From: Gekko japonicus
Lineage: Eukaryota
Direction of reading: 5' to 3'
Length of the DNA: 64,000 nucleotides
Assembly: GCF_001447785.1 (NCBI RefSeq)
Contig: NW_015161507.1
Span: 95,555 to 159,554, forward strand
The translations under genes were made by a program, and so were the position numbers. Of this stretch, positions 1-64,000 are shown in pieces (within the stretch, counting starts at the first letter, position 1; the number at the start of each line of letters is the position of its first letter). The notes under the pieces were generated by a model. That model saw only the letters and a list, made by a program, of their open reading frames with translations, ran no database searches and was not told the origin of the DNA.

Positions 1-1166
1 CATAGTTCTGTCAGAGCTGTTCTTGAAAGAGCAGTTTCTGTCAGAGCTCTCTCAGCCCCACATAACTCACAGGGTGTCTGTTGTGGGGAGGGGAAGGGAA
101 AGAAGTTTGTAAGCTGCTCTGAGACTCCGAGTGAAGGGTGGGGTATAAATCCCTCCTCTTCCTCCTCCTTATCATTTTATGCTGCTTTATGCTCTGGAGT
201 TTGAATGGCTTGTTAATTTTAATGACTTTATTTTTAATGATTTGATCTTGTTTTATTTTGCGAGGCCCCTTACTCAGGCGTCTGAAGAAGACGCACATTT
301 ATGTATTCAATATCTATAAATATGCTGTGTAAATGAGCAGTGCCGTCCATTTTGCCATCTTCTTCACCAGGTCTTTGTAGAGAGAAAAAGGCATCTGGTG
401 TCACTTGAACACATGAAGCTGCCTTATACTGAATTAGATCCTTGGTCCATCAAGGTCTGTATTGTCTACTCGGACTGGCAGCAGCTCTCCAGGGTCTTAA
501 GTGGAGGTCTTACACAAGACCTAATCTTTGATCCTTTCAACTTGAGATACTGGGGATTGAACCTCTGGGGCCTTCTGCATGGCAAGCAGACACTCTGAAC
601 TATAACCCTCCCCTAAGCTATGGTCTACCCAGGAACATCTTCTGATCAGCTCCTCTTTCTCTGAGACTCACATGTGACGGGACAGCAGCAAATTAGTTCG
701 TGAAATCCCAGGTCTGTATAAATTAGGGGGTGTAGAGGTGTCCAGTGTTTTAGAAGAAGGGGCACTTGCCTATGAGGGAAGTTGAATCCTCCCAGTATTG
801 TCTACTCTGACTGGCAGCCGTCCTCTAGTCCCTTAAGCAAAGGAGGGTCTTTTCCAGTAACCTTACTTCAGACTGTTCACCTGGAGATGCCGAAAACTGG
901 ACAATTCTGTGTGGAAAGCAGAAGATAACAGCCCCTCCCCCAACATGAGGGAATTCTCTGAGCAGACAAAGACAGGATAGGAATACCATCAATCAGGGTT
1001 ATGTTTGGGCAGGAACGCACAGGAACGGAGTTTCGGCTGGCTCCCAAGTTGGCCACACCCAGCAGGAACTCATTAGCATAATAGGCCACACCCAACAGCA
1101 GGAACTCATTAGCCTATCGGGCCACACCCCTGACAGCACAGCTCATTAGCACATTAGGCCGCACCC

Positions 1167-1226
1167 NNNNNNNNNNNNNNNNNNNNNNNNNNNNNNNNNN
1201 NNNNNNNNNNNNNNNNNNNNNNNNNN
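1167..1226. other. Assembly gap (60 N) next to a minisatellite-bearing repeat
   Basis: Run of N, preceded by tandem ctcattagca..ggccacaccc units (about 1040-1166). Confidence 0.98.
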
Positions 1227-1500
1227 GATGCTGGACTAGATGGAATATTGGCCTGATCCAGCAGGGCTCTGTTTATGTTCGTATTTTCTTTTTAAAGGGG
1301 ATTTTATAGGTTCATGGAGGGTAAGTCCATCAATGGCTACTAGCCATGGTGACTGAGGGGAACCTCCTTATTCAGAGGCACTAATCCTCTGAATCCCAGA
1401 GCCAGGAGGCCACATCAGGGGAAGTCCTCGGCCTCTATGGTTGGCCAGTATGTGAGACGAGATGCTGCACTGGATGGATTATTGGTCTGATCCAGCAGGG

Positions 1501-1858
1501 TTTTTCTTTTTCTTTTTTTTCTTTTTTTAAGCCCCCGGAGGGGATTTTTTATTGTTTTTTAATAACTACAAAAAACTATAACAGAAAAAAGGGGAGGGGA
1601 ATACTACATATACGGGATAAAGTAAAGTACCCACTACTACCTAAAAACCCAAGAAAGAAGATCCTCCAACTAGCTTAGATACATCAAGTCTTCTCATCAT
1701 TGATCCTTTTATAAACTGAATCAAACATTTAACACCTTTTACCCTTAAAGTTAACATTTAACTGTCTAGTAACGGTACTCCCAGTCATCCCCAAGAACCA
1801 AAGTTCTCAAAGGCACAATTCAGAGTCCTTCAGCCTTTCCTTCTTTTCTCTTCTCTTC
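1501..1858 (-). mobile_element. 5'-truncated poly(A)-tailed LINE (L1-like) 3' end
   Basis: Begins with a poly-T tract; 12-bp TSD gatccagcaggg at 1489-1500 and 1859-1870; same 3' tip (cccctccgggggc+polyA) recurs at 36858-36890. Confidence 0.6.
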
Positions 1859-2362
1859 GATCCAGCAGGGCTCTGTTTATGTTCGTATTTTCTTTTTAAA
1901 GGGGATTTTATAGGTTCATGGAGGGTAAGTCCATCAATGGCTACTAGCCATGGTGACCGAGGGGGACCTCCATATTCAGAGGCACTAATCCTCTGAATCC
2001 CAGAGCCAGGAGGCCACATCAGGGGAAGTCCTCGGCCTCTATGGTTGGCCAGTATGTGAGACGAGATGCTGCACTGGATGGATTATTGGTCTGATCCAGC
2101 AGGGCTTTTCTTATGTCCTTATGAGGGGAAGGCCTTGGACTCTCTGCCCTGTTGTTGGCCCTCCAGAGGAGCTGGTTGGCCACTGTGTGAGACAGGATGC
2201 TGGACTGGATGGACTATTGGTCTGATCCAGCAGGACTTTTCTTATATCCTTATATTTGTACCGGTTCCTTCCTTGCTTTTTTTTCTGGTTGGGGGCATCT
2301 TCTCTCTCCTATAAGGGCCTAAAATTAACATCACAATACTTTCCTTTTTTTTCTTTCCTCAG

Positions 2363-3282
2363 ACGGAGCTGATGAAGCACAGGAGAGCGATGTGGAGACC
2401 TTTCAGCTGGGGAAGCCCGAGGAAATGACTGTATGTGAAATATCACTGGACGGGGCCAAAGGGGAATTCTTCCAGGAGACCGAGATGCCAGGAAGCCCCC
2501 CAGGTCCCGGAAGTCACTGGGAAAACGATCCCGAGAAGCCTTCCGGATTTCTCTGTGAGGAAGGTGATTTGGGCTTACGAGAAGGCATCTTCCAAGATGA
2601 AATCCTCAAGTGCAAGATCAAGAAGGAACAGATTGAAGATGAGGGCTTCGACCTCCTGCAGAGTCAGACCGTGCAAATGACCGTCAAACCTTACCAATGC
2701 CTCTACTGTGGGAAGACCTCCAACTGCAAAGCAAACCTCGTCGTCCATGAGAGAACCCACACTGGGGAGAAACCCTACGCCTGCTTAGACTGCGGCAAGA
2801 GCTTCAACCGGAAGTCGACCCTCGTCCGGCACAAGCGGATGCACACGGGAGAGAAGCCATATGAATGCGCCGAGTGCGGGCGTTGCTTCAGCATCCGGTG
2901 TAACCTCATCAACCACGAGAGAATCCACACGGGCGAAAAGCCGTACAGCTGTACTGACTGTGGGCAGAGCTTTAGCCGGAGGTTGCAGCTGGTGATACAC
3001 AGGAGGACCCACACGGGAGAGACCCCTTACCGATGCGCCCAGTGTGGGAAATGCTTCACCCGTCGCTCGTCCCTCTTGACGCACGAACGGATCCACACGG
3101 GGGAGAAACCAAACACGTGCACGGATTGCGGGAAGAGCTTCATCCAGAAAGGCTACCTTCTGATACACCGGAGAATTCATACTGGCGAGAGACCGTATAA
3201 ATGCACGGCGTGCGAGCAAAGGTTCCTGAACCGGAGTGATCTCCGTAGACATGAGAAGATCCATGCAGTAGCGAATCAGTGA
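2363..3282 (+). CDS. Terminal exon of C2H2 zinc-finger gene 1 (7 fingers); upstream exons outside the window or unrecognised
   Basis: Polypyrimidine tract + AG at 2361-2362 (phase 1, typical of KRAB/SCAN-ZNF last exons); 7 CX2CX12HX3H units with TGE(K/T/R)P linkers; stop at 3282. Confidence 0.93.
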
Positions 3283-3339
3283 GAACACCACGATGAGAAA
3301 AGAGGCTGTGGCGTTGAGCAGAGAGCTGCCTTATTCAGA

Positions 3340-3478
3340 GCAAAACCACTGAATCCAAGCACTTGGGCAATGAGTCTTTCCCAGTGCCTGAAAGACCCTT
3401 CAGCACAATGGAGCGAAACCACTGAGTCCAAGCACTTGGGCAATGAGTCCCAGTGCCTGAAAGACCCTTCAGCACAAA
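3340..3478 (+). repeat. Tandem duplication of about 70 bp in the 3' UTR
   Basis: aaaccactga.tccaagcacttgggcaatgagtc..cccagtgcctgaaagacccttcagcacaa occurs twice. Confidence 0.85.
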
Positions 3479-4144
3479 ACGCTGGGGATGGAACCTCAGA
3501 CTTCCGCATGACTTGCATGTCGGCCACCACGGAGCCACGGCCCCTCAGCACTGATACCAACCACTTTTGACCTGCTCCAAGGCGAAGGGATTCGCTAGAA
3601 ACCGAAAAGCATTTAACATTTTTTTAAGAGTTATTTTTATCTTTCAAAAATTTCTTAGAAAGGTAACAATGCAAAACAAAGCAAAAAAAAAAAAAGGAAA
3701 CACTGAACCTTTAAAGGTGCAGAAATCTTTATTAAGAGCTTGAAAACTGATGTCGCACCACTCCTGGCAAGTTTGTGGGGTGGACTCTTTAGTTAGGAAA
3801 AGGAGAGGTGGGGGGGGTGGAGGTGGGCGATGAGAAGCAGTTTATGAAATGTTGAAAAGCAAGTCAATAGAGTGGACTTTTTTTCTCTAGGTCATTAGAA
3901 CTCGGGGTGACCGGCACTAGATTTCGGATAGGGGGAAAGAATAAAATACTTTTTCGCAAGACTTGTTCTGAGCACCTGGAATGTTTGGCTGCAAGATGAG
4001 ATGATGACGACTGGTAGCTTAGATGCCTTTAAAAGGGGATTTCGTGGTGGGTGGCGCTATCAGTGGCTATTGGCTGTGAGTAGGGTCACCAAGAACCTGG
4101 ACGGGGAAAAAATATCCTGCCCGTTTAACAGAGGCCTAATGTCT

Positions 4145-4247
4145 GGTTGAGCAAACTCCAGAGGACGGCGGAAGACAGGAGGGCCTGGCGTGACATGGTT
4201 CATCGGGTCGCGAAGAGTCGGACTCGATTGTGTGACTGAACAACAAC
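4145..4247 (+). mobile_element. BovB/RTE LINE (or Sauria SINE) 3' tail
   Basis: ggcctggcgtg..catcgggtcgcgaagagtcggactcgattg..tgactgaacaacaac matches the BovB 3' end. Confidence 0.8.
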
Positions 4248-5966
4248 GTATGGTAGCGTTGTAAGCTCCATGTGGGGTCTGGGGATCTTTCAGAATTACA
4301 GACAATCCCCAGACTACAGAGATCAGTTCCCCAGGAGAAAATTTTCCCCAGTTTTAGCTTTTCATGGTATGCCATGTCACCCAATAAATAACCTCCCATT
4401 CAGCCTCTGTTAAAAGGGACAGGCGTTTTTCCCCCCTTTAGTTTGCTGGCAACTCCTAGCTGTGAAAGCTGAAAGGAATGTCCATATTCTGAGGTGGCAT
4501 GGTTTTGAAATTCTGTCACTGAACCGAAGAGGAGGACGTTTGCCTTAACGCCCTGTCTGTGAATTTTCTAGAATCATCCAGTGAGCTGCTGTTGGAAGCA
4601 GGATGCAGGCCTAGGTGACTGTTCGGTCTGATCGAGTAGGATTCTCATGATTCTAGCCCAGGGGTCCCTCACGTTTTGAGCCTGAGGGCACCTTCGGAAT
4701 TCTGACAGCATGGTGGGTGCAGCCACAAAATGGCTGCCGCAGCTTACATCCTGCAGTCACGTCTTGAAGATCCTTGTGCTGAGGTGACAGTTGCTGTCAA
4801 ATCGTCATTTGTAAAAACCTGCACATCCAGTCAAATCTCCAGTGGTCAGTAGCCCCACCTGGACCCACTGACTTTCAAAAAGTATTTGGCAGATGCCAAG
4901 AAAGGTGTCAGGGGGCACCACGTCGGGGACCCCTGTTCTAGCCTGTTACCTTCCAAACTGGAAATGCTCTTCATGGAACGTATTAAAAACAACAACAACC
5001 ATGTCTAAAAGCTAGTGTATAATGAATATTGATTGAAGTAAAATCCCAACAATTTTATTCACACTTAGAAAATTAATACTTCTTCAACAAAGGACGTTAG
5101 CACAGGAGGTATTCGGTAAATGCAGAGGTACGGTTTTAGGTTTCTGAGGCAAGTCAGAAAGGGAAACAATACATTAGGTGCCTCTTGTCTATAGTCCTCT
5201 TTTCATCTCCCATTATTAGTGTATAAGACATCTGTGCTTTTTATTTATTTTCTTCTTTGTCGTTTCTGTGTATTTTGTTTAAAGGCGAGTTAAAGCTATT
5301 GTAAAACTTGGGTGGGGGTTCAATAAAAAGAGGTTTTAAAAAACGGATTCGTAATTTTTTTTAAGTGCTCTCTGAAACAAAAATCAACGTATTTTTTTTA
5401 AAGGAGCAAGCAAGGTAAAAATTACATTATAACTTTTAAAAATGCAATTCTAGGTAGAGTTGTTCCCATCTAATCCCATTGTGGATTTAGAAGAGCATTA
5501 CTCTGTTTAGGACTGTGCTGTAAAAATCTCTGTCAGAAGGACTGTCAGTGTAATTCCAAGTGTGCTTGCTCAGTATTACATTTTAAAAAAAACAACTGAT
5601 ATATTGTTCAATACCGACTAAAGGAATTTTGACTCTTGAGAGCTCATACTCCCCCCCCGCCAATCTAGGTGTTCAATTCTGGTTTAGTTCTCCCTCATTC
5701 TTGTGCAGCTGAGAAAAATGCAGAAAAGGACCATCAAAATGATGAAAGGGTTGGAAAACCTCCTCAATGATAAAGCATTTGGAACTTTTTAGTAGAAAAA
5801 GGACTAGCTGGTCATGGTGGTGTGAAGGAAGATGATCAAAAGTTTGTAAAAGTAAGTATGGTATGGAGCAAGGTACACTTTCCTTGTCCTGATCACAACT
5901 GATGTTCATTCAATTGGGCTGATGTGCAGACAAAAGAAAGATCTTCACACAGCACATAATTAACTG

Positions 5967-6155
5967 AAATACACTGGAATGGTAGGTAAGGTGCAAACTT
6001 ATAGATGGGCCGAACAGCAAATGAACATGTAACATGAAAAAGATGTGTAAAGGCAAGCTAGGGTTTTGCCTTTGCGCATCTTCAACATATTACATGTTAA
6101 TTTGCTGTTCAGCCCATCTATAAGTTTGAACCTTACCTACCATTCCAATGTATTT
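5967..6155. repeat. Long imperfect palindrome (arms of about 90 bp) at a Penelope-like inverted terminus
   Basis: 5967-6058 is the near reverse complement of 6063-6155; directly followed by PLE pLTR-type sequence. Confidence 0.85.
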
Positions 6156-6299
6156 GAAAAAATGTGCATGTACACAAAAGCTCATACCTTGAATAAAACT
6201 CTGTTGGTCTTAAAGGTGCCACTGGACCCTTAAATTTGTTCTACTGCTTCAGACCAGCACAGCTGCCCACCTGGATCTATCCACAAAATTAACTGTTAG

Positions 6300-6516
6300 G
6301 TAACGGTTTCTCTTGCTCGAAAGCTAGTCGAATCTGACTCTAGGGTTGTGGTACTCCTCTCCGTTTCCAAGCCGAAGAGCCAGCGCTGTCCGAAGAAGTT
6401 TCCGTGGTCATGTGGCCGGCATGAGTAGACACCGAGGTGCATGGAACGCTGTTCCGAAGCGGTACCCATTTATCTACTTGCAATTTCTTGCTTTCGAACT
6501 GCTAGGTTGGCAGGAG
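6300..6516 (-). mobile_element. Sauria SINE fragment with 13-bp TSD
   Basis: Sauria-SINE sequence (ccgaagagccagcgctgtccgaaga..gtggtcatgtggccggcatg..gctttcgaactgctaggttggcagga); TSD aattaactgttag at 6287-6299 and 6517-6529. Confidence 0.85.
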
Positions 6517-7659
6517 AATTAACTGTTAGCCATGATGTAATCACCTCTGAATCACCCGTTGCTTGTGGGCAGGGGTCATTTTGTAGAAAAAGAGGTGCAG
6601 GAGCTCATTAGCATGATTATTTGCATATGCCACACCCCCTGACATCATCGGAAGTGGAGCTTGACTTTTAAAACACTGATGCAAAATTGTCTGGTAGTTA
6701 GCAATCTGTATGTATTGAATGTTATTGCTTATTGAATGTAATGAATATTTAACCTGATTAGGATGAAATAATTATACACTATGCCCTTTACTAAATGATG
6801 ACCATAAATAGAACACATTAGTTTGCTATAAGGTTTTTGCAGTGTATATTTGTTACTAGAATCACCGGAAGTGTGTCAGAAGGCAACACCCACCGCTCAG
6901 GCTCCACTGGACTGTTTTGGATCGCTAGCTACTGGGGGGGGGGAGAATGTGCAAATCTGTCCTCGCAGAGGAGGGAGAGCTCATACCTGAATAAAACTTG
7001 GTCTTAAAGATACCACTGGACTGTTTTGGACTGGGGGCTGGGGCTCTGCAACTTACCTGGCTGCTTCTTGCTCTGACTGAGGGCTGCTGGGAGCAGGGGG
7101 TGGGGCTTGTTGCATGTGCCCGCCCCCTGGGCTCTTTATTGCTGGAGCTCCGCTCCTGTGCCCTCCTGCAGGAAATGACCCCTGCTTGTGGGGGACACAA
7201 TAAGGGGAGGTTTTGACCATTATATTTTACTAGGGGTGGGGTTTCCCAAAGGTACCTGGCTGGTATTTTGGGAAACCATATGCTGGATGGTCCTTTGGTC
7301 TGATCCAGGAGAGCTCTTGCCAGATCTCCCCCTGGCCACCAGGTTGGGACGGGAAGGGCTGCCAGATCCAGGTTGGGAAACTCCTGGAGATTTGGAGATG
7401 GAGCCTGGAGAGGACAGGGACCTCAATGCGGTGCAATGCCATATAGCCCCCTCTCCAAAGCATCCATTTTCTTCAGGGGAACTTGTTATTGTAGTCTGCA
7501 GATGAGCTGTAATTCCAGGGGATCCCCAGGTCCCACCTGGAGGCTGGCATCCCTAAAAGGAAAGTGGAATTAACACCACCAGATTGCAGGGTTGCAATCT
7601 AGATTGAAAACAACTCTGGACAGTTCTTTTGTATCGGCAGGGCAACGTATTTTGATATC

Positions 7660-8210
7660 GAAACAGGGTTCCCAGCCGTATTATTCACGTCAAACGACAG
7701 CTGAGCCTCTCAGCGGGGGAAAACAAAGATGGCGCCAAAAGTATCCAGGAAGTAGCCAGGGCCAGACAAAGGAATCGCCCCTCTTTGTACTCTTCAGCGC
7801 TTCTGTAGCCTTAGCGTGGAGCCGCTCTAGCTCCTCTCACATCTATGATAGCCTGCTTCCCTCATACTAGATCGGAAGGACCCGTAGGGAGGGTCATCAC
7901 TCTGGTCTTTCTATTCTCTATGATTCTTGAGACACGGCGTGGAGGAAGTAGTTTGCGATGTTTTGACCCGCCTCGCAGCTCTATGGTGCCAGTCTTCTCT
8001 ATCAATGCGACGCTCTCACTATGGGCATCTCTATAGCGAAGCCCCCTCCTCCCCGCTCCTTTTTTTCGCTTTGCATTTTCAGGGCGCCGCCGGCTAGGTA
8101 AACGTCAACACAAGCAAGCATGCAAGGGACGGGCGTGCTTTGCTGCAGCCTAAGAGTTTGAATCGCAAGTGGGAGAAGGCGCTGGAGGCTGATGCTTAGA
8201 GCGGGTGAGG
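7660..8210 (+). promoter_or_regulatory. CpG-enriched putative promoter and first non-coding exon of ZNF gene 2
   Basis: CpG enrichment; YY1-like aagatggcgcc; ETS-like ggaag; candidate donors near 8098 and 8205; colinear homology to 30580-31090. Confidence 0.65.
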
Positions 8211-8858
8211 TTTTTGATTGCCTTTCTGCTATCCCCCCACCCACCCCTCGCTTTTCGGCCAAAACCCATTGGAGCAGGTCACAATCACAGCAATTTGGAA
8301 GGCATGCAAATATCCACGGAAGTATAATTTTTCAGGCTGGGCGTGTTGGAAAGGGTGTCCAGCTGCGGTCTTTTCCACCTCAGACTTCAGTGGTGCGAGG
8401 TGGGCTCTGAGCTGGATCCAGATGGTGATGGAGTGAGTTAAAGGATGGAGGGAGTGATGGTGGATTGCCTGTGTAGCTGCGGTCCAGTGGTGGAGCCCCT
8501 CGCTTTCCATGCAAAGACCCTGTGCGTGTCATCTTCGCTTAAAGGCTCTTTCTCTGTCTCCAGAGGAGTAGCCCTGTTTGCCTGTAGCTCCACAGTAAAA
8601 CGGGAGTCCAATGGCCCCTTAAAGACAAGCATCGATTAATCCAGTCCAAGATTTCGGGATTCAGTTCATTAGATGTACCTCATCTAATCACTCTGAAGAG
8701 CCGCAGCCGGTAAGAGTGGAAGATTCTCAGTTTCGGTCCTGATCTGGCAAGTAAAGACCTTGCTCTCCCTGGGGCCTCGGAGAATTACTGTCAGTCACTC
8801 ACGTCCCTGGTACAGGCTCTGTGGAAATCTTGTGGAAATCAGGTGGGCAGCCTGGTTG

Positions 8859-10127
8859 GTCTGAAGCTGCAGAACAAAGTTTGAGTCTCAGTTAATTACT
8901 TTCAGCCTTCCACAATTAAGGTTACATCTGCGCATCAGTCTCCAGTCTTGACATACTTATTTCCTTCACTCTGTTTCCCCCGGAATTAAACCCAGACAAA
9001 TGGTAACCATGTAAACTAAGCTTGTGATTCCCATGCATCCCTTAATCTGTTAAACATCTTCATTAAGCTGTATGTTAATTTACTGCTCACCCTCTACCTG
9101 TATGTATGGTAATTTCCATTTCATTGTATTTATTTATTTGAATCTGAATTTGTATCTGAAGAAGCGTGCATGCACATGAAAACTTATACCTTGAATAAAA
9201 CTTTGTTATTCTTAAAGGTGCCACTGGGCTCAAACTTTTTTTTTCTTTTTTCTTTTTTGGCCGACCCGGAAGCGGGCATCCAGGAGAACACTGGGCTCAA
9301 ACTTAGTTAAGCTTTTGCAGAGATATGTTATGTGCCATCTGCTTACAGGACTCGTTTGCTTTTGTCATCTTTTCCTTATGATATTCAAAATAAAAGCTGA
9401 TATTGCAAAGAAATCATAAGCCATTAAGAGTGCTGTCGTCCTAGAACTGCAATCTGCAGTCTGCAATCCTAAACAGAGTCATATCCCTCTGTGTCTATAG
9501 AAGTCAATGGGCTGAGAAAGGGTGTCATAAGAACATAAGAGATGGGTCTGAAGCTGCAGAACAAAGTTTGAGTCTCAGTTAATTACTTTCAGCCTTCCAC
9601 AATTAAGGTTACATCTGCGCATCAGTCTCCAGTCTTGACATATTTATTTCCTTCACTCTGTTTCCCCCGGAATTAAACCCAGACAAATGGTAACCATGTA
9701 AACTAAGCTTGTGATTCCCATGCATCCCTTAATCTGTTAAACATCTTCATTAAGCTGTATGTTAATTTACTGCTCACCCTCTACCTGTATGTATGGACTG
9801 GTGATTTCCATTTCATTGTATCTGAAGAAGCGTGCATGCACATGAAAACTTATACCTTGAATAAAACTTTGTTGGTCTTAAAGGTGCCACTGGGCTCAAA
9901 CTTTGTTAATCTTGTGCAGAGATATCTTATGTGCCATCTGCTTACAGGACTTGTTTGCTTTTGTCATCTTTTCCTTATGTATATTCAAAATAAAAGCTGA
10001 TATTGCAAAGAAATCACAAGCCATTAAGAGTGCTGTCGTCCTAGAACTGCAATCTGCAGTCTGCAATCCTAAACAGAGTCATATCCCTCTGTGTCTATAG
10101 AAGTCAATGGGCTGAGAAGGGTGTCAC
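8859..10127 (+). repeat. Tandem duplication of about 600 bp (8859-9528 and 9545-10127) containing a Penelope-like pLTR
   Basis: Near-identical blocks starting ggtctgaagctgcagaac; the copies differ by indels. Confidence 0.9.
9152..9189 (+). ncRNA. Minimal hammerhead-ribozyme-like motif in Penelope-like pLTR (duplicate at 9818-9855)
   Basis: gtat-CTGAAGA-a-gcgtgcatgcacat-GAAA-actt-atac: CUGANGA and GAAA core boxes, hairpin II, gtat/atac stem I; partly degenerate. Confidence 0.55.
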
Positions 10128-10938
10128 TCTCTTTAGGATTACACTGTAAGGCAGTGCTTGCCCTGGGAATTTCTAGGAAGCACCCAGCAGTTCTTGGCCT
10201 TTTTTACAGAGCTGTCTTCCTTCCCCAGTGCTTAATGTATACGATTTGGGGCATGCTTTTCAACAACTCTGTAAAGTATTATTGGTGTGGATATAGCCCA
10301 TCTGTGCATGGCAAGCACAAGGAGTTTCCCCTCAGTTTTCTAGGCTGTTTTGGTTGCCAGAAAGATTATTCTGGGATAGCAGGATTTCAGCAGAGGAATA
10401 ACCATGCGGGTTGGTGGGCTGGAATGAGGAGGGATGGCCCTGTGTAAGAGGAAGCAGGAGTGATTTCACCCATATTCTTCCATGCTCCAGCACCCTCACC
10501 CAGCCTTTCCCTCCATGTGGGTCCTGCGACCCTGGGAATGATCTTTCGGGGAATCAGAAGGTTCTGCAGGAACAGAGAGGAACACAGGAACACTCTGTGT
10601 TCTGTACAATTTATAGTTAGGGGTCCACAACATTGTCTCCCTATTAAAGATGGAGGAGAGATCTGTCTTTAGAAAGAAGCCCATCCGTTGAGTTCATCAC
10701 AGAGCTGAGATTCAAATGGGACATTGGGTCTCATAGTCGCTTTGCTTTGTGACCTATTGAGTAGTGTTTTGTTCAAGGGGGGATAAAAAGAAATAGAGAA
10801 TTTCACGAGGGCAAAGGTATTTGATAAAAAAACAGGCTGAAAACAGAGGTGATTGTGATGCGATGAAGCTTGCTTTCATTCTTTGAATCTGTCTTGCCGT
10901 CCAGAAGAGTGGAGGCTGGCCGTGAACGGAGTGTGGAC

Positions 10939-11088
10939 ATGGAAGCAAGGACAGAAGCAGGAAACGGGAGGAGTGAGCAATTCTGGGGAAGAATTCGGCA
11001 GACCCTGGAAGAGGCTGTGGGCACCTCAGACGTACAGAGCCAGTTGTTCCAGCAGATCGGCTACCCGGATGCCAAGGGGCCCCAAGAG
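10939..11088 (+). CDS. ZNF gene 2: first coding segment, N-terminal part of SCAN domain
   Basis: Acceptor at 10903-10904; ATG at 10939; SDVQSQLFQQIGYPDAKGPQEVC resembles SCAN N-terminus (RQRFRQFxYQExxGPREVC); the phase-0 donor after 11088 is weak. Confidence 0.7.
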
Positions 11089-12984
11089 GTTTGCAACTGC
11101 TTCTGTCTATTTAGATATTTAGATGTCACATTCGTATCCTGCAGTTCCTCAAAGGAGCTCAGGGGACTTTCACTCCACCCCCTCTTTTTATCTTCACAGC
11201 TACCCTGGGAGGTAGGTTAAGCCGATAGGTCAATGAACCAGTCCTGCTGGGTTGTGATCCCTAGATTTTGTGTGTGTGTGTGGCAGCTTCTTGGAAGGAT
11301 CTTCTGATTGAGAGCAAATGTGCCACTTCTCTTTGCATGCATGCAGCAGGACTGTGTGACAAGGTCTTGTTAATTCAGTCCCCTTAAGCAAGAAGTTTCC
11401 TTTTGTCTTAGGGTTCTCCCTCCAGTGGGTACACAACTGTCAGTAGGAAAACGCAGACTTCAAAGTGTTATTGATATGAATTAAATGGTTTATTGAAAGG
11501 CATTACTGCATAATACACTACAAAAGCAAATGGCAACATCACAGAGATGCATGATACAGGAATACATGAAAAGGTACGGATAGAAAATGTTCAGTACAAT
11601 ACAGATAGTTACAAGACATAAAATAAGCCGGTACACAGGCAGTGTTGAAACATGAATAAATAAAGTATAATTCTAAACCAGTTCTACACCAGTAGAGGAC
11701 ACACTAGGTAGTGGAGACATGGACCACAAACCTTGTAAATATTTTTGAAACAAAAGGTTGCAAAAATGAGAACAAACTTAATGCATACTAGCCAATCTAA
11801 ATGTTAAACAATGAATTGCCACCCTACCACTCTTTTGCCCCTCTCGTTTTAGTGAGTTCTTAGCAAGCAAGCGATACAATTTAATAGCTACCTATCCAAA
11901 GAACCAGGAAGGATGCAGAGGCAAGACTCTCACAGGCTTGTGAGCCTCTCAGCCCTCAGACTCCTGGGAATTAGGAGGATGAGAGGGCACAGCAAAGCAG
12001 TCTGTGGCCTGGAACTACAACACAGGCCTGTCAAGGCCTGGAGTTCCTTGACCTTAGAAAGGAAAACTTGTAAAACAACATGCTCTGTCCCTATGGGAAG
12101 AACAAAAACTATCGGAATAAAGAACTCAAAAAATTTAGAAAAAACTGTTCAAACTAAGAAATGAATGGACCCCAAGGATTCCAAGTCCCAGAAATAGGTA
12201 GGTAACAGGATTGGGTCCACAAGCAAATGGATCCCAAGAAGCTAAAATCCCACCCTCACCTGAGGTCTTTATACCTGATGTTTGATCCAGGGTGGTTCCC
12301 ACACCTGTAGGATGGAGAAATAGGTGTGAACACGTAATTTCCCCTCATTTATTGTTTATTTTGGCACCTAAGGGACCAGATGTTCCTTTCTCATAACATC
12401 TTTCCAATATCCCAAAACAATATGCCAGATTGAACTCTTCTTATTGGTTGTGAGACTGGCCTTCTTGTTTGTCAGAGCTGCAGGTGTTCTCATAAGTCTT
12501 CAGACTCAGTTAGCAATCAGCAGTGCATGCTGGGCTTTTCATGTTTCAGGCTAGGGTTCAAAGAAAAGTACTCCTGAGAATCATGGCTGTGGATGCTGAC
12601 AGTTTTGGGGGGTGTCTTTCCCCCCTTATGTGTGAAATCCAGTCATGGCATCTCAGCAGCTGCTTAACGTAGCTTAGTTGGAAAAGTTAATATCCCAGAT
12701 GACACACTAGTTTCTGGGCTCCTTCATCTGAAATCCACAAATTTGCCCAAAGCCATTGGCACAGTCACACAAAATGGGATCAAATATCCAGCAACCCATG
12801 CTGCCTTTCACCCCGTAATATCATGTAGGGTCAAACATCATTGAGGTCTTCTCGTGGGAGGGGGGCTTCTGTTGTAAAAATCCATTTGAACAAGCTCCGA
12901 CGAGTGTGGGCAAGTTGCCCCCATTAACAAAAGCTCTCTGAATACTAAGAGGTGCTTTCCCAGTGTTTTACAGCTACTTGTGGT

Positions 12985-13192
12985 CAGTGTTCCCTCTAAG
13001 CTGAGTTGGTGTGAGTTGGCTCACAGTTTTTTAGCCTCCGGTTCACACGTTTTTGCCTTTGCTCAGGAAGGAGGGCTCCAGAGCAAGCTAGGTGTTATGC
13101 AGGAGCCAAATTGCTCGCTCACAACTTTAATGCTGGTAGCTCACAAAGTAGAATTTTTGCTCACTAGACTCCACAGCTTAGAGGGAGCCTTG
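12985..13192. mobile_element. hAT-type MITE (208 bp)
   Basis: TIRs cagtgttccctctaagctg / cagcttagagggagccttg; perfect 8-bp TSD cttgtggt. Confidence 0.9.
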
Positions 13193-14900
13193 CTTGTGGT
13201 TAGATGTTCCTCATGGAATGCACAACAGTCACTCGGTGCTGTACCATTGCAGCCTCAACAAAAGTCATAATTTCTGATGGCAAACTACACAGAAATCCAT
13301 TTTGCTCAAAGATGGCGGCTGTAACCAGGCCAAATCAGGGCCAAAAACGTACCAGATTAACAGGTCTCTTGGAAGTGGAGAGGATTCTTTTTCATCATGG
13401 CTGGGTTCAGAAACCCTCCTCCCTACAAAAGCACTCCTTGTCTTCTTGCTCTCCCTCCATCCCAAATCCGCACTCCCACCTGGTGATCCTTCAATGCCCT
13501 GCACGTGTCCTTGTGGTGTAAAGCCCCTGTCATGAGCCTAAGTCTAAGGCTGAGGAATGAGTGGCCTGTAGGCCTCAAAGAAGCCTCTGTTTCATATGAG
13601 CCTGTAGGCCTCAAGACAGCCTTTCCTCAGGCCTGGCTGCTAATTTCTCTGCAGGTTTACATTTCCCAAGCCTCAGAATTAGGCCTGGTAAAAATGGAGG
13701 GGAAACTGGCACCAACAGCTGTCTAGGAGGGAGAGAGCTCTAAAAGGGAGCATAAAAGGCCCTGCACAGAGAAGGACGGGATTTACTCCCTGAAGTCTAG
13801 CAGTAGTGAGGGCTGCTTTTGGAGGGAGATGATCCCTTCTTCCCCATGGTGGGGTGAGTGCGGCCTACTAGGGTCAGGTACTGAGACAGAAATAGGAACT
13901 AAGTGAAGGAGCCGTGTTAGGGAACTTTATTGTTTGCCAGTCAGATTCTTTTCTGTGTGTTTTTTGCCCTGTATAGTTGTAAAGTTACTGTATTAATTCT
14001 GCCCCACGTTTGTCTATTATTTACAAAATTTACATCCTGCCTTTCTGGCCTGACAAGGGCCACCAAGAGCTAACAATTAAAAACACACATGACTTGTGAC
14101 TGTACTTGCTACGGTATTTGCTGAATAAACCATCTCTTGTTCGCTCTGCCTGCGTTCTACATATTAAGGCCTGTGCTTGCCCCAGGTCTGAAGGGGGCAG
14201 GGAGCATGTGGGGAGGAAGGGATTCTTGGAAGGGATGCCCTGTCTGGGGCAAACCTACATGGCCCTGTACCATTCTATGGCAGTCCCATTCTCCACAGGA
14301 AACCTTTTTTTGTTTTAGGAAGAGCTCCACACAGTGAGGAGTGATAAATGACTGGCGGGGAGTTAGCTCTGGTGCAGAGAGAGAAGGCAAGGGAGAGTTT
14401 CTGACAGGAGAGAAGGGTCTCTGAACATCCCTATGCTGCTTGTTTCTCATTATGGTATGCTTCTCAGGATTGGGATGCCAGCCTCCAGGTGGGACCTGGG
14501 GATCTCCTGGAGTTATACCTCGTTTCCAGACTGCAGAGATCAGTTCCCCTGGAGAAAACAGATGCTTTGGAGGGTGGACTCTATGGCATTGTACCCCACT
14601 GCGGTCCCTGTCCTCCCCAGCCTCCATCCCCAAGTCTCCAAGAGTTCCCGAACCTGGATCTCACAACCCGCTGGTGGCCAGGGAGGACCTGTTCCTGACC
14701 CTCTTGGACTTTCCTGGCCTACGTGCCAGGACTTGATACTGGTGGGGGGCCATATGTCTGTGCCCGTCTTCCTGTCACACGATTCTGCTGTCACACAATG
14801 GTTTGCAACTTCCTGTCATGTGCTTGCCAGTCAGCGAGTCCACTGCTGCTCCCTAGTGATTAAAGCTGGGTCTTGGGTCTGTAACGTTTGAAGACCCAAC

Positions 14901-15103
14901 CAGTGTTCCCTCTAATCTGAGTTAGTGTGAGCTAGCTCTCAGTTTTTTAGCCTCTGGCTCACACATTTTTGTCTGAGGAAAGATGGCTCTAGAGCAGACT
15001 AATTTATATGCAGTAGCCAAATCGCTCGCTCACAACTGTAACGCCAGTCGCTCACAAAGTAGACTTTTTGCTCGCAAGACTCCACAGCTTAGAGGGAGCA
15101 TTG
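14901..15103. mobile_element. hAT-type MITE, same family
   Basis: Same TIRs; degenerate 8-bp TSD gacccaac/aactcaac. Confidence 0.85.
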
Positions 15104-15234
15104 AACTCAACAGTTAAGGGGGAGAGAAAGCGACTAAGCCAAGGCCAGCCAGTGAGCTTAATGGCTGAGAGGGCTTTTGAACCAGGGTCATAGTCTGACA
15201 CGTTGATCCTTTGCATGCATGTTTTTGCTATCAG

Positions 15235-15435
15235 TTGCTGCCTGCAGAGAAGCCCGTAAGGAAGCAGATCCTGGAGTTGGTGATCCTGGAGAAGTTCCTG
15301 GCCGTCCTTCCTCAGGAAATGCAGTGCTGGGTCAGGAAGTGCGACCCCGAGACTTACGACCAGGCAGTGGCCCTGGCAGAAGTCTTCCTGTCAAGGCACC
15401 AACAAAAGGAGGAGGAAGTGAAGCAAAGGGAGCAG
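15235..15435 (+). CDS. ZNF gene 2: C-terminal part of SCAN domain
   Basis: [40 protein letters not shown] is the SCAN signature; tcag acceptor at 15234; phase-0 donor cag|gtgaga. Confidence 0.88.
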
Positions 15436-16309
15436 GTGAGAATGCGTTGCCCTTACAGCCCTGAGAGGTGATGGATGAGCATGAAAAGCACCTCTTCTAT
15501 TGAGAAACCTTCAACGTGGGGGATGGCCAAGGCCTAGATGTTGGTCTAAACGTGTCTGAGGTAGCACCACTGCTTGAAGTTAAGCAGACATGTATCTGGT
15601 CAGTCCTCTGAACAGGAAGCTTTTGATCAGCCTCACATAAAAGTTTGGTACAAACAATAATGTGTGGTGTTTTTTTAAGCATTGGCCAACTGCAGATATG
15701 TAGGCCTTGTTGTCCCTTCAAAATAGCTTAAGTGGCCATTGTAAATGTTTATAATGTGGTGGTTGTCAAATATTCTCACCTTTAAACTATTTTAATCCCT
15801 TTGTTTTTTTAATCCCACCCTGCTCAGGGTGGCAGTTGTGGTACTCCCCTCCCCCATCTTGTCTTCCAACAGTGGTCGTGAGGTAAACTTGGCCGAGAGG
15901 CGCCAGGGACTGCCCTCAGGGTCACCCAGTGAGTTCAGTGGCTCAGGATGGGTTTGTACCCAGGCCTCCCTAGTCTAACCACTACTTCCCTGCACTGGGT
16001 CTTAATTTTAAAAAGGAGAGTCCAGTCTGTGTTTGTACTGCTCTGCCAATCTGAACGGGTCTTTCGAGAAGTGGGTTTGTTCTTCTATATCTCCCATCGT
16101 CAACCTTGTGCAGGGAAGACTGACTAAGATTTGTGTTTACGCATACGCTATCCCACTTGCAGCCTTCTGCCAGTCAGGTTGTGCTCTTGAGTCTGTCCCT
16201 GTGAGATATCAGGCTACTAGAAGCCTCTGTTTCGATCAATATCTCTCGGATGTAAGTCTCTGAAAGCCAAAGCTGAAAGTCAGATACATCACAATTTTGA
16301 CTCTTGATA

Positions 16310-16445
16310 AGGGGCTGTGGCTTCGTGGTAAAGCATCTGCTTGCCAGGCAGAAGGCCTGAGGTTCAATCGGCATCTCCAGTTGAAGGACCAAGCAGAAGG
16401 TGGTACGAAAGACCCCTGCCTGAGACCCTGGAGAGCCACTGCTCG
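16310..16445 (+). mobile_element. tRNA-derived SINE head
   Basis: ggggctgtggcttcgtggtaaagc (A box) and ggttcaat (B box), running into the gap. Confidence 0.7.
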
Positions 16446-16905
16446 NNNNNNNNNNNNNNNNNNNNNNNNNNNNNNNNNNNNNNNNNNNNNNNNNNNNNNN
16501 NNNNNNNNNNNNNNNNNNNNNNNNNNNNNNNNNNNNNNNNNNNNNNNNNNNNNNNNNNNNNNNNNNNNNNNNNNNNNNNNNNNNNNNNNNNNNNNNNNNN
16601 NNNNNNNNNNNNNNNNNNNNNNNNNNNNNNNNNNNNNNNNNNNNNNNNNNNNNNNNNNNNNNNNNNNNNNNNNNNNNNNNNNNNNNNNNNNNNNNNNNNN
16701 NNNNNNNNNNNNNNNNNNNNNNNNNNNNNNNNNNNNNNNNNNNNNNNNNNNNNNNNNNNNNNNNNNNNNNNNNNNNNNNNNNNNNNNNNNNNNNNNNNNN
16801 NNNNNNNNNNNNNNNNNNNNNNNNNNNNNNNNNNNNNNNNNNNNNNNNNNNNNNNNNNNNNNNNNNNNNNNNNNNNNNNNNNNNNNNNNNNNNNNNNNNN
16901 NNNNN
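16446..16905. other. Assembly gap (460 N)
   Basis: Run of N, followed by minisatellite-bearing repeat. Confidence 0.98.
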
Positions 16906-17520
16906 GTGTGGCCTAATGTGCTAATGAGCTATGCTCTCATGGGTGTGGCTGGATATGCTAATGAGTTTCTGTTGTTGGGTGTGGCCTATTATGCTAATGA
17001 GTTCCTGCTGGGCTTTTTCTACAAAAAAAGCCCTGCAAATAAGTATGAGATGCAAGTTTTGTATGAGCTGCCATGATGGTTGGTGGTAATGGCTAATTTT
17101 AGAAATGGTTTCTTAAGTTCCTGTTTACTTTGACAACTTTATGGACTGGGTTTTTATTTTATAAAGAGAAGTAAAACAAGTGTCAAGTGACACCTTAAAG
17201 ACTAACAGAAATTTATTCCAGCGTCAGCGTTTGTGAGTGAGAGCTCATTTGATCAGGTACACAAAGTGGACGACCATTAGGCCTCTGATGAATTGAGCTC
17301 TGACTCAGCAAAGTTTATGACGGAATAGATGGTGTTAATCTTTAAGATGTTGCTGGATTCCTAGCTTGGTTATCCATCTGACATTATTTTAAAACTGATT
17401 GTTTATATTGGCTGTCATGTTTATTGTATGGTGAATCACTTTTTGTTTTAAGCATAAAAGAACTCTATACATTTGATAAAGTTAATGATCAGGCGTGGTT
17501 TAAAAAACACCTTCTTGTGA

Positions 17521-17700
<180 letters not shown>

Positions 17701-19374
17701 TGAGGCCTGCATTCCTCTCCTTGAAAATTCCCCACCCCCCTTATACTAGAGTGATGTTGACAATGAAACGGGTTGCTTGTGCCGCATAGCCTTTTCATGT
17801 AACGATTGTTGGGTCAGGCACCAATGTGAGTTTATCCAGCATCTGAGTCGCTTTCATACATGTTGCATAATGCACTTTCAGTGCACTGTGCTGCTGGATT
17901 TTACTGTGTGAAATGGGAAAATCCTCTTGCAAACAATTGCTAAAGTGGATTGAAAGTGCATTATTCCTTGTATCAAAGCATCCTTTGTCTTTTCTAAATA
18001 AGCTTCAAATAAGCTTTTTGAAAACCTGGCTTTAAAAGCAAAGTTGTTCCATAGCTAAGAACTGAATATAGAATTAGTTCCAAAAACTTGCCTTTGGACC
18101 CTTGAAAGCACAACTGAGAACTAAATGCTTCCCTCCCATCCAGAATTTTCTAATAATCAGAGTCCCTTGAATTGTCATGTAGCCTTGTTTCAGATTCTTT
18201 TTTTTAAATTTTATTGTATTGAAGAACTGAATTACAAATAAAGATTACAATTTTAGCTAGTAACATATACGTGTTTCTTACATCACAATGTCTTCTTTTT
18301 TTGGATAGGTGTACATATATGTTTTTAATTGTTTTAAGAATTTACAATAGAAGCTTCTTTTCTTCTGTCTTTTCAGTTCTTCTGTCTTCTCAGTATTAAC
18401 CTATACTGCATTTTAAGCAAAACTTTTCAGCATAGCCACAAAACTAAAACAAAATACACAGGCTCAAAACCAGTCATAGTACTTCTTACTCTATTCTTCT
18501 TTGAACTTGAGTTCAGTCCGAGGGGGGCCCATGTTTCAGATTTTTGAGTAGTTGGGCGGGGCCGGGATCACAACCGTTTTGGATTGCACTTTGCCTAAAT
18601 TCAGACCTCACTTTTAACCTTGGCTAAAGAAAAATGTGTGTGAACCCCATTTAATGCTGGGCTTGCACATATCTTACTCCTTCCCCTTGCCTTCTTGCAT
18701 GTAACTCACTCTGGTGTGAGTTGATGTGCTAATGCAGGTATGCACGTGAACCAGACTTAATCTCCCCTCTCCCACCCCACCTGGGATTCTAAACCAGAGT
18801 TGGTTTGAGGCTTAGAATCCTGGCTGGTGGGGGCTGGGGGTGGTAGAATGAGTTTTCATTTCATGTGCATTGCTGTACATCCTGGGATCTGAAGTTAATT
18901 TCCGTGATTTTTCTGCACAAGAGCATAGTATGCGTGTGACCCTGGCAAAAAGCCATGTGTGCGTGTGTTTATGCACAATTTTCTTAAAGGGAATGTCTGA
19001 AGACATCCCACTGAGTCCTCTCTTTTGAGACAGAAGTGTATAACAGCGCCATCCTAAGCAGAAATGCACCCTGCTGAGTTCGGTGAAGTCAGTGGGCATA
19101 TAATGTCATACAGTGGGCATGTGTGTTTCATATGCACTTCACCACAGCTGTACCGCCATCGCTATGTAAATTGTTTTACTAATTATGTTGTGTTATGTTA
19201 TACTGATATTTATATTGTTATTTTATCTATTGCTTTCTTGTGTAAGCCACCCTGAGCCTGCCTTAGCGGGAAGGGTGGGGTAAAAATCAAATAAATAAAT
19301 AAATAAATAAAATATAAGGGTGTAACTCTGCTTAGGGCTGCGATGCACTGGTTCAGTGTTGAATGGAAAGGGAG

Positions 19375-19580
19375 CAATGTTCCTTCTAAGCTGTGGAGTC
19401 CTGTGAGCAAAAATTCTACTTTGTGAGCCGCTAGCATTGAAGTTGTGAGCAAGCGATTTGACTGCTACATAAATTAGTTTGCTCTGGAGCCCTCCTTCCT
19501 GAGCTAAGACACAAATGTGTGAGCCGGAGGCTAAAAACCTGTGGGCTAGCTCACACTAACTCAGCTTAGAGGGAACACTG
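19375..19580. mobile_element. hAT-type MITE, present in duplicate copy 1 only
   Basis: TIRs caatgttccttctaagctg / cagcttagagggaacactg; TSD aaagggag/gaagggag; single empty site gaagggag in copy 2 (about 21219). Confidence 0.92.
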
Positions 19581-19644
19581 GAAGGGAGTAGGGATAACCG
19601 CTTCTGTGGTGGGTATTGCTGACAATATCCTGATTTTGTCCCAG

Positions 19645-20075
19645 GATATAACACCTGTGTGCTGGAATATGAGGAGAACTGTTGGCAGAAAAGACCCAAA
19701 GAAGCGGATGTTGATGAAAGACTGGTAGAAGGATCTGAAGGGAAATGTTTCTGGGACCCTGCAACGCGGTCAAAGCCTGAAAGAAAGCTGGCGACAGACA
19801 GTCACCAGAACGATCATGAGGAGTATAAACCAAAACTAGCCTTGCTTTGGCGGGAAGATGCTGGGAATGTAGAGACGGACGAAGGACTCCTAAAGCGTGA
19901 AACACAGAGGGACCAAGACTGTGACAACAAATTTTGTCAGAGCGCGACGTTTGTCAGGAATCCACGAATGGCAGAAAAAGCGTATATCTGCTCATGCTGT
20001 GGGCAGATATTCCAAGGGACGTCCGCTTTGCTTGTGCACGAGAGGACTCAAATTGAAGAACTGAATTACAAATAA
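19645..20075 (+). CDS. ZNF gene 2: truncated duplicate of the terminal exon (one finger lacking its last His)
   Basis: Phase-1 acceptor ttttgtcccag; ends HERTQIEELNYK* across the duplication junction. Confidence 0.55.
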
Positions 20076-21282
20076 AGATTGCAATTTTAGCTAGTAACAT
20101 ATACGGGCTTCTTACATCACAATGTCTTCTGTTTTTGGATGGGTGTACATATACGTTTTTAATTGCTTTAAGAATTTACAATAGAAGCTTCTTTTCTTTC
20201 TACTATCTCTTCAGTTCTTCTGTCTTCTCAGTATTAACCTATACTGCATTTTAAGTATTTTAAGCAAAACACTTCAGCATAGCCACAAAACTAAAACAAA
20301 ATACACAGGCTCAAAACCAGTCATAGTACTTCTTACTCTATTCTTCTTTGAACTTGAGTTCAGTCCGAGGGGGGCCCATGTTTCAGATTTTTGAGTAGTT
20401 GGGCGGGGCCGGGATCACAACCGTTTTGGATTGCACTTTGCCTAAATTCAGACCTCACTTTTAACCTTGGCTAAAGAAAAATGTGTGTGAACCCCATTTA
20501 ATGCTGGGCTTGCACATATCTTACTCCTTCCCCTTGCCTCCTTGCATGTAACTCGCTCTGGTTATCCTTGATGTGCTAATGCAGGTATGCAGGTGAACCA
20601 GACTTAATCTCCCCTCCCCCACCCCACCTGAGATTCTAGACCAGAGTTGGTTTGAGGCTTAGAATCTTGGCTGGTGGGGGCTGGGGGGTGGTAGAATGAG
20701 TTTTCGTTCCATGTGCATTTCTGTACATCCTGGGATCTGAAGTTAGTTTCTGTGATTTTTCTGCACAAGAGCATAGTATGCGTGTGACCCTGGCAAAAAG
20801 CCATGTGTGCGTGTGTCTTTATGCACAATTTTCTTAAAGGGAATGTCTGAAGACATCCCACTGAGTCCTCTCTTTTGAGACAGAAGTGTATAACAGCGCC
20901 ATCCTAAGCAGAAATGCACCCTGCTGAGTTCGGTGAAGTCAGTGGGCATATAATGTCATACAGTGGGCATGTGTGTTTCATATGCACTTCACCACAGCTG
21001 TACCGCCATCGCTATGTAAATTGTTTTACTAATTATGTTGTGTGTTATTTTATATTGATATTTATATTGTTGTTTTATCTGTTGCTTTCTTGTGTAAGCC
21101 GCCCTGAGCCTGCCTTGGCGGGAAGGGTGGGGTAAAAATCAAATAAATAAATAAATAAATAAAATATAAGGGTGTAACTCTGCTTAGGGCTGCGATGCAC
21201 TGGTTCAGTGTTGAATGGGAAGGGAGTAGGGATAACCACTTCTGTGGTGGGTATCGCTGACCATATCCTGATTTTGTCCCAG

Positions 21283-22058
21283 GATATAACACCTGTGTGC
21301 TGGAATATGAGGAGAACTGTTGGCAGAAAAGACCCAAAGAAGCGGATGTTGATGAAAGACTGGTAGAAGGATCTGAAGGGAAATGTTTCTGGGACCCTGC
21401 AACGCGGTCAAAGCCTGAAAGAAAGCTGGCGACAGACAGTCACCAGAACGATCATGAGGAGTATAAACCGAAACTAGCCTTGCTTTGGCAGGAAGATGCT
21501 GGAAATGTAGAGTCGGATGAAGGACTCCTGAAGCGTGAAAGAACACAGAGGGACCAAGACTGTGAAAACGAATTTTGTCAGAGCGTGACATCTGTCAGGA
21601 ATCCCCGAATGGCAGAAAAAGCGTATATTTGTTCATGCTGTGGGCAAATATTCCAAGGGACTTCCGCTTTGCTTGTGCACGAGAGGACTCACATAGCAGA
21701 GAGAATATATAAGTGCTCGCAGTGTGGGAGGAACTACTCTTGTCATTCTGACCTCCTTGTGCACCAGAAGAGCCATGCGGGAGAAGACCCACACCGGTGT
21801 GCTTTGGACTGTGGCAAATGCTCTAGTCGGCATGCCCCTCTGCCCCCGCACCAGGGAGCCCATCCGGAAGAGAAGGTAAGCAGGTGCCTCGAGTGCAGGA
21901 AAAGCTTTGGCAGTAAATGGCAGCGCCATCAGCAAAAGAAACCCCATACGAGGGAGAAACAAAATGAGTGCTTAGAATGTGGGGAAAGGTTCAAATGGAA
22001 GGCCTCCCTTGCGAGGCACTCTGTGCTGAGGCAAAGCCTTATGAGAACCATGCTCTGA
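21283..22058 (+). CDS. ZNF gene 2: terminal exon with 2-3 intact and 2 degenerate C2H2 fingers
   Basis: Phase-1 acceptor at 21281-21282; CSCC..HERTH, CSQC..HQKSH and CALDC..HQGAH, then degenerate CLEC units. Confidence 0.8.
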
Positions 22059-22152
22059 GCTTGGGCCCCACATCCATATGGTTTCTAAGTCCACAGAGAG
22101 GAGGGATGTCTTAGCTGCAGTCACCATGAGAGCAGCTTTAGCCAAAGATCCC

Positions 22153-22200
22153 GTTGTTGTTGTTGTTGTTGTTGTTGTTATTATTATTGTTGTTGTTGTT
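22153..22200. repeat. (GTT)n/(ATT)n microsatellite
   Basis: Directly visible. Confidence 0.95.
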
Positions 22201-22616
22201 CCATTCCACCCTGACCAAATCTAAAAGGAGACTTTTGTGGCATCTGCAAGGCCATGACGGATTTATAGTCGCATAAGAGAAAGTAGGGTTCGCTCAGGAA
22301 AACCTATTGCTGCAATAAATCTGCTAGGTTTGGTCATGCACGCAGGAGAATGAAGTGGGGACACCGATGCCCTGAAGGAGTGGCATTCTGGCTCTAGATA
22401 TTTTCTTTTCAGTAGCAAAACAAACCCCACCCTCCACTCTCTGCACGCGAGAAAGCTAGCACAGCAGGGAGAAAAATTCTGTTCTCCTTTTTTACTTGCA
22501 TGCTGGCTTTCTCTTTGCAAGGAGTGATTAATTAATTATCGTATGGCATTGTGTGTAGCATAGACAGGAGATCCTAAGATTGTCTGACAGCCGGAAGCTC
22601 TAGCTCTTTTAGTGGT

Positions 22617-22636
22617 ATGCACCACTAGGGGGCGAG
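22617..22636 (+). promoter_or_regulatory. CTCF-like motif
   Basis: gcaccactagggggcgag matches the CTCF core CCAC/GYAGG/AT/GGGCG. Confidence 0.6.
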
Positions 22637-22658
22637 CTAGACTTGTTTTTAGGCCAGA

Positions 22659-23279
22659 GACAGTTCAGAGCTGGTTTGCCGTTTCCCGCCTCTGCGTAAC
22701 AGCCCTGGTTATTCCTTGGAGGTCGCTCTTCCAGTTCCTAGCCATGGCTGTCCCAGCTTAACTTCCGAGATCTGATGAGACTGAGCTAGCCTGGGCTATC
22801 CCAGTTGGGGGTGTTTAACAAAGGACAGCATTCTCAAATGGTGACGCTCTCCTGCAGTTCGATTTTTTTTTAAAAATGTATATCTTGCGTCTCTCCCTAA
22901 TTGGGACCCAAAATGCCTTACCAGAACATTCTCCTTTGCTCACTCTACAGTCACACCAAGAAACTTGCAAGACAGTTCAGAGCTGGTTTGCCGTTTCCCG
23001 CCTCTGCGTAACAGCCCTGGTTATTCCTTGGAGGTCGCTCTTCCAGTTCCTAGCCATGGCTGACCCAGCTTAACTTCCGAGATCTGATGAGACTGAGCTA
23101 GCCTGGGCTATCCCAGTCGGGGGTGTTTAACAAAGGACAGCAATCTCAAATGGTGATGCTCTCTTGCAGTTTGATTTTTTTTAAAAATGTGTATCTTGCT
23201 TCTCTCTAATTGGGACCCAAAATGCCTTACCATAATATTCTCATTTAATCACTCTACAGTCACACCAAGAAACTTGCAA
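22659..23279. repeat. Tandem duplication of about 311 bp containing an antisense 5S-derived SINE
   Basis: Units start at 22659 and 22971 (gacagttcagagctggtttgcc). Confidence 0.88.
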
Positions 23280-23444
23280 GGTACGTTAGGCTGAGAGAAT
23301 GTGACAGGTCCAAGGTAATCCAGTGAGAGGCAGAGCAGGGATTCAAACCTTGGTTGTCCTTGTTCCACACTCTGATCACTGCACCACACTGGCTCTCAAC
23401 TGCAGTTCTGTTCATAGGGTGTGTGTGTGTATGTATTAGTATTG

Positions 23445-24012
23445 GAAAAGGTGCAGAAAAGGGCAACTAAAAAGATGAAGGGGATGGCACACCTTCCTTA
23501 TGAAGCTTAGGGGTCTTTAGCTTGGAGGAGCGACGGTTGAGGGGTGACATGATAGAGGTTTACAGAATTATGCATGGGATAGAGAAAGAAGTACTTTTCT
23601 CCCTTTCTTACAATACAAAAACTCGTGGGCATTTGGCTGTCCCTGTTCCACAAACCTTGGCTGTCCTTGTTCCACACTCTAATCACTGCAACACAGGCTC
23701 TCAACTGCAGTTCTGTTCATAGGGGTGTGTGTGTATGTATTAGTATTGGAAAAGGTGCAGAAAAGGGCAACTAAAAAGATGAAGGGGATGGTACACCTTC
23801 CTTATGAAGCTTAGGGGTCTTTAGCTTGGAGGAGCGACGGTTGAGGGGTGACATGATAGAGGTTTACAGAATTATGCATGGGATAGAGAAAGAAGTACTT
23901 TTCTCCCTTTCTTACAATACAAAAACTCGTGGGCATTCAATGAAATTAATGAGCAGTAGCCTTAGAACAGATAAAGGAAGTACTTCTTCACCCCAAAGAG
24001 TAATTAACACCT
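23445..24012 (+). mobile_element. CR1 LINE 3' fragment, tandemly duplicated (about 304-bp unit)
   Basis: LEERRLRGDMIEVYRIMHGIEK and TRGHSMKL are CR1 ORF2 C-terminal motifs; present twice. Confidence 0.88.
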
Positions 24013-24092
24013 GTCCAAAGTGCCGCATCACAATCCTTTGCCCCTTCTCCACTTCCCATGACGCTTTAACTGTTTTCCTTTCTGTCTTTCAG

Positions 24093-24872
24093 CCCTCCAT
24101 CTCTGGAATAACAAAGAGGTCAGCCACCACCAAGGAAGTTTCACATGCAAAGATAGGTCTCTCTGAGCCAGATGATAGTGCACCCAAGAGGTTACGGGCT
24201 CAGGGGCGGTTGACAAAGGCAGGCGAGGCGTGGAAATCTGCAGACGGAGCCCAAGAAGACAAGGCACAGGCCGGGGATGCGTTGCGATTGCGGTTCCCTT
24301 GTGGAAAGTGCCGCATCACAATCCTTTGCACCTGCTCCACGTCCCATGATGCTTTACCTGTTTTCCTTTCTGTCTTTCAGCCCTCCATCTCTGGAATAAC
24401 AAAGAGGTCAGCCACCACCAAGGAAGTTTCACATGCAAAGATAGGTCTCTCTGAGCCAGATGATAGTGCACCCAAGAGGTTACGGGCTCAGGGGCGGTTG
24501 ACAAAGGCAGGCGAGGCGTGGAAATCTGCAGACGGAGCCCAAGAAGACAAGGCACAGGCCGGGGATGCGTTGCGATTGCGGTTCCCTTGTGGAAAGGGAA
24601 AGAAAACGGCTGACTGCAGCGTCAGTGACGTGGATGACGCGTTCTCCGTGGCTGACCGGTATCTTCCTGCTGCTCCTTCCTCTGACGACGATGCCCCTTC
24701 CTCACCTTGCAGATCGATCGCCAGCTCTCTTGACTCCTCGCTGAAAGATGAGCATGTGACCCACCCTCTGGAGCACGCTGCTGGCATCGAGGTGGGAACA
24801 CTCCCTGTTCTGAAATCTGAACAGGTTCATCATAGGCAGGAGGAGTTCAGTGTGGAACACGGCACACCTTCA
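24093..24872 (+). CDS. Putative upstream coding exon of the hAT/ZBED gene (low-complexity N-terminal region, includes 288-bp duplication)
   Basis: Strong acceptors ttttcctttctgtctttcag at 24092 and 24380 (both phase 0); open frame; phase-0 donor tca|gtgagt at 24872. Confidence 0.5.
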
Positions 24873-24876
24873 GTGA

Positions 24877-27588
24877 GTGGAACAGACAATGACAGAGTCG
24901 CTGGGGATACCGTGGTACATTCCAGTATCACGGCAGTCCACGCGAAAGATGCAGCATGCTCTGATCCTCCGTACTCAACATGGTCAGACCCTGCACAAAT
25001 GCCGCCATCTAGCAATGAAAGCACCCCCCTCAGTTTCCACACAAGCAACATGGTCGGACCCTGTGCAAATGCCACCATCTAGTGATGAAAGCACCCCCCT
25101 CAGTTTCCACACAAACTTCCACCAGGAAAAAAGGGCAGAGTCAATGCAGACACCTCAGGCCTTCATAAGGAACACCGCGAGTGAAATCTGTGCGCCCGCA
25201 GAAGGGTGCCCGGCTGTCTCCGGCATCTTCATGCGACAGAGGAAGAATGCATCCTACGTGTGGAAGTTCTTCCGCCGTGCGCCCAACGATAGATTCGTGG
25301 TCGTTTGTCAGGAGTGCCACGCGAGGGTGCGTCTTGGGAAGGAGAATGGATGTGGAAAGGTCGGCACTTCGGCAATGAGGAAGCACATGGAGGTGCATCA
25401 CTCGAACCTCATTCCTCAGCAGCAGGGCGTGGCTGACTTTGGGGCGGCCGGTGCAGCCAGCAAAGTAGCGATAGAGGCTTCCACGGCTGAGCAGATGTAC
25501 CATTCTCCAGGAGGACAGTCTTCCTCGCCATCTTCCGCGATGTGTCACCAGCTTAACATCGAGGAATCGTTTTGCCTCAAGGCCCCCGTCGGTGTGTCAA
25601 CTCTTCAGGCAGCTCACTACACCCGTGGCGTGGCCGCATACCTTGCCGAAGCGATGCTTCCGTTCAGCACGGTGGAGGAAAGGTCGTTCGTCGATCTTTG
25701 TGCAGCCTTCGCACCACAGTGGAGGATTCCATCCAGACGCTATTTTGCCACAAAGGTCATTCCGGCATTGGCAGAAGACATTAAGGGAGCCGTGTGCCGA
25801 GGCATGCAGAGAGCCGTAGGGCGGGTAGTGCACTTCACCAGCGGTGTGTGGACGAGCAGTCGGGACGAGTGTTACCTTTGCGTCACGGCACACTGGGTGG
25901 GGTGCAATGCCGTGGGAGCGCTTGAGCACTGGGACGCCACTCTGGTTCTGGAGCCGTTGACACAGAAGCACGCCGCTAACCACGTCTTGACTGAACTGCG
26001 GTCCTTGGTGGAGGAGTGGCTGTCTCCCCTCAGTCTGAGACTGGGGAGCATCACGACCGGCAACGGTTCGATCTATGTGAAGGCTTTCCGAAATGCAGCC
26101 TTTTGCCACATCCGATGCATAGCTCACTGCTTGAACCTGGTGGTGACGGCAGCGTTACAGCTGGCGCCGGCGTGTGTCAGGACAGTCGTGGACCTGGCAT
26201 GCAAAATTGTTGGTCACTTCCACAACTCTAGCAACGCACAGGAAGCCTTGAGAAGGATTCAGGTGAGGAGAGGCGTTCCTCAGCATAGGCTTCGCCGAGA
26301 GGTTGGCGTACATTGGAACGGCACTCTGCACATGCTCCAGAGACTGTGCGAGCAGAAGGAGGCCGTTAATGAGTATGTGTGCAAGAAGGACTACGGCAAC
26401 CTCCAAGTCCGCCCTGATCAATGGGTTTTAATGCACAACATTGCAGATTTACTGTACTCCTTTGACGAGTGCACGGGACTTTTGAGCCACAGCGATGCCA
26501 CTCTGGGGACGGTTCTCCCTGTGATCCATGTGATAACAGCTGACGTTCAGGAGAAAATAGCCTCCTTTGCTAGTGGCCCCATGGCATCCCTGCCATCAGT
26601 GGCCTTCGGGAACACGGTGCTCAAGCAACTGACCAAAAACAAGCAGCTGCGCGCCATGTCTGTCAGCGTCAGGTACCACGCAGCCACGTTTCTCGATCCA
26701 CGGTTCAGAGACAAAATCAGGAGCTACCTGGGGGAGAGTGCGGAAGAGAATTACAATGCGTTGCATGCCTACATTTTGGAGCAGACGACGCCCTACTGCC
26801 GCGAGCGAGCTGCGAACGCGCGGCGTGCCGAGTCTGTGGCGGGGGAAGAGATCGTGTCCCAGGACAGACTTTTCTTTGAAAGAGCCCTGCAGAACAGCCA
26901 AAGCTCCGTCTTCTCGAGAGGAGTCCTAAAACTGGGTCTCTGTGGTCCTACACCCCGCCCAGTCAGGCAAAACACATTCCTCGAGCAGGAGCCCGAGGTC
27001 AGCGCCCAACAAGAACTCGAAGCGTATGTCAGCGACGAGATTCCGGTGGAGTTCTTGCTGCCCGACAGCAACCCATTGCATTATTGGGAAGGAAAGTGCG
27101 GCGTGTGGCCGTGCCTGTCTTCCGTGGCCATCAGTACACTGGCCTGCCCTCCGACTAGCATTCCCTCTGAGCGCCTTTTCTCCACTTCCGGCAAAGGCGT
27201 GGCAAAGCTTCGGACCCAGCTGTCTCCCGCTGGTGTTTCCGCTCTGTCCTTTGTACGGTCAAATAAAAAATGGATCCCGAGCGAGCACTGCCCTCCAGAA
27301 TGCACCAGTGACGATTACGCACCACCTCCGCCTGCTGATGCCACCGTGGCGGAGTACAGCCTGGATGAAGAGGATGCTGTCTCTGTTATACTGGAGCCGC
27401 TTGTGCCTAACGAAGCGATCCCGAGCGAGCACTGCCCTCCAGAATGCACCAGTGACGATTACGCACCACCTCCGCCTGCTGATGCCACCGTGGCGGAGTA
27501 CAGCCTGGATGAAGAGGATGCTGTCTCTGTTATACTGGAGCCGCTTGTGCCTAACGAAGCGTCCTGTGAGCTGGAGGAAGATGTGTGA
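24877..27588 (+). CDS. hAT-family transposase-derived ZBED-like protein (BED finger, RNase H-like core, hATC dimerisation motif), probably catalytically inactive
   Basis: SYVWKFF..CQEC..GTSAMRKHMEVHH (BED); LPFSTVE..F; IPSRRYF; RCIAHCLNLVV (CxxH); HWNGT; ATFLDPRF; PLHYW; PPTSIPSERLFS. True start unresolved (ATG at 25144 or spliced entry at 25126). Confidence 0.93.
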   Translation: MEQTMTESLGIPWYIPVSRQSTRKMQHALILRTQHGQTLHKCRHLAMKAPPSVSTQATWSDPVQMPPSSDESTPLSFHTNFHQEKRAESMQTPQAFIRNTASEICAPAEGCPAVSGIFMRQRKNASYVWKFFRRAPNDRFVVVCQECHARVRLGKENGCGKVGTSAMRKHMEVHHSNLIPQQQGVADFGAAGAASKVAIEASTAEQMYHSPGGQSSSPSSAMCHQLNIEESFCLKAPVGVSTLQAAHYTRGVAAYLAEAMLPFSTVEERSFVDLCAAFAPQWRIPSRRYFATKVIPALAEDIKGAVCRGMQRAVGRVVHFTSGVWTSSRDECYLCVTAHWVGCNAVGALEHWDATLVLEPLTQKHAANHVLTELRSLVEEWLSPLSLRLGSITTGNGSIYVKAFRNAAFCHIRCIAHCLNLVVTAALQLAPACVRTVVDLACKIVGHFHNSSNAQEALRRIQVRRGVPQHRLRREVGVHWNGTLHMLQRLCEQKEAVNEYVCKKDYGNLQVRPDQWVLMHNIADLLYSFDECTGLLSHSDATLGTVLPVIHVITADVQEKIASFASGPMASLPSVAFGNTVLKQLTKNKQLRAMSVSVRYHAATFLDPRFRDKIRSYLGESAEENYNALHAYILEQTTPYCRERAANARRAESVAGEEIVSQDRLFFERALQNSQSSVFSRGVLKLGLCGPTPRPVRQNTFLEQEPEVSAQQELEAYVSDEIPVEFLLPDSNPLHYWEGKCGVWPCLSSVAISTLACPPTSIPSERLFSTSGKGVAKLRTQLSPAGVSALSFVRSNKKWIPSEHCPPECTSDDYAPPPPADATVAEYSLDEEDAVSVILEPLVPNEAIPSEHCPPECTSDDYAPPPPADATVAEYSLDEEDAVSVILEPLVPNEASCELEEDV
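27273..27560 (+). repeat. Exact 144-bp (48-aa) in-frame tandem duplication in the acidic C-terminal tail
   Basis: IPSEHCPPEC...PLVPNEA occurs twice. Confidence 0.95.
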
Positions 27589-28980
27589 CCGTCGCTGCAG
27601 GGACCTGGCATGTTTAGTCCAAGATGATAAATTCTTTTCATGAGTTATGAGATAATCAGACCATAAATCAACGCATGCTTCCAGCAATGCTGGTCCACTT
27701 CCATAAGGCTGGGTACCTGGGCACAGCCATGGCCGCTCACCACTCAAGTGTCAGTGCCCAGGGGGCCCTTCAGCGTTTCCCTTTCTACATAGTTTTCACC
27801 TCAAGTTTATCCCCGGGGGCCATTCCGTTTGTGATGTATACATTCTAGTGATTTGAGGTGTTTTGTTGAGGGTACTGAGTGATTGCTGTTGTTTCTCCTT
27901 ATCCAAAATGAAGCTTGCTTTGAGCAGAGTTCCCTCCCACCGAGGGATTCTGACGAAAGAGGTATTTATTAGTATTTATTCGTTTCATTGGTTTCTATCC
28001 TGCCTTTCTAGCCAGGGAGCATGAGGCAGCTTACAAATATACAATAAACAACCATTGCTTTTTAAATGATAATGACCACAGGTCATGATGTGTGTGTGTG
28101 TGTATATAATACTAGAGGGCATCCAGTGAAGCTGATGGGCAGTAGGTTCAGGATGTACAAAAAGAAATACTACTTTACGCAGAGATTGATTAAAAACATG
28201 GAATTTGCTGCCAAAGAATATAGTGTTGTCCACAGGAATAAACAGCTTTAAAAGGGGATTAGATAGATTCATGGAGGATATGTCTATCAATGGCTACTAT
28301 CCATGGTGACTGAGGGGAACTTCCATATTCAGAGGCACTAAGCCTCTGAATCCCAGAGCCAGGAGGCAATGTTTTACTTATTGATAGCCTGACTTCCTCG
28401 CTGGGACTCAAGGTGGGTTTTTTGTTAAAAAGTGGCAGTTGACCTATGGCGACCCCGTAAGATCTTCAAGGCAAGAAACAAACATTGCCTGCCTCTGCAA
28501 ATACTAATCACAGCTGACGCTGCTTGGCTTCCAAGTAAGGTTGCCAGCTCTGGGTTGGGAAATACCTGGAGATTTTGGGGGGTGGAGCCTGAGGAGGGTG
28601 CATTGGATGTAAATCCAATGTAAATCCAATGCAGTAAAACCAGCTGATTCCCCACAATAATCATTGCAGGGAACTACAGTCCTTTTCCATTAGAAAAGAT
28701 TTGGGGAGGGACTTCAATGGGGGTATAATTCCATAGAGTTCACCTTCCAAAGTGGCCATTTACACTCTAGACAAACTGATCTCTGTTGCCTGGAGGTCAG
28801 CTATAACAGCAGGAAATCTCCAGCCACCATCTGGAGGTTGGCCACTTTACTTCCAAGATTGGATGAGATCGGGTTAGCCTGGGCCATCCAGGTCAGGTCA
28901 TTGCAGGATATAAAACAGTGTGGCATAAAACCACCAGGGAACAATGAATGCAATAGGACCGGATTAACAGAATTAGGGAA

Positions 28981-30030
28981 CAAAGTTTGAATCTAGTGGC
29001 ACCTTTAAGACCAGCAAAGTTTTATTCTGGGTATAAGCTTTCAAGTTCATGCACACTTCTTCAGGTACATTGAAACAGAAAGCCACTAGTGTGGAGCTTC
29101 ATGAGGACAGGTTTTTTTTTTGGGGGGGACTTCAATGGAATATAATGCTTTCCAAAGTGGCCATTTTCTCCAGGTGAACCGTTGCCTGGAGATCAGTTGT
29201 AATAGTGGGAAATCTCCGGGCACTACCATGATAAGATAACGAAGGCCCTGGTCACACGGGCCAGATAACACGGTGGGGGGAGGGCGGTATGGCTTTTTGC
29301 ACCGGTGCAATTTAACGCGCCAGAACGCAATCAGACGTGGCAGTGGCAAATCGGGGTTTTGTCGGCGCGCGTTTCCGGCGCACGTCAACACAGCGAGAGG
29401 AGCGCGCTTGAGCGATCACACGTAGGTATTCCGTTGACAGCCCGTAGCAAACCGTTTGCTAGTAGGCTTTCCTGGGTATTTTTTAACTCCGGATCTTCAG
29501 GCAGATGCTGTGGGTTGGCGATGGGTGTGCTACGCTTGCCAGATGTGTCCTTGTGATTTCGCCCGTATACTCCGCCTGACATTTGTGCCTCTCCCGCGGC
29601 AAATCCTCCGTGTGACCGGGGCCATGTTTAGGGGGAAATATATCTTCTTTAATTAACCATTAAAGTTGTTTCCTTTGAAATACGGTACAGCGCTCAATAG
29701 ACCATTTCACTCAAGGTTTCATCAGATGAGACCTTACACTAGAAAATATACAAAAATACGTAAAATTTCTGCCCCCTTTAGTCTGAATGCACCCAAAACA
29801 GAAGTCAGAATACTTTTGTGACCATTTTTCTCCAGGTGAACTGACCTCTGTCAAATGGAGATTAGTTGTAATTGCAAGAGATCTCCAGCCACTACCTGGA
29901 GGTTGGCAGCCCTAGTTTCAATGTCTCTGAAGAAGCCTGTATGCACACAAAAGCTTGTACCTTGAATAAAACTTTGTTGGTCTTAAAGGTCCCGCTGGAC
30001 TCAAACTTTGTTCTTCTGCTTCAGACCAAC
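28981..30030. mobile_element. Inverted pair of Penelope-like pLTR remnants with nested MITEs
   Basis: 28981-29076 is the approximate reverse complement of 29915-30010; hammerhead-like core at 29031-29068 (minus strand). Confidence 0.7.
29244..29623. mobile_element. CpG-rich MITE, PIF/Harbinger-like
   Basis: TIRs ggccctggtcacacgg / ccgtgtgaccggggcc (15/16). Confidence 0.7.
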
Positions 30031-30191
30031 GGGCTACATACACCAGAATCAGGGAACAATGCAAACTATTTAAGGTATACTATAAATTAATACAATGTAA
30101 ATCCAATGCAGTAAAAGCAGCTGATTCCCCACAATAATCAGTGCAGGGAACTACAGTCCTTTTCCATTAGAAAAGAGCTCTTTCTCCTGTT

Positions 30192-30399
30192 CAGTGCTCC
30201 CTCTAAGCTGTGGATTCTTGTGAGCAAAAATGCTGCATGTGAGTTACTGGCATTAAAGTTGTGAGCGGGTGATTTGGCTTCTGCATAAATTAGTTTGCCT
30301 CTGGAGCCATCCTTCCTGAGCTAAGACAAAAAATGTGTAAGCCAGAGTCTAAAAAAACTGCGAGCTAGCTCGCACTAGCTCAACTCAGAGGGAACACTG
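30192..30399. mobile_element. hAT-type MITE, same family as 12985
   Basis: TIRs cagtgctccctctaag / ctcagagggaacactg. Confidence 0.85.
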
Positions 30400-30579
30400 G
30401 TCCCATTGTCCTGCAGTTCCAGCCCCATCACAAAATTGCCCTCCTGAATATTATGGTTTTGCAGTCTGCTTAGTGACAGAAGCGTCGGAGCCTTCCTGAC
30501 CTCCTCAGGCAAGCCCTTCCACAAAATGGGGATCTACCCCTGAAAAAAGTATGCATTTTCATTATTGAAAGAAGGCTCC

Positions 30580-31090
30580 CAACAGTATTATTCACACAAA
30601 ACAAGCGATGGACGAATTCCTTTCTATGGGCATTTGAGCCTCTCAACGGGGGGAAACAAAGATGGCGCCAAAAGTAACCAAGAAGTCTTAATCTCCAGAC
30701 AAAGAAGTCGCCTCTCTTTGTACACGTTAGCGGCTCTATAGAGGTAGCAACGTGTCGCTCTACCTCCTCATAGATCTATGGCACTTTAACGCGAAGGCAG
30801 ACCGGAAGTGTGTGTCACTCTGGTATACTCCGCTACGCTTTATTCCCTCGGCAACTCTATGGTGCAAGTCGTCTCGGTCATGGCGACGCTCTATCATTGT
30901 CATCTCTATAGCAAAAACGTTTTTTTGTTTTTTAAACTTTACATTTAAAGAGAGCCTCCGGGAAGGTAAAGTTTAATGCTGGAAGCGCGTAAAGAACGGG
31001 GGCTGTTTTTGCTGCAGACGGAGATTTCGAACAGCACGTGGGAAAAGAAGGCGAAGCTGATGCTTGGAGCCGCCGGTGAGGCTTTTAATG
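30580..31090 (+). promoter_or_regulatory. CpG-enriched putative promoter and first exon of ZNF gene 3
   Basis: Paralogous to 7660-8210 (tgagcctctca.cggggg.aaacaaagatggcgccaaaagt); ccggaagt ETS site; ZNF143-associated-like gaactacagtcc at 30148-30159. Confidence 0.65.
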
Positions 31091-33664
31091 TTATTTTATA
31101 GCCCCTGCGCCTTCAGCCAAAATCGCCGGCTCCCGGAGCAGGTTGCACCAATTCCTAAGGGATGCAATTATCCACTGAAATAGGCTGGGTGTGCTGGGAA
31201 GGGTGTCCGGATGCCGCCTTGTGTCCCTCCGACTTCAGGGGGGCGAGGGATGTGGGCAGGGTGGAGTGAGTTCAAGGGACTCCGAGCATCGATGGAGGAA
31301 AGCCGGCGACGGTGATTTGGAGGGGGGCGGTTCAATGGATGACTCGCTTGCTGTGCACGCAGAAGGTCTTGTCCCTGGTAGCTCCACTTAAATGGTTTTT
31401 CTCTGTCTCCAGAGGGGTGGCAGTAAGAATAAAGAGGTGTCTAGTGATGCTTTAAAGACTACTTTATTTGAGAACAGAGTCCAGTGACCAACGAAGTTTT
31501 ATTCAGGGGATGGGGTGGGTGGGTTGCCAGATCCATGTTGGGCAACTCCTGGAGAATTGGGGGGCGGCGCCTGGGGAGGACAGCGGCCTCAGCGGGGTAC
31601 AATGCCACAGAATCCACCCACCAAAGCATCCATTTTCTCCAGGGGAACTGATCTCTGTAGTCCGGAGATGAGCTGTAATTCCAGGGGGTCCCACCTGGAG
31701 GCTGGCATACCTATATTATCACACCTTATTCTTGCATAAGTTTTTTCTGGAGCCAGCACTCCCTTCATCAGATGCGCTTCTCTACCTGAAGATCGTTTCA
31801 AGGGGTTTGCCATGCTGATCTGCAGGTATCCGATGAAATGAGACTGGACTCCTGAAAGCTCGCATACCCTGAAATTATTGTTGGTCTCTAAGGTGCTACT
31901 GGATTCGAATCTAGCCCAAACCGCCAAGAGATCCACCGGTTTGTGTGGAGGTGGTCTCGGGTTCAGTCCCTGCTGGCTCTCCAGGTTAAAAAGGCTCCTG
32001 GGTGTTGGGAAAGAATGAAGGACCTTGCTCTGCCCAAGGCCCTGGGGAGCAGCTGCGAGTCAAAGTAGACTGTTGTGATGTGAAAGAGCTTGATTCGAAT
32101 CCAGTAGCACCTTCTCCTGAGTGGGGTGTAAAAAGGGGCAGTGAGGGACAAAAAAGTACAAGGAGGCATATTGTAGTGGGGAGAGAGTCAGTTTGGTGTA
32201 GTGGTCAAGTGCGTGGACTCTAATCTGGGAGAACCGGGTTTGATTCCCCACTCCTCCACTTGCAGCTGCTGGATGACCTTGGGCAAGCCATAGTTCTGAC
32301 AAGAGCTGTCCTTGAAAGGGCAGTTCTCTCAGAGCTCTCTCAGCCCCACCCACCGCATCATCAGATCTTGGAAGCTGAGCAGGGTCAGTCCTAGCTAGTA
32401 CTTGGGTGAGAGACCACCAAAGAAGTGGCTGCACAGAGGCAGGCAGTGGCAAACCACCTTCTCTTGCCTTGGAAACCCTATGGGGTCATTGTAAGTCAGG
32501 TGTGACTTGACGGCACTTTCCATCGAGGGTCACAATGGAGCAGGTGTGGCTCCAGGAACAACCTGAGAGTCCCAAGCCACAGAATGAAGGCTTACTAGGC
32601 TAACTTACCTCACAGGGTTGCGGTGAGGACAAAATGGGGGGGAGGAAAATGCAAGCCCTTCACACCTCACAGGGTTGCGGTGAGGACAAAATTGGGGGGA
32701 GGAAAACGCAGGCCCACAGAGGAAGGACAGGATAAAACTGCTGGGTATCTAGGTAGACAGAACATGCCCACCACTATCTCGGGGGCCCTTGGCCTCCTGG
32801 TAGCAGATGTGCTGGAATGACTGGCTATGTGAGTGTGAGGCAACCATGTCCTCTGCCAGGATTTGCTAAATTCTTCCCCAGAATTCCTCACGGCTCCTGT
32901 TTTATGCCTCCTTCCTGGCTTCCATTTTTACACCCCATTTCCCTTAATGCCGTGGCATTTGTGGACGCCACTGTGGGGAACCCTATCACAGAGCTTCTGC
33001 TAAATCCTAAAGCAGCATGATGTCACTGGGCTTGGCCCATAATTATGCCGTTGCCATGATGGTGATTTTTAGTATTATTTTTACTCCTGCCAGCCTACCA
33101 AATGGCAGCAGGAAGTTGTAAGAACACAAGAAGAGCCCTGCTGGATCAGACTGGTAGCTCCACCAGCATCCTGTCCCACACAGTGGCTGACTAGGTCCTC
33201 TGGAGGGCCAACAACAGGGCATAGAGGCTGAGGCCTTCTGTTGATGTAGCCTCCTGGCTCTGGGATTCAGAGGATTAATGCCTCTGAATGGGCAGGTTCC
33301 CCTCAGCCACCATGGCTAGTTGTCACTGATAGACCTATCCTCCATGAATCTACCCACATTTTAGTCACTTTCTGTTTAAAGTAGTATTTCCTTCTGTTCA
33401 TCCTGAACCTACTGTCCATCAATTTCATTGGATGCCCTCAAGTTCTAGTATTTTGGGAGAGGGAGAAAAAATTGTCATCTCTCTCTGCTTCATGCATAAT
33501 TTTATAAACCTCTAATGTCCCCACTTAGTCATCTCTTTTCTAAACTGAAAAGTCCCAGACTCTTCAGCCTTTCCTCATAGGGAAGGTGCTCCAACCCCCT
33601 AATCATTGCCAGCTATAGTGGGCAACCTGGCAGGCCTAACTCTTCCGAATTGTTTAACCATTAG

Positions 33665-33835
33665 GGGCTGATGGCAGACAAGCACACACAGAAGCAGATC
33701 CTGGAGAAGTTCCTGGCCGCCCTTCCCCAGAAAATGCAGTCCTGGCTCAGGAAGTGTGGCCCTGAGATGTATGACCAGGCAGTAGCCCTGGCAGAAGGCT
33801 TTCTGTTCAAGCAACAGCAAGAGGAGAGGAAGCAG
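33665..33835 (+). pseudogene. ZNF gene 3: partial SCAN exon (C-terminal half, 15-nt internal deletion)
   Basis: [38 protein letters not shown]; branch point cctaac plus ttag acceptor; donor cag|gtgaga as in gene 2. Confidence 0.75.
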
Positions 33836-34946
33836 GTGAGAATGCATTGTCCTTATGGTTCCAAGAGTTACTGAGTGTGCATGAGAATAGCCTTCAGTTG
33901 ATGGCCACATGCTGCAAAGGTAGGTTCAGAACAATGCTTCTGTGTATTCCACTAATACCCAGGGCTATTTTTGGGCAGGGACGCACAGGAACGGAGTTCC
34001 GGCTGGCTCCTGAGTTGGCCACGCCCAGCAGGAACTCATTAACATAATAGGCCACACCTAACAGCAGACACTCATTAGGATTGGCTACATTAGGGGTGTG
34101 TGGCCTAACATGCAAAGACGTTCCTGCTACAAAAAAAGCCCAGGGTTTTGACAACAAAGTAAACAGAATAAGAAGCAAAAGTTGGGTGTGGTTGGATGAC
34201 CACACTTCTGGTAACATTTGGGGTGTGGCCTAATATGCTAATGGGTTTCTGCTGTTGGGTGTGGCCTATTATGCTAATGAGTTCCTGCTGGGCTTTTTCT
34301 TCAAAAAAAGCCCTGCTAATACCCAGTGTGATTCCCAAGGTTGGCACCCATATGTTTTCTGATGTCCACTGGCTCCTTCCCCGAGGCATCGCTCCCTAAA
34401 GCAATGAGCCAACCTAGCTTTTCTCCACCTTACTGGAGAAGGAGGTGTCTCACAAGAGCCACTTCCCATGTCTCCATGGCCACCATTTTGTTGTGGTGCC
34501 TGCTACCTGTTCTCAGAATTCCAGAAGTGTCTACAGGCTCAGCGAGGCTGAGGACCACGGTTATGTCCAGCTTTCTGCCAGTCAGGCCTGGTTCTGGATT
34601 CCATCACATTGAATATCAAGCTGTCACGTACCAGGAGCCAACACGTTAAGAGGTTCTTGCCAAGCTTTTAATGGCCTCTGAAGAGCTTTCAGTGTCATCT
34701 GGTGGTCTTCATAACTTTTGATTTCTAGTAGTAATGGCTCATTTGGTTAAGTGGGAAGTCTGAGTTGAAATTTGACGGTTTTGTGGATTGGAGTTTTATT
34801 TTTTAAGATGAAATGAAACGGGAGCACCTTAAAGATCAGCCACGTTCATTCTGGCATAAGCTTTTCCTAGTTGGAGTTCACTTCATCAGATGCATTTGGG
34901 ATGTATATCACCTAGGTGTCTGAAGACATGAGCACTCACTCATGAA

Positions 34947-35522
34947 TCATAGAATAGAATCATAGAGTTGGAAGGTACCTCTGGGGTCATCTAGTCCACC
35001 CCCCTGCACAATGCAGGAAATTCACAAATACCTCCCCCCCATATCCCCAGTGACTGCTGTTCCACGCCCAGAAGATGGCAAAAAAAAAAAAAAAAAAACC
35101 TCCAGGATCCCTAGCCAAAGTTGCCTGGAGAAAATTTTTCCTGACCCCAAAGTGTCGATCAGCATTTCCCTGGACATGTAAGGAAGGGCCACAAGAACTA
35201 AGCACTGATGCAACCCTTCCCGCCCTCCCTCTCATGATCTGCCTAAGTTCACAGAATCAGCATTGCTGTCAGATGACCATCTAGCCTCTGCTTGAAAACC
35301 TCCACAGAAGGAGAGCCCACCACCTCCCGAGGGAGCCTGTTCCTCTGAGGAACCACTCGAACTGTCAGGAAGTTCTTCCTAATGTTTAGCCGAAAACTCC
35401 TCTGATTTAATTTCAACCTGTTGGTTCTGGTCCGACCTTCTGGGGCAACAGAAAACAACTCCGCACCATCCTCTGTATGACAGCCCTTCAGGTACTTGAA
35501 GATGGTTATCGTGTCACCTCTC
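34947..35522 (-). mobile_element. CR1 LINE 3' end
   Basis: Reverse (attctat/gattct) tail; RTRTNRLKLNQRSFRLNIRKNFLTVRVV is CR1 ORF2 C-terminus. Confidence 0.9.
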
Positions 35523-35572
35523 CATATGAAAGCTTAGGCTGGAATAAATTTGAGTAGGCCTTCATGGCCTTG

Positions 35573-35780
35573 ACCTGGATGGCCTGGGCTAGCCTGATCT
35601 TGTCAGATTGTGGCTGCTAAGCAGGGTTGGCCCTGGTTGGTACTTGGATGGGAGACCAGCAGCAGGGAAGCCCAGGGTCTCTGTGCAGAGGTGGGCAATG
35701 GCAAATTGCCTCTGTTTTTCCTTTGCCCTCAAAACCCTATGGGGTCGCCATAAGTCAGCTGCCACTTGCCGGCACTTTCC
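35573..35780 (+). mobile_element. 5S rRNA-derived SINE
   Basis: gcctgatcttgtcagat..gctaagcagggttggccctggttggtacttggatgggagacc resembles 5S rRNA; further copy at about 32357-32520. Confidence 0.75.
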
Positions 35781-35788
35781 GCCACCAT

Positions 35789-36096
35789 TAGGGCTGCCAA
35801 GTGGGGGCGGGTGGCGGGTAAACCCCCGCTTTGGAGGCCCGATTTCCGCCGCCATGGAATCGGGCCCCGGGGGGAACTCCGCCCCCCGAAGCGCAGCGTG
35901 GCTGCGTCACCGGAGGTGACACAACCATGTCGATCACGTTGGGGGCATGGCCCTGATCGTCGGAGGGAAAACTCAACGTGATGGACGTCGCGCGTCACTT
36001 CCGGTGGCGTGCTTGCGGCACGTGCTTACCACCGGACGGCTCCCGGAGCCCGGCGAGGCTCCCCCGCCAGTAAGAAATTTAGACTTGGCAACCCTA
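35789..36096. mobile_element. Young CpG-rich hAT MITE
   Basis: TIRs tagggctgccaagt / acttggcaacccta; perfect 8-bp TSD gccaccat. Confidence 0.92.
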
Positions 36097-36293
36097 GCCA
36101 CCATCAATCTTTAAGGTGCCACTGGACTTCTGTTATGTTTTGTTGCTACAAACATGGCTGCCCATCTGGAATTATTCTATAACTGATCGATTGTTTCTAT
36201 TGGCTGTGGTGTCTATGATTTGGTGAACCCCCTTAATTGTTTTTCTCACATAAAAGTAGTCCATAGATGTGATAAATAAAATAAACAGTCTGA

Positions 36294-36524
<231 letters not shown>

Positions 36525-37621
36525 TAATCATTCCACTGAAGAGCTATTGACAATGAAATGGGATGAAAATGGGTTTTCAAGTAATGATGGCTGGGTCAGG
36601 GACCAATGCAAATTTCTCCACAGTTTGGTTTTTAAGTCTTAGTCTTCACGGTCAACTCAAAGTGAAATGCCTGTGTTAAGTTTTTTAAAAACTCAACTTC
36701 AGCTAACCTCTTTGAAAACTTGGCTTTTAAAAAATTAGGTCAGGGCAAGTTGGTCTGTAGCTAAGAACTGCATATCAAATGAATTCCCAAAACCTGACGC
36801 AGGCCTAACCAAGGATCAAATAGCTCCCCCCGCCCCCAACTAGACTGTTCTGGTAATAAAAAATCCCCTCCGGGGGGCTAAAAAAAAAAAAGATTGTTCT
36901 GGTAATCAGTGTCCCTTGAATTATGTGTATAACCTTGTTAGAGCTTTCTGAGTCTGTGTGTGTGGGGGATCGTAACCATTTTGTGGTACACTTTACTTGC
37001 ATTCTGACCTCACATTTAACCTTGGTTGAAGTAAAATGTCTGTGACCCCCCCCCCCCCCCTGCCCATTGCTGGCTTGTATGTGCCTTTTCCCTTCTCTCT
37101 TCTCTTTTCACACATCCAATTATTTGTCATGGCAGGGATGCTATTGGAAAATGAAAGAACCTCCCCCTTTCCTTCCCGAGTCTCTCCTATCTTTTCTGCA
37201 ATCTCCCCCAAATCTGTGATGTTTTGGGAAAGGTCACAGCAAAACCGGGATGGTCAGCATACAGATGGGATATTCCAGGTTCTCCTGGTCCCACCCACAT
37301 CGGTTTCTATTTTTTCCTGCCCCGTCTACACAATGGCCATTTCCCTCCCCCCCTGCCGTGGGGAGGTGCCTTTGCCCTCAGGTGGTACTTGAAGGGGGGC
37401 AACGGCCACTGCAGGGCTGGGGCAGGGGATCTGCAGAGAAACTCATTGTGTGGAAGCCCCATGTCAGTGTGTTGCATCAGCAGCCACAGCAATAATGGAA
37501 GAACCACAGGAGAGTGCCTCCATGTGGACAGGGCCAGAGTTGAACCCTTCTGAGACTCTTGAAGTCAGTGGGCTTAGAAGGGCTTGACTTTGTTTAGGAT
37601 TGCTCTGCAAAAGTCCCATTT

Positions 37622-38570
37622 TAGTCCGCAGGGTCAAAGCGATGGTATTCCCAGTAGTCATATATGGCTGCGAGAGTTGGACCATAAGGAATGCAGAGCA
37701 CCGAAGAATAGATGCTTTCATATTATGGTGCTGGAGGACTAGAGATGTGAAGGCCCGGGAAAAAAACTGAAAAATTCGGAAAAGAACTGTTTTTCGCCCG
37801 TTTTTTTCCTGAAGCTTTTTTGTTTTTTTCCGAAAAATTGGAAAAATTGAAAAAAGAAAAGAAAAAAATTGATTATGGAACATTTTATTTTATCATGATG
37901 AATAAAATATTTTAAGACAAGGTGTTCAAATATTTTTCAAATCATTTCTAATATATATATATATATGGTATCAGATTGATCTAATTTCTGTCCACTGAGG
38001 ACAAGCAAGTCCTAGGTTACAAACTGAACTCTCCAATGCAAGAACAAGATGCATTTCTTCCTTTAGGAGGTGCGATTGGCAGAAGAAAATAAAAAAGTTT
38101 CAGTTTTGTTTTTGCGTGTGGGCGGGTATTCTGTTTGTAATAATTGTTTGGACACACTATATTTTTAATATGCTAGTTGTGATAATTTCATGCCAAGTAA
38201 AAATGTCCATAGTCATATTTTATGTTCCTAAAGTAACAGAATGACTTTCAATCTAGAAAAGACAAAAGAAGTGCTAATGTAGCATTTTTTTCAATTTTTC
38301 CGAATTTTTCCATTTCCCCCCGAAAAAAAACGGGTTTTTCCCCGAGCTTCAAAATTTCCAGAAATTTTACATCTCTATGGAGGAGACTCTTGAGAGTCCC
38401 CTGGACTGCCAGGAGCTCAAATCAGTCAATCCTAAAGGAAATATCAACCCTGACTGTTCCCTGGAAGGCCAGACACTGAAGCTCAAATACTTTGGCCACC
38501 AAATGAGGAGGGAGGCCTCACTGGAGAAGACCCTGATGCTGGGAAAGGTTGAAGGTCAAAGAAGAATAAA
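37622..38570 (+). mobile_element. BovB/RTE fragment interrupted by a hAT element (37740-38377)
   Basis: VKAMVFPVVIYGCESWTI and LKLKYFGH..SLEKTLMLGKVEG are BovB motifs; insert has TIRs tagagatgt/acatctcta and TSD tggaggac/tggaggag. Confidence 0.88.
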
Positions 38571-40149
38571 TTTTAAGAAACATATAAAGCTCAAAAGACA
38601 CAGTGAACTTAACCCTTCCCATGCCTGTCACTGATATCTTCCTTTCCTAACTGCCTCACTACAAAAACCCACCAACCTAGCCTCAGTTTGTTTTTTGCCA
38701 TCAGGTTGTAGCTGACTTGATGCAGCCCCCCCTTAGGATTTTCAAGGCAAGGAGGTGCCCACCCTGCTTAGCTTCCAAGACCTGACAGCATAGGGCTAGC
38801 CTGGGCTCTCCAGGTCAGGGCAGGCATCTTGCTGAGCCCTGCCTCGAAAGATCTAAACCTGCACGTGAGTACGCACACACTTCCCCTTGGTGGGTTTGTC
38901 AACCTCCACGTGGAGCTTGGATTTCTCCCAGCACTGAAACTGATTTCCAGATGTAGATATCCGTTCCCCTGGCAATGGCATCTTTGGAGGGATAAATCTA
39001 TGGCATCACAACTCTGCTGACCTCCTTCCCCAAACTCTGCTCTCTCGAGGCCCCAGGAATTTCCCAACCCGGAATCGCACCCACCCCCCCCAGCCATGGT
39101 TTTGATCCGGAGCCTGCTAAAGTTGCCCTGGGGACCCAGTCATTCTGCCTCCAGAGCATGGGAACGTCCCGGCTCAGATGGAATCCATTTTGAAGCCAGG
39201 TGGACTTTAGCCAATAGAAAATAAGGGAGTTTGTGACACTCCTTCTGAGATGGATGTAGCGGACAGCGTGGGTCAACAAGACTTTGGAGTGCTTCGTCTT
39301 GGAAAACGCCGCAACTGCAGAAATTGAAAATAAGGATTCACCTGTTCTGAAGGCACTTTGTTCTCTAAGCACCATCAGATCTTGGGATTAATATATAAAT
39401 TGTGATGAAGGAACGCAAACAATTTTAAAACTTTGGGCCCATTTTAAAATGCCTTTTGCTATTATTTGCAGGAGATCAACGTAAGAGGGCTCAATAAAAG
39501 ACCACCCACCTGGATAAAAGAGAGGGAAGTCTGAAAGGACAATCCCAGAGTAACTCTGCACTGCCATCCAGTGGCTCGATATATGTATGCAGTCAGAAAA
39601 CGTTACTTTTAATAAAAAATTGGCTAGTGGAGTGATTTTGTAATAACCAAAATAGCTTGAAATGAAGAAATCTTTGGATGTAGATCTACAGAGCCTTAGA
39701 AGTGTTTTTTTTCCACCAAGGGTTTTCCTTAAGACGCAAAAGATATGGAATTTTTTGAGCGCTTGGAAGCTGAAGAAGACCAAAAAGCTCGCTATAATCT
39801 GTACTGATATTCTGCTAACTGAATGAAAGGCTTGCCTGGCATGATAATAAAACAGACAGCACAGCCTTGGGGAGCTGTTGATTCCTAGGAGGGCCTGCAA
39901 AGCCCATTCCAGGTCCCAGAATTCCTTTGAGCGGAACATCACAGAAGACCCCCTCCAGGCAGGGAAGTTGAAGGAAAGATTGCCCCCAGGGACTCTTTCA
40001 CTGAATGGGTACCTGAAGATACCCCAAACAGAAGAGGGGTGCTGAGGATGAAAAGGGGTACAAGAGACTGGGAGTCAGGCTGACCCCTGCTACCCCAAGA
40101 GGCAAGGAGTCCCCGATAGCAGAAGAGGAGAAGAACCACGATGAGGGAT

Positions 40150-40350
40150 CCGCTCAGGCTTGGAAAGTGGGAAAAGATTCACAGGAAAAAGTCGCCTCAC
40201 TTCACATGAAATAATTTGCACACAGGATAAACCATAGAAATCCTAAATGTGTGGGGAAACGTTTCACTCCATGAAATATATGCTGATTTCTCATCAAAGC
40301 ATTTATGCATAGGGGCAAAAAACCCCATATAAATGCCTGGAGTGTGGAAC
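40150..40350 (+). pseudogene. Decayed zinc-finger exon remnant (probably gene 3)
   Basis: ESGKRFTGKSRLTSH..QDKP* and [12 protein letters not shown] with stops and frameshifts. Confidence 0.65.
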
Positions 40351-42117
40351 AAACAGCCATAAGACAACACTGGATTAGGAACATTTTCTTGCTCACGGGC
40401 CTCGCCTGGCTTTCTCTTTTTGTTTAACCGTTGACTGTCTTTTTTCCAACTGTCTTTTTCACTGTTGAAATGCTCTCTTTAAGAGTTAACCCAAGAGAAG
40501 GTGCTGTCCTAGAGAGGCAAATGGGGGAGGGGACCTAGGAAAGCGACTTCCTGTTTGCCTCCCCTACTTGAAGCCACCTCTGAGTCTCCTGGGCTGCTGT
40601 CTGATTGGCTGGGAGGCATTTGGTGGACTCAAAGAGGCTTCGGGGGAGTGCTGAACAAAGTCTGAATCCAGTGGCAGCTTTAAGACCAACAGAGTTTTAT
40701 TCATGGTATAAGCTTTCATGAGCACACACACTTCCTTAGAGGAGGAAGGGCTGTAAACACAGGATGGAAAGTAGAGACAAAGGAATTGGGTAAGCAGGGG
40801 ATGAGAGAGCCCCTCCCCCCCAGTTCTCCCCTGAGATCCCGACTCCTGCATCAGCAGGAGTCTCTTGGCTTCTTTGTGCAGAGCAACAAGGCCTCTCCAA
40901 AGGTGTGAGGTGTAGCAGCCCAAACTGGACCCTTTGAAGGTTGGTTGGGACTCAGGTGGCTTCCAGCTGCATAGGGGCACGTTGAGGAAGGGGGGGGCTA
41001 GGGGGAGATTTTGGTTGGGGAAAGAAGGAGGGAGCAGACGCAGGAGGGGTGGAAGTGATGGGGGATTGAATGGGGTGTATTTATTTAAAACATTTTTATG
41101 CCACCTTTTCATCTGATCAGGGTCCCCAAGGCGGGGCACATGCAAAAACGTTAAAACATTTGAATAATTACAAACATTAAAAACAATACAATAATTCAAA
41201 TAAAAACAAATAAAACAAACAACACCAGAACCAGGGAGAAGGGTCAGTTACAGTTATTAGGCATATACCAGATGAAACAGGAAAAAGTATCCACCTGCTG
41301 GCCAAACACAGAGATAGAGGAGTTCCGAAGTTTTCATGCCATGGCTGAGAGAGCCCTTTTTCGGGTCACCAGCCATCTAGCCTCAGATGGTGTGGGGCAA
41401 CCAAAGGAGTGTTGGGTGTTACAAGATAAAACACTGTTCAGTATTTACTGGGTTAATGATGTTTGTTAAGTTACATGTTTGTTTATAACCAATCAGTTTA
41501 GAGAGTTAGAAAGCCCGGTAACTTCAGATCTAGTTTGTTGTTCTGATTGGAGACCAAAGTGCCAAGTATTAGCATTTTATGGTTCTTTGTCCTGAGCAAG
41601 AAGAAGTTAGTCTTCACTCTCTTCTGCCATGTTCTGTCTAGCTGTAAGGATGTAGGAATATTAGCTCTTTGTTATTTTACATCCCGTGTACCTTTTCCCC
41701 ATGCTAGGTTGTAGTAAATGTTTATATTTAAACACACCATGGACTCTGCCTCTTTAATACTCTGCTGATTACTCTGCTGATTCATTTTAAAATTAAATAA
41801 TAACCCAACAGGTTATGGTAGCCCAGGCTATGCTTTCCTAGCCGCGTGCATGGTGGGGGGCAACCAAAGGAGGGTCTCCGAGAATGACTGGAGTGAACCG
41901 GTAGGTTCATATGAGAGAAGATGGTCCTGGAAGTAGGTTAATCCCAGGCTGTAGAAGGTCAATACCAGCACCTTGGACTGAGCCTGGAAGCAAATTGAAA
42001 GCCAGTGTAGACGGAAAAAGACTGTTCCATCTGCAATCTTTTGGGGGGTGGGGAGGGAGAAATGCATGGGCAGCAGTAAAAACGGCTTCCCAGCCTCTTT
42101 CTTGTTCTCCCTTCCAG

Positions 42118-42203
42118 GCAGCAGTGAAAGGACACCCTTGACGCCTTCTCCACCGTTTCCTTTGTCCGGTGAAGGGAAAAGAGCTGCCATGGAGCCATCT
42201 CAG
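42118..42203 (+). CDS. ZNF gene 4: short exon ending MEPSQ (start or linker exon)
   Basis: Acceptor ttgttctcccttccag; strong Kozak gctgccATGG at 42189; phase-0 donor cag|gtacgg matches the KRAB-A acceptor. Confidence 0.7.
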
Positions 42204-44385
42204 GTACGGGGTGGGGTGTGTGTGTCACTGGGGAGATGGGCAGAGGCTGGCAGGATTGCCTCCTTCACAGAGGATCAGGCATCTTGCACTTGGTTCTGGA
42301 GGATATCAAGGCTGCTCTCTAGGAAGAAGAGGAAATTGTCACACCCGGTGTGGGATTGTGAAGTCTGCAAAAATGTAAACACTGCATAGCACAGTAGCAT
42401 TTAATTGTATCGATTTAAAACCCAAACCACATCCTGCAGATTGAACACTAGATATATGGTATCAACATAACTGCAGAAGATGAATACCAGATGCTGTGCA
42501 TGAAGACAAATATGAACTAAAGAAGCAATCATTCCTTATGGAAAGAGCAAAATAATTTTCAGTTTCGTGTAACCCTTCCCCCCCCAAGTGGCCAGGGGCC
42601 ACTTCCTCATTGGGGTCTCCCCATCACCCACATCTCCAGCACAGAGAACTCTACAACCAGGAATGGCAGGGATGTCATTTTACCTAATCCTGACTTGGAT
42701 GGGTACTCAAAGGTTGGCTGAGAGAAAATTAAGAGAAATGTATTAAACAAAATATATGTGTTTATTACAAAGTGCACGATAACTCTGCTTTAAAAGCATA
42801 GGCACATTCTACCCTAGAAGCAGTGAATATTTGAACTAAGAAGTCCTGAATCTTTATAACATGATGCAATCCAATATTGTCTCATGTCAACCTTGAACCA
42901 CATCAAAACAAGACCAAACATGTTCCAGCCTTCGCCCCGTCCTCAGTGGTCACATTATTGTATCCATGCACACAATGACATATAAACGTGTGTTAGTGCC
43001 AAGGGAAGTTTATTATAAGACATTTCAAATATTCTGTGTGGCATAAGAACTAGGTAGCATGGAAGGTTTTCTTAAACTTTTCAGCACACACATCCAGGGA
43101 ATTCGGATTCAGTAACTCCTTCTAATCATGGCTATCAAAATCCTCAGTGTGTGTGTGTTAGGGATAGGCATGAACTGGGGAAACCAAGGTGCATGAAGGT
43201 TCGTGGAGTTGCACGAAGCTTCACGAGCCTCCTTGTTTACTCCACTGGTTCGTTTTGTGAGGTTCGTGATGCAATAGAGCAGGCCCCCCTGTGGGCTACA
43301 GACACCAAACTTACAGTGAGTCTCCAGCTGGTTCTCGTCTACCTGCCCTCTAAGTTCAGTGAGGATTGAATTTACGGGGTCCAAGTTATGCCCCCCCCAA
43401 GAAGGTGCCCCCCCGGAAAGTGCTTTCTGGGGAAATGACAGGCAGAGGTTCTGGAGTGTATAGAATGTGCCCTGTGTTAAGGTAGAGACATCCAACTCGC
43501 AGGGGACTTCCCCCTGATGCTCCTCTACTTACCCCCCCCAAGTTATGTGCAGATTGAACGTTGAGGGTCTGAGTTATTGCCCCCCAAAGAAGACACCCCC
43601 AGGAAAGTGCTTTTGCAGGAAATGTCAGGCACAGGTTCAAAAGTGTATAGAATGGACCCCTTGCAAGCTACATGCACCCAATGCACAGGGAACCTCACCC
43701 TGCTACCTACTCCTCTACAATCTCTTCAGGTTGGAGGCGGATTATATTTCTGGAGTCCCAGTTACCTACCCCAAAAAAGTTCTCCCCAGTACTCTCTGGA
43801 AAAGACAGCTGCAGTTACAGGAGTCTATGGAAAACAAAATTTGAGTCCAGTGGCACTTTTAAGACCAATAATTTTTTTTCGAGGTATAAGCTTTCATGTG
43901 CAAGCACACACGGGCTTATACCATGTATAAAATTTTGTTGGTCTTAAAGGAGTCTATAGAAGAGCTCAGGAAGAAGCCAGTGACACCAAACTCACAGGGA
44001 AACTTTACCTGGGCAGACGCCCTCCCCAGCCAGACACTGGAAACAAGGCAAACATCCCCCCCCAAGTCTCGAAAGGCAGGTTCTGAAGGACAGAAAGGCA
44101 GACATCCCCCAGAGTTTCAACAGGGGATCCGCAAAGTAACCTCACGGCAGCTTGGCAGGCACCCTAGACCCACAACAGAAGGGAATGTAATAAAAGGAAT
44201 GACGGGATTGCCCATTGGAAACAATGGGACAGGCTTGAAGGCCCATTAGAGATAATGGGAGTCAAGCATGCGTGTTCCATGCTTGCCGGGTAACCTTTTC
44301 CCTACCTCACGAAGCTGTTGTGAAGGTAAAGTTTCCTTGTCAGAGTGTGGATTTGAATCTGGGTCTCCCAGAGCCTAGCCTGACA

Positions 44386-46257
44386 TTCTCCCTCTGATGT
44401 GGAGGACATCCTGTGTGGGTGATTCCCATCCATCTTCAAGGGAGGCAGGAACTTACTAAGAACTTCCTGTTTCCTGTGGTGGGAGTCACCCCTACTCCAG
44501 TTCGTTTCCTGCCTCAAGAGGGAGAGCAGCTAGTTTAGGCTTTGCCTGCACTGATCTTGCCTTTGTCCTTTCTAACCTTTGTTCTTCCCTTCTTTTCCCC
44601 TTTAGGTATCTCAACCTCCTTTAGGCATTTCATCCTCCTTTGATCTTAAATCCTTGGTTCTTCCTTTCCAAAAAAAAAAAAAACAACAACCCCCCCCCTC
44701 TCCTTCTCCCATTTCGAAGCCTGAGCTCCGCTCCAGGTTTTTCCTCCTGCCGCATCTCTCCTCCTCCTATTTCGAAGCCTGAGCTCCGCTACAGGTTTTC
44801 TCTTCTGCCGCTGAGCCGCGGAAGCCGAGCAAACACTCCGTGAGCCATGGAAAGGGCCGCGGAAGACGACGGCTTCCTTATCCTCCCGGGAGCAAAGACG
44901 AAGACCGCGAAAGGCAAGCGCGCGGCCGCGAATGCCTACGGAGAGCCGCCGATGACCCGAAGCGCGAAGAGAGACGCGAGAGGAGCCTCGGCCTCGGGGG
45001 TCGCGGCGGCCATTTTGAAGGCGCCTTTGTCTGGCGCGATCGGCTCGGGGGGCGCTTCGACTGGCCGATCCCCACCGAAATCGCCCGCTAAGGCACATGG
45101 GCGACTCTTGGGCTCTGCTGCGGCACACGAGCACATCCCCGGCCCGGCTACGGCCCATGGGCACCTAAAGGGCTCCGCCACGGCAACCAGCCACCGGGAT
45201 GCCGGGACCTCGACGCATGGTGGAAGCGGAGAGGAGGAGGAGGAGGAGGAGGATGACGGCGCCGAGGACGTGGACGGGACCGAAGGAACCAGGACTGGTG
45301 ATGTACCCCCCCGCGGCCCCCCCTCCCTAACCCCAGAGGCCATGGAATTTTTGCGCCAAACCATAAGGGCAGAGATGGGTCGGGAAAAAGGGGGCAAAAA
45401 GAGACCTAGGCTTCCTTCCCCAGACCCCAACTGGCCAACACGCCCCGCCCCCCGGCCGCCTAAGGCACCGAGGAATAGCCACAGGCCACATGTGGTCCTC
45501 CAGGACCGGGAAGAGGGGGAATACAGTCCACAGGACTCCAGTGTAGAAGGGGAGGAGGAGGACGAAGATGAAGAGGAATTTTCCTCAGGGGAGGAGGGGG
45601 AGAAGGCCCCGAGACCGCCTCCACAAGATCAGTCACACCGCTTCTTCCAGGCGGAGGACTTCCCATATCTCCTATCCAAAACCTTATCCGCCTTGCATAT
45701 TCAAAATGCCAGAAGCGCACCACTGGACACTAAGGACGGGGTAGACGAGGGGGAGGGGGATGAGGTAACAGCCGAATTTTTTCCACCTGTGGATTACTCC
45801 GAGCTAGCCTTCCCCTTTCCGGCCTTTTACGTAAGAAAAATCAAATCTGAATGGGAGAGACCCATGTCCTATAGATCATACCCCGCATCACTTAAGAAGC
45901 TATACCCCACCACCTCCGCAGCGTCTAAGATGCTCAAGCTGCCAACGGTTGACGCACCAGTGGCAGCCCTCCACTCATCTAACCTGGTGTCGGAGGAAGG
46001 TCAGGGAAACCCCCGCAATGGCATGGATAAGAAAGCTGAGCTAATTCTTAAGAAGGCCCACGAGGCAACCGCAATGGCCATTAAATCCTCGGCGGCGGCA
46101 TCCACAGTCTCAAGGGCGGCTATAGTCTGGATGCGCAAACTGATCCAGTTATTACCAGAGAATGACGCCAGACTGATGGAGGGGGCTTCTAGGGTACTAA
46201 AAGCCATTTCCTATACAGCAGACGCCACCCTGGACTCAATGGTTTTCTCATCGCAAG
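44386..46257 (+). mobile_element. 3'-truncated DIRS1-like tyrosine-recombinase retrotransposon with open gag/ORF1 (44847-46295)
   Basis: LPTVDAPVAAL..DKKAELILKKAHEA..A..AAST resembles the DIRS1 gag/LAP2alpha-like domain; DIRS-like left terminus ttctccctctgatgtggaggacatc; CpG-rich. Confidence 0.78.
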
Positions 46258-46300
46258 CAGAGTGTGGATTTGAATCTGGGTCTCCCAGAGCCTAGCCTGA

Positions 46301-46564
46301 CATTCTGACTACTACACCACACATTTTGATTCCTCCTCCCCATCCCCAGTACAGCAGTTCTGGGAATGGGAATATGTTGATTCCCCTATGACACTCTAGG
46401 GGAATCTTCCCCACAGTAGTTCAAGACCCTCCCATTCTGACTACTACACCACACATTTTGATTCCTCCTCCCCATCCCCAGTACAGCAGTTCTGGGAATG
46501 GGAATATGTTGATTCCCCTATGACACTCTAGGGGAATCTTCCCCACAGTAGTTCAAGACCCTCC
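46301..46564 (+). repeat. Exact 132-bp tandem duplication
   Basis: Units start at 46301 and 46433. Confidence 0.92.
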
Positions 46565-47944
46565 TTGGGCAGATCTGGTAACTTGGGGCAGCAGAAAGCA
46601 CACCTTACAATACAAGTTGGGGGCTTCTTTAGTGGACAGGCAGCGGCAGCTTCCTTGTAATCTTGGTGTCATTTGGTTGAAAGGCAGCCACTCCGGCACC
46701 CCTACCCTCCCAAAAAAGTCCCCACGGGGAATAATGGAACCAGAATAATTCCAGAATTCTGGAGAAAACCGAATCTGAATCCTGCAATGATATCAGGGAA
46801 CTTGAATACCATTGAATACTGGTATTAATGCCCAAAATCTGTGCTGAAAAATACCGTGCTTTTTTTTCCAGCTGCACATCCGTAATGCCTGGGATCTGCC
46901 TCCCCATTGACCAAGGAAACCTTTTAAAAGTAGATAAAACATACCAGGGAGCATTAAAATGCTGGCCCTGGGTAGTGCTGAATATTTTTGGGAAATCTAT
47001 GGGACCCAGATAACCGGCATTTCAGAGAATCCCAAACACCCTCCAGTTACCCAAATATACCCAGGAATACCAATAAGGTACCAGATATATCTGAGCACAC
47101 ATCCCTATCAACTGTACACCGGCCCTTGGTCTGAAGACGCATGCTTTAGCTAGTCTGGAAGAAAATTCAACATGAAATGAACATTAAACCTGGCACCAGT
47201 TCAGTCTAGGAATAAAGGATGTGTTGATGCTTATTTGATTTTTCTGCGGTTGTAATTCAACTGTACTCTTCCTCTTTGGAGTCTGTAGAATTCAGGCATG
47301 GATATTCTTGTTTCTAAAACTGGACCTGTTTGGTCTCTGTACCCATAAATCGTCTCCTGCCTTGGCCTGCCTTCCAACAGCATAAGCAAGGAGTGCCTGC
47401 TTAGTTTCTCCATGCAGCAGATAAATCTAAAGGGCTCAGACTGAGAGATGGCCATTCCCTTAGGCATTTCCCGGGCTGCAGCTGTTAAAGGAGTCAAGTC
47501 CTGCTGTTCCTGGCTGTCAAGCCCTGCTTCTGAGGCCACGTCGGGGGCAGGCATGACAAAGCCTGCCTCAGTCTCCAGCACTTGTGCCCTTTCTTGGGGG
47601 AGAGACTCCATGAGAGCCCCCTCCTCGCTTTGCTCTGCCGAGCCACCAACTTTGCGCAGAGTTGGTGGCACTGGCTGCTCTCCCAAGAGAAGCTTTGCAC
47701 TGATGCACACAAACGCCCACCCCTCTGGACGGCTCTTTGGCCAAACAATATCCTTTCATGCTTCCAAGAGGGCTGAGGGCTCCGGACGTTTGACACGAGA
47801 AAGTCCCAGTGAACACCTTGAAATTTGCCGCCGCCGCCGCCAATGCATGCATAAAATAGATCGGGCTGCAGAAAAAATAAAGGAACAATGATTGGCTGCT
47901 GGTGTTGGGCCTCCCATTTTTAAAAGTCCTTCTTCTTCTTCCAG

Positions 47945-48071
47945 GGCGGGGTGTCATTTGGAGAGGTGGCTGTGTATTTCACCCAGGGGGAGTGGATCCT
48001 GCTGAGCTCAGGCCAGAGAGCTCTGTACAAGGAAGTCATGTTGGAGAATTTCAGGAACGTGGCCTCCCTGG
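47945..48071 (+). CDS. ZNF gene 4: KRAB-A exon
   Basis: [42 protein letters not shown]; 127 nt, canonical sites. Confidence 0.93.
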
Positions 48072-49187
48072 GTAAGGATTCTCTTCTCCGTGGCCACCAT
48101 GCTCTGAAGAGTGGGTGCTTCCACTTCTCGGTCCACTGTAAGGACATCATTAATGAGGAATGTTATGGTCAGGCCCATTGACTATCCTTTGCCCTCCTTA
48201 TACAGTTCTGGGAAGGGTTCGGGGTTCTCATCGCAGAGAAGGGACCCCTGACTAGTGGTCCTGTGCCTGAGCATCAGAAGAGGTGGGTGTCCAGTGAGAC
48301 TTCATTTGGCAAGGGAGGGTGCTCCCCTCCTGTCTGGAAAGAGGGTCAGAGCTCTGAAGCAGGAGAGGGAGGAGGGATGAACATAGAGGTAAGGTGTGGG
48401 GAAGAAAAGTAGAAGGGGAGAAAGCAGGACATACTCTACCTTTCTTAGAAAAAGTGTCTTAAAATGGTGGGGAAATGTCCAGGGAAGAAAACCACCTGAA
48501 AAGCAGAGGTCTTGGGGAGACCGTCGTATACTTTTCTCCTTGACTATTACAAAGAGGAGGTATGAAGGGTCTCTTGTGGGGGACCTGAGTGACAAATGCC
48601 CATTGGCCAGAGCCCCTCATGGAGTGGATGGGATGATTGTCAGCCCTGTGGAAATCTTAACGAGGAAGGAGATGATCAAGTATTTGATGAGGCCAGTCTG
48701 AATTGTTGGGGACATCTTTGAGAGGCATAGAATGCCTCGTCATTGTCCTGTTATGGACCAAACACTGACCATCAGTAATAACTGTGATGCATTTTGGGAG
48801 TGGGGCCCTGGAGCTCCACATCATAGCTGCCTCAATAGAGGAGTGGAAGTGTTCTGCCTGTTGTGATGCCAATTTATTGCATCTGGGTTGATAGAAGATA
48901 GAGTCAAACATCTCTCTGGCTTTGGAGGGTCCTGGAATCCAAGGAAGTTTTAAAGCATTGTACCCTGTGGGGGGACTCTTGGGGTAAGAACACCCCTGGT
49001 TTCCCTTCTGTTTCTTAGTTTCTTAGTTCCCATCTGGGCAAGCAGCAGGTCCCTATCTGACAAAGCCAGACAGATTAGCTGTGGTCTAGCTGCCACAGTT
49101 GTGGAGGAACAGAGTCAAGGTGGCCTTGGACTATTTGTTCGCACAGGGAAGAGCCCTAATTGTTGTTTTGTTTCCTCCTCAAAAAAG

Positions 49188-49280
49188 GACCTGCGGTTGG
49201 CAAACCTGACTTCATATCCTGGCTGGAGAAAGAGGAAGAGCTCTTTCTCCATGACTCTGACAAAAAGGAGAGATTGACAG
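49188..49280 (+). CDS. ZNF gene 4: KRAB-B exon
   Basis: GPAVGKPDFISWLEKEEELF; 93 nt, phase 1-1, donor acag|gtatgt. Confidence 0.88.
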
Positions 49281-51954
49281 GTATGTGCCCAGGTCCGTAA
49301 TGGGACTCTCCGAGAGCTCTGGGGTTCCTTCGAAGAGCTAGTGGGTTTCTATCAAGTTTTTCCAGCCTAGGGGGCGGACCTCTCTGGGCAGTGGCTGCAG
49401 GAGGGGGCGAACGAAGGGCCGCAGAAGGGCTGGCTGAGCTGATCGCGAACTGGCCGCCTCCCTTCCCCACAGCTAGTTCCTTCGACCTTCCCAGTCCCTC
49501 TTGCAGCATCCTCGCAGCTGGCTTTGGACCCTGCGCCTACAAGTTGCTGTGCACGGCATCGCCCACGCCCCCCGACCCCTGTCAAAAGACATTCCCCCCT
49601 TCCCTTTCGCTGCATCCCCACCGCGTGGCCGGGACAACTCCCCCCACCCCGGGAAAAGAAGAAGGCCACATCTCTCCTCCCCACCACCACCACATTAGTC
49701 GTCCTGCCCGAATACCCAGTTCTGATGAAATCTGGGACACCACCGGGAAGGAGCCCAAGCCTTCCTCTGCTCTTCTCCTGACTGCGGCGATTGATCGGGG
49801 GATAGGGGGAGGGAGGGGGAGCTGAGAATTGAGGGAGGGGCCCATAAAAACCACGGGCCTGGGCTGCACCAGTCACCAAGACAGAAAAAAAAAGGAAAAT
49901 GTCCCCATGGCACAGTGAGAAAATAAGAAGTTTCCATTTCATCAATACATTTCTTACTTTCCCACTGCACCATCAGCTTTTTCTTGCTCTCTTTTCTTAA
50001 TTTTCTTCTAGGACAGAATAGTCTTGACTTTCTAGGGCAGAATAGCCTGACCTCAAATTGTGCCCAGAACATCTCTCATTCCTCATAGCAAGAATTTGTC
50101 CCCATAGTTGCTTCTAATGAAAGATGCTAGAGTAGGCTATAAACCTGGGTGCAGTTCTTCAGGGTTATTAACTGCGTTGGGTCTTGAATTGCCCCCCCGG
50201 AGGCAAGGCAGATATATAAATAATCTAAATAAATAAAAATATGTACACCTTGAAGATATGAAGCTGCCCTCTGCTAAGCCAGGCCACTGGTCCATCCAGC
50301 CAAGTATTTTCCACTCTGTCTGGCAGGAGCTCTCAGGCAAGGATAGTTCCCACCCATCACACGTATATTCATGTGATTTATAGTCTGCCTTTCTCACTGA
50401 GACTCGAGGTGGATTAGACGGTGTAAGGAAATGCAGTGAATAGGGCAGGCCATCTAATAAGTGACGCAGTTGGACTCTAGGGCCGGAGCAGTCTGAAAAG
50501 GGCATGAAGAGAGATGACCCAAAGCAACCGCAGACAGCCCTCAGGTGAACACAGTGTTTGTCCTTTGGAAGCCCCAGCAGAGGGCAGCATTGAAAATGAG
50601 TCACCTTCGGACAGAGGAAGGGGAGTAGAGCAATCCACCATCAAGTTGTTGGGGCAGCCATGTTATTACTGTTGTGGTGGTGGTGGCCATGTTATTGTTA
50701 ATTAGATTTATTAATCGCCCCATCCCGGCTTGTGCTGGGCTCTGGGCGATGTACAGGGCATAGTGTCAGAAAATACAAAGCACAAAACATTAAAATGTAT
50801 ATCTAACCTTAATGAAAATTTCAGTGTAGATGAGAAGATCCAAGATGGTAATTTTTCCTATATTATCTTTGAAAAGTTATCACCATTCATTATATAAACT
50901 GAATTAGGTATGATACATTTTACAGCAAGCATTTTACAGTGGAGAAAGCGAGAGATGAACCTCCTAAACCAGCTCCTGATCTAGGAATAGCCATCCCCTC
51001 CCTCCATAGCATGGGACAGCACAGGCTCTTGAGGTAAGCAGGCACAGAGTGCGCTGCAAGAAGCTGAGATGGATGCAGCCCAGTCTCTGGAGAACCAGCT
51101 GTCCCCCGTGGAAGGCAAAGAGTGCTGCTCCCATCGATGGCAACAGAGGGCTCAGGGCTGCTGCTCTTCCCCACTACTGGTAGCGCTGGAGGCGAAGGGA
51201 AGGCAGGGTTATCTCTGCAGTCAGGGACTCTTCTAGGAACCATCAGGAAGTGGAATAATGTTTCAGAGCATGGACTTGTTGAAAGAGCCTTGGTGGAAGG
51301 ACATGTGTGTATTTTGGGTGTCTTTTGGTTTTCTTTTAATGGAGGCAGCAAGCAGGAGGAGCCCACCCCCTTCAATGGGTGTGTCTCTTGAACTCAGCTC
51401 AGCTAAGGTTGGGGTTGCCTTTTCAATGTAAATTTGATATGCCCCCCCCCCCCAAATTCTTCAAGATGGAGACCCAGGTTTTATTTCTCAAATGAGAGGT
51501 GCGGTGCTGAACCTTTCAAGGAGATATTGTCCCTTGTTCTTCATAGAAGGCAAGAGAAAGACTGTGGTCTGCATTATCAGACTTCTCAGGTTAATCAGCA
51601 CAGAACTATGCCTGAAGAGGGGCTCATTGGCTTTCTTTTGGGGCAGTTCTTTTGACTTATTTATTTATTCATAAAATTTATACCCTGTCTTTCTGCCCTC
51701 ACAAGGACCACCGTGGCAGATAACAAATTAAAGCAAACACAATAAAACCACATTTTAAAACACTTAAAGTTACCCCCCACAAACACACAAAATGTATGCA
51801 CCTTCCACCCACCAGAAGCACCTTCCAGTTTGTCGGGATTAAGCTTTAGTTTACATCAGAGAAGCATCAGACTTCCAGGTCACATCTGAGAAATGTCCCT
51901 CTGCTAATAAGGGGAATGGTAAAAGCTATACTGTTAATTGTAATGTCTAATTAG

Positions 51955-56390
<4,436 letters not shown>

Positions 56391-58189
56391 GTTACATCAA
56401 ATAAATTGGTTTACAAAATGGAAGGCAATGCAATAAAACAGTGTAATAATGTATTCCATAGTTCTGTATAATTATATAAAAGATTTCAGATATTAGCTGC
56501 TAAATCCTGAGACCTTGTCAGCCTCATTATAGATACAGTGGTGTGACTGTGCTACGATGCTGGCCCTGATGGTTACCCGCCCCCAGACATTCTGTGGAGA
56601 AAGAGGAACCATATGCACCACTCTTCAAGGCCCAGATTGCAGAGTTAGTGTGCCAGAGACTCTTAACAACTGCGGCAACACCCACCAGTCACAGATCTGA
56701 GCCCAGTGATGTTCCCCTGAGTGGCTGAAGGGGGTGCATCCAGCCCCCACCTGCCAACACAGCCATATCCCCTTAAACCCCCTCCCATTGGAGTACCAGA
56801 GGACAGGGAGGAAAGACCCAGCAACTGCACAACCACAACAGAGGTCAGTGATGTCAGCAACACTCCACCATGCCCCAGAGATGAGTCATGTAGGGTTGCC
56901 AACTTACAGCTGGGCCCTGATGTTCTCCTGTTACCATAGAGACCAGGTTTCCTTTGAAGCAAACTGGAGCTTCTGAAGGCAGGCTATCATATCCTTGCTT
57001 AGTCCCTTCCCCTTCCCAAACTCTGTCCTCTTGAAGCACTGCCCTCAAATCATCAGGAATTTCCCAGGCCCCAGCTGGCAGCCCTAGATCCATGTCTGAG
57101 TCATAGCTCATTCCCCACTTGCCAGGCAGAGTGATGGCAGACACCAGTGGGAAAATAGGGCAGCACCCTGAGCAAAGTTTTAACCCCCACTTAAAAGTCT
57201 CCTGGGTAAGGGCACCCATGTGTCAAATGGGACAGGTGGGTCTGAGCCACTGGAGGGCAGAGATGGAGGCCAAAAAAAAAGCCCACCAAAACAGAAGGCA
57301 GAGTCTGAGGTTGAGCCCCTGGCCATGACGCCTAGGACTAGCTTCCTTACCATCTGGCTGAGCAGGAATACCCAAAGGAGGAACACCATTGTGTGTTAGG
57401 TATTCCATTGCAGCCCTGACAGTAAAGAATAACTGAAAAGATCACTGAGACAGCAAGAGAGAGAGGCCGTCTCTGAAACTATGGAGCCCTGCTCCTACGT
57501 TTACACCCTTTTCAAGGTATCTTCCCCCTTGTCTCATGGGGTCACTCAATGAAGAAGGTTGTCCAAGTCCTTAAGGTCACTTGGCTCAGGGTCTTGTAAT
57601 GAGAAATCATAAGATGTCTGTTGTACGGGCCCCATGATTTAGCCATAGTTCTTGGCATGAAAATTTAACCACTAAGGGAAAACACAAAAATTCCATGTGA
57701 ATTTCCCCAACTTAGTGTCTTATTATTTTGAACACTGGTTCATGTTGCCTTCTTTGGCTTTCCCCGCTACCCATTAAAATACCAGGAATTCAACCTCTCA
57801 AGCAAGTCCTAAGTCATTTTGCCTTTGTTCCCTAAGGATCATCGAAAAACAATAGGAAATTACCTAACTGCTCTCATTAACGCCAAACAGATGTATGTCT
57901 CTCTTAGGCAGATCATAAGTGACATGCCTGGGGATGCTGGATCTCGAACTTGGCCCAAGCCTGTCCAGCTTGTCCAAGAACTTCTGAGGAACTACTGAGA
58001 AAGAAATTCTGCTAGACTGACTCTGTTTTGAAGCTAATTCTGAGCTGACAGCCATAAAAAGCAAAAGAGCAAGTCGCGTAGCAGTAATAAGTTTTGCCAA
58101 AGTTGCTGGAGCATGAACAGTAAAAACAGCAAAACCTCAAGGTAGAGAAGAACTGGAGGAAAGTGGTCTAAGTCTATTAGTTAGCAGTA

Positions 58190-58925
58190 GAAAAGAGTAA
58201 GGATCCAGTTGCACCTTAAAGACTAACAAAATTTGTGACAGGGTGTGAGCTTTCATGAGTCACTGTTGTATCTGAAGAAGTGAGGTGCTACTAGACTCTT
58301 GCTCTTTTCTACTGCTACAGGCAGACTAGTATGGCTACCCATCTTGAGCTATTTGGCTTTGCTTATCGCTTAATGGATGTGAAACATACCAGGTGTTCTT
58401 TAGTGGAAATCTTTAGTGCCAAATGAAAGTATGCGCATGTGTGAAACTCGTACTTAACTTGTAACTGCTTAAGTCAAGTCGGTCTCCTTTTGGGTGGCTG
58501 TTTTCTTTGATTGCAATAAATAGACAGCAGAGTGCAAATCCTCTAATTTGTCATTGAGTTTCTTCAACGCAATCTCCTACAAGCTATCTCCTTAAACACA
58601 CACAGTTCTCCCAAAAATGTCCTTTTAGGGTCCCTCAACTAATAAGAATTAACAGATATTTAGGGAGCAGATTTGCTGTTGACCAAACACTTGTGCTTGC
58701 AAGAAGTGTAAATGCATAGGGAGAGAATGGTATCTGATACTGATATTCCAGAGAACAAAATTGAGTCCAGTGGCACCTTTAAGACCAACGAAGTTTAATT
58801 CTAAGCTTCCGTGTGAATGTACACTTCTTTACATGAAAGTCTACACCAAAAAAAACTGTCTTAAAGATGCCACTGGACTCAAACTTTGTTCGGTTACTTC
58901 AGACCAGCATGGCTACCCCACCTGA
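58190..58925. mobile_element. Two compact inverted Penelope-like pLTR remnants (58190-58345, 58752-58925)
   Basis: Inverted tccag.ggcacc.ttaagac / gtcttaaag.tgccactggactc motifs with hammerhead-like core remnants. Confidence 0.6.
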
Positions 58926-60697
58926 ATCTGATATTCCAGGTTATGCTTCGGGCAGTTAGGTTAACAACAATGGACTCTGGCAGCTATTAAAAAACCTACA
59001 GATCAGAAACATATTACCAGCTTCCTAACTGCTGGCTTCGGCCGTAAATAAAACTTTATCCTTATTACCATCTTCCCAACCTTCCTTATATATCCCAGTT
59101 CCCTGAATCCTAATCTGCCTTGATTTGTTATCAACAGATTACTGTGTCTACAAAGGGGTTAAAATTTGCTGACACAATACCCAAAGAAACTCGTAGCCTC
59201 TCAGGTGAGATTTGCCTTTCGGCATACTCTGAATGCTTCATTTCTAGGAGGAATTTTCTGATACAGAATCATATTTTTTCCCTCTTTCCTTTAGACGACA
59301 CTTGGTACATTCACAAACCAGACCCCCCCCTCAGTATCTTCTTCTCTTAGTCCTTTACCTCCCTAGAGCTCTTTGGTAGCTTAACTACAATTGAGTTCTG
59401 ACATTTCTGCCTCAGCGTACTGGGATCTCAGCTAGGGTGACCAGTGGTCAGAGACAGGAAAAACAACCAGTTGCTCACACTGAGCCACAGAGGCCTGGTC
59501 TTTTGAAGCAAAAACCCATATGTCAGCCTATAGGTCTAACATTGGCTTCAGTTCCCTCATCGGGAGACACTGGGGCCAGGCCAACCATGGACAGTTGATA
59601 TTTTGTCCCTGCAAACTGCGAAAAGGGGGATGGGATGGCCCAGCTGATGGGCCATGCCAGACATCTGTCGTTTCAACTGGTGTGCCCCTTCACAACCCCT
59701 GCACGCCACATTCGAAGGGGCTGTCACTGCCAGCAGCGTCCTTCTGTCTGGAGCTCACCACACACACACCCCTGCCTGACCACGCTGTGTGGCTTATCAG
59801 ATGCCAGCAGTGTCATGGGCCACTGCTAGACCCAGCAAGCAGCCCTCCCAACTTTATACATGTACCCCCTCATACCAGCCCCCTTGTAGTGGCTGCCCTT
59901 GTGATTCAGAGTTCCTCCCTTGAACGAAACCCCCTTGTCCTACCCATGTACTCAGTGTGCTCAGGCTCCTTGCAAACATTTTACATGGCAATGGCTGAGC
60001 TAGCCCCACTCTACAGCTGGGAGACCGCAGGCCTCACATTAGCCTTCTGTAGGGTATTGTTTGGGGGGCATTTCCAAGTTGGGCCATCTACTTCCCCAAG
60101 GAAGCCACAGTCCGCAGCCAGAAAACCTTACCCGAGCGGGAGAAAATGGTGGAGGAGAGGTAAGGAAACACGTGCCATTCTCTGTGGAAAGTTGAATCCT
60201 TCACTCCCTCTGGCTCCTGATTCCCATCCATCCATTTGGTGAGGTGGCAACTACTTTGCCAATCAGGGGATTTCCGGATCAATATTTGGGTGCTGAAACA
60301 TAACCCAGTTGAGGTGTTTATTTATTTGGTCTGATTTCTATCCCGCCCTTCCCACAAACAGGCTCAGGGTCGGTTACAGCATTGCTGATAGGACAATACA
60401 ATCAGACATTAAAAACTGTAAAATCTTAAACCCTACAATGATGGCGTTCAAACTACTTCAGACTATTTCCATGATGTCCTGGTATAATTCAGTTAAAAGT
60501 GGAGAGGGCTAAATCCCCTAACCCTAACCTTGAGTAAACCAAGTTGGGTTGTTGTTCAGAGTCCTCAAAAATTGAAGACCTTGTAATAGATGATAACAGA
60601 TGGTAACAGGAGGGGCCAGGTGACATTTGACGTTCGCTGCCTCACCCAAAATCCTGGTGGAATAGCTCCATCTTACAAGCCCTGCGGAACTGTAAAA

Positions 60698-60715
60698 GGT
60701 AGGTAGGTAGGTAGG

Positions 60716-60747
<32 letters not shown>
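60698..60747. repeat. (AGGT)n(AGAT)n microsatellite
   Basis: Directly visible. Confidence 0.95.
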
Positions 60748-62322
60748 AGCACCAAAGGGGGAAGTACATGGTAGCCGTGCAGATCTTTTGGCTTCCAGTG
60801 CTGGGTTACTGGGTTTCAGCTTTATATCCAAATGCTACATTATCATTTTGAGGCCTGGTCTGAATATGAAAGAGCATCTAATGTTGGGAATCAAAGATGA
60901 GATCTGATTCTTAGTACCCTGTCTTCCATGTGTTCAGGCGAGTGGTATCGAAACCAACCTACCTTGAGGGTCAATCTCCTGAGCTGCTATTTAACAAAGC
61001 TTTGTTTGCCAATGAAGGCAGCAAATACATAACAAAAGTAGAATAGGCAGAAGCCACATAGTTTCAGTGTTTTTCATTTATCACATCATATTACCTCTAG
61101 ATTCTGTTAAGAAGCTTGGTTAACACAGTTGGGTTTTGCGACTGTTGAACACGTACGAACATGCACGAAGCCGCCTTATACTGAATCAGACCTTTGGTCC
61201 GTCAACATCAGTATCAACGTCTACTCAGGTGATCAAAGTCTACACAGACTGGCAGCAGGTCTCCAGGGTCTCAGGCTGAGGTCTTTCACATCACCTACTA
61301 CCTGAACCTTTTAAATGGAAATGCTGGGGATTGTACCTGGGACCTCCTGCATGCCAAGCAGATACAACCCCCACCCCATTGCGTGTGTGATGTCAGTCAG
61401 ATGCACATTGCTTGTCTCCCAAACATTCTTTCTGATTAAATAATTAGTTTTTGTGACTCATACTTTTACACACACACACTCCCCCCCCCCCTGGAGTCCA
61501 GTAGCACCTTAAAGACCGACAAGATTTCCAGGGTTTTGAGATTCAAAGCTCCGTTCATCAGATACAAGTAGGAATTGAGATCCCTGAACTTTATATCCTG
61601 TCAGAAGGTGGGAGCATTGTGGCAAAGAAGGGATTCAGGATGCAAAGATACAATGCAAGGAATCATAATAATAAGAAGTAGGAAATGGCATGAACCTAAA
61701 AAGCCCAGTTCGGTTCGGGGTTCAGGGCAGCTCCCAAACTGAACCCTGAACCCCACCGAGCCAAAAGGCCCCAACCTGAACTGACCTGGTCCAACTAGTT
61801 TGGTTCCCCCTCTCTCCCACTTTGGCCACTTCCACACTGTCATTTTTGTCCCTATTGCTTTGGGTTCCTCCCCCTTTCCCACATGTGTTTTACCTTCTCT
61901 GGGACTACTAGAGAGAGCAAAACACATTGGGGGAGGGGGAAATCCCTGAAGCAATAGGGACAAACGAGTGACAAAAAATGACAGTGCAGAAGTGGCCTTT
62001 GAAGTGGGGGGAGCGAAAGCAACAGGTTTAATGGCTCAGACATTTAAACCCACCCTGCCATAAGGAATAAATGGCTGGCAGTCATTTCACTGATTAGTTT
62101 TGCTTTCCCCTGCTTTAAAGGGGGGGGGGGAGTGAAACTGACCAATGAAATGGCTCACAGCCATTTCAACCTAACAGTGGGACAGATCCACCTGTCAGCT
62201 GTTAGGTTTAAACAACTCTGCTGCAGATCCTCTGCCACTCAGCTGTTTGGTTTAAATTGCCCCAAACAACTAAACCAAACAATGGGCAGAACAAAAGTCC
62301 GGTAAGCACCTTCCCCCAGAGG

Positions 62323-62610
62323 TCATATTGATATTGCGCTAGGAGTGTTATTTTTTTGTTTCCAAATTTTTTTCCATACCTCGTCACTTAGAGTCAAATC
62401 GCAATCTCGTTGCCAGACCGACTGATAAGGCAATGGTTTACAATTCGATTCAGATTGCAATAAGTCGTAAAGTGCTGAGATCAGTCCCTTATTTTTGTCA
62501 CTAAAAATTTTAAGAATAAACTCCAGTTTAGTATGTGGACAGGACATTATTGATATTAGTTTTATGTGGCTGGTGACGTGCTGGATTTGCAAATAAAGAA
62601 ACCAGGGTGT
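62323..62610 (-). mobile_element. L1-clade ORF2 C-terminal fragment
   Basis: KGLISALYDLL..WQRDCDLTLSDEVWKKIW resembles the vertebrate L1 region upstream of the cysteine-rich motif. Confidence 0.65.
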
Positions 62611-64000
62611 CAGCTTTTGAGAGTGAAAGCTCCCTTTGTCAGACACTAGTATCTGACGAAGGCAGCTTTGACTCTCCAACGATCCCCTGGAAATCGTGCT
62701 ACTGGACTTAAATCTAGGTCTTCTACTGCAAACTAATATGACTACCTGTCAAGGTTTCAGTTTCACTTCGTTTTGCTTCACTGCTTTCCTTGCCATGTAT
62801 TAGGGGGGAGGGAATTCCTGAGGGGAGTGTATGTGTTGTTAGAGTGAATGCCAGTAGTAGCCATAACCATTTCCTAACTTGTACCCCTCGGCCTGTTCTC
62901 ATGGGATTTGGCCTTGGAGACTTCTCTGCCTTGCTAGCTTAGTTAAGGCACCATATATCCCAGGGTTGCCATAATAACACTATGGGCTGACTGCTGATGA
63001 ATGCATGGGGCAGGGCGGGGGGTGTACTTGGTTTTACCTATAACCTGACATTTTTGCACGCTTTCTTCAGTCCTGACTAAATTCAAGTTCCTGATGTAAG
63101 CATATCTCTAATAAAGTATTACTGCCAAATAGAGCTGCCAGCCTCCAGGTGGGGCCTGGGGATCTCCCGCTTTTACTAGTGATCTCCAGCCGACAGAGAT
63201 CAGCTCCCCTGGAGAAAATGGCTGCTTTGAAGGGTGGACTCTATGGCATTGTACTATGCTGAGGCCCCTCCCCTCCCCAAACCACACCCTCTCCTGGCTC
63301 CACCCCCAAAGTCTCCAGGTATTTTCCAACCCAGACTTGCCAACCCTACTGCCAAAAGTGTTGTGGAGAGTGTATTAACTGGTGACCTGACACTACCCTC
63401 TGAAACTAGCCCACAGTAAGTCTCCTAGTCTCTGGAAAAGATAAACCTTTCCTAATATGGGTAAATTAGCATTAAAATCTATTATTAGGCAATATTAATG
63501 TTCACCAGGGCATGTGCTGGCCCAGTCTCTCCAGGGAGCAGCAGAAATTACGCACCAGCCTTTTTTTGGTTTGGTGCACATGTTGATTCAACATTTTAAG
63601 GTAGTTGTCTGAAAGGCTGTCTTTGGAAACATCCCTTGAGCTTTGGCAAGAAGCAGAATAAATCACCATCCTTTTCATAATTATAAGGGGAAGAAACAGC
63701 TCTGCGCCTTCCATACTCTCTACGTGGTTCCATGCGCAGGTGTGTGGAGCTGGTGAAAATATGTTTGCAAAAAGTTATTGTGGAGGCTCCAACTGGGCAG
63801 CAAAAGTCAAGTGAGTTTGGCTTGGCTTTTACGGACAAAATGCTGTAATCACCATCAAGATCAAGAAGTGTCTTTTTGTAGTTATTCGGTTGTGGTTGCT
63901 AGAGAGTTAAATAAAAGCCTGAGAGTTCTGGGTTGACATCACAACTCAGCCATGAGTAGGGCTGCCAACCCCCAGGTGAGGCTTGGAAGTCTCCTGGAAT

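Follow-up and report, generated by a model that had tools for sequence, protein, structure and literature searches.

Host-transposase fusion genes of tetrapods have been catalogued by Cosby et al. (bioRxiv 10.1101/2020.05.07.082677). Among them, KMARD3a/b of Anolis combine KRAB, SCAN and four C2H2 fingers (ZF_C2H2 x4) with mariner, KHATD1 of turtles combines KRAB with zf-BED and hAT, and HATDG2 of snakes and HATDG3 of Pogona combine SCAN with BED. KRABINER of vespertilionid bats joins KRAB-ZNF112 to mariner, and its age is given in the table of the same work as 27-45 My. The locus described here is likely to be the Gekko orthologue of a host-transposase fusion gene found across geckos. Judged from the sequence, a disabled hAT transposase probably forms the 3'-terminal coding exon of the SCAN-KRAB zinc-finger gene that lies upstream of it. 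This fusion is not in the catalogue of Cosby et al., which lists no gecko hAT fusion. As in the catalogued fusions, a transposase DNA-binding domain would be spliced onto KRAB/SCAN zinc-finger exons, the acceptor lies just upstream of the ORF, and conservation is clade-wide. On the other hand, the gecko gene represents a different capture event in a different clade and keeps the whole transposase body, not the DNA-binding domain alone; three fingers are kept beside SCAN and KRAB because the donor lies inside the zinc-finger exon. It shares with KRABINER a KRAB-ZNF host, a new 3' coding exon derived from a transposase and a product predicted to be a sequence-specific repressor. However, KRABINER is young, mariner-derived and an alternative isoform of an intact parent, whereas the gecko gene is hAT-derived, occurs in three families and has a decayed parental finger array. 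The gecko gene would be a further case of an already known route to new transcription factors.

The window, i.e. the whole stretch of 64,000 nucleotides of Gekko japonicus DNA that was analyzed, carries a SCAN-KRAB-C2H2 gene followed on the same (+) strand by a transposase ORF, as the sequence-only reading had described. Tblastn of the orthologous proteins mapped their exons to 10939-11088, 15235-15435, 17539-17665, 21283-21875 and 24381-27588. Exon E1 (10905-11088), located from the sequence and by tblastn of P0001, P0002 and the Gekko japonicus model P0168, contains the protein start and the N-terminal part of SCAN and ends in a weak donor (CAAGAG/gtttgc at 11088; the slash marks the splice site). 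In the Paroedura and Eublepharis models, translation begins at the ATG at 10939, and P0168 enters E1 from an upstream exon via an acceptor before 10905. Exon E2 (15235-15435), supported by Pfam, tblastn and splice sites, encodes the C-terminal two-thirds of SCAN (Pfam match within 15211-15471, E 1e-17) and ends in a donor (GAGCAG/gtgaga at 15435) that is in phase 0, as had been stated. With P0008, whose SCAN has the residues in question, as reference, the window and both orthologues lack about 11-12 residues of the N-terminal half of SCAN where E1 meets E2. Intron 2, between the end of the SCAN exon at 15435 and the start of the KRAB exon at 17539, contains an assembly gap (16446-16905). The orthologous proteins map across it without missing residues (P0001 residues 50-117, then 116-160; tblastn), indicating that the gap does not conceal a coding exon of the conserved model. 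Exon E3 (17539-17665; Pfam, sequence and tblastn) carries the KRAB-A box (match within 17521-17703, E 3e-25). A separate 127-nt phase 0/1 exon for KRAB-A, with C2H2 fingers after it, is the arrangement of a KRAB zinc-finger protein. Exon E4 (21283-21875), the junction exon to the transposase, encodes a spacer and three C-x2-4-C-x12-H-x3-H fingers (weak C2H2 Pfam match within 21297-22058) ahead of an internal phase-0 donor. Past this donor, 21876-22058 is a remnant of the old zinc-finger array without an intact finger and with CpG depleted to intron level; an AATAAA lies at 22314. The proposed switch between a KRAB-ZNF and a SCAN-BED product was not supported.

The first part of the terminal exon E5 (24381-24872, + strand) encodes a linker without methionine that is 54-65% identical to the orthologues. 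It is followed by a BED and hAT transposase-derived ORF of 2.46 kb (25126-27588, + strand), identified by Pfam, alignment with Hermes, family alignments and AF2/Foldseek. Pfam detected both zf-BED and Dimer_Tnp_hAT in a 903-codon ORF at 24877-27588. The BED finger (25255-25401; E 5e-6, above the curated cut-off) is nearly invariant among the four geckos, and the hAT dimerisation domain (27013-27264; E 1e-11) aligns with residues 513-602 of Hermes. The first catalytic Asp (Hermes D180) is replaced by Gly at 25843-25845 and the second by Gly at 26059-26061, whereas the catalytic Glu is retained at 27169-27171; the intact D-D-E triad of an active hAT transposon is absent. The first-Asp position is Gly, Ala, Gly and Gly in the four geckos and Asp in DDE-intact relatives. 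No inverted-repeat pair around the ORF was better than chance matches, in agreement with the earlier statement that terminal inverted repeats (TIRs) are lacking, and TIRs with an 8-bp target-site duplication were not found. An AF2 model of the protein (pLDDT 82) gave Hermes structures as top Foldseek matches (E 5e-18, TM 0.70-0.74 on target), and the modeled fold is Hermes-like, an RNase-H-like core with an inserted all-alpha domain. The predicted transposase body is complete but, from its aligned residues, catalytically dead. The CpG observed/expected ratio is 0.72-0.86 in the ORF versus 0.21-0.36 in the introns, and the GC content of the ORF is above that of its surroundings. CR1-like sequence abuts the 5' side of the transposase.

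A database search identified orthologues in Paroedura picta (LOC143834203, 1356 aa, 85% identical), Eublepharis macularius (LOC129329364, 1347 aa, 80%) and Sphaerodactylus townsendi ('ZBED4-like', 1206 aa, 79%), and tblastn showed that all three carry the transposase behind matching host exons. Each of these Gnomon models, which are predictions and may share cross-species protein evidence, combines at least one of SCAN and KRAB with BED and hAT in a single spliced ORF. SCAN, KRAB, zf-BED and Dimer_Tnp_hAT were all detected by Pfam in the Paroedura and Eublepharis models. In P0001, P0002 and P0003, the junction HPEEK/PSISG is at the same place. It corresponds in the window to a strong donor inside the zinc-finger exon, GAGAAG/gtaagc (21875/21876), which had previously gone unnoticed, and the four upstream exons of 150, 201, 127 and 593 nt amount to 357 codons, the junction residue in P0001. 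On the acceptor side, the window has the consensus acceptors that had been proposed, ttttcctttctgtctttcag/ ahead of both 24093 and 24381. Thus, at the predicted junction (GAGAAG/gtaagc and ...tttcag/) the window has the same GT/AG sites in matching phase as the orthologous models, and its own ORF is broken by a 70-bp duplication. Since the orthologous models run via the zinc-finger exon to the internal donor, KRAB and the three C2H2 fingers belong to the fusion, and the predicted product is probably SCAN-KRAB-3×C2H2-linker-BED-hAT rather than SCAN-BED.

In a phylogenetic tree, the gecko sequences formed a clade with 100% support, and its topology, (Eublepharis,(Sphaerodactylus,(window,Paroedura))), is that of the species tree. 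The fusion is common to Eublepharidae, Sphaerodactylidae and Gekkonidae, and the earlier description of it as a lineage-specific squamate fusion was too vague. We date it roughly to 100 My. Each annotated gecko contributes a single member to a 90% cluster. The gecko clade lies inside a squamate-only group whose next relatives are at most 40% identical; nothing above this value was found outside the gecko orthologues. The tree was built without a ZBED4 or ZBED6 reference, and the ZBED names of relatives are automatic NCBI labels. Constraint is seen at the protein level, as intact ORFs, 78-85% identity and indels that are in frame only across 771 shared columns. Identity to the orthologues is higher in the hAT part (78-84%) than in the linker (54-65%) and the zinc-finger exon (58-72%). 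Conservation also extends to the KRAB exon (80-91%) and the three fingers, as would be predicted for components of the product. Vertical descent, together with the state of the transposase (first Asp lost, no TIRs found, Hermes-like fold), points to a domesticated, vertically inherited host-transposase fusion.

The locus in this assembly contains several tandem duplications, about 1.8 kb, 288 bp, 70 bp and 144 bp in size. A truncated copy of E4 lies at 19645-20075 (+ strand; 95% identity in self-BLAST); it retains the acceptor, covers the initial 406 nt of the exon and runs into a stop at 20073-20075. It forms the last coding exon of P0168 (315 aa, 100% identical to the window by tblastn), which is the only annotated model for the Gekko japonicus locus and the only short form seen; the database search returned no Gekko hAT protein model. 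As a result of the 288-bp duplication (24017-24596, 98%), the acceptor (24093, 24381) and the initial 212 nt of the transposase exon are each present twice. The 70-bp copies (24976-25045 and 25046-25115) have 7 differences, and because this duplication shifts the frame, the frame from 24381 stops at TAG 25080-25082. The surrounding stretch, 24873-25125, is bounded by GTGAGT and CAG (TCA/gtgagt at 24872; cttccaccag/ ahead of 25126) and is therefore a candidate rescue intron. The orthologues read straight across it (58-61 residues) without an intron. The intron assumed at this position in the sequence-only reading is thus foreign to the orthologues, and the window needs one only because of the 70-bp duplication. 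Finally, a perfect in-frame 144-bp duplication (27273-27561) doubles the acidic C-terminal tail, which is single-copy in the orthologues. These duplications are either assembly artefacts or recent lesions, and the 70-bp duplication may be an artefact.

Several other explanations of this arrangement were considered. The main transcript might skip the KRAB and zinc-finger exons and join the SCAN donor at 15435 directly to the transposase acceptor, giving SCAN-linker-BED-hAT with an alternative terminal exon. This was the junction originally proposed, and its arithmetic is correct: both sites are in phase 0, and the segments 10939-11088, 15235-15435, 24381-24872 and 25126-27588 (150, 201, 492 and 2463 nt, all multiples of 3) form a stop-free chain in frame. 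SCAN-only BED/hAT fusions are also known in other squamates, namely P0008 of Sceloporus and HATDG2 and HATDG3 (Cosby supplement). The phase-1 end of E3 is indeed incompatible with the transposase acceptor, yet this is irrelevant to the path of the orthologues. None of the three gecko models has the SCAN-to-hAT junction; all three retain the zinc-finger exon as far as the internal donor, two of them also KRAB, and the conservation of the KRAB exon and the fingers is that of parts of a product. We therefore regard this splice as very unlikely. The proposal of a splicing-captured fusion held for the transposase as predicted host terminal exon entered through the proposed acceptor (PSISG..., 24381 or 24093), while its junction was misplaced. 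It is rather unlikely, too, that two adjacent genes are present, a SCAN-KRAB-ZNF gene and an independently expressed ZBED-like domesticate, with the fused models being read-through or prediction chimeras. The fusion models are predictions, Gekko japonicus has a separate short SCAN-KRAB model, and the sister clade contains BED-hAT domesticates that have no host domains (P0010, P0013). However, chimeras would not readily account for an identical junction in three species with consensus GT/AG sites and matching phase, nor for the zinc-finger tail decayed past the donor. In addition, about 250 codons are open between the acceptor and the BED finger; Met is absent from the E5 linker of the window, and no Met is conserved in that of the orthologues, but the linker is nonetheless open all the way to the acceptor.

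The preferred reading, a single fusion gene, was also weighed against a recent or active hAT transposon lying downstream of the zinc-finger gene by chance. The complete BED and hAT ORF with its elevated GC content would suit such an element, but the lost catalytic Asp residues, the lack of detectable TIRs, the occurrence of orthologues downstream of the same host exons in three further geckos, with a gene tree matching the species tree, and the absence of anything closer than 40% identity outside them make it extremely improbable. More weight, though still that of an unlikely alternative, was given to the view that the fusion is dying in Gekko, with the partial E4 duplicate cutting the protein short at 315 aa, the linker broken by the 70-bp duplication and the ORF being a young pseudogene. 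The multiple structural lesions, the loss of the second catalytic Asp as well in the window and the end of the annotated model at 20075 are in line with decay. In contrast, the 763-codon single-copy part has neither stop nor frameshift, and private changes are fewest in the window lineage (20, versus 31, 50 and 51 in the others), which has fewer of them than Paroedura. Simulated drift at the divergence of the intronic duplicate (3.0%) left the ORF intact in only about 2% of simulations, and at the divergence of the 70-bp copies in 0 of 2000. That the transposase ORF is intact and slow-evolving argues for continued production of the long product.

On the basis of the fusion gene reading, we infer that a BED-hAT transposon inserted just downstream of a SCAN-KRAB-C2H2 gene before the split of Eublepharidae, Sphaerodactylidae and Gekkonidae. 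The donor within the zinc-finger exon (21875) would then have become spliced to an acceptor that precedes the transposase ORF (24381, with its duplicate at 24093), and the rest of the zinc-finger array would have decayed. According to the orthologous models, the encoded product would comprise SCAN, KRAB-A, three C2H2 fingers, a disordered linker of about 250 aa, BED, and a dead hAT body with the dimerisation domain. From the named domain families, this product probably represses transcription in a sequence-specific manner. The BED finger, aided by the C2H2 fingers, may bind DNA, KRAB may recruit the KAP1/TRIM28 co-repressor, and SCAN and the hAT C-terminal domain may act as oligomerisation modules.

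The transposase part was further compared with its structural and phylogenetic relatives. It shares with Hermes (PDB 4D1Q, 2BW3, 6DWZ) the RNase-H-like core, the all-alpha insertion, the C-terminal domain and the CxxH, W and SERxFS motifs, but it is only about 19% identical, both catalytic Asp residues of the Hermes D-D-E align with Gly in the window, and transposon ends were not found. Its sister clade, with 100% support, contains P0008 (Sceloporus undulatus LOC121921799, SCAN-BED-hAT, 1430 aa) and the iguanian P0009 (RING-BED-hAT) and P0010 ('ZBED4-like'). These three proteins have the same BED-to-C-terminus layout, including the '...WIP..H..P.C..D' tail, and are predicted to be catalytically impaired too. 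On the other hand, they are 35-40% identical to the gecko protein, have a non-homologous linker and lack KRAB and C2H2, and the residue lost in P0008 is the Glu (replaced by Lys) whereas in geckos it is the first Asp. These differences point to separate captures or to a very old divergence of one domesticate.

The plus strand of the window carries a cluster of SCAN/KRAB zinc-finger genes, in which Pfam placed, all on this strand, a SCAN domain (15211-15471), a KRAB box (17521-17703), a few weak C2H2 fingers (21297-22058) and a 903-codon ORF with a BED finger and a hAT dimerisation domain (24877-27588). The sequence-only reading had proposed a SCAN-linker-BED-transposase chain (10939-11088, 15235-15435, 24381-24872 and 25126-27588), in which the SCAN donor at 15435 is joined directly to the hAT part. 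The splice-like sites it named were present, and its four segments were each a multiple of three and stop-free, so that the chain is in frame. In addition, the KRAB-A exon (17539-17665, 127 nt) ended in phase 1, as the reading had said. The reading had also suggested looking for orthologues in other geckos, and a protein search using the transposase piece (25126-27585) as the query recovered three NCBI gene models: Paroedura picta LOC143834203 (P0001; 1356 aa, 85% identity), Eublepharis macularius LOC129329364 (P0002; 1347 aa, 80% identity) and Sphaerodactylus townsendi 'ZBED4-like' (P0003; 1206 aa, 79% identity). SCAN, KRAB, zf-BED and Dimer_Tnp_hAT were all detected by Pfam in P0001 and P0002.

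The orthologous proteins were placed on the window by tblastn, with the spliced model searched exon by exon. Five coding exons were obtained on the plus strand: E1 (10939-11088, 150 nt), E2 (15235-15435, 201 nt), E3 (17539-17665, 127 nt), E4 (21283-21875, 593 nt) and E5 (24381 to 27588). E1 to E4 together make 357 codons, and it is at residue 357 that the orthologous models switch from host to transposase; the junction residues are HPEEK/PSISG in Paroedura, HPAGK/LSSSG in Eublepharis and HLAEK/PSVSG in Sphaerodactylus. At this point the window has a donor, GAGAAG/gtaagc (21875/21876), and an acceptor, ttttcctttctgtctttcag/CCC, precedes 24381, with a second copy before 24093. Because the junction of the models matches this donor and acceptor, the transposase makes up the last coding exon of the zinc-finger gene. 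According to the predicted orthologous models and the splice sites of the window, splicing reaches it from a donor located within the zinc-finger exon. The predicted product is composed of SCAN, KRAB, three C2H2 fingers and BED-hAT. Thus, the fusion of host and transposase at the acceptor 24381/24093 was borne out, whereas the proposed junction and domain content had to be revised, since the models use the 21875 donor and include KRAB and three C2H2 fingers.

The intron that separates the second SCAN exon from the KRAB exon contains an assembly gap (16446-16905). Residues 50-117 and then 116-160 of P0001 mapped on either side of the gap with none missing, and therefore no exon of the conserved model is hidden there. 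A Pfam IATP match on the ORF at 23826-25082 (27 bits, 0 stretches) was rejected as low-complexity sequence doubled by a 288-bp duplication.

Indirect evidence favours a true fusion over two neighbouring genes, a zinc-finger gene and a transposase gene. The same junction, with consensus sites and matching phase, occurs in the gene models of three species, which are themselves predictions. The stretch of approximately 250 codons from the acceptor to the BED finger is open; the window has no Met there, and none is conserved between the orthologues. Furthermore, no intact finger is left in the zinc-finger array past the internal donor.

As the sequence-only reading had stated, terminal inverted repeats were missing: a search around the transposase ORF gave no inverted-repeat pairs better than chance. 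When 1.84 billion cluster representatives were searched exhaustively with HMMER, 8234 relatives were obtained, and the best match beyond the gecko cluster (80%) was only 40% identical; each annotated gecko gave a single sequence per 90% cluster. In a maximum-likelihood tree of 34 proteins, the gecko clade received 100% support with the order (Eublepharis,(Sphaerodactylus,(window,Paroedura))), which agrees with the accepted relationships of these gecko families. The gecko stem was long (0.81), and the branch of the window was short (0.07, compared with 0.10 for Paroedura). Over the 771 columns common to the four geckos, all length differences were in frame, the BED finger was nearly invariant, and the window had the fewest private substitutions (20, compared with 31, 50 and 51 in the others). 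The observed/expected CpG ratio was 0.72-0.86 in the ORF; the introns had 0.21-0.36, and the zinc-finger tail past the internal donor had 0.36. At 25126-27588 the ORF sustains its ratio through 2.4 kb and so has CpG-island properties inside a coding exon.

Catalytic positions were identified from alignments to Hermes and to two DDE-intact relatives, P0004 and P0012. The first catalytic Asp was replaced by Gly, Ala, Gly and Gly across the four geckos. Paroedura and Sphaerodactylus retain the second Asp, which is Gly in the window and Asn in Eublepharis, and the Glu is conserved together with the CxxH motif and the Trp. An AlphaFold2 model of the single-copy part had a pLDDT of 82 and a pTM of 0.75, and its top structural matches were Hermes transposase chains (E 5e-18, TM 0.70-0.74 on target). 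Architecture, loss of catalytic residues, fold and vertical inheritance were thereby demonstrated, and the locus, judged from its sequence, is a domesticated gene and no transposon copy.

Given the domain families named, the protein would be a sequence-specific repressor, in which the BED and C2H2 fingers would bind DNA, KRAB-A would recruit KAP1/TRIM28, and SCAN and the hAT C-terminal domain would provide oligomerisation. A 4.1-kb intron (11089-15234) with a weak E1 donor (gtttgc) interrupts the SCAN domain. At the E1/E2 junction, all gecko models lack some 11-12 residues from the N-terminal half of this domain, corresponding to '...ALSRLRELCRQ...' in typical SCAN domains, so that its capacity for dimerisation is uncertain. 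'CFC'-containing remnants are found on either side of this intron.

Fusions of host genes and transposases of the same kind have been catalogued by Cosby et al. (bioRxiv 10.1101/2020.05.07.082677), whose supplementary table lists KMARD3a/b in Anolis (KRAB, SCAN, four ZF and mariner), KHATD1 in turtles (KRAB, BED and hAT), HATDG2 in snakes (SCAN and BED) and HATDG3 in Pogona (SCAN and BED). A gecko hAT fusion is absent from that supplement, and no mention of the gecko LOC or XP identifiers was found in the literature searched. The gene is apparently undescribed there, although NCBI already lists its orthologues as 'uncharacterized' loci. Events of this kind are well known, and this one is a useful addition more than a surprise: it is an old, clade-wide capture of a transposase by KRAB/SCAN zinc-finger genes in geckos, a reptile lineage lacking a catalogued hAT fusion. 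Its unusual aspects are the stacking of five regulatory or DNA-binding modules (SCAN, KRAB, C2H2, BED and the hAT oligomerisation body), the retention of a full transposase fold that is catalytically dead by sequence, and the use of a donor inside a zinc-finger exon to make the fusion.

The sister clade of the gecko transposase in the maximum-likelihood tree was iguanian, comprising a SCAN-BED-hAT protein of Sceloporus (P0008), a RING-BED-hAT protein of Phrynocephalus (P0009) and a Sceloporus 'ZBED4-like' protein with no added host domain (P0010). Because the transposase occurs in this clade with SCAN alone, a RING finger or nothing, the lineage forms a natural series for the study of repeated capture. 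A single ancient SCAN capture, or one old domesticate common to the geckos and Sceloporus P0008, was considered. However, the iguanian linkers show no homology to that of the geckos, P0008 has lost other catalytic residues, and its SCAN domain is only 46% identical to that of the geckos and does carry the stretch missing from the latter. The gecko and iguanian cases are therefore best read as probable separate captures of one transposase lineage. Sphaerodactylus also has a 'ZBED6-like' protein (P0013) of the same squamate transposase lineage with no joined host domain. The lost catalytic residues differ in each of P0008, P0009, P0010 and P0013, which may represent a series of independent domestications.

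In Gekko itself, the locus contains several tandem duplications. The largest, of approximately 1.8 kb (18218-20050 and 20052-21691, 95-97% identity), covers the end of intron 3 and the first 406 nt of exon 4 and yields a truncated exon copy with a stop; its first copy retains the acceptor and has the stop at its end. Three AATAAA motifs occur at 21142-21158. A 288-bp duplication (24017-24596, 98% between copies) doubles the acceptor, a 70-bp duplication (24976-25115), whose copies differ at 7 positions (6 by CpG transitions), shifts the frame, and a 144-bp duplication (27273-27561, 100% between copies) doubles the C-terminal tail in frame. Two more in intron 4 (22658-23280 and 23344-23937, 95-98%) leave the coding sequence unaffected. 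Together, these five shorter duplications, with units of 70-313 bp and 90-100% identity, fall within 5 kb (22658-27561). A search with the zinc-finger exon returned the annotated Gekko japonicus 'neurotrophin receptor-interacting factor 1-like' (P0168, 315 aa), which matched the window at 100% over E3 and the truncated exon 4 duplicate (19645-20075) and at 98% over E1 and E2, with one mismatch per alignment. The annotated product is thus a short SCAN-KRAB protein; it terminates within the extra exon copy, which forms its last coding exon. The transposase protein search yielded no transposase model from Gekko.

The sequence-only reading had explained a frame change within the transposase exon by an intron at 24873-25125. 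Since 70 is not divisible by three, the 70-bp duplication itself makes this frame change, and the frame from 24381 runs into a TAG at 25080-25082. In the orthologues the frame continues unbroken through the corresponding 58-61 residues, which are poorly conserved and of variable length, and the GTGAGT and CAG bounding the intron correspond to plain coding sequence in them (VSG... and ...FHQ/E). The intron was accordingly not retained as part of the conserved gene structure.

Whether the 70-, 144- and 288-bp duplications are real or an assembly artefact is about evenly balanced, and two diverged haplotypes placed in tandem would also produce the pattern of the 70-bp copies. Provided that the duplications are real, neutral drift left the ORF intact in approximately 2% of simulations run for the time given by the divergence of the intronic duplicate copies, and in 0 of 2000 when the divergence of the 70-bp copies was used; on that condition, selection must still be acting on the transposase ORF, and a bypass such as the proposed intron would be favoured. 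A date for the 70-bp duplication was dropped because the differences are too few (7 in 70 nt, 6 of them CpG transitions). It is improbable, on balance, that the duplications are real, that a newborn intron at 24873-25125 excises the 70-bp one, and that the truncated zinc-finger exon copy serves as a switch. Under this scheme, the GTGAGT and CAG would have been recruited from ancestral coding sequence, and the exon copy would select between the short SCAN-KRAB protein of 315 aa and the long transposase fusion. If true, this would document how coding sequence can become an intron and thereby rescue a domesticated transposase. Short tandem duplications, of which the assembly holds many, can mimic both frameshifts and 'rescue introns'.

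Two further ORFs were seen on the plus strand. A 482-codon ORF in a GC-rich stretch (44847-46295) has a long, acidic, low-complexity N-terminal half and a Pfam LAP2alpha match (E 1e-8) at residues 315-470. A 1191-codon ORF (51970-55545) encodes a very long and highly regular C2H2 array with an 84-nt unit and copies that are 75-92% identical; its periodicity alone also opens long ORFs in the remaining frames and on the complementary strand.

What the first reader, a model, noticed from the sequence alone, without database searches (positions are those of the whole stretch)
25144..27588. hAT transposase with both catalytic aspartates changed to glycine but an intact ORF, BED finger and dimerisation motif
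Seen: the first-D motif (usually xTxDxWTS) reads FTSGVWTS, the second-D motif (usually VTDN) reads ITTGNGS, and TRWNS reads VHWNG. CxxH, the SER glutamate and the BED Cys/His are kept over more than 800 stop-free codons. Known: hAT transposases need a DDE triad, while domesticated ZBED proteins act as DNA-binding regulators. Inference: targeted loss of catalysis with no disabling mutation points to domestication, or to a dominant-negative repressor of hAT mobility.
Basis: partly seen in the sequence, partly recalled or inferred. Interest (0 to 1): 0.85.

Follow-up and report, generated by a model that had tools for sequence, protein, structure and literature searches.

The report
Catalytically dead hAT transposase in gecko gene
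The open reading frame is not a free transposon but the last exon of a gecko gene that joins SCAN, KRAB and zinc-finger domains to a captured hAT transposase, which geckos have kept while its cutting site decayed; this is a new example of a known way of making regulators.

Summary
ORF 25144-27588 (+) has 814 stop-free codons. It carries a BED finger and a hAT dimerisation domain, and its predicted fold matches the Hermes transposase. Sequence alignment to Hermes and a 62-protein alignment place Gly at both catalytic Asp positions (codons 25843-45 and 26059-61). The Glu, the RW tryptophan and CxxH are kept. Contigs from other individuals show the same two Gly codons.

It is not a stand-alone element. 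RNA joins 21875 to 24381, so the ORF is the end of the last exon of a SCAN-KRAB-C2H2-BED-hAT gene (10939-27588). Orthologues of 1206-1356 aa exist in Paroedura, Eublepharis and Sphaerodactylus (79-85% identity), and their tree follows the species tree.

The first Asp is gone in all four geckos (G/A). The second is D, D, N or G, so it was lost later and more than once. The BED finger is 98-100% identical. Within-species variants listed are 16 synonymous to 7 non-synonymous (p = 4e-5).

Domestication is supported. KRAB-mediated repression guided by the BED finger is inferred. This is a new member of the known host-transposase fusion genes.

A 70-bp tandem duplication breaks the frame in this assembly. 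Read data and other scan notes on this genome suggest an artefact or a rare allele. The scan had already noted the fusion and the duplication on this window.

The parts
10939..11088 (+). Exon 1: start codon and the N-terminal part of the SCAN region. It is followed by gt.
   Evidence: tblastn with P0001 residues 1-50, 90% identity. ATG and the gt donor seen.
15232..15435 (+). Exon 2: second half of the SCAN domain (approximate borders, cag|...|gtgaga).
   Evidence: Pfam SCAN 62.2 bits, profile positions 37-89. tblastn.
17533..17667 (+). Exon 3: KRAB A box (approximate borders).
   Evidence: Pfam KRAB 89.2 bits, profile positions 1-42.
21282..21875 (+). Exon 4: linker plus two C2H2 fingers. It ends ...HPEEK at a gtaagc donor that lies inside what reads on as a degenerate finger-coding frame.
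   Evidence: Pfam zf-H2C2_2 and zf-C2H2 below cut-off. Donor confirmed by the RNA joint 21873->24379, cut +2. RNA depth falls to 0 after the donor.
21876..24380 (+). Intron 4 (GT..AG), full of repeats (LINE tail, 304- and 312-bp tandem duplications).
   Evidence: Joint seen in an X1 contig and in one read each of RNA runs X21 and X22.
24012..24587 (+). 288-bp two-copy tandem duplication (98% identity) that holds the acceptor and the first 207 bases of exon 5. RNA uses the second acceptor (24381).
   Evidence: In DNA run X9 depth over the first copy is 8 against about 52 beside it, and a contig starts to fit exactly at 24305 with 27 unfitting letters before it.
24381..25143 (+). Exon 5, linker part (PSISG...), poorly conserved (54-65% to the orthologues). 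In this assembly its frame ends at a stop at 25080-25082.
   Evidence: No Pfam family found.
24976..25115 (+). 70-bp two-copy tandem duplication (91% identity) that shifts the frame between the linker and the BED-hAT part. The orthologues have one copy.
   Evidence: An X1 contig joins the flank 24945-24974 directly to the second copy. Of the 6 differing bases, 3 are in codons whose amino acid is unchanged and 3 are in two codons that change it (A/V, N/D), by my reading.
25144..27588 (+). BED-hAT open reading frame of the finding (814 codons plus stop), which is the rest of exon 5.
   Evidence: AlphaFold model pLDDT 80. Best Foldseek matches are Hermes, target-normalised TM 0.70-0.76, E = 1e-17.
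25255..25401 (+). BED zinc finger, 98-100% identical among the four geckos.
   Evidence: Pfam zf-BED. Motif alignment. Domain identities.
25843..25845 (+). Position of the first catalytic Asp (Hermes D180): ggt = Gly. It is G/G/A in the other geckos.
26059..26061 (+). Position of the second catalytic Asp (Hermes D248): ggc = Gly. It is D/N/D in the other geckos.
27169..27171 (+). Catalytic Glu position (Hermes E572): gag = Glu, kept in all four geckos.
27013..27264 (+). hAT C-terminal dimerisation domain, 83-91% identical among the geckos.
   Evidence: Pfam Dimer_Tnp_hAT 44.6 bits. Domain identities.
27273..27560 (+). 144-bp in-frame two-copy tandem duplication (100% identity) in the acidic C-terminal tail. 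The orthologues have one copy.
   Evidence: 48-49 window residues are absent from each orthologue.

Best explanation
The ORF is the transposase-derived C-terminal module of a gecko-lineage host-transposase fusion gene. Its domain order is SCAN, KRAB, two C2H2 fingers, linker, BED finger, hAT RNase-H-like domain with its all-alpha insertion, hAT dimerisation domain and an acidic tail.

A hAT element of the Ac/ZBED6-like branch was captured behind a SCAN-KRAB zinc-finger gene. A donor inside the old finger exon (21875) is spliced to an acceptor 763 bases upstream of the old transposase start (24381).

The nuclease is dead. The first catalytic Asp was lost before the four gecko lineages split. 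The second then drifted (D, D, N, G).

Selection keeps the BED finger, which is almost invariant, together with the fold and the dimerisation domain.

Shown: the anatomy, the splicing, the orthology, the loss of the Asp residues and the signs of constraint. Inferred: the protein works as a sequence-specific, multimeric repressor. In that reading the BED finger and C2H2 fingers choose the DNA sites, the hAT C-terminal and SCAN domains mediate oligomerisation, and KRAB recruits the TRIM28/KAP1 silencing machinery.

The frame break by the 70-bp duplication is most likely an assembly artefact or a minor allele.
For: - Orthologues: three gecko proteins of 1206-1356 aa at 79-85% identity carry SCAN, KRAB, C2H2, BED and hATC.
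- Exons: all exons are found in order on the + strand of the window with canonical splice sites.
- Splicing: the joint 21875|24381 (GT..AG) is seen in an X1 contig and in RNA reads of X21 and X22. RNA depth stops at the donor, whereas DNA depth does not.
- Fold and catalytic positions: Hermes is the best structural match, and the Asp positions are fixed by two independent alignments.
- Tree: the gecko clade has 100% support with topology (Eublepharis,(Sphaerodactylus,(window,Paroedura))). Its stem is long (0.83) and its tips short (0.09-0.17).
- Neutral simulation: drift to 85% or 80% protein identity left no stop-free sequence in 300 runs each.
- Domain identities: BED 98-100%, hATC 83-91%, linker 70-79%, tail 55-71%.
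- Polymorphism: among the variants listed by read laying, 16 are synonymous and 7 non-synonymous, against 72% non-synonymous expected (binomial p = 3.6e-5).
- Precedent: KRAB-hAT and SCAN-transposase fusions are catalogued by Cosby et al., bioRxiv 10.1101/2020.05.07.082677.
Against: - In this assembly the 70-bp duplication puts a stop at 25080-25082 between the host part and the BED-hAT part. As written, the fusion protein cannot be made.
- The polymorphism list is partial: 33 rows were not shown.
- No binding, repression or KAP1 data exist.
- The C2H2 matches are below Pfam's cut-offs.
- RNA depth is low (about 1-20 reads), and only two raw reads plus one contig show the joint.
Confidence: 0.78

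Rival explanations
1. The gene is domesticated in geckos in general, but in this species it was recently broken. The 70-bp duplication is real and fixed, so the SCAN-KRAB-C2H2 part ends at 25082 and the BED-hAT ORF is a young relic that has not yet collected stops.
For: The duplication and the stop are in the assembly. The copies differ at 6 of 70 bases, so it is not a trivial copy error. The same gene carries further two-copy duplications (288 bp, 144 bp, about 1.8 kb).
Against: - A contig of another individual joins the upstream flank straight to the second copy, which is the in-frame single-copy form.
- The 288-bp duplication also looks single-copy in DNA run X9.
- Variants within the species are 16 synonymous to 7 non-synonymous in the BED-hAT frame, which suggests that constraint still acts.
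- Of the 6 differences between the 70-bp copies, 3 lie in codons whose amino acid is unchanged in the true frame, as expected of two working alleles.
- Unchecked scan notes report many frameshifting tandem duplications in conserved genes of this genome, which points to a systematic artefact.
Confidence: 0.14
2. The BED-hAT part is made on its own from the conserved ATG at 25144, either from an internal promoter or by re-initiation. It would then act as a KRAB-less DNA-binding protein, for example a dominant-negative partner or competitor of active hAT transposases.
For: The Met at 25144 is conserved in all four geckos and lies where homology to other hAT transposases begins. With the duplication as assembled, this is the only way to translate the ORF. 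Scan notes report hAT MITEs and Pack-hAT elements elsewhere in this genome (unchecked).
Against: RNA coverage is continuous from exon 5's acceptor across the linker into the ORF, and no pile-up of read starts was reported (tables 2 and 6). The ATG context is weak (t at -3, c at +4). The orthologues are annotated as one long frame. No cognate active element is known in geckos. The nearest DDE-intact relatives come from unnamed Logan assemblies, amphibians, a turtle and a tick-clade protein.
Confidence: 0.06
3. It is an ordinary inactive copy of a hAT transposon that happens still to be open.
For: It has the sequence and fold of a hAT transposase with a broken DDE triad.
Against: There is one copy in the window and no terminal inverted repeats beyond chance-level 13-14-mers. 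Orthologues at 79-85% identity exist in three other genera, with a tree that follows the species tree. Neutral simulations never stayed open. The ORF is spliced to host exons.
Confidence: 0.02

Closest known systems
[quoted passage not shown]
   Same: A transposase exon is captured by splicing behind KRAB and/or SCAN exons of a zinc-finger gene. The transposase DNA-binding domain is kept, and the gene is conserved across a clade.
   Different: I found no gecko SCAN-KRAB-C2H2-BED-hAT entry in that paper's table. Here all three host modules (SCAN, KRAB, C2H2) are combined with a nearly full-length transposase. The donor lies inside the former finger exon. The function of this gene is untested, whereas KRABINER was tested.
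Canonical vertebrate ZBED genes (ZBED1, ZBED4, ZBED6; Hayward et al. 2013, PMC3606216)
   Same: They are hAT-derived, with BED finger(s), a catalytic-like domain with the alpha-helical insertion, and a hAT dimerisation domain. They act as DNA-binding regulators. NCBI names one orthologue 'ZBED4-like'. Mammalian ZBED6 (P0066) falls on the same large branch of the tree.
   Different: It is not an orthologue: identity to ZBED6 is about 22%, and the gecko clade is nested among reptile, amphibian and tick hAT sequences. Hayward et al. report that the DDE triad is conserved across the domesticated ZBEDs. Here the first Asp is lost in all four geckos and the second in two. The canonical ZBEDs have no SCAN or KRAB.
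Hermes transposase (PDB 4d1q, 6dwz, 8sjd, 2bw3)
   Same: The overall fold matches over about 570 aligned columns, with target-normalised TM 0.70-0.76. The BED, CxxH, RW and SER motifs align.
   Different: Sequence identity is 16-20%. Both catalytic Asp residues are replaced by Gly. There are no transposon ends. The protein is fused to host domains.
Iguanian relatives: Sceloporus undulatus LOC121921799 (SCAN + BED + hATC, 1430 aa), Sceloporus 'ZBED4-like', Phrynocephalus RING + BED + hATC
   Same: They form the sister clade to the gecko genes (100% support). They are 35-40% identical over the BED-hAT part, are fused to host domains, and each has lost at least one residue of the triad (DDK, HYE, ANK).
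   Different: There is no linker homology, and no KRAB is detected in the Sceloporus protein. Whether one ancient squamate capture or several captures gave rise to them is open.

Membership tests
hAT transposase superfamily (by descent) | N-terminal BED zinc finger | tested here: met
   Pfam zf-BED 26.9 bits, above the 20.6 cut-off. The Cys/His columns are invariant or nearly so.
hAT transposase superfamily (by descent) | RNase-H-like catalytic domain split by a large all-alpha insertion, with a Hermes-like fold | tested here: met
   AlphaFold model pLDDT 80, pTM 0.74. Foldseek top hits are all Hermes, E = 1e-17, target-normalised TM 0.70-0.76.
hAT transposase superfamily (by descent) | C-terminal hAT dimerisation domain | tested here: met
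   Pfam Dimer_Tnp_hAT 44.6 bits, above the 21.4 cut-off.
Active hAT transposase or autonomous element | Intact DDE catalytic triad | tested here: not met
   The triad reads G, G, E in the window, and A/G/G, D/N/D, E/E/E in the orthologues. Of the non-gecko relatives, 36 of 58 keep D, D, E.
Active hAT transposase or autonomous element | Terminal inverted repeats with an 8-bp target-site duplication; several copies | tested here: not met
   Only chance-level 13-14-nt inverted matches around the ORF. No second copy in the window. Genome-wide copy number could not be tested.
Host-transposase fusion gene (transposase capture) | Transposase-derived and host domains in one spliced transcript | tested here: met
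   The joint 21875|24381 is seen in an X1 contig and in RNA reads. Host exons with SCAN, KRAB and C2H2 lie upstream on the same strand. Caveat: the frame is broken by the 70-bp duplication in this assembly.
Host-transposase fusion gene (transposase capture) | Orthologues in related species under purifying selection | tested here: inconclusive
   Protein-level evidence is strong: species-tree topology, short tips, 0/300 neutral simulations open, and a 16:7 synonymous excess among variants.
Canonical ZBED1/4/6 orthologue | Falls inside the clade of that gene; DDE conserved as reported for ZBEDs | tested here: not met
   Mammalian ZBED6 lies outside the clade of reptile, amphibian and tick sequences that holds the gecko genes. 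Hayward et al. report a conserved DDE triad in ZBEDs, which is not the case here. True ZBED1 and ZBED4 sequences were not in my tree.
KRAB zinc-finger repressor | KRAB A box | tested here: met
   Pfam KRAB 89.2 bits over the full profile (positions 1-42) in exon 3.
KRAB zinc-finger repressor | Binds TRIM28/KAP1 and represses transcription | not testable with these tools
   Inference from the family only.

The most novel reading that the evidence does not exclude
The fusion protein uses its almost invariant BED finger to recognise the ends or subterminal repeats of its own former hAT family, including the hAT MITEs that scan notes report in this genome, and brings KRAB/TRIM28 silencing to them. 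That would make it a transposase turned into a repressor of its own relatives, and over time a hub that wires nearby genes into a gecko-specific network. It would also be a natural demonstration that a hAT-derived regulator can do without the DDE triad, which canonical ZBEDs conserve.
Probability: 0.2. Interest if true: 0.65.

Novelty: new member of a known kind. Interest (0 to 1): 0.42.

Why it matters
Transposase capture behind KRAB or SCAN exons is a known, recurrent route to new vertebrate transcription factors. Few cases keep a nearly full-length transposase with a datable, stepwise decay of the active site.

This gecko gene shows the order of events. The first Asp is already lost in all four geckos sampled, and the second then drifted independently in two of them. 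Meanwhile the BED finger, the fold and the dimerisation domain stayed under constraint.

That contrasts with the canonical ZBED genes, where the DDE triad is reported as conserved. Here selection appears to act on DNA binding and assembly rather than on any leftover chemistry.

The case also carries a practical warning. This assembly holds many two-copy tandem duplications that break frames, so gene calls from it need checking against reads.

Tried and rejected
- **Search for an in-frame single-copy product:** I searched with the piece 25045-25899 for protein fragments from other assemblies of this species that would show the single-copy form. It found nothing. This says little, given the tool's length filter and the short contigs.
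- **Tree building:** the treekit mixture-model search did not finish in 300 s, so the tree is FastTree only. Deep nodes are unsure, but the gecko clade and its sister are starred.
- **Candidate GT-AG intron around the 70-bp duplication (scan note s1-814621):** no joint is listed there. RNA depth over 24934-25132 is not lower than beside it, and contigs of the run with spliced contigs (X1) enter the duplicated units. I rejected it as the main route, but the low depth does not exclude it.
- **Transposon ends:** only chance-level inverted matches were found.
- **Rfam over 9000-30000:** only a tRNA-like match in an intron.
- **Dating the 70-bp duplication:** all six differing bases sit at positions where CA or TG in one copy could derive from CG, with no other change in 70 bases. 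Simple in-place decay does not fit this, so I gave no age.
- **Spliced model:** I searched the exons one by one by reference. I did not make or search the joined coding sequence. No stretch written N was filled.
- **Complex prediction:** I ran no job, because no claim here rests on a specific protein pair.
Full report
**1. The observation**

The ORF listing gives a 903-codon open frame at 24877..27588 on the + strand. From the ATG at 25144 it has 814 codons. Pfam finds a BED finger and the hAT C-terminal dimerisation domain, both above their curated cut-offs.

The phmmer alignment to the Hermes transposase gives these pairings:
- Hermes ATIDLWTD (D180) with FTSGVWTS.
- FVTDRGAN (D248) with ITTGNGS.
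- CSSH with CIAH.
- TRWNST with VHWNGT.
- SERTFS (E572) with SERLFS.

A 62-protein MAFFT alignment of relatives found by an exhaustive HMMER search agrees. Among 58 non-gecko relatives the three columns are D in 47, D in 48 and E in 48, and 36 keep the whole triad. The window has G (residue 234, ggt 25843-45), G (residue 306, ggc 26059-61) and E (residue 676, gag 27169-71).

An AlphaFold model built on that alignment has mean pLDDT 80 and pTM 0.74. Residue 234 lies in predicted strand 228-237, and residue 306 lies just after strand 299-305. Its best Foldseek matches are all Hermes structures, with E = 1e-17 and target-normalised TM 0.70-0.76.

Contigs of a DNA run (X9) and of a run that holds spliced contigs (X1), both from other individuals of the same species label, cover both Gly codons. 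No difference is listed there.

**2. What surrounds it**

The only close homologues are three gecko proteins:
- Paroedura picta, 1356 aa, 85% identity.
- Eublepharis macularius, 1347 aa, 80%.
- Sphaerodactylus townsendi, 1206 aa, 79%, named 'ZBED4-like'.

They are much longer than the ORF and carry SCAN, KRAB, C2H2, BED and hATC. tblastn places all their parts in order on the + strand of the window:
- 10939-11088: start codon and the first part of the SCAN region.
- 15232-15435: SCAN, 62 bits.
- 17533-17667: KRAB, 89 bits.
- 21282-21875: linker and two C2H2 fingers.
- 24381-27588: the last exon.

Domain scores are, and the splice sites are canonical. I searched the exons one by one by reference and did not build the joined sequence.

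Laid reads show the joint 21875|24381 (GT..AG) in a contig of run X1 and in one raw read each of RNA runs X21 and X22. RNA depth drops to zero just after the donor, while DNA depth continues. The donor sits inside a frame that would otherwise read on through degenerate fingers to a stop. The captured exon has therefore replaced the end of an old finger exon. The window is part of a cluster of SCAN-KRAB zinc-finger genes.

**3. History of the active site**

- The first Asp position reads G (window), A (Paroedura), G (Eublepharis) and G (Sphaerodactylus).
- The second reads G, D, N and D.
- The Glu, the RW tryptophan and CxxH are kept in all four, apart from SEC in place of SER in Sphaerodactylus.

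A FastTree phylogeny unites the four with 100% support. The order is (Eublepharis,(Sphaerodactylus,(window,Paroedura))), which to my knowledge is the accepted order of these gecko families. The stem is 0.83 long and the tips are 0.09-0.17.

So the first Asp was lost before these lineages split. The second was lost later and twice independently. That is the pattern expected when an already dead site is released from constraint, not a targeted double change.

The sister clade consists of iguanian lizard genes fused to SCAN or RING, or with no host domain detected. Each has lost at least one residue of the triad (DDK, HYE, ANK). The DDE-intact relatives are unnamed Logan assemblies, a Bombina family with several near-identical copies, a turtle gene and one tick-clade protein (P0015). 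The named Ixodes and Dermacentor proteins read DEE and EEE. True mammalian ZBED6 lies further out.

**4. Constraint**

Four substitutes point the same way.

- **Neutral simulation.** Random substitution of the window's ORF down to 85% or 80% protein identity gave on average 5.7 and 7.5 stops. None of 300 runs at either level stayed open. All four species nevertheless have an open frame, with almost no indels apart from the 48-residue duplication.
- **Domain identities.** Identity follows function: BED 98-100%, hATC 83-91%, insertion domain 79-84%, RNase-H-like part 76-81%, internal linker 70-79%, tail 55-71%. The linker upstream of the ORF is only 54-65% identical.
- **Polymorphism.** Among the differences from the assembly that read laying listed in four runs of the species, 16 are synonymous and 7 non-synonymous in the BED-hAT frame. 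About 72% non-synonymous would be expected from random change (binomial p = 3.6e-5). In the upstream linker the count is 2 to 4. The list is partial, since 33 rows were not shown, but rows were chosen by support and not by coding effect.
- **Copy number and ends.** The window holds one copy and no transposon ends.

**5. The frame break**

In this assembly a 70-bp two-copy tandem duplication (24976-25115, 91% identity) shifts the frame. The host part then ends at a stop at 25080-25082, and the BED-hAT part is in another frame. The orthologues have one copy, and removing one copy restores a single frame.

The evidence that the duplication is not general is as follows.
- A contig of run X1 joins the upstream flank (24945-24974) directly to the second copy, and X1's long contig ends exactly at 24974, as at a fork between two forms.
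- The neighbouring 288-bp duplication, which includes the acceptor, looks single-copy in DNA run X9. Depth is 8 over the first copy against about 52 beside it, and a contig starts to fit exactly at the first base of the second copy.
- Of the six differences between the 70-bp copies, three lie in codons whose amino acid is unchanged in the true frame (tca/tcg, ccg/cca, agc/agt), as between two working alleles (my reading).
- Unchecked scan notes list very many frameshifting two-copy tandem duplications in conserved genes of this same genome, and the window holds several more.

I therefore put about 70-75% on an assembly artefact or a minor allele, perhaps two haplotypes written in tandem, and about 15% on a real, fixed break. 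I could lay reads only once, so this stays open.

A candidate GT-AG intron around the duplication (scan note s1-814621) finds no support. No joint is listed, and RNA depth there is not lower than beside it.

**6. How it most likely works**

Shown: the architecture, the splicing, the dead triad, and the constraint on the BED finger, the fold and the dimerisation domain.

Inferred from what is established for these domains: the BED finger, with the two C2H2 fingers, chooses DNA sites. The hAT C-terminal domain and SCAN mediate oligomerisation. KRAB recruits TRIM28/KAP1 to silence chromatin. The RNase-H-like body is kept as a scaffold.

Whether the targets are relics of the cognate hAT family is unknown. 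Scan notes report hAT MITEs in this genome, but I did not test any link.

**7. Comparison with what is known**

The kind is known. Cosby et al. (bioRxiv 10.1101/2020.05.07.082677) describe recurrent capture of transposase domains by host genes. KRAB is the most frequent partner, and hAT supplies 23% of cases. Their table lists KHATD1 (turtles), KHATD2 (Anolis), ZNF862 and ZBED9, but I found no gecko SCAN-KRAB-BED-hAT entry in it. Three further paper searches found no description of this gene.

Hayward et al. (PMC3606216) report that the DDE triad is conserved across the canonical ZBEDs. This gene differs from them in that respect and is not their orthologue.

**Verdict:** a real feature, correctly seen, and a new member of a known kind. 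Interest is moderate.

Noticed in passing
window 3338-3477, 22658-23280, 23344-23937, 24012-24587, 24976-25115, 27273-27560, 32607-32715, 44698-44811, 46301-46564, 56185-56342: There is an unusual number of exactly two-copy tandem duplications (periods 57-312 bp, 78-100% identity) in one 64-kb window. Together with scan notes of many frameshifting duplications in conserved genes of this genome, this suggests a systematic assembly artefact, possibly two haplotypes written in tandem.
   Followed up: partly
window 19000-20072 versus 20850-21713: A segment of about 1.1 kb that holds the acceptor and the first half of exon 4 is present twice, 1.6-1.85 kb apart, at 92-98% identity. The upstream copy (19644-20072) also matches the orthologues' proteins.
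   Followed up: no
window 32776-36458 and 47942-55844: There are paralogous SCAN and KRAB exons: a SCAN-like exon on the minus strand at 32776-32925, SCAN at 33668-33826, KRAB at 36327-36458 (95% identical to the Paroedura KRAB) and KRAB at 47942-48073. A long C2H2 array follows (84-bp unit, 40.5 copies, 52436-55844). The fusion gene sits in a SCAN-KRAB zinc-finger cluster.
   Followed up: no
window 24672: Contigs of two other runs carry a 9-base in-frame insertion (AGGAGCCCA) behind 24672 in the linker part of exon 5. This is either a length polymorphism or an omission in the assembly.
   Followed up: no
window 23340-24137: Very high read depth in all runs, and reads that run on into other sequence, mark a high-copy repeat in intron 4. 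Its translation (…RRLRGDMIEVYRIMHG…) looks to me like the tail of a LINE reverse transcriptase. The weak Pfam 'IATP' match of the ORF at 23826-25082 is probably spurious.
   Followed up: no
window 16311-16379 and 16446-16905: A tRNA-like match (Rfam tRNA, 36.5 bits), probably a SINE head, lies next to a run of N in the intron between the SCAN and KRAB exons. I left the N run untouched.
   Followed up: no
P0004 (Sceloporus undulatus LOC121921799) and P0005 (Phrynocephalus forsythii): The sister clade of the gecko gene holds further fusions of the same hAT lineage to other host domains (SCAN alone; RING), each with its own loss in the DDE triad. This is either one old squamate capture that was later reshuffled or several captures.
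   Followed up: partly
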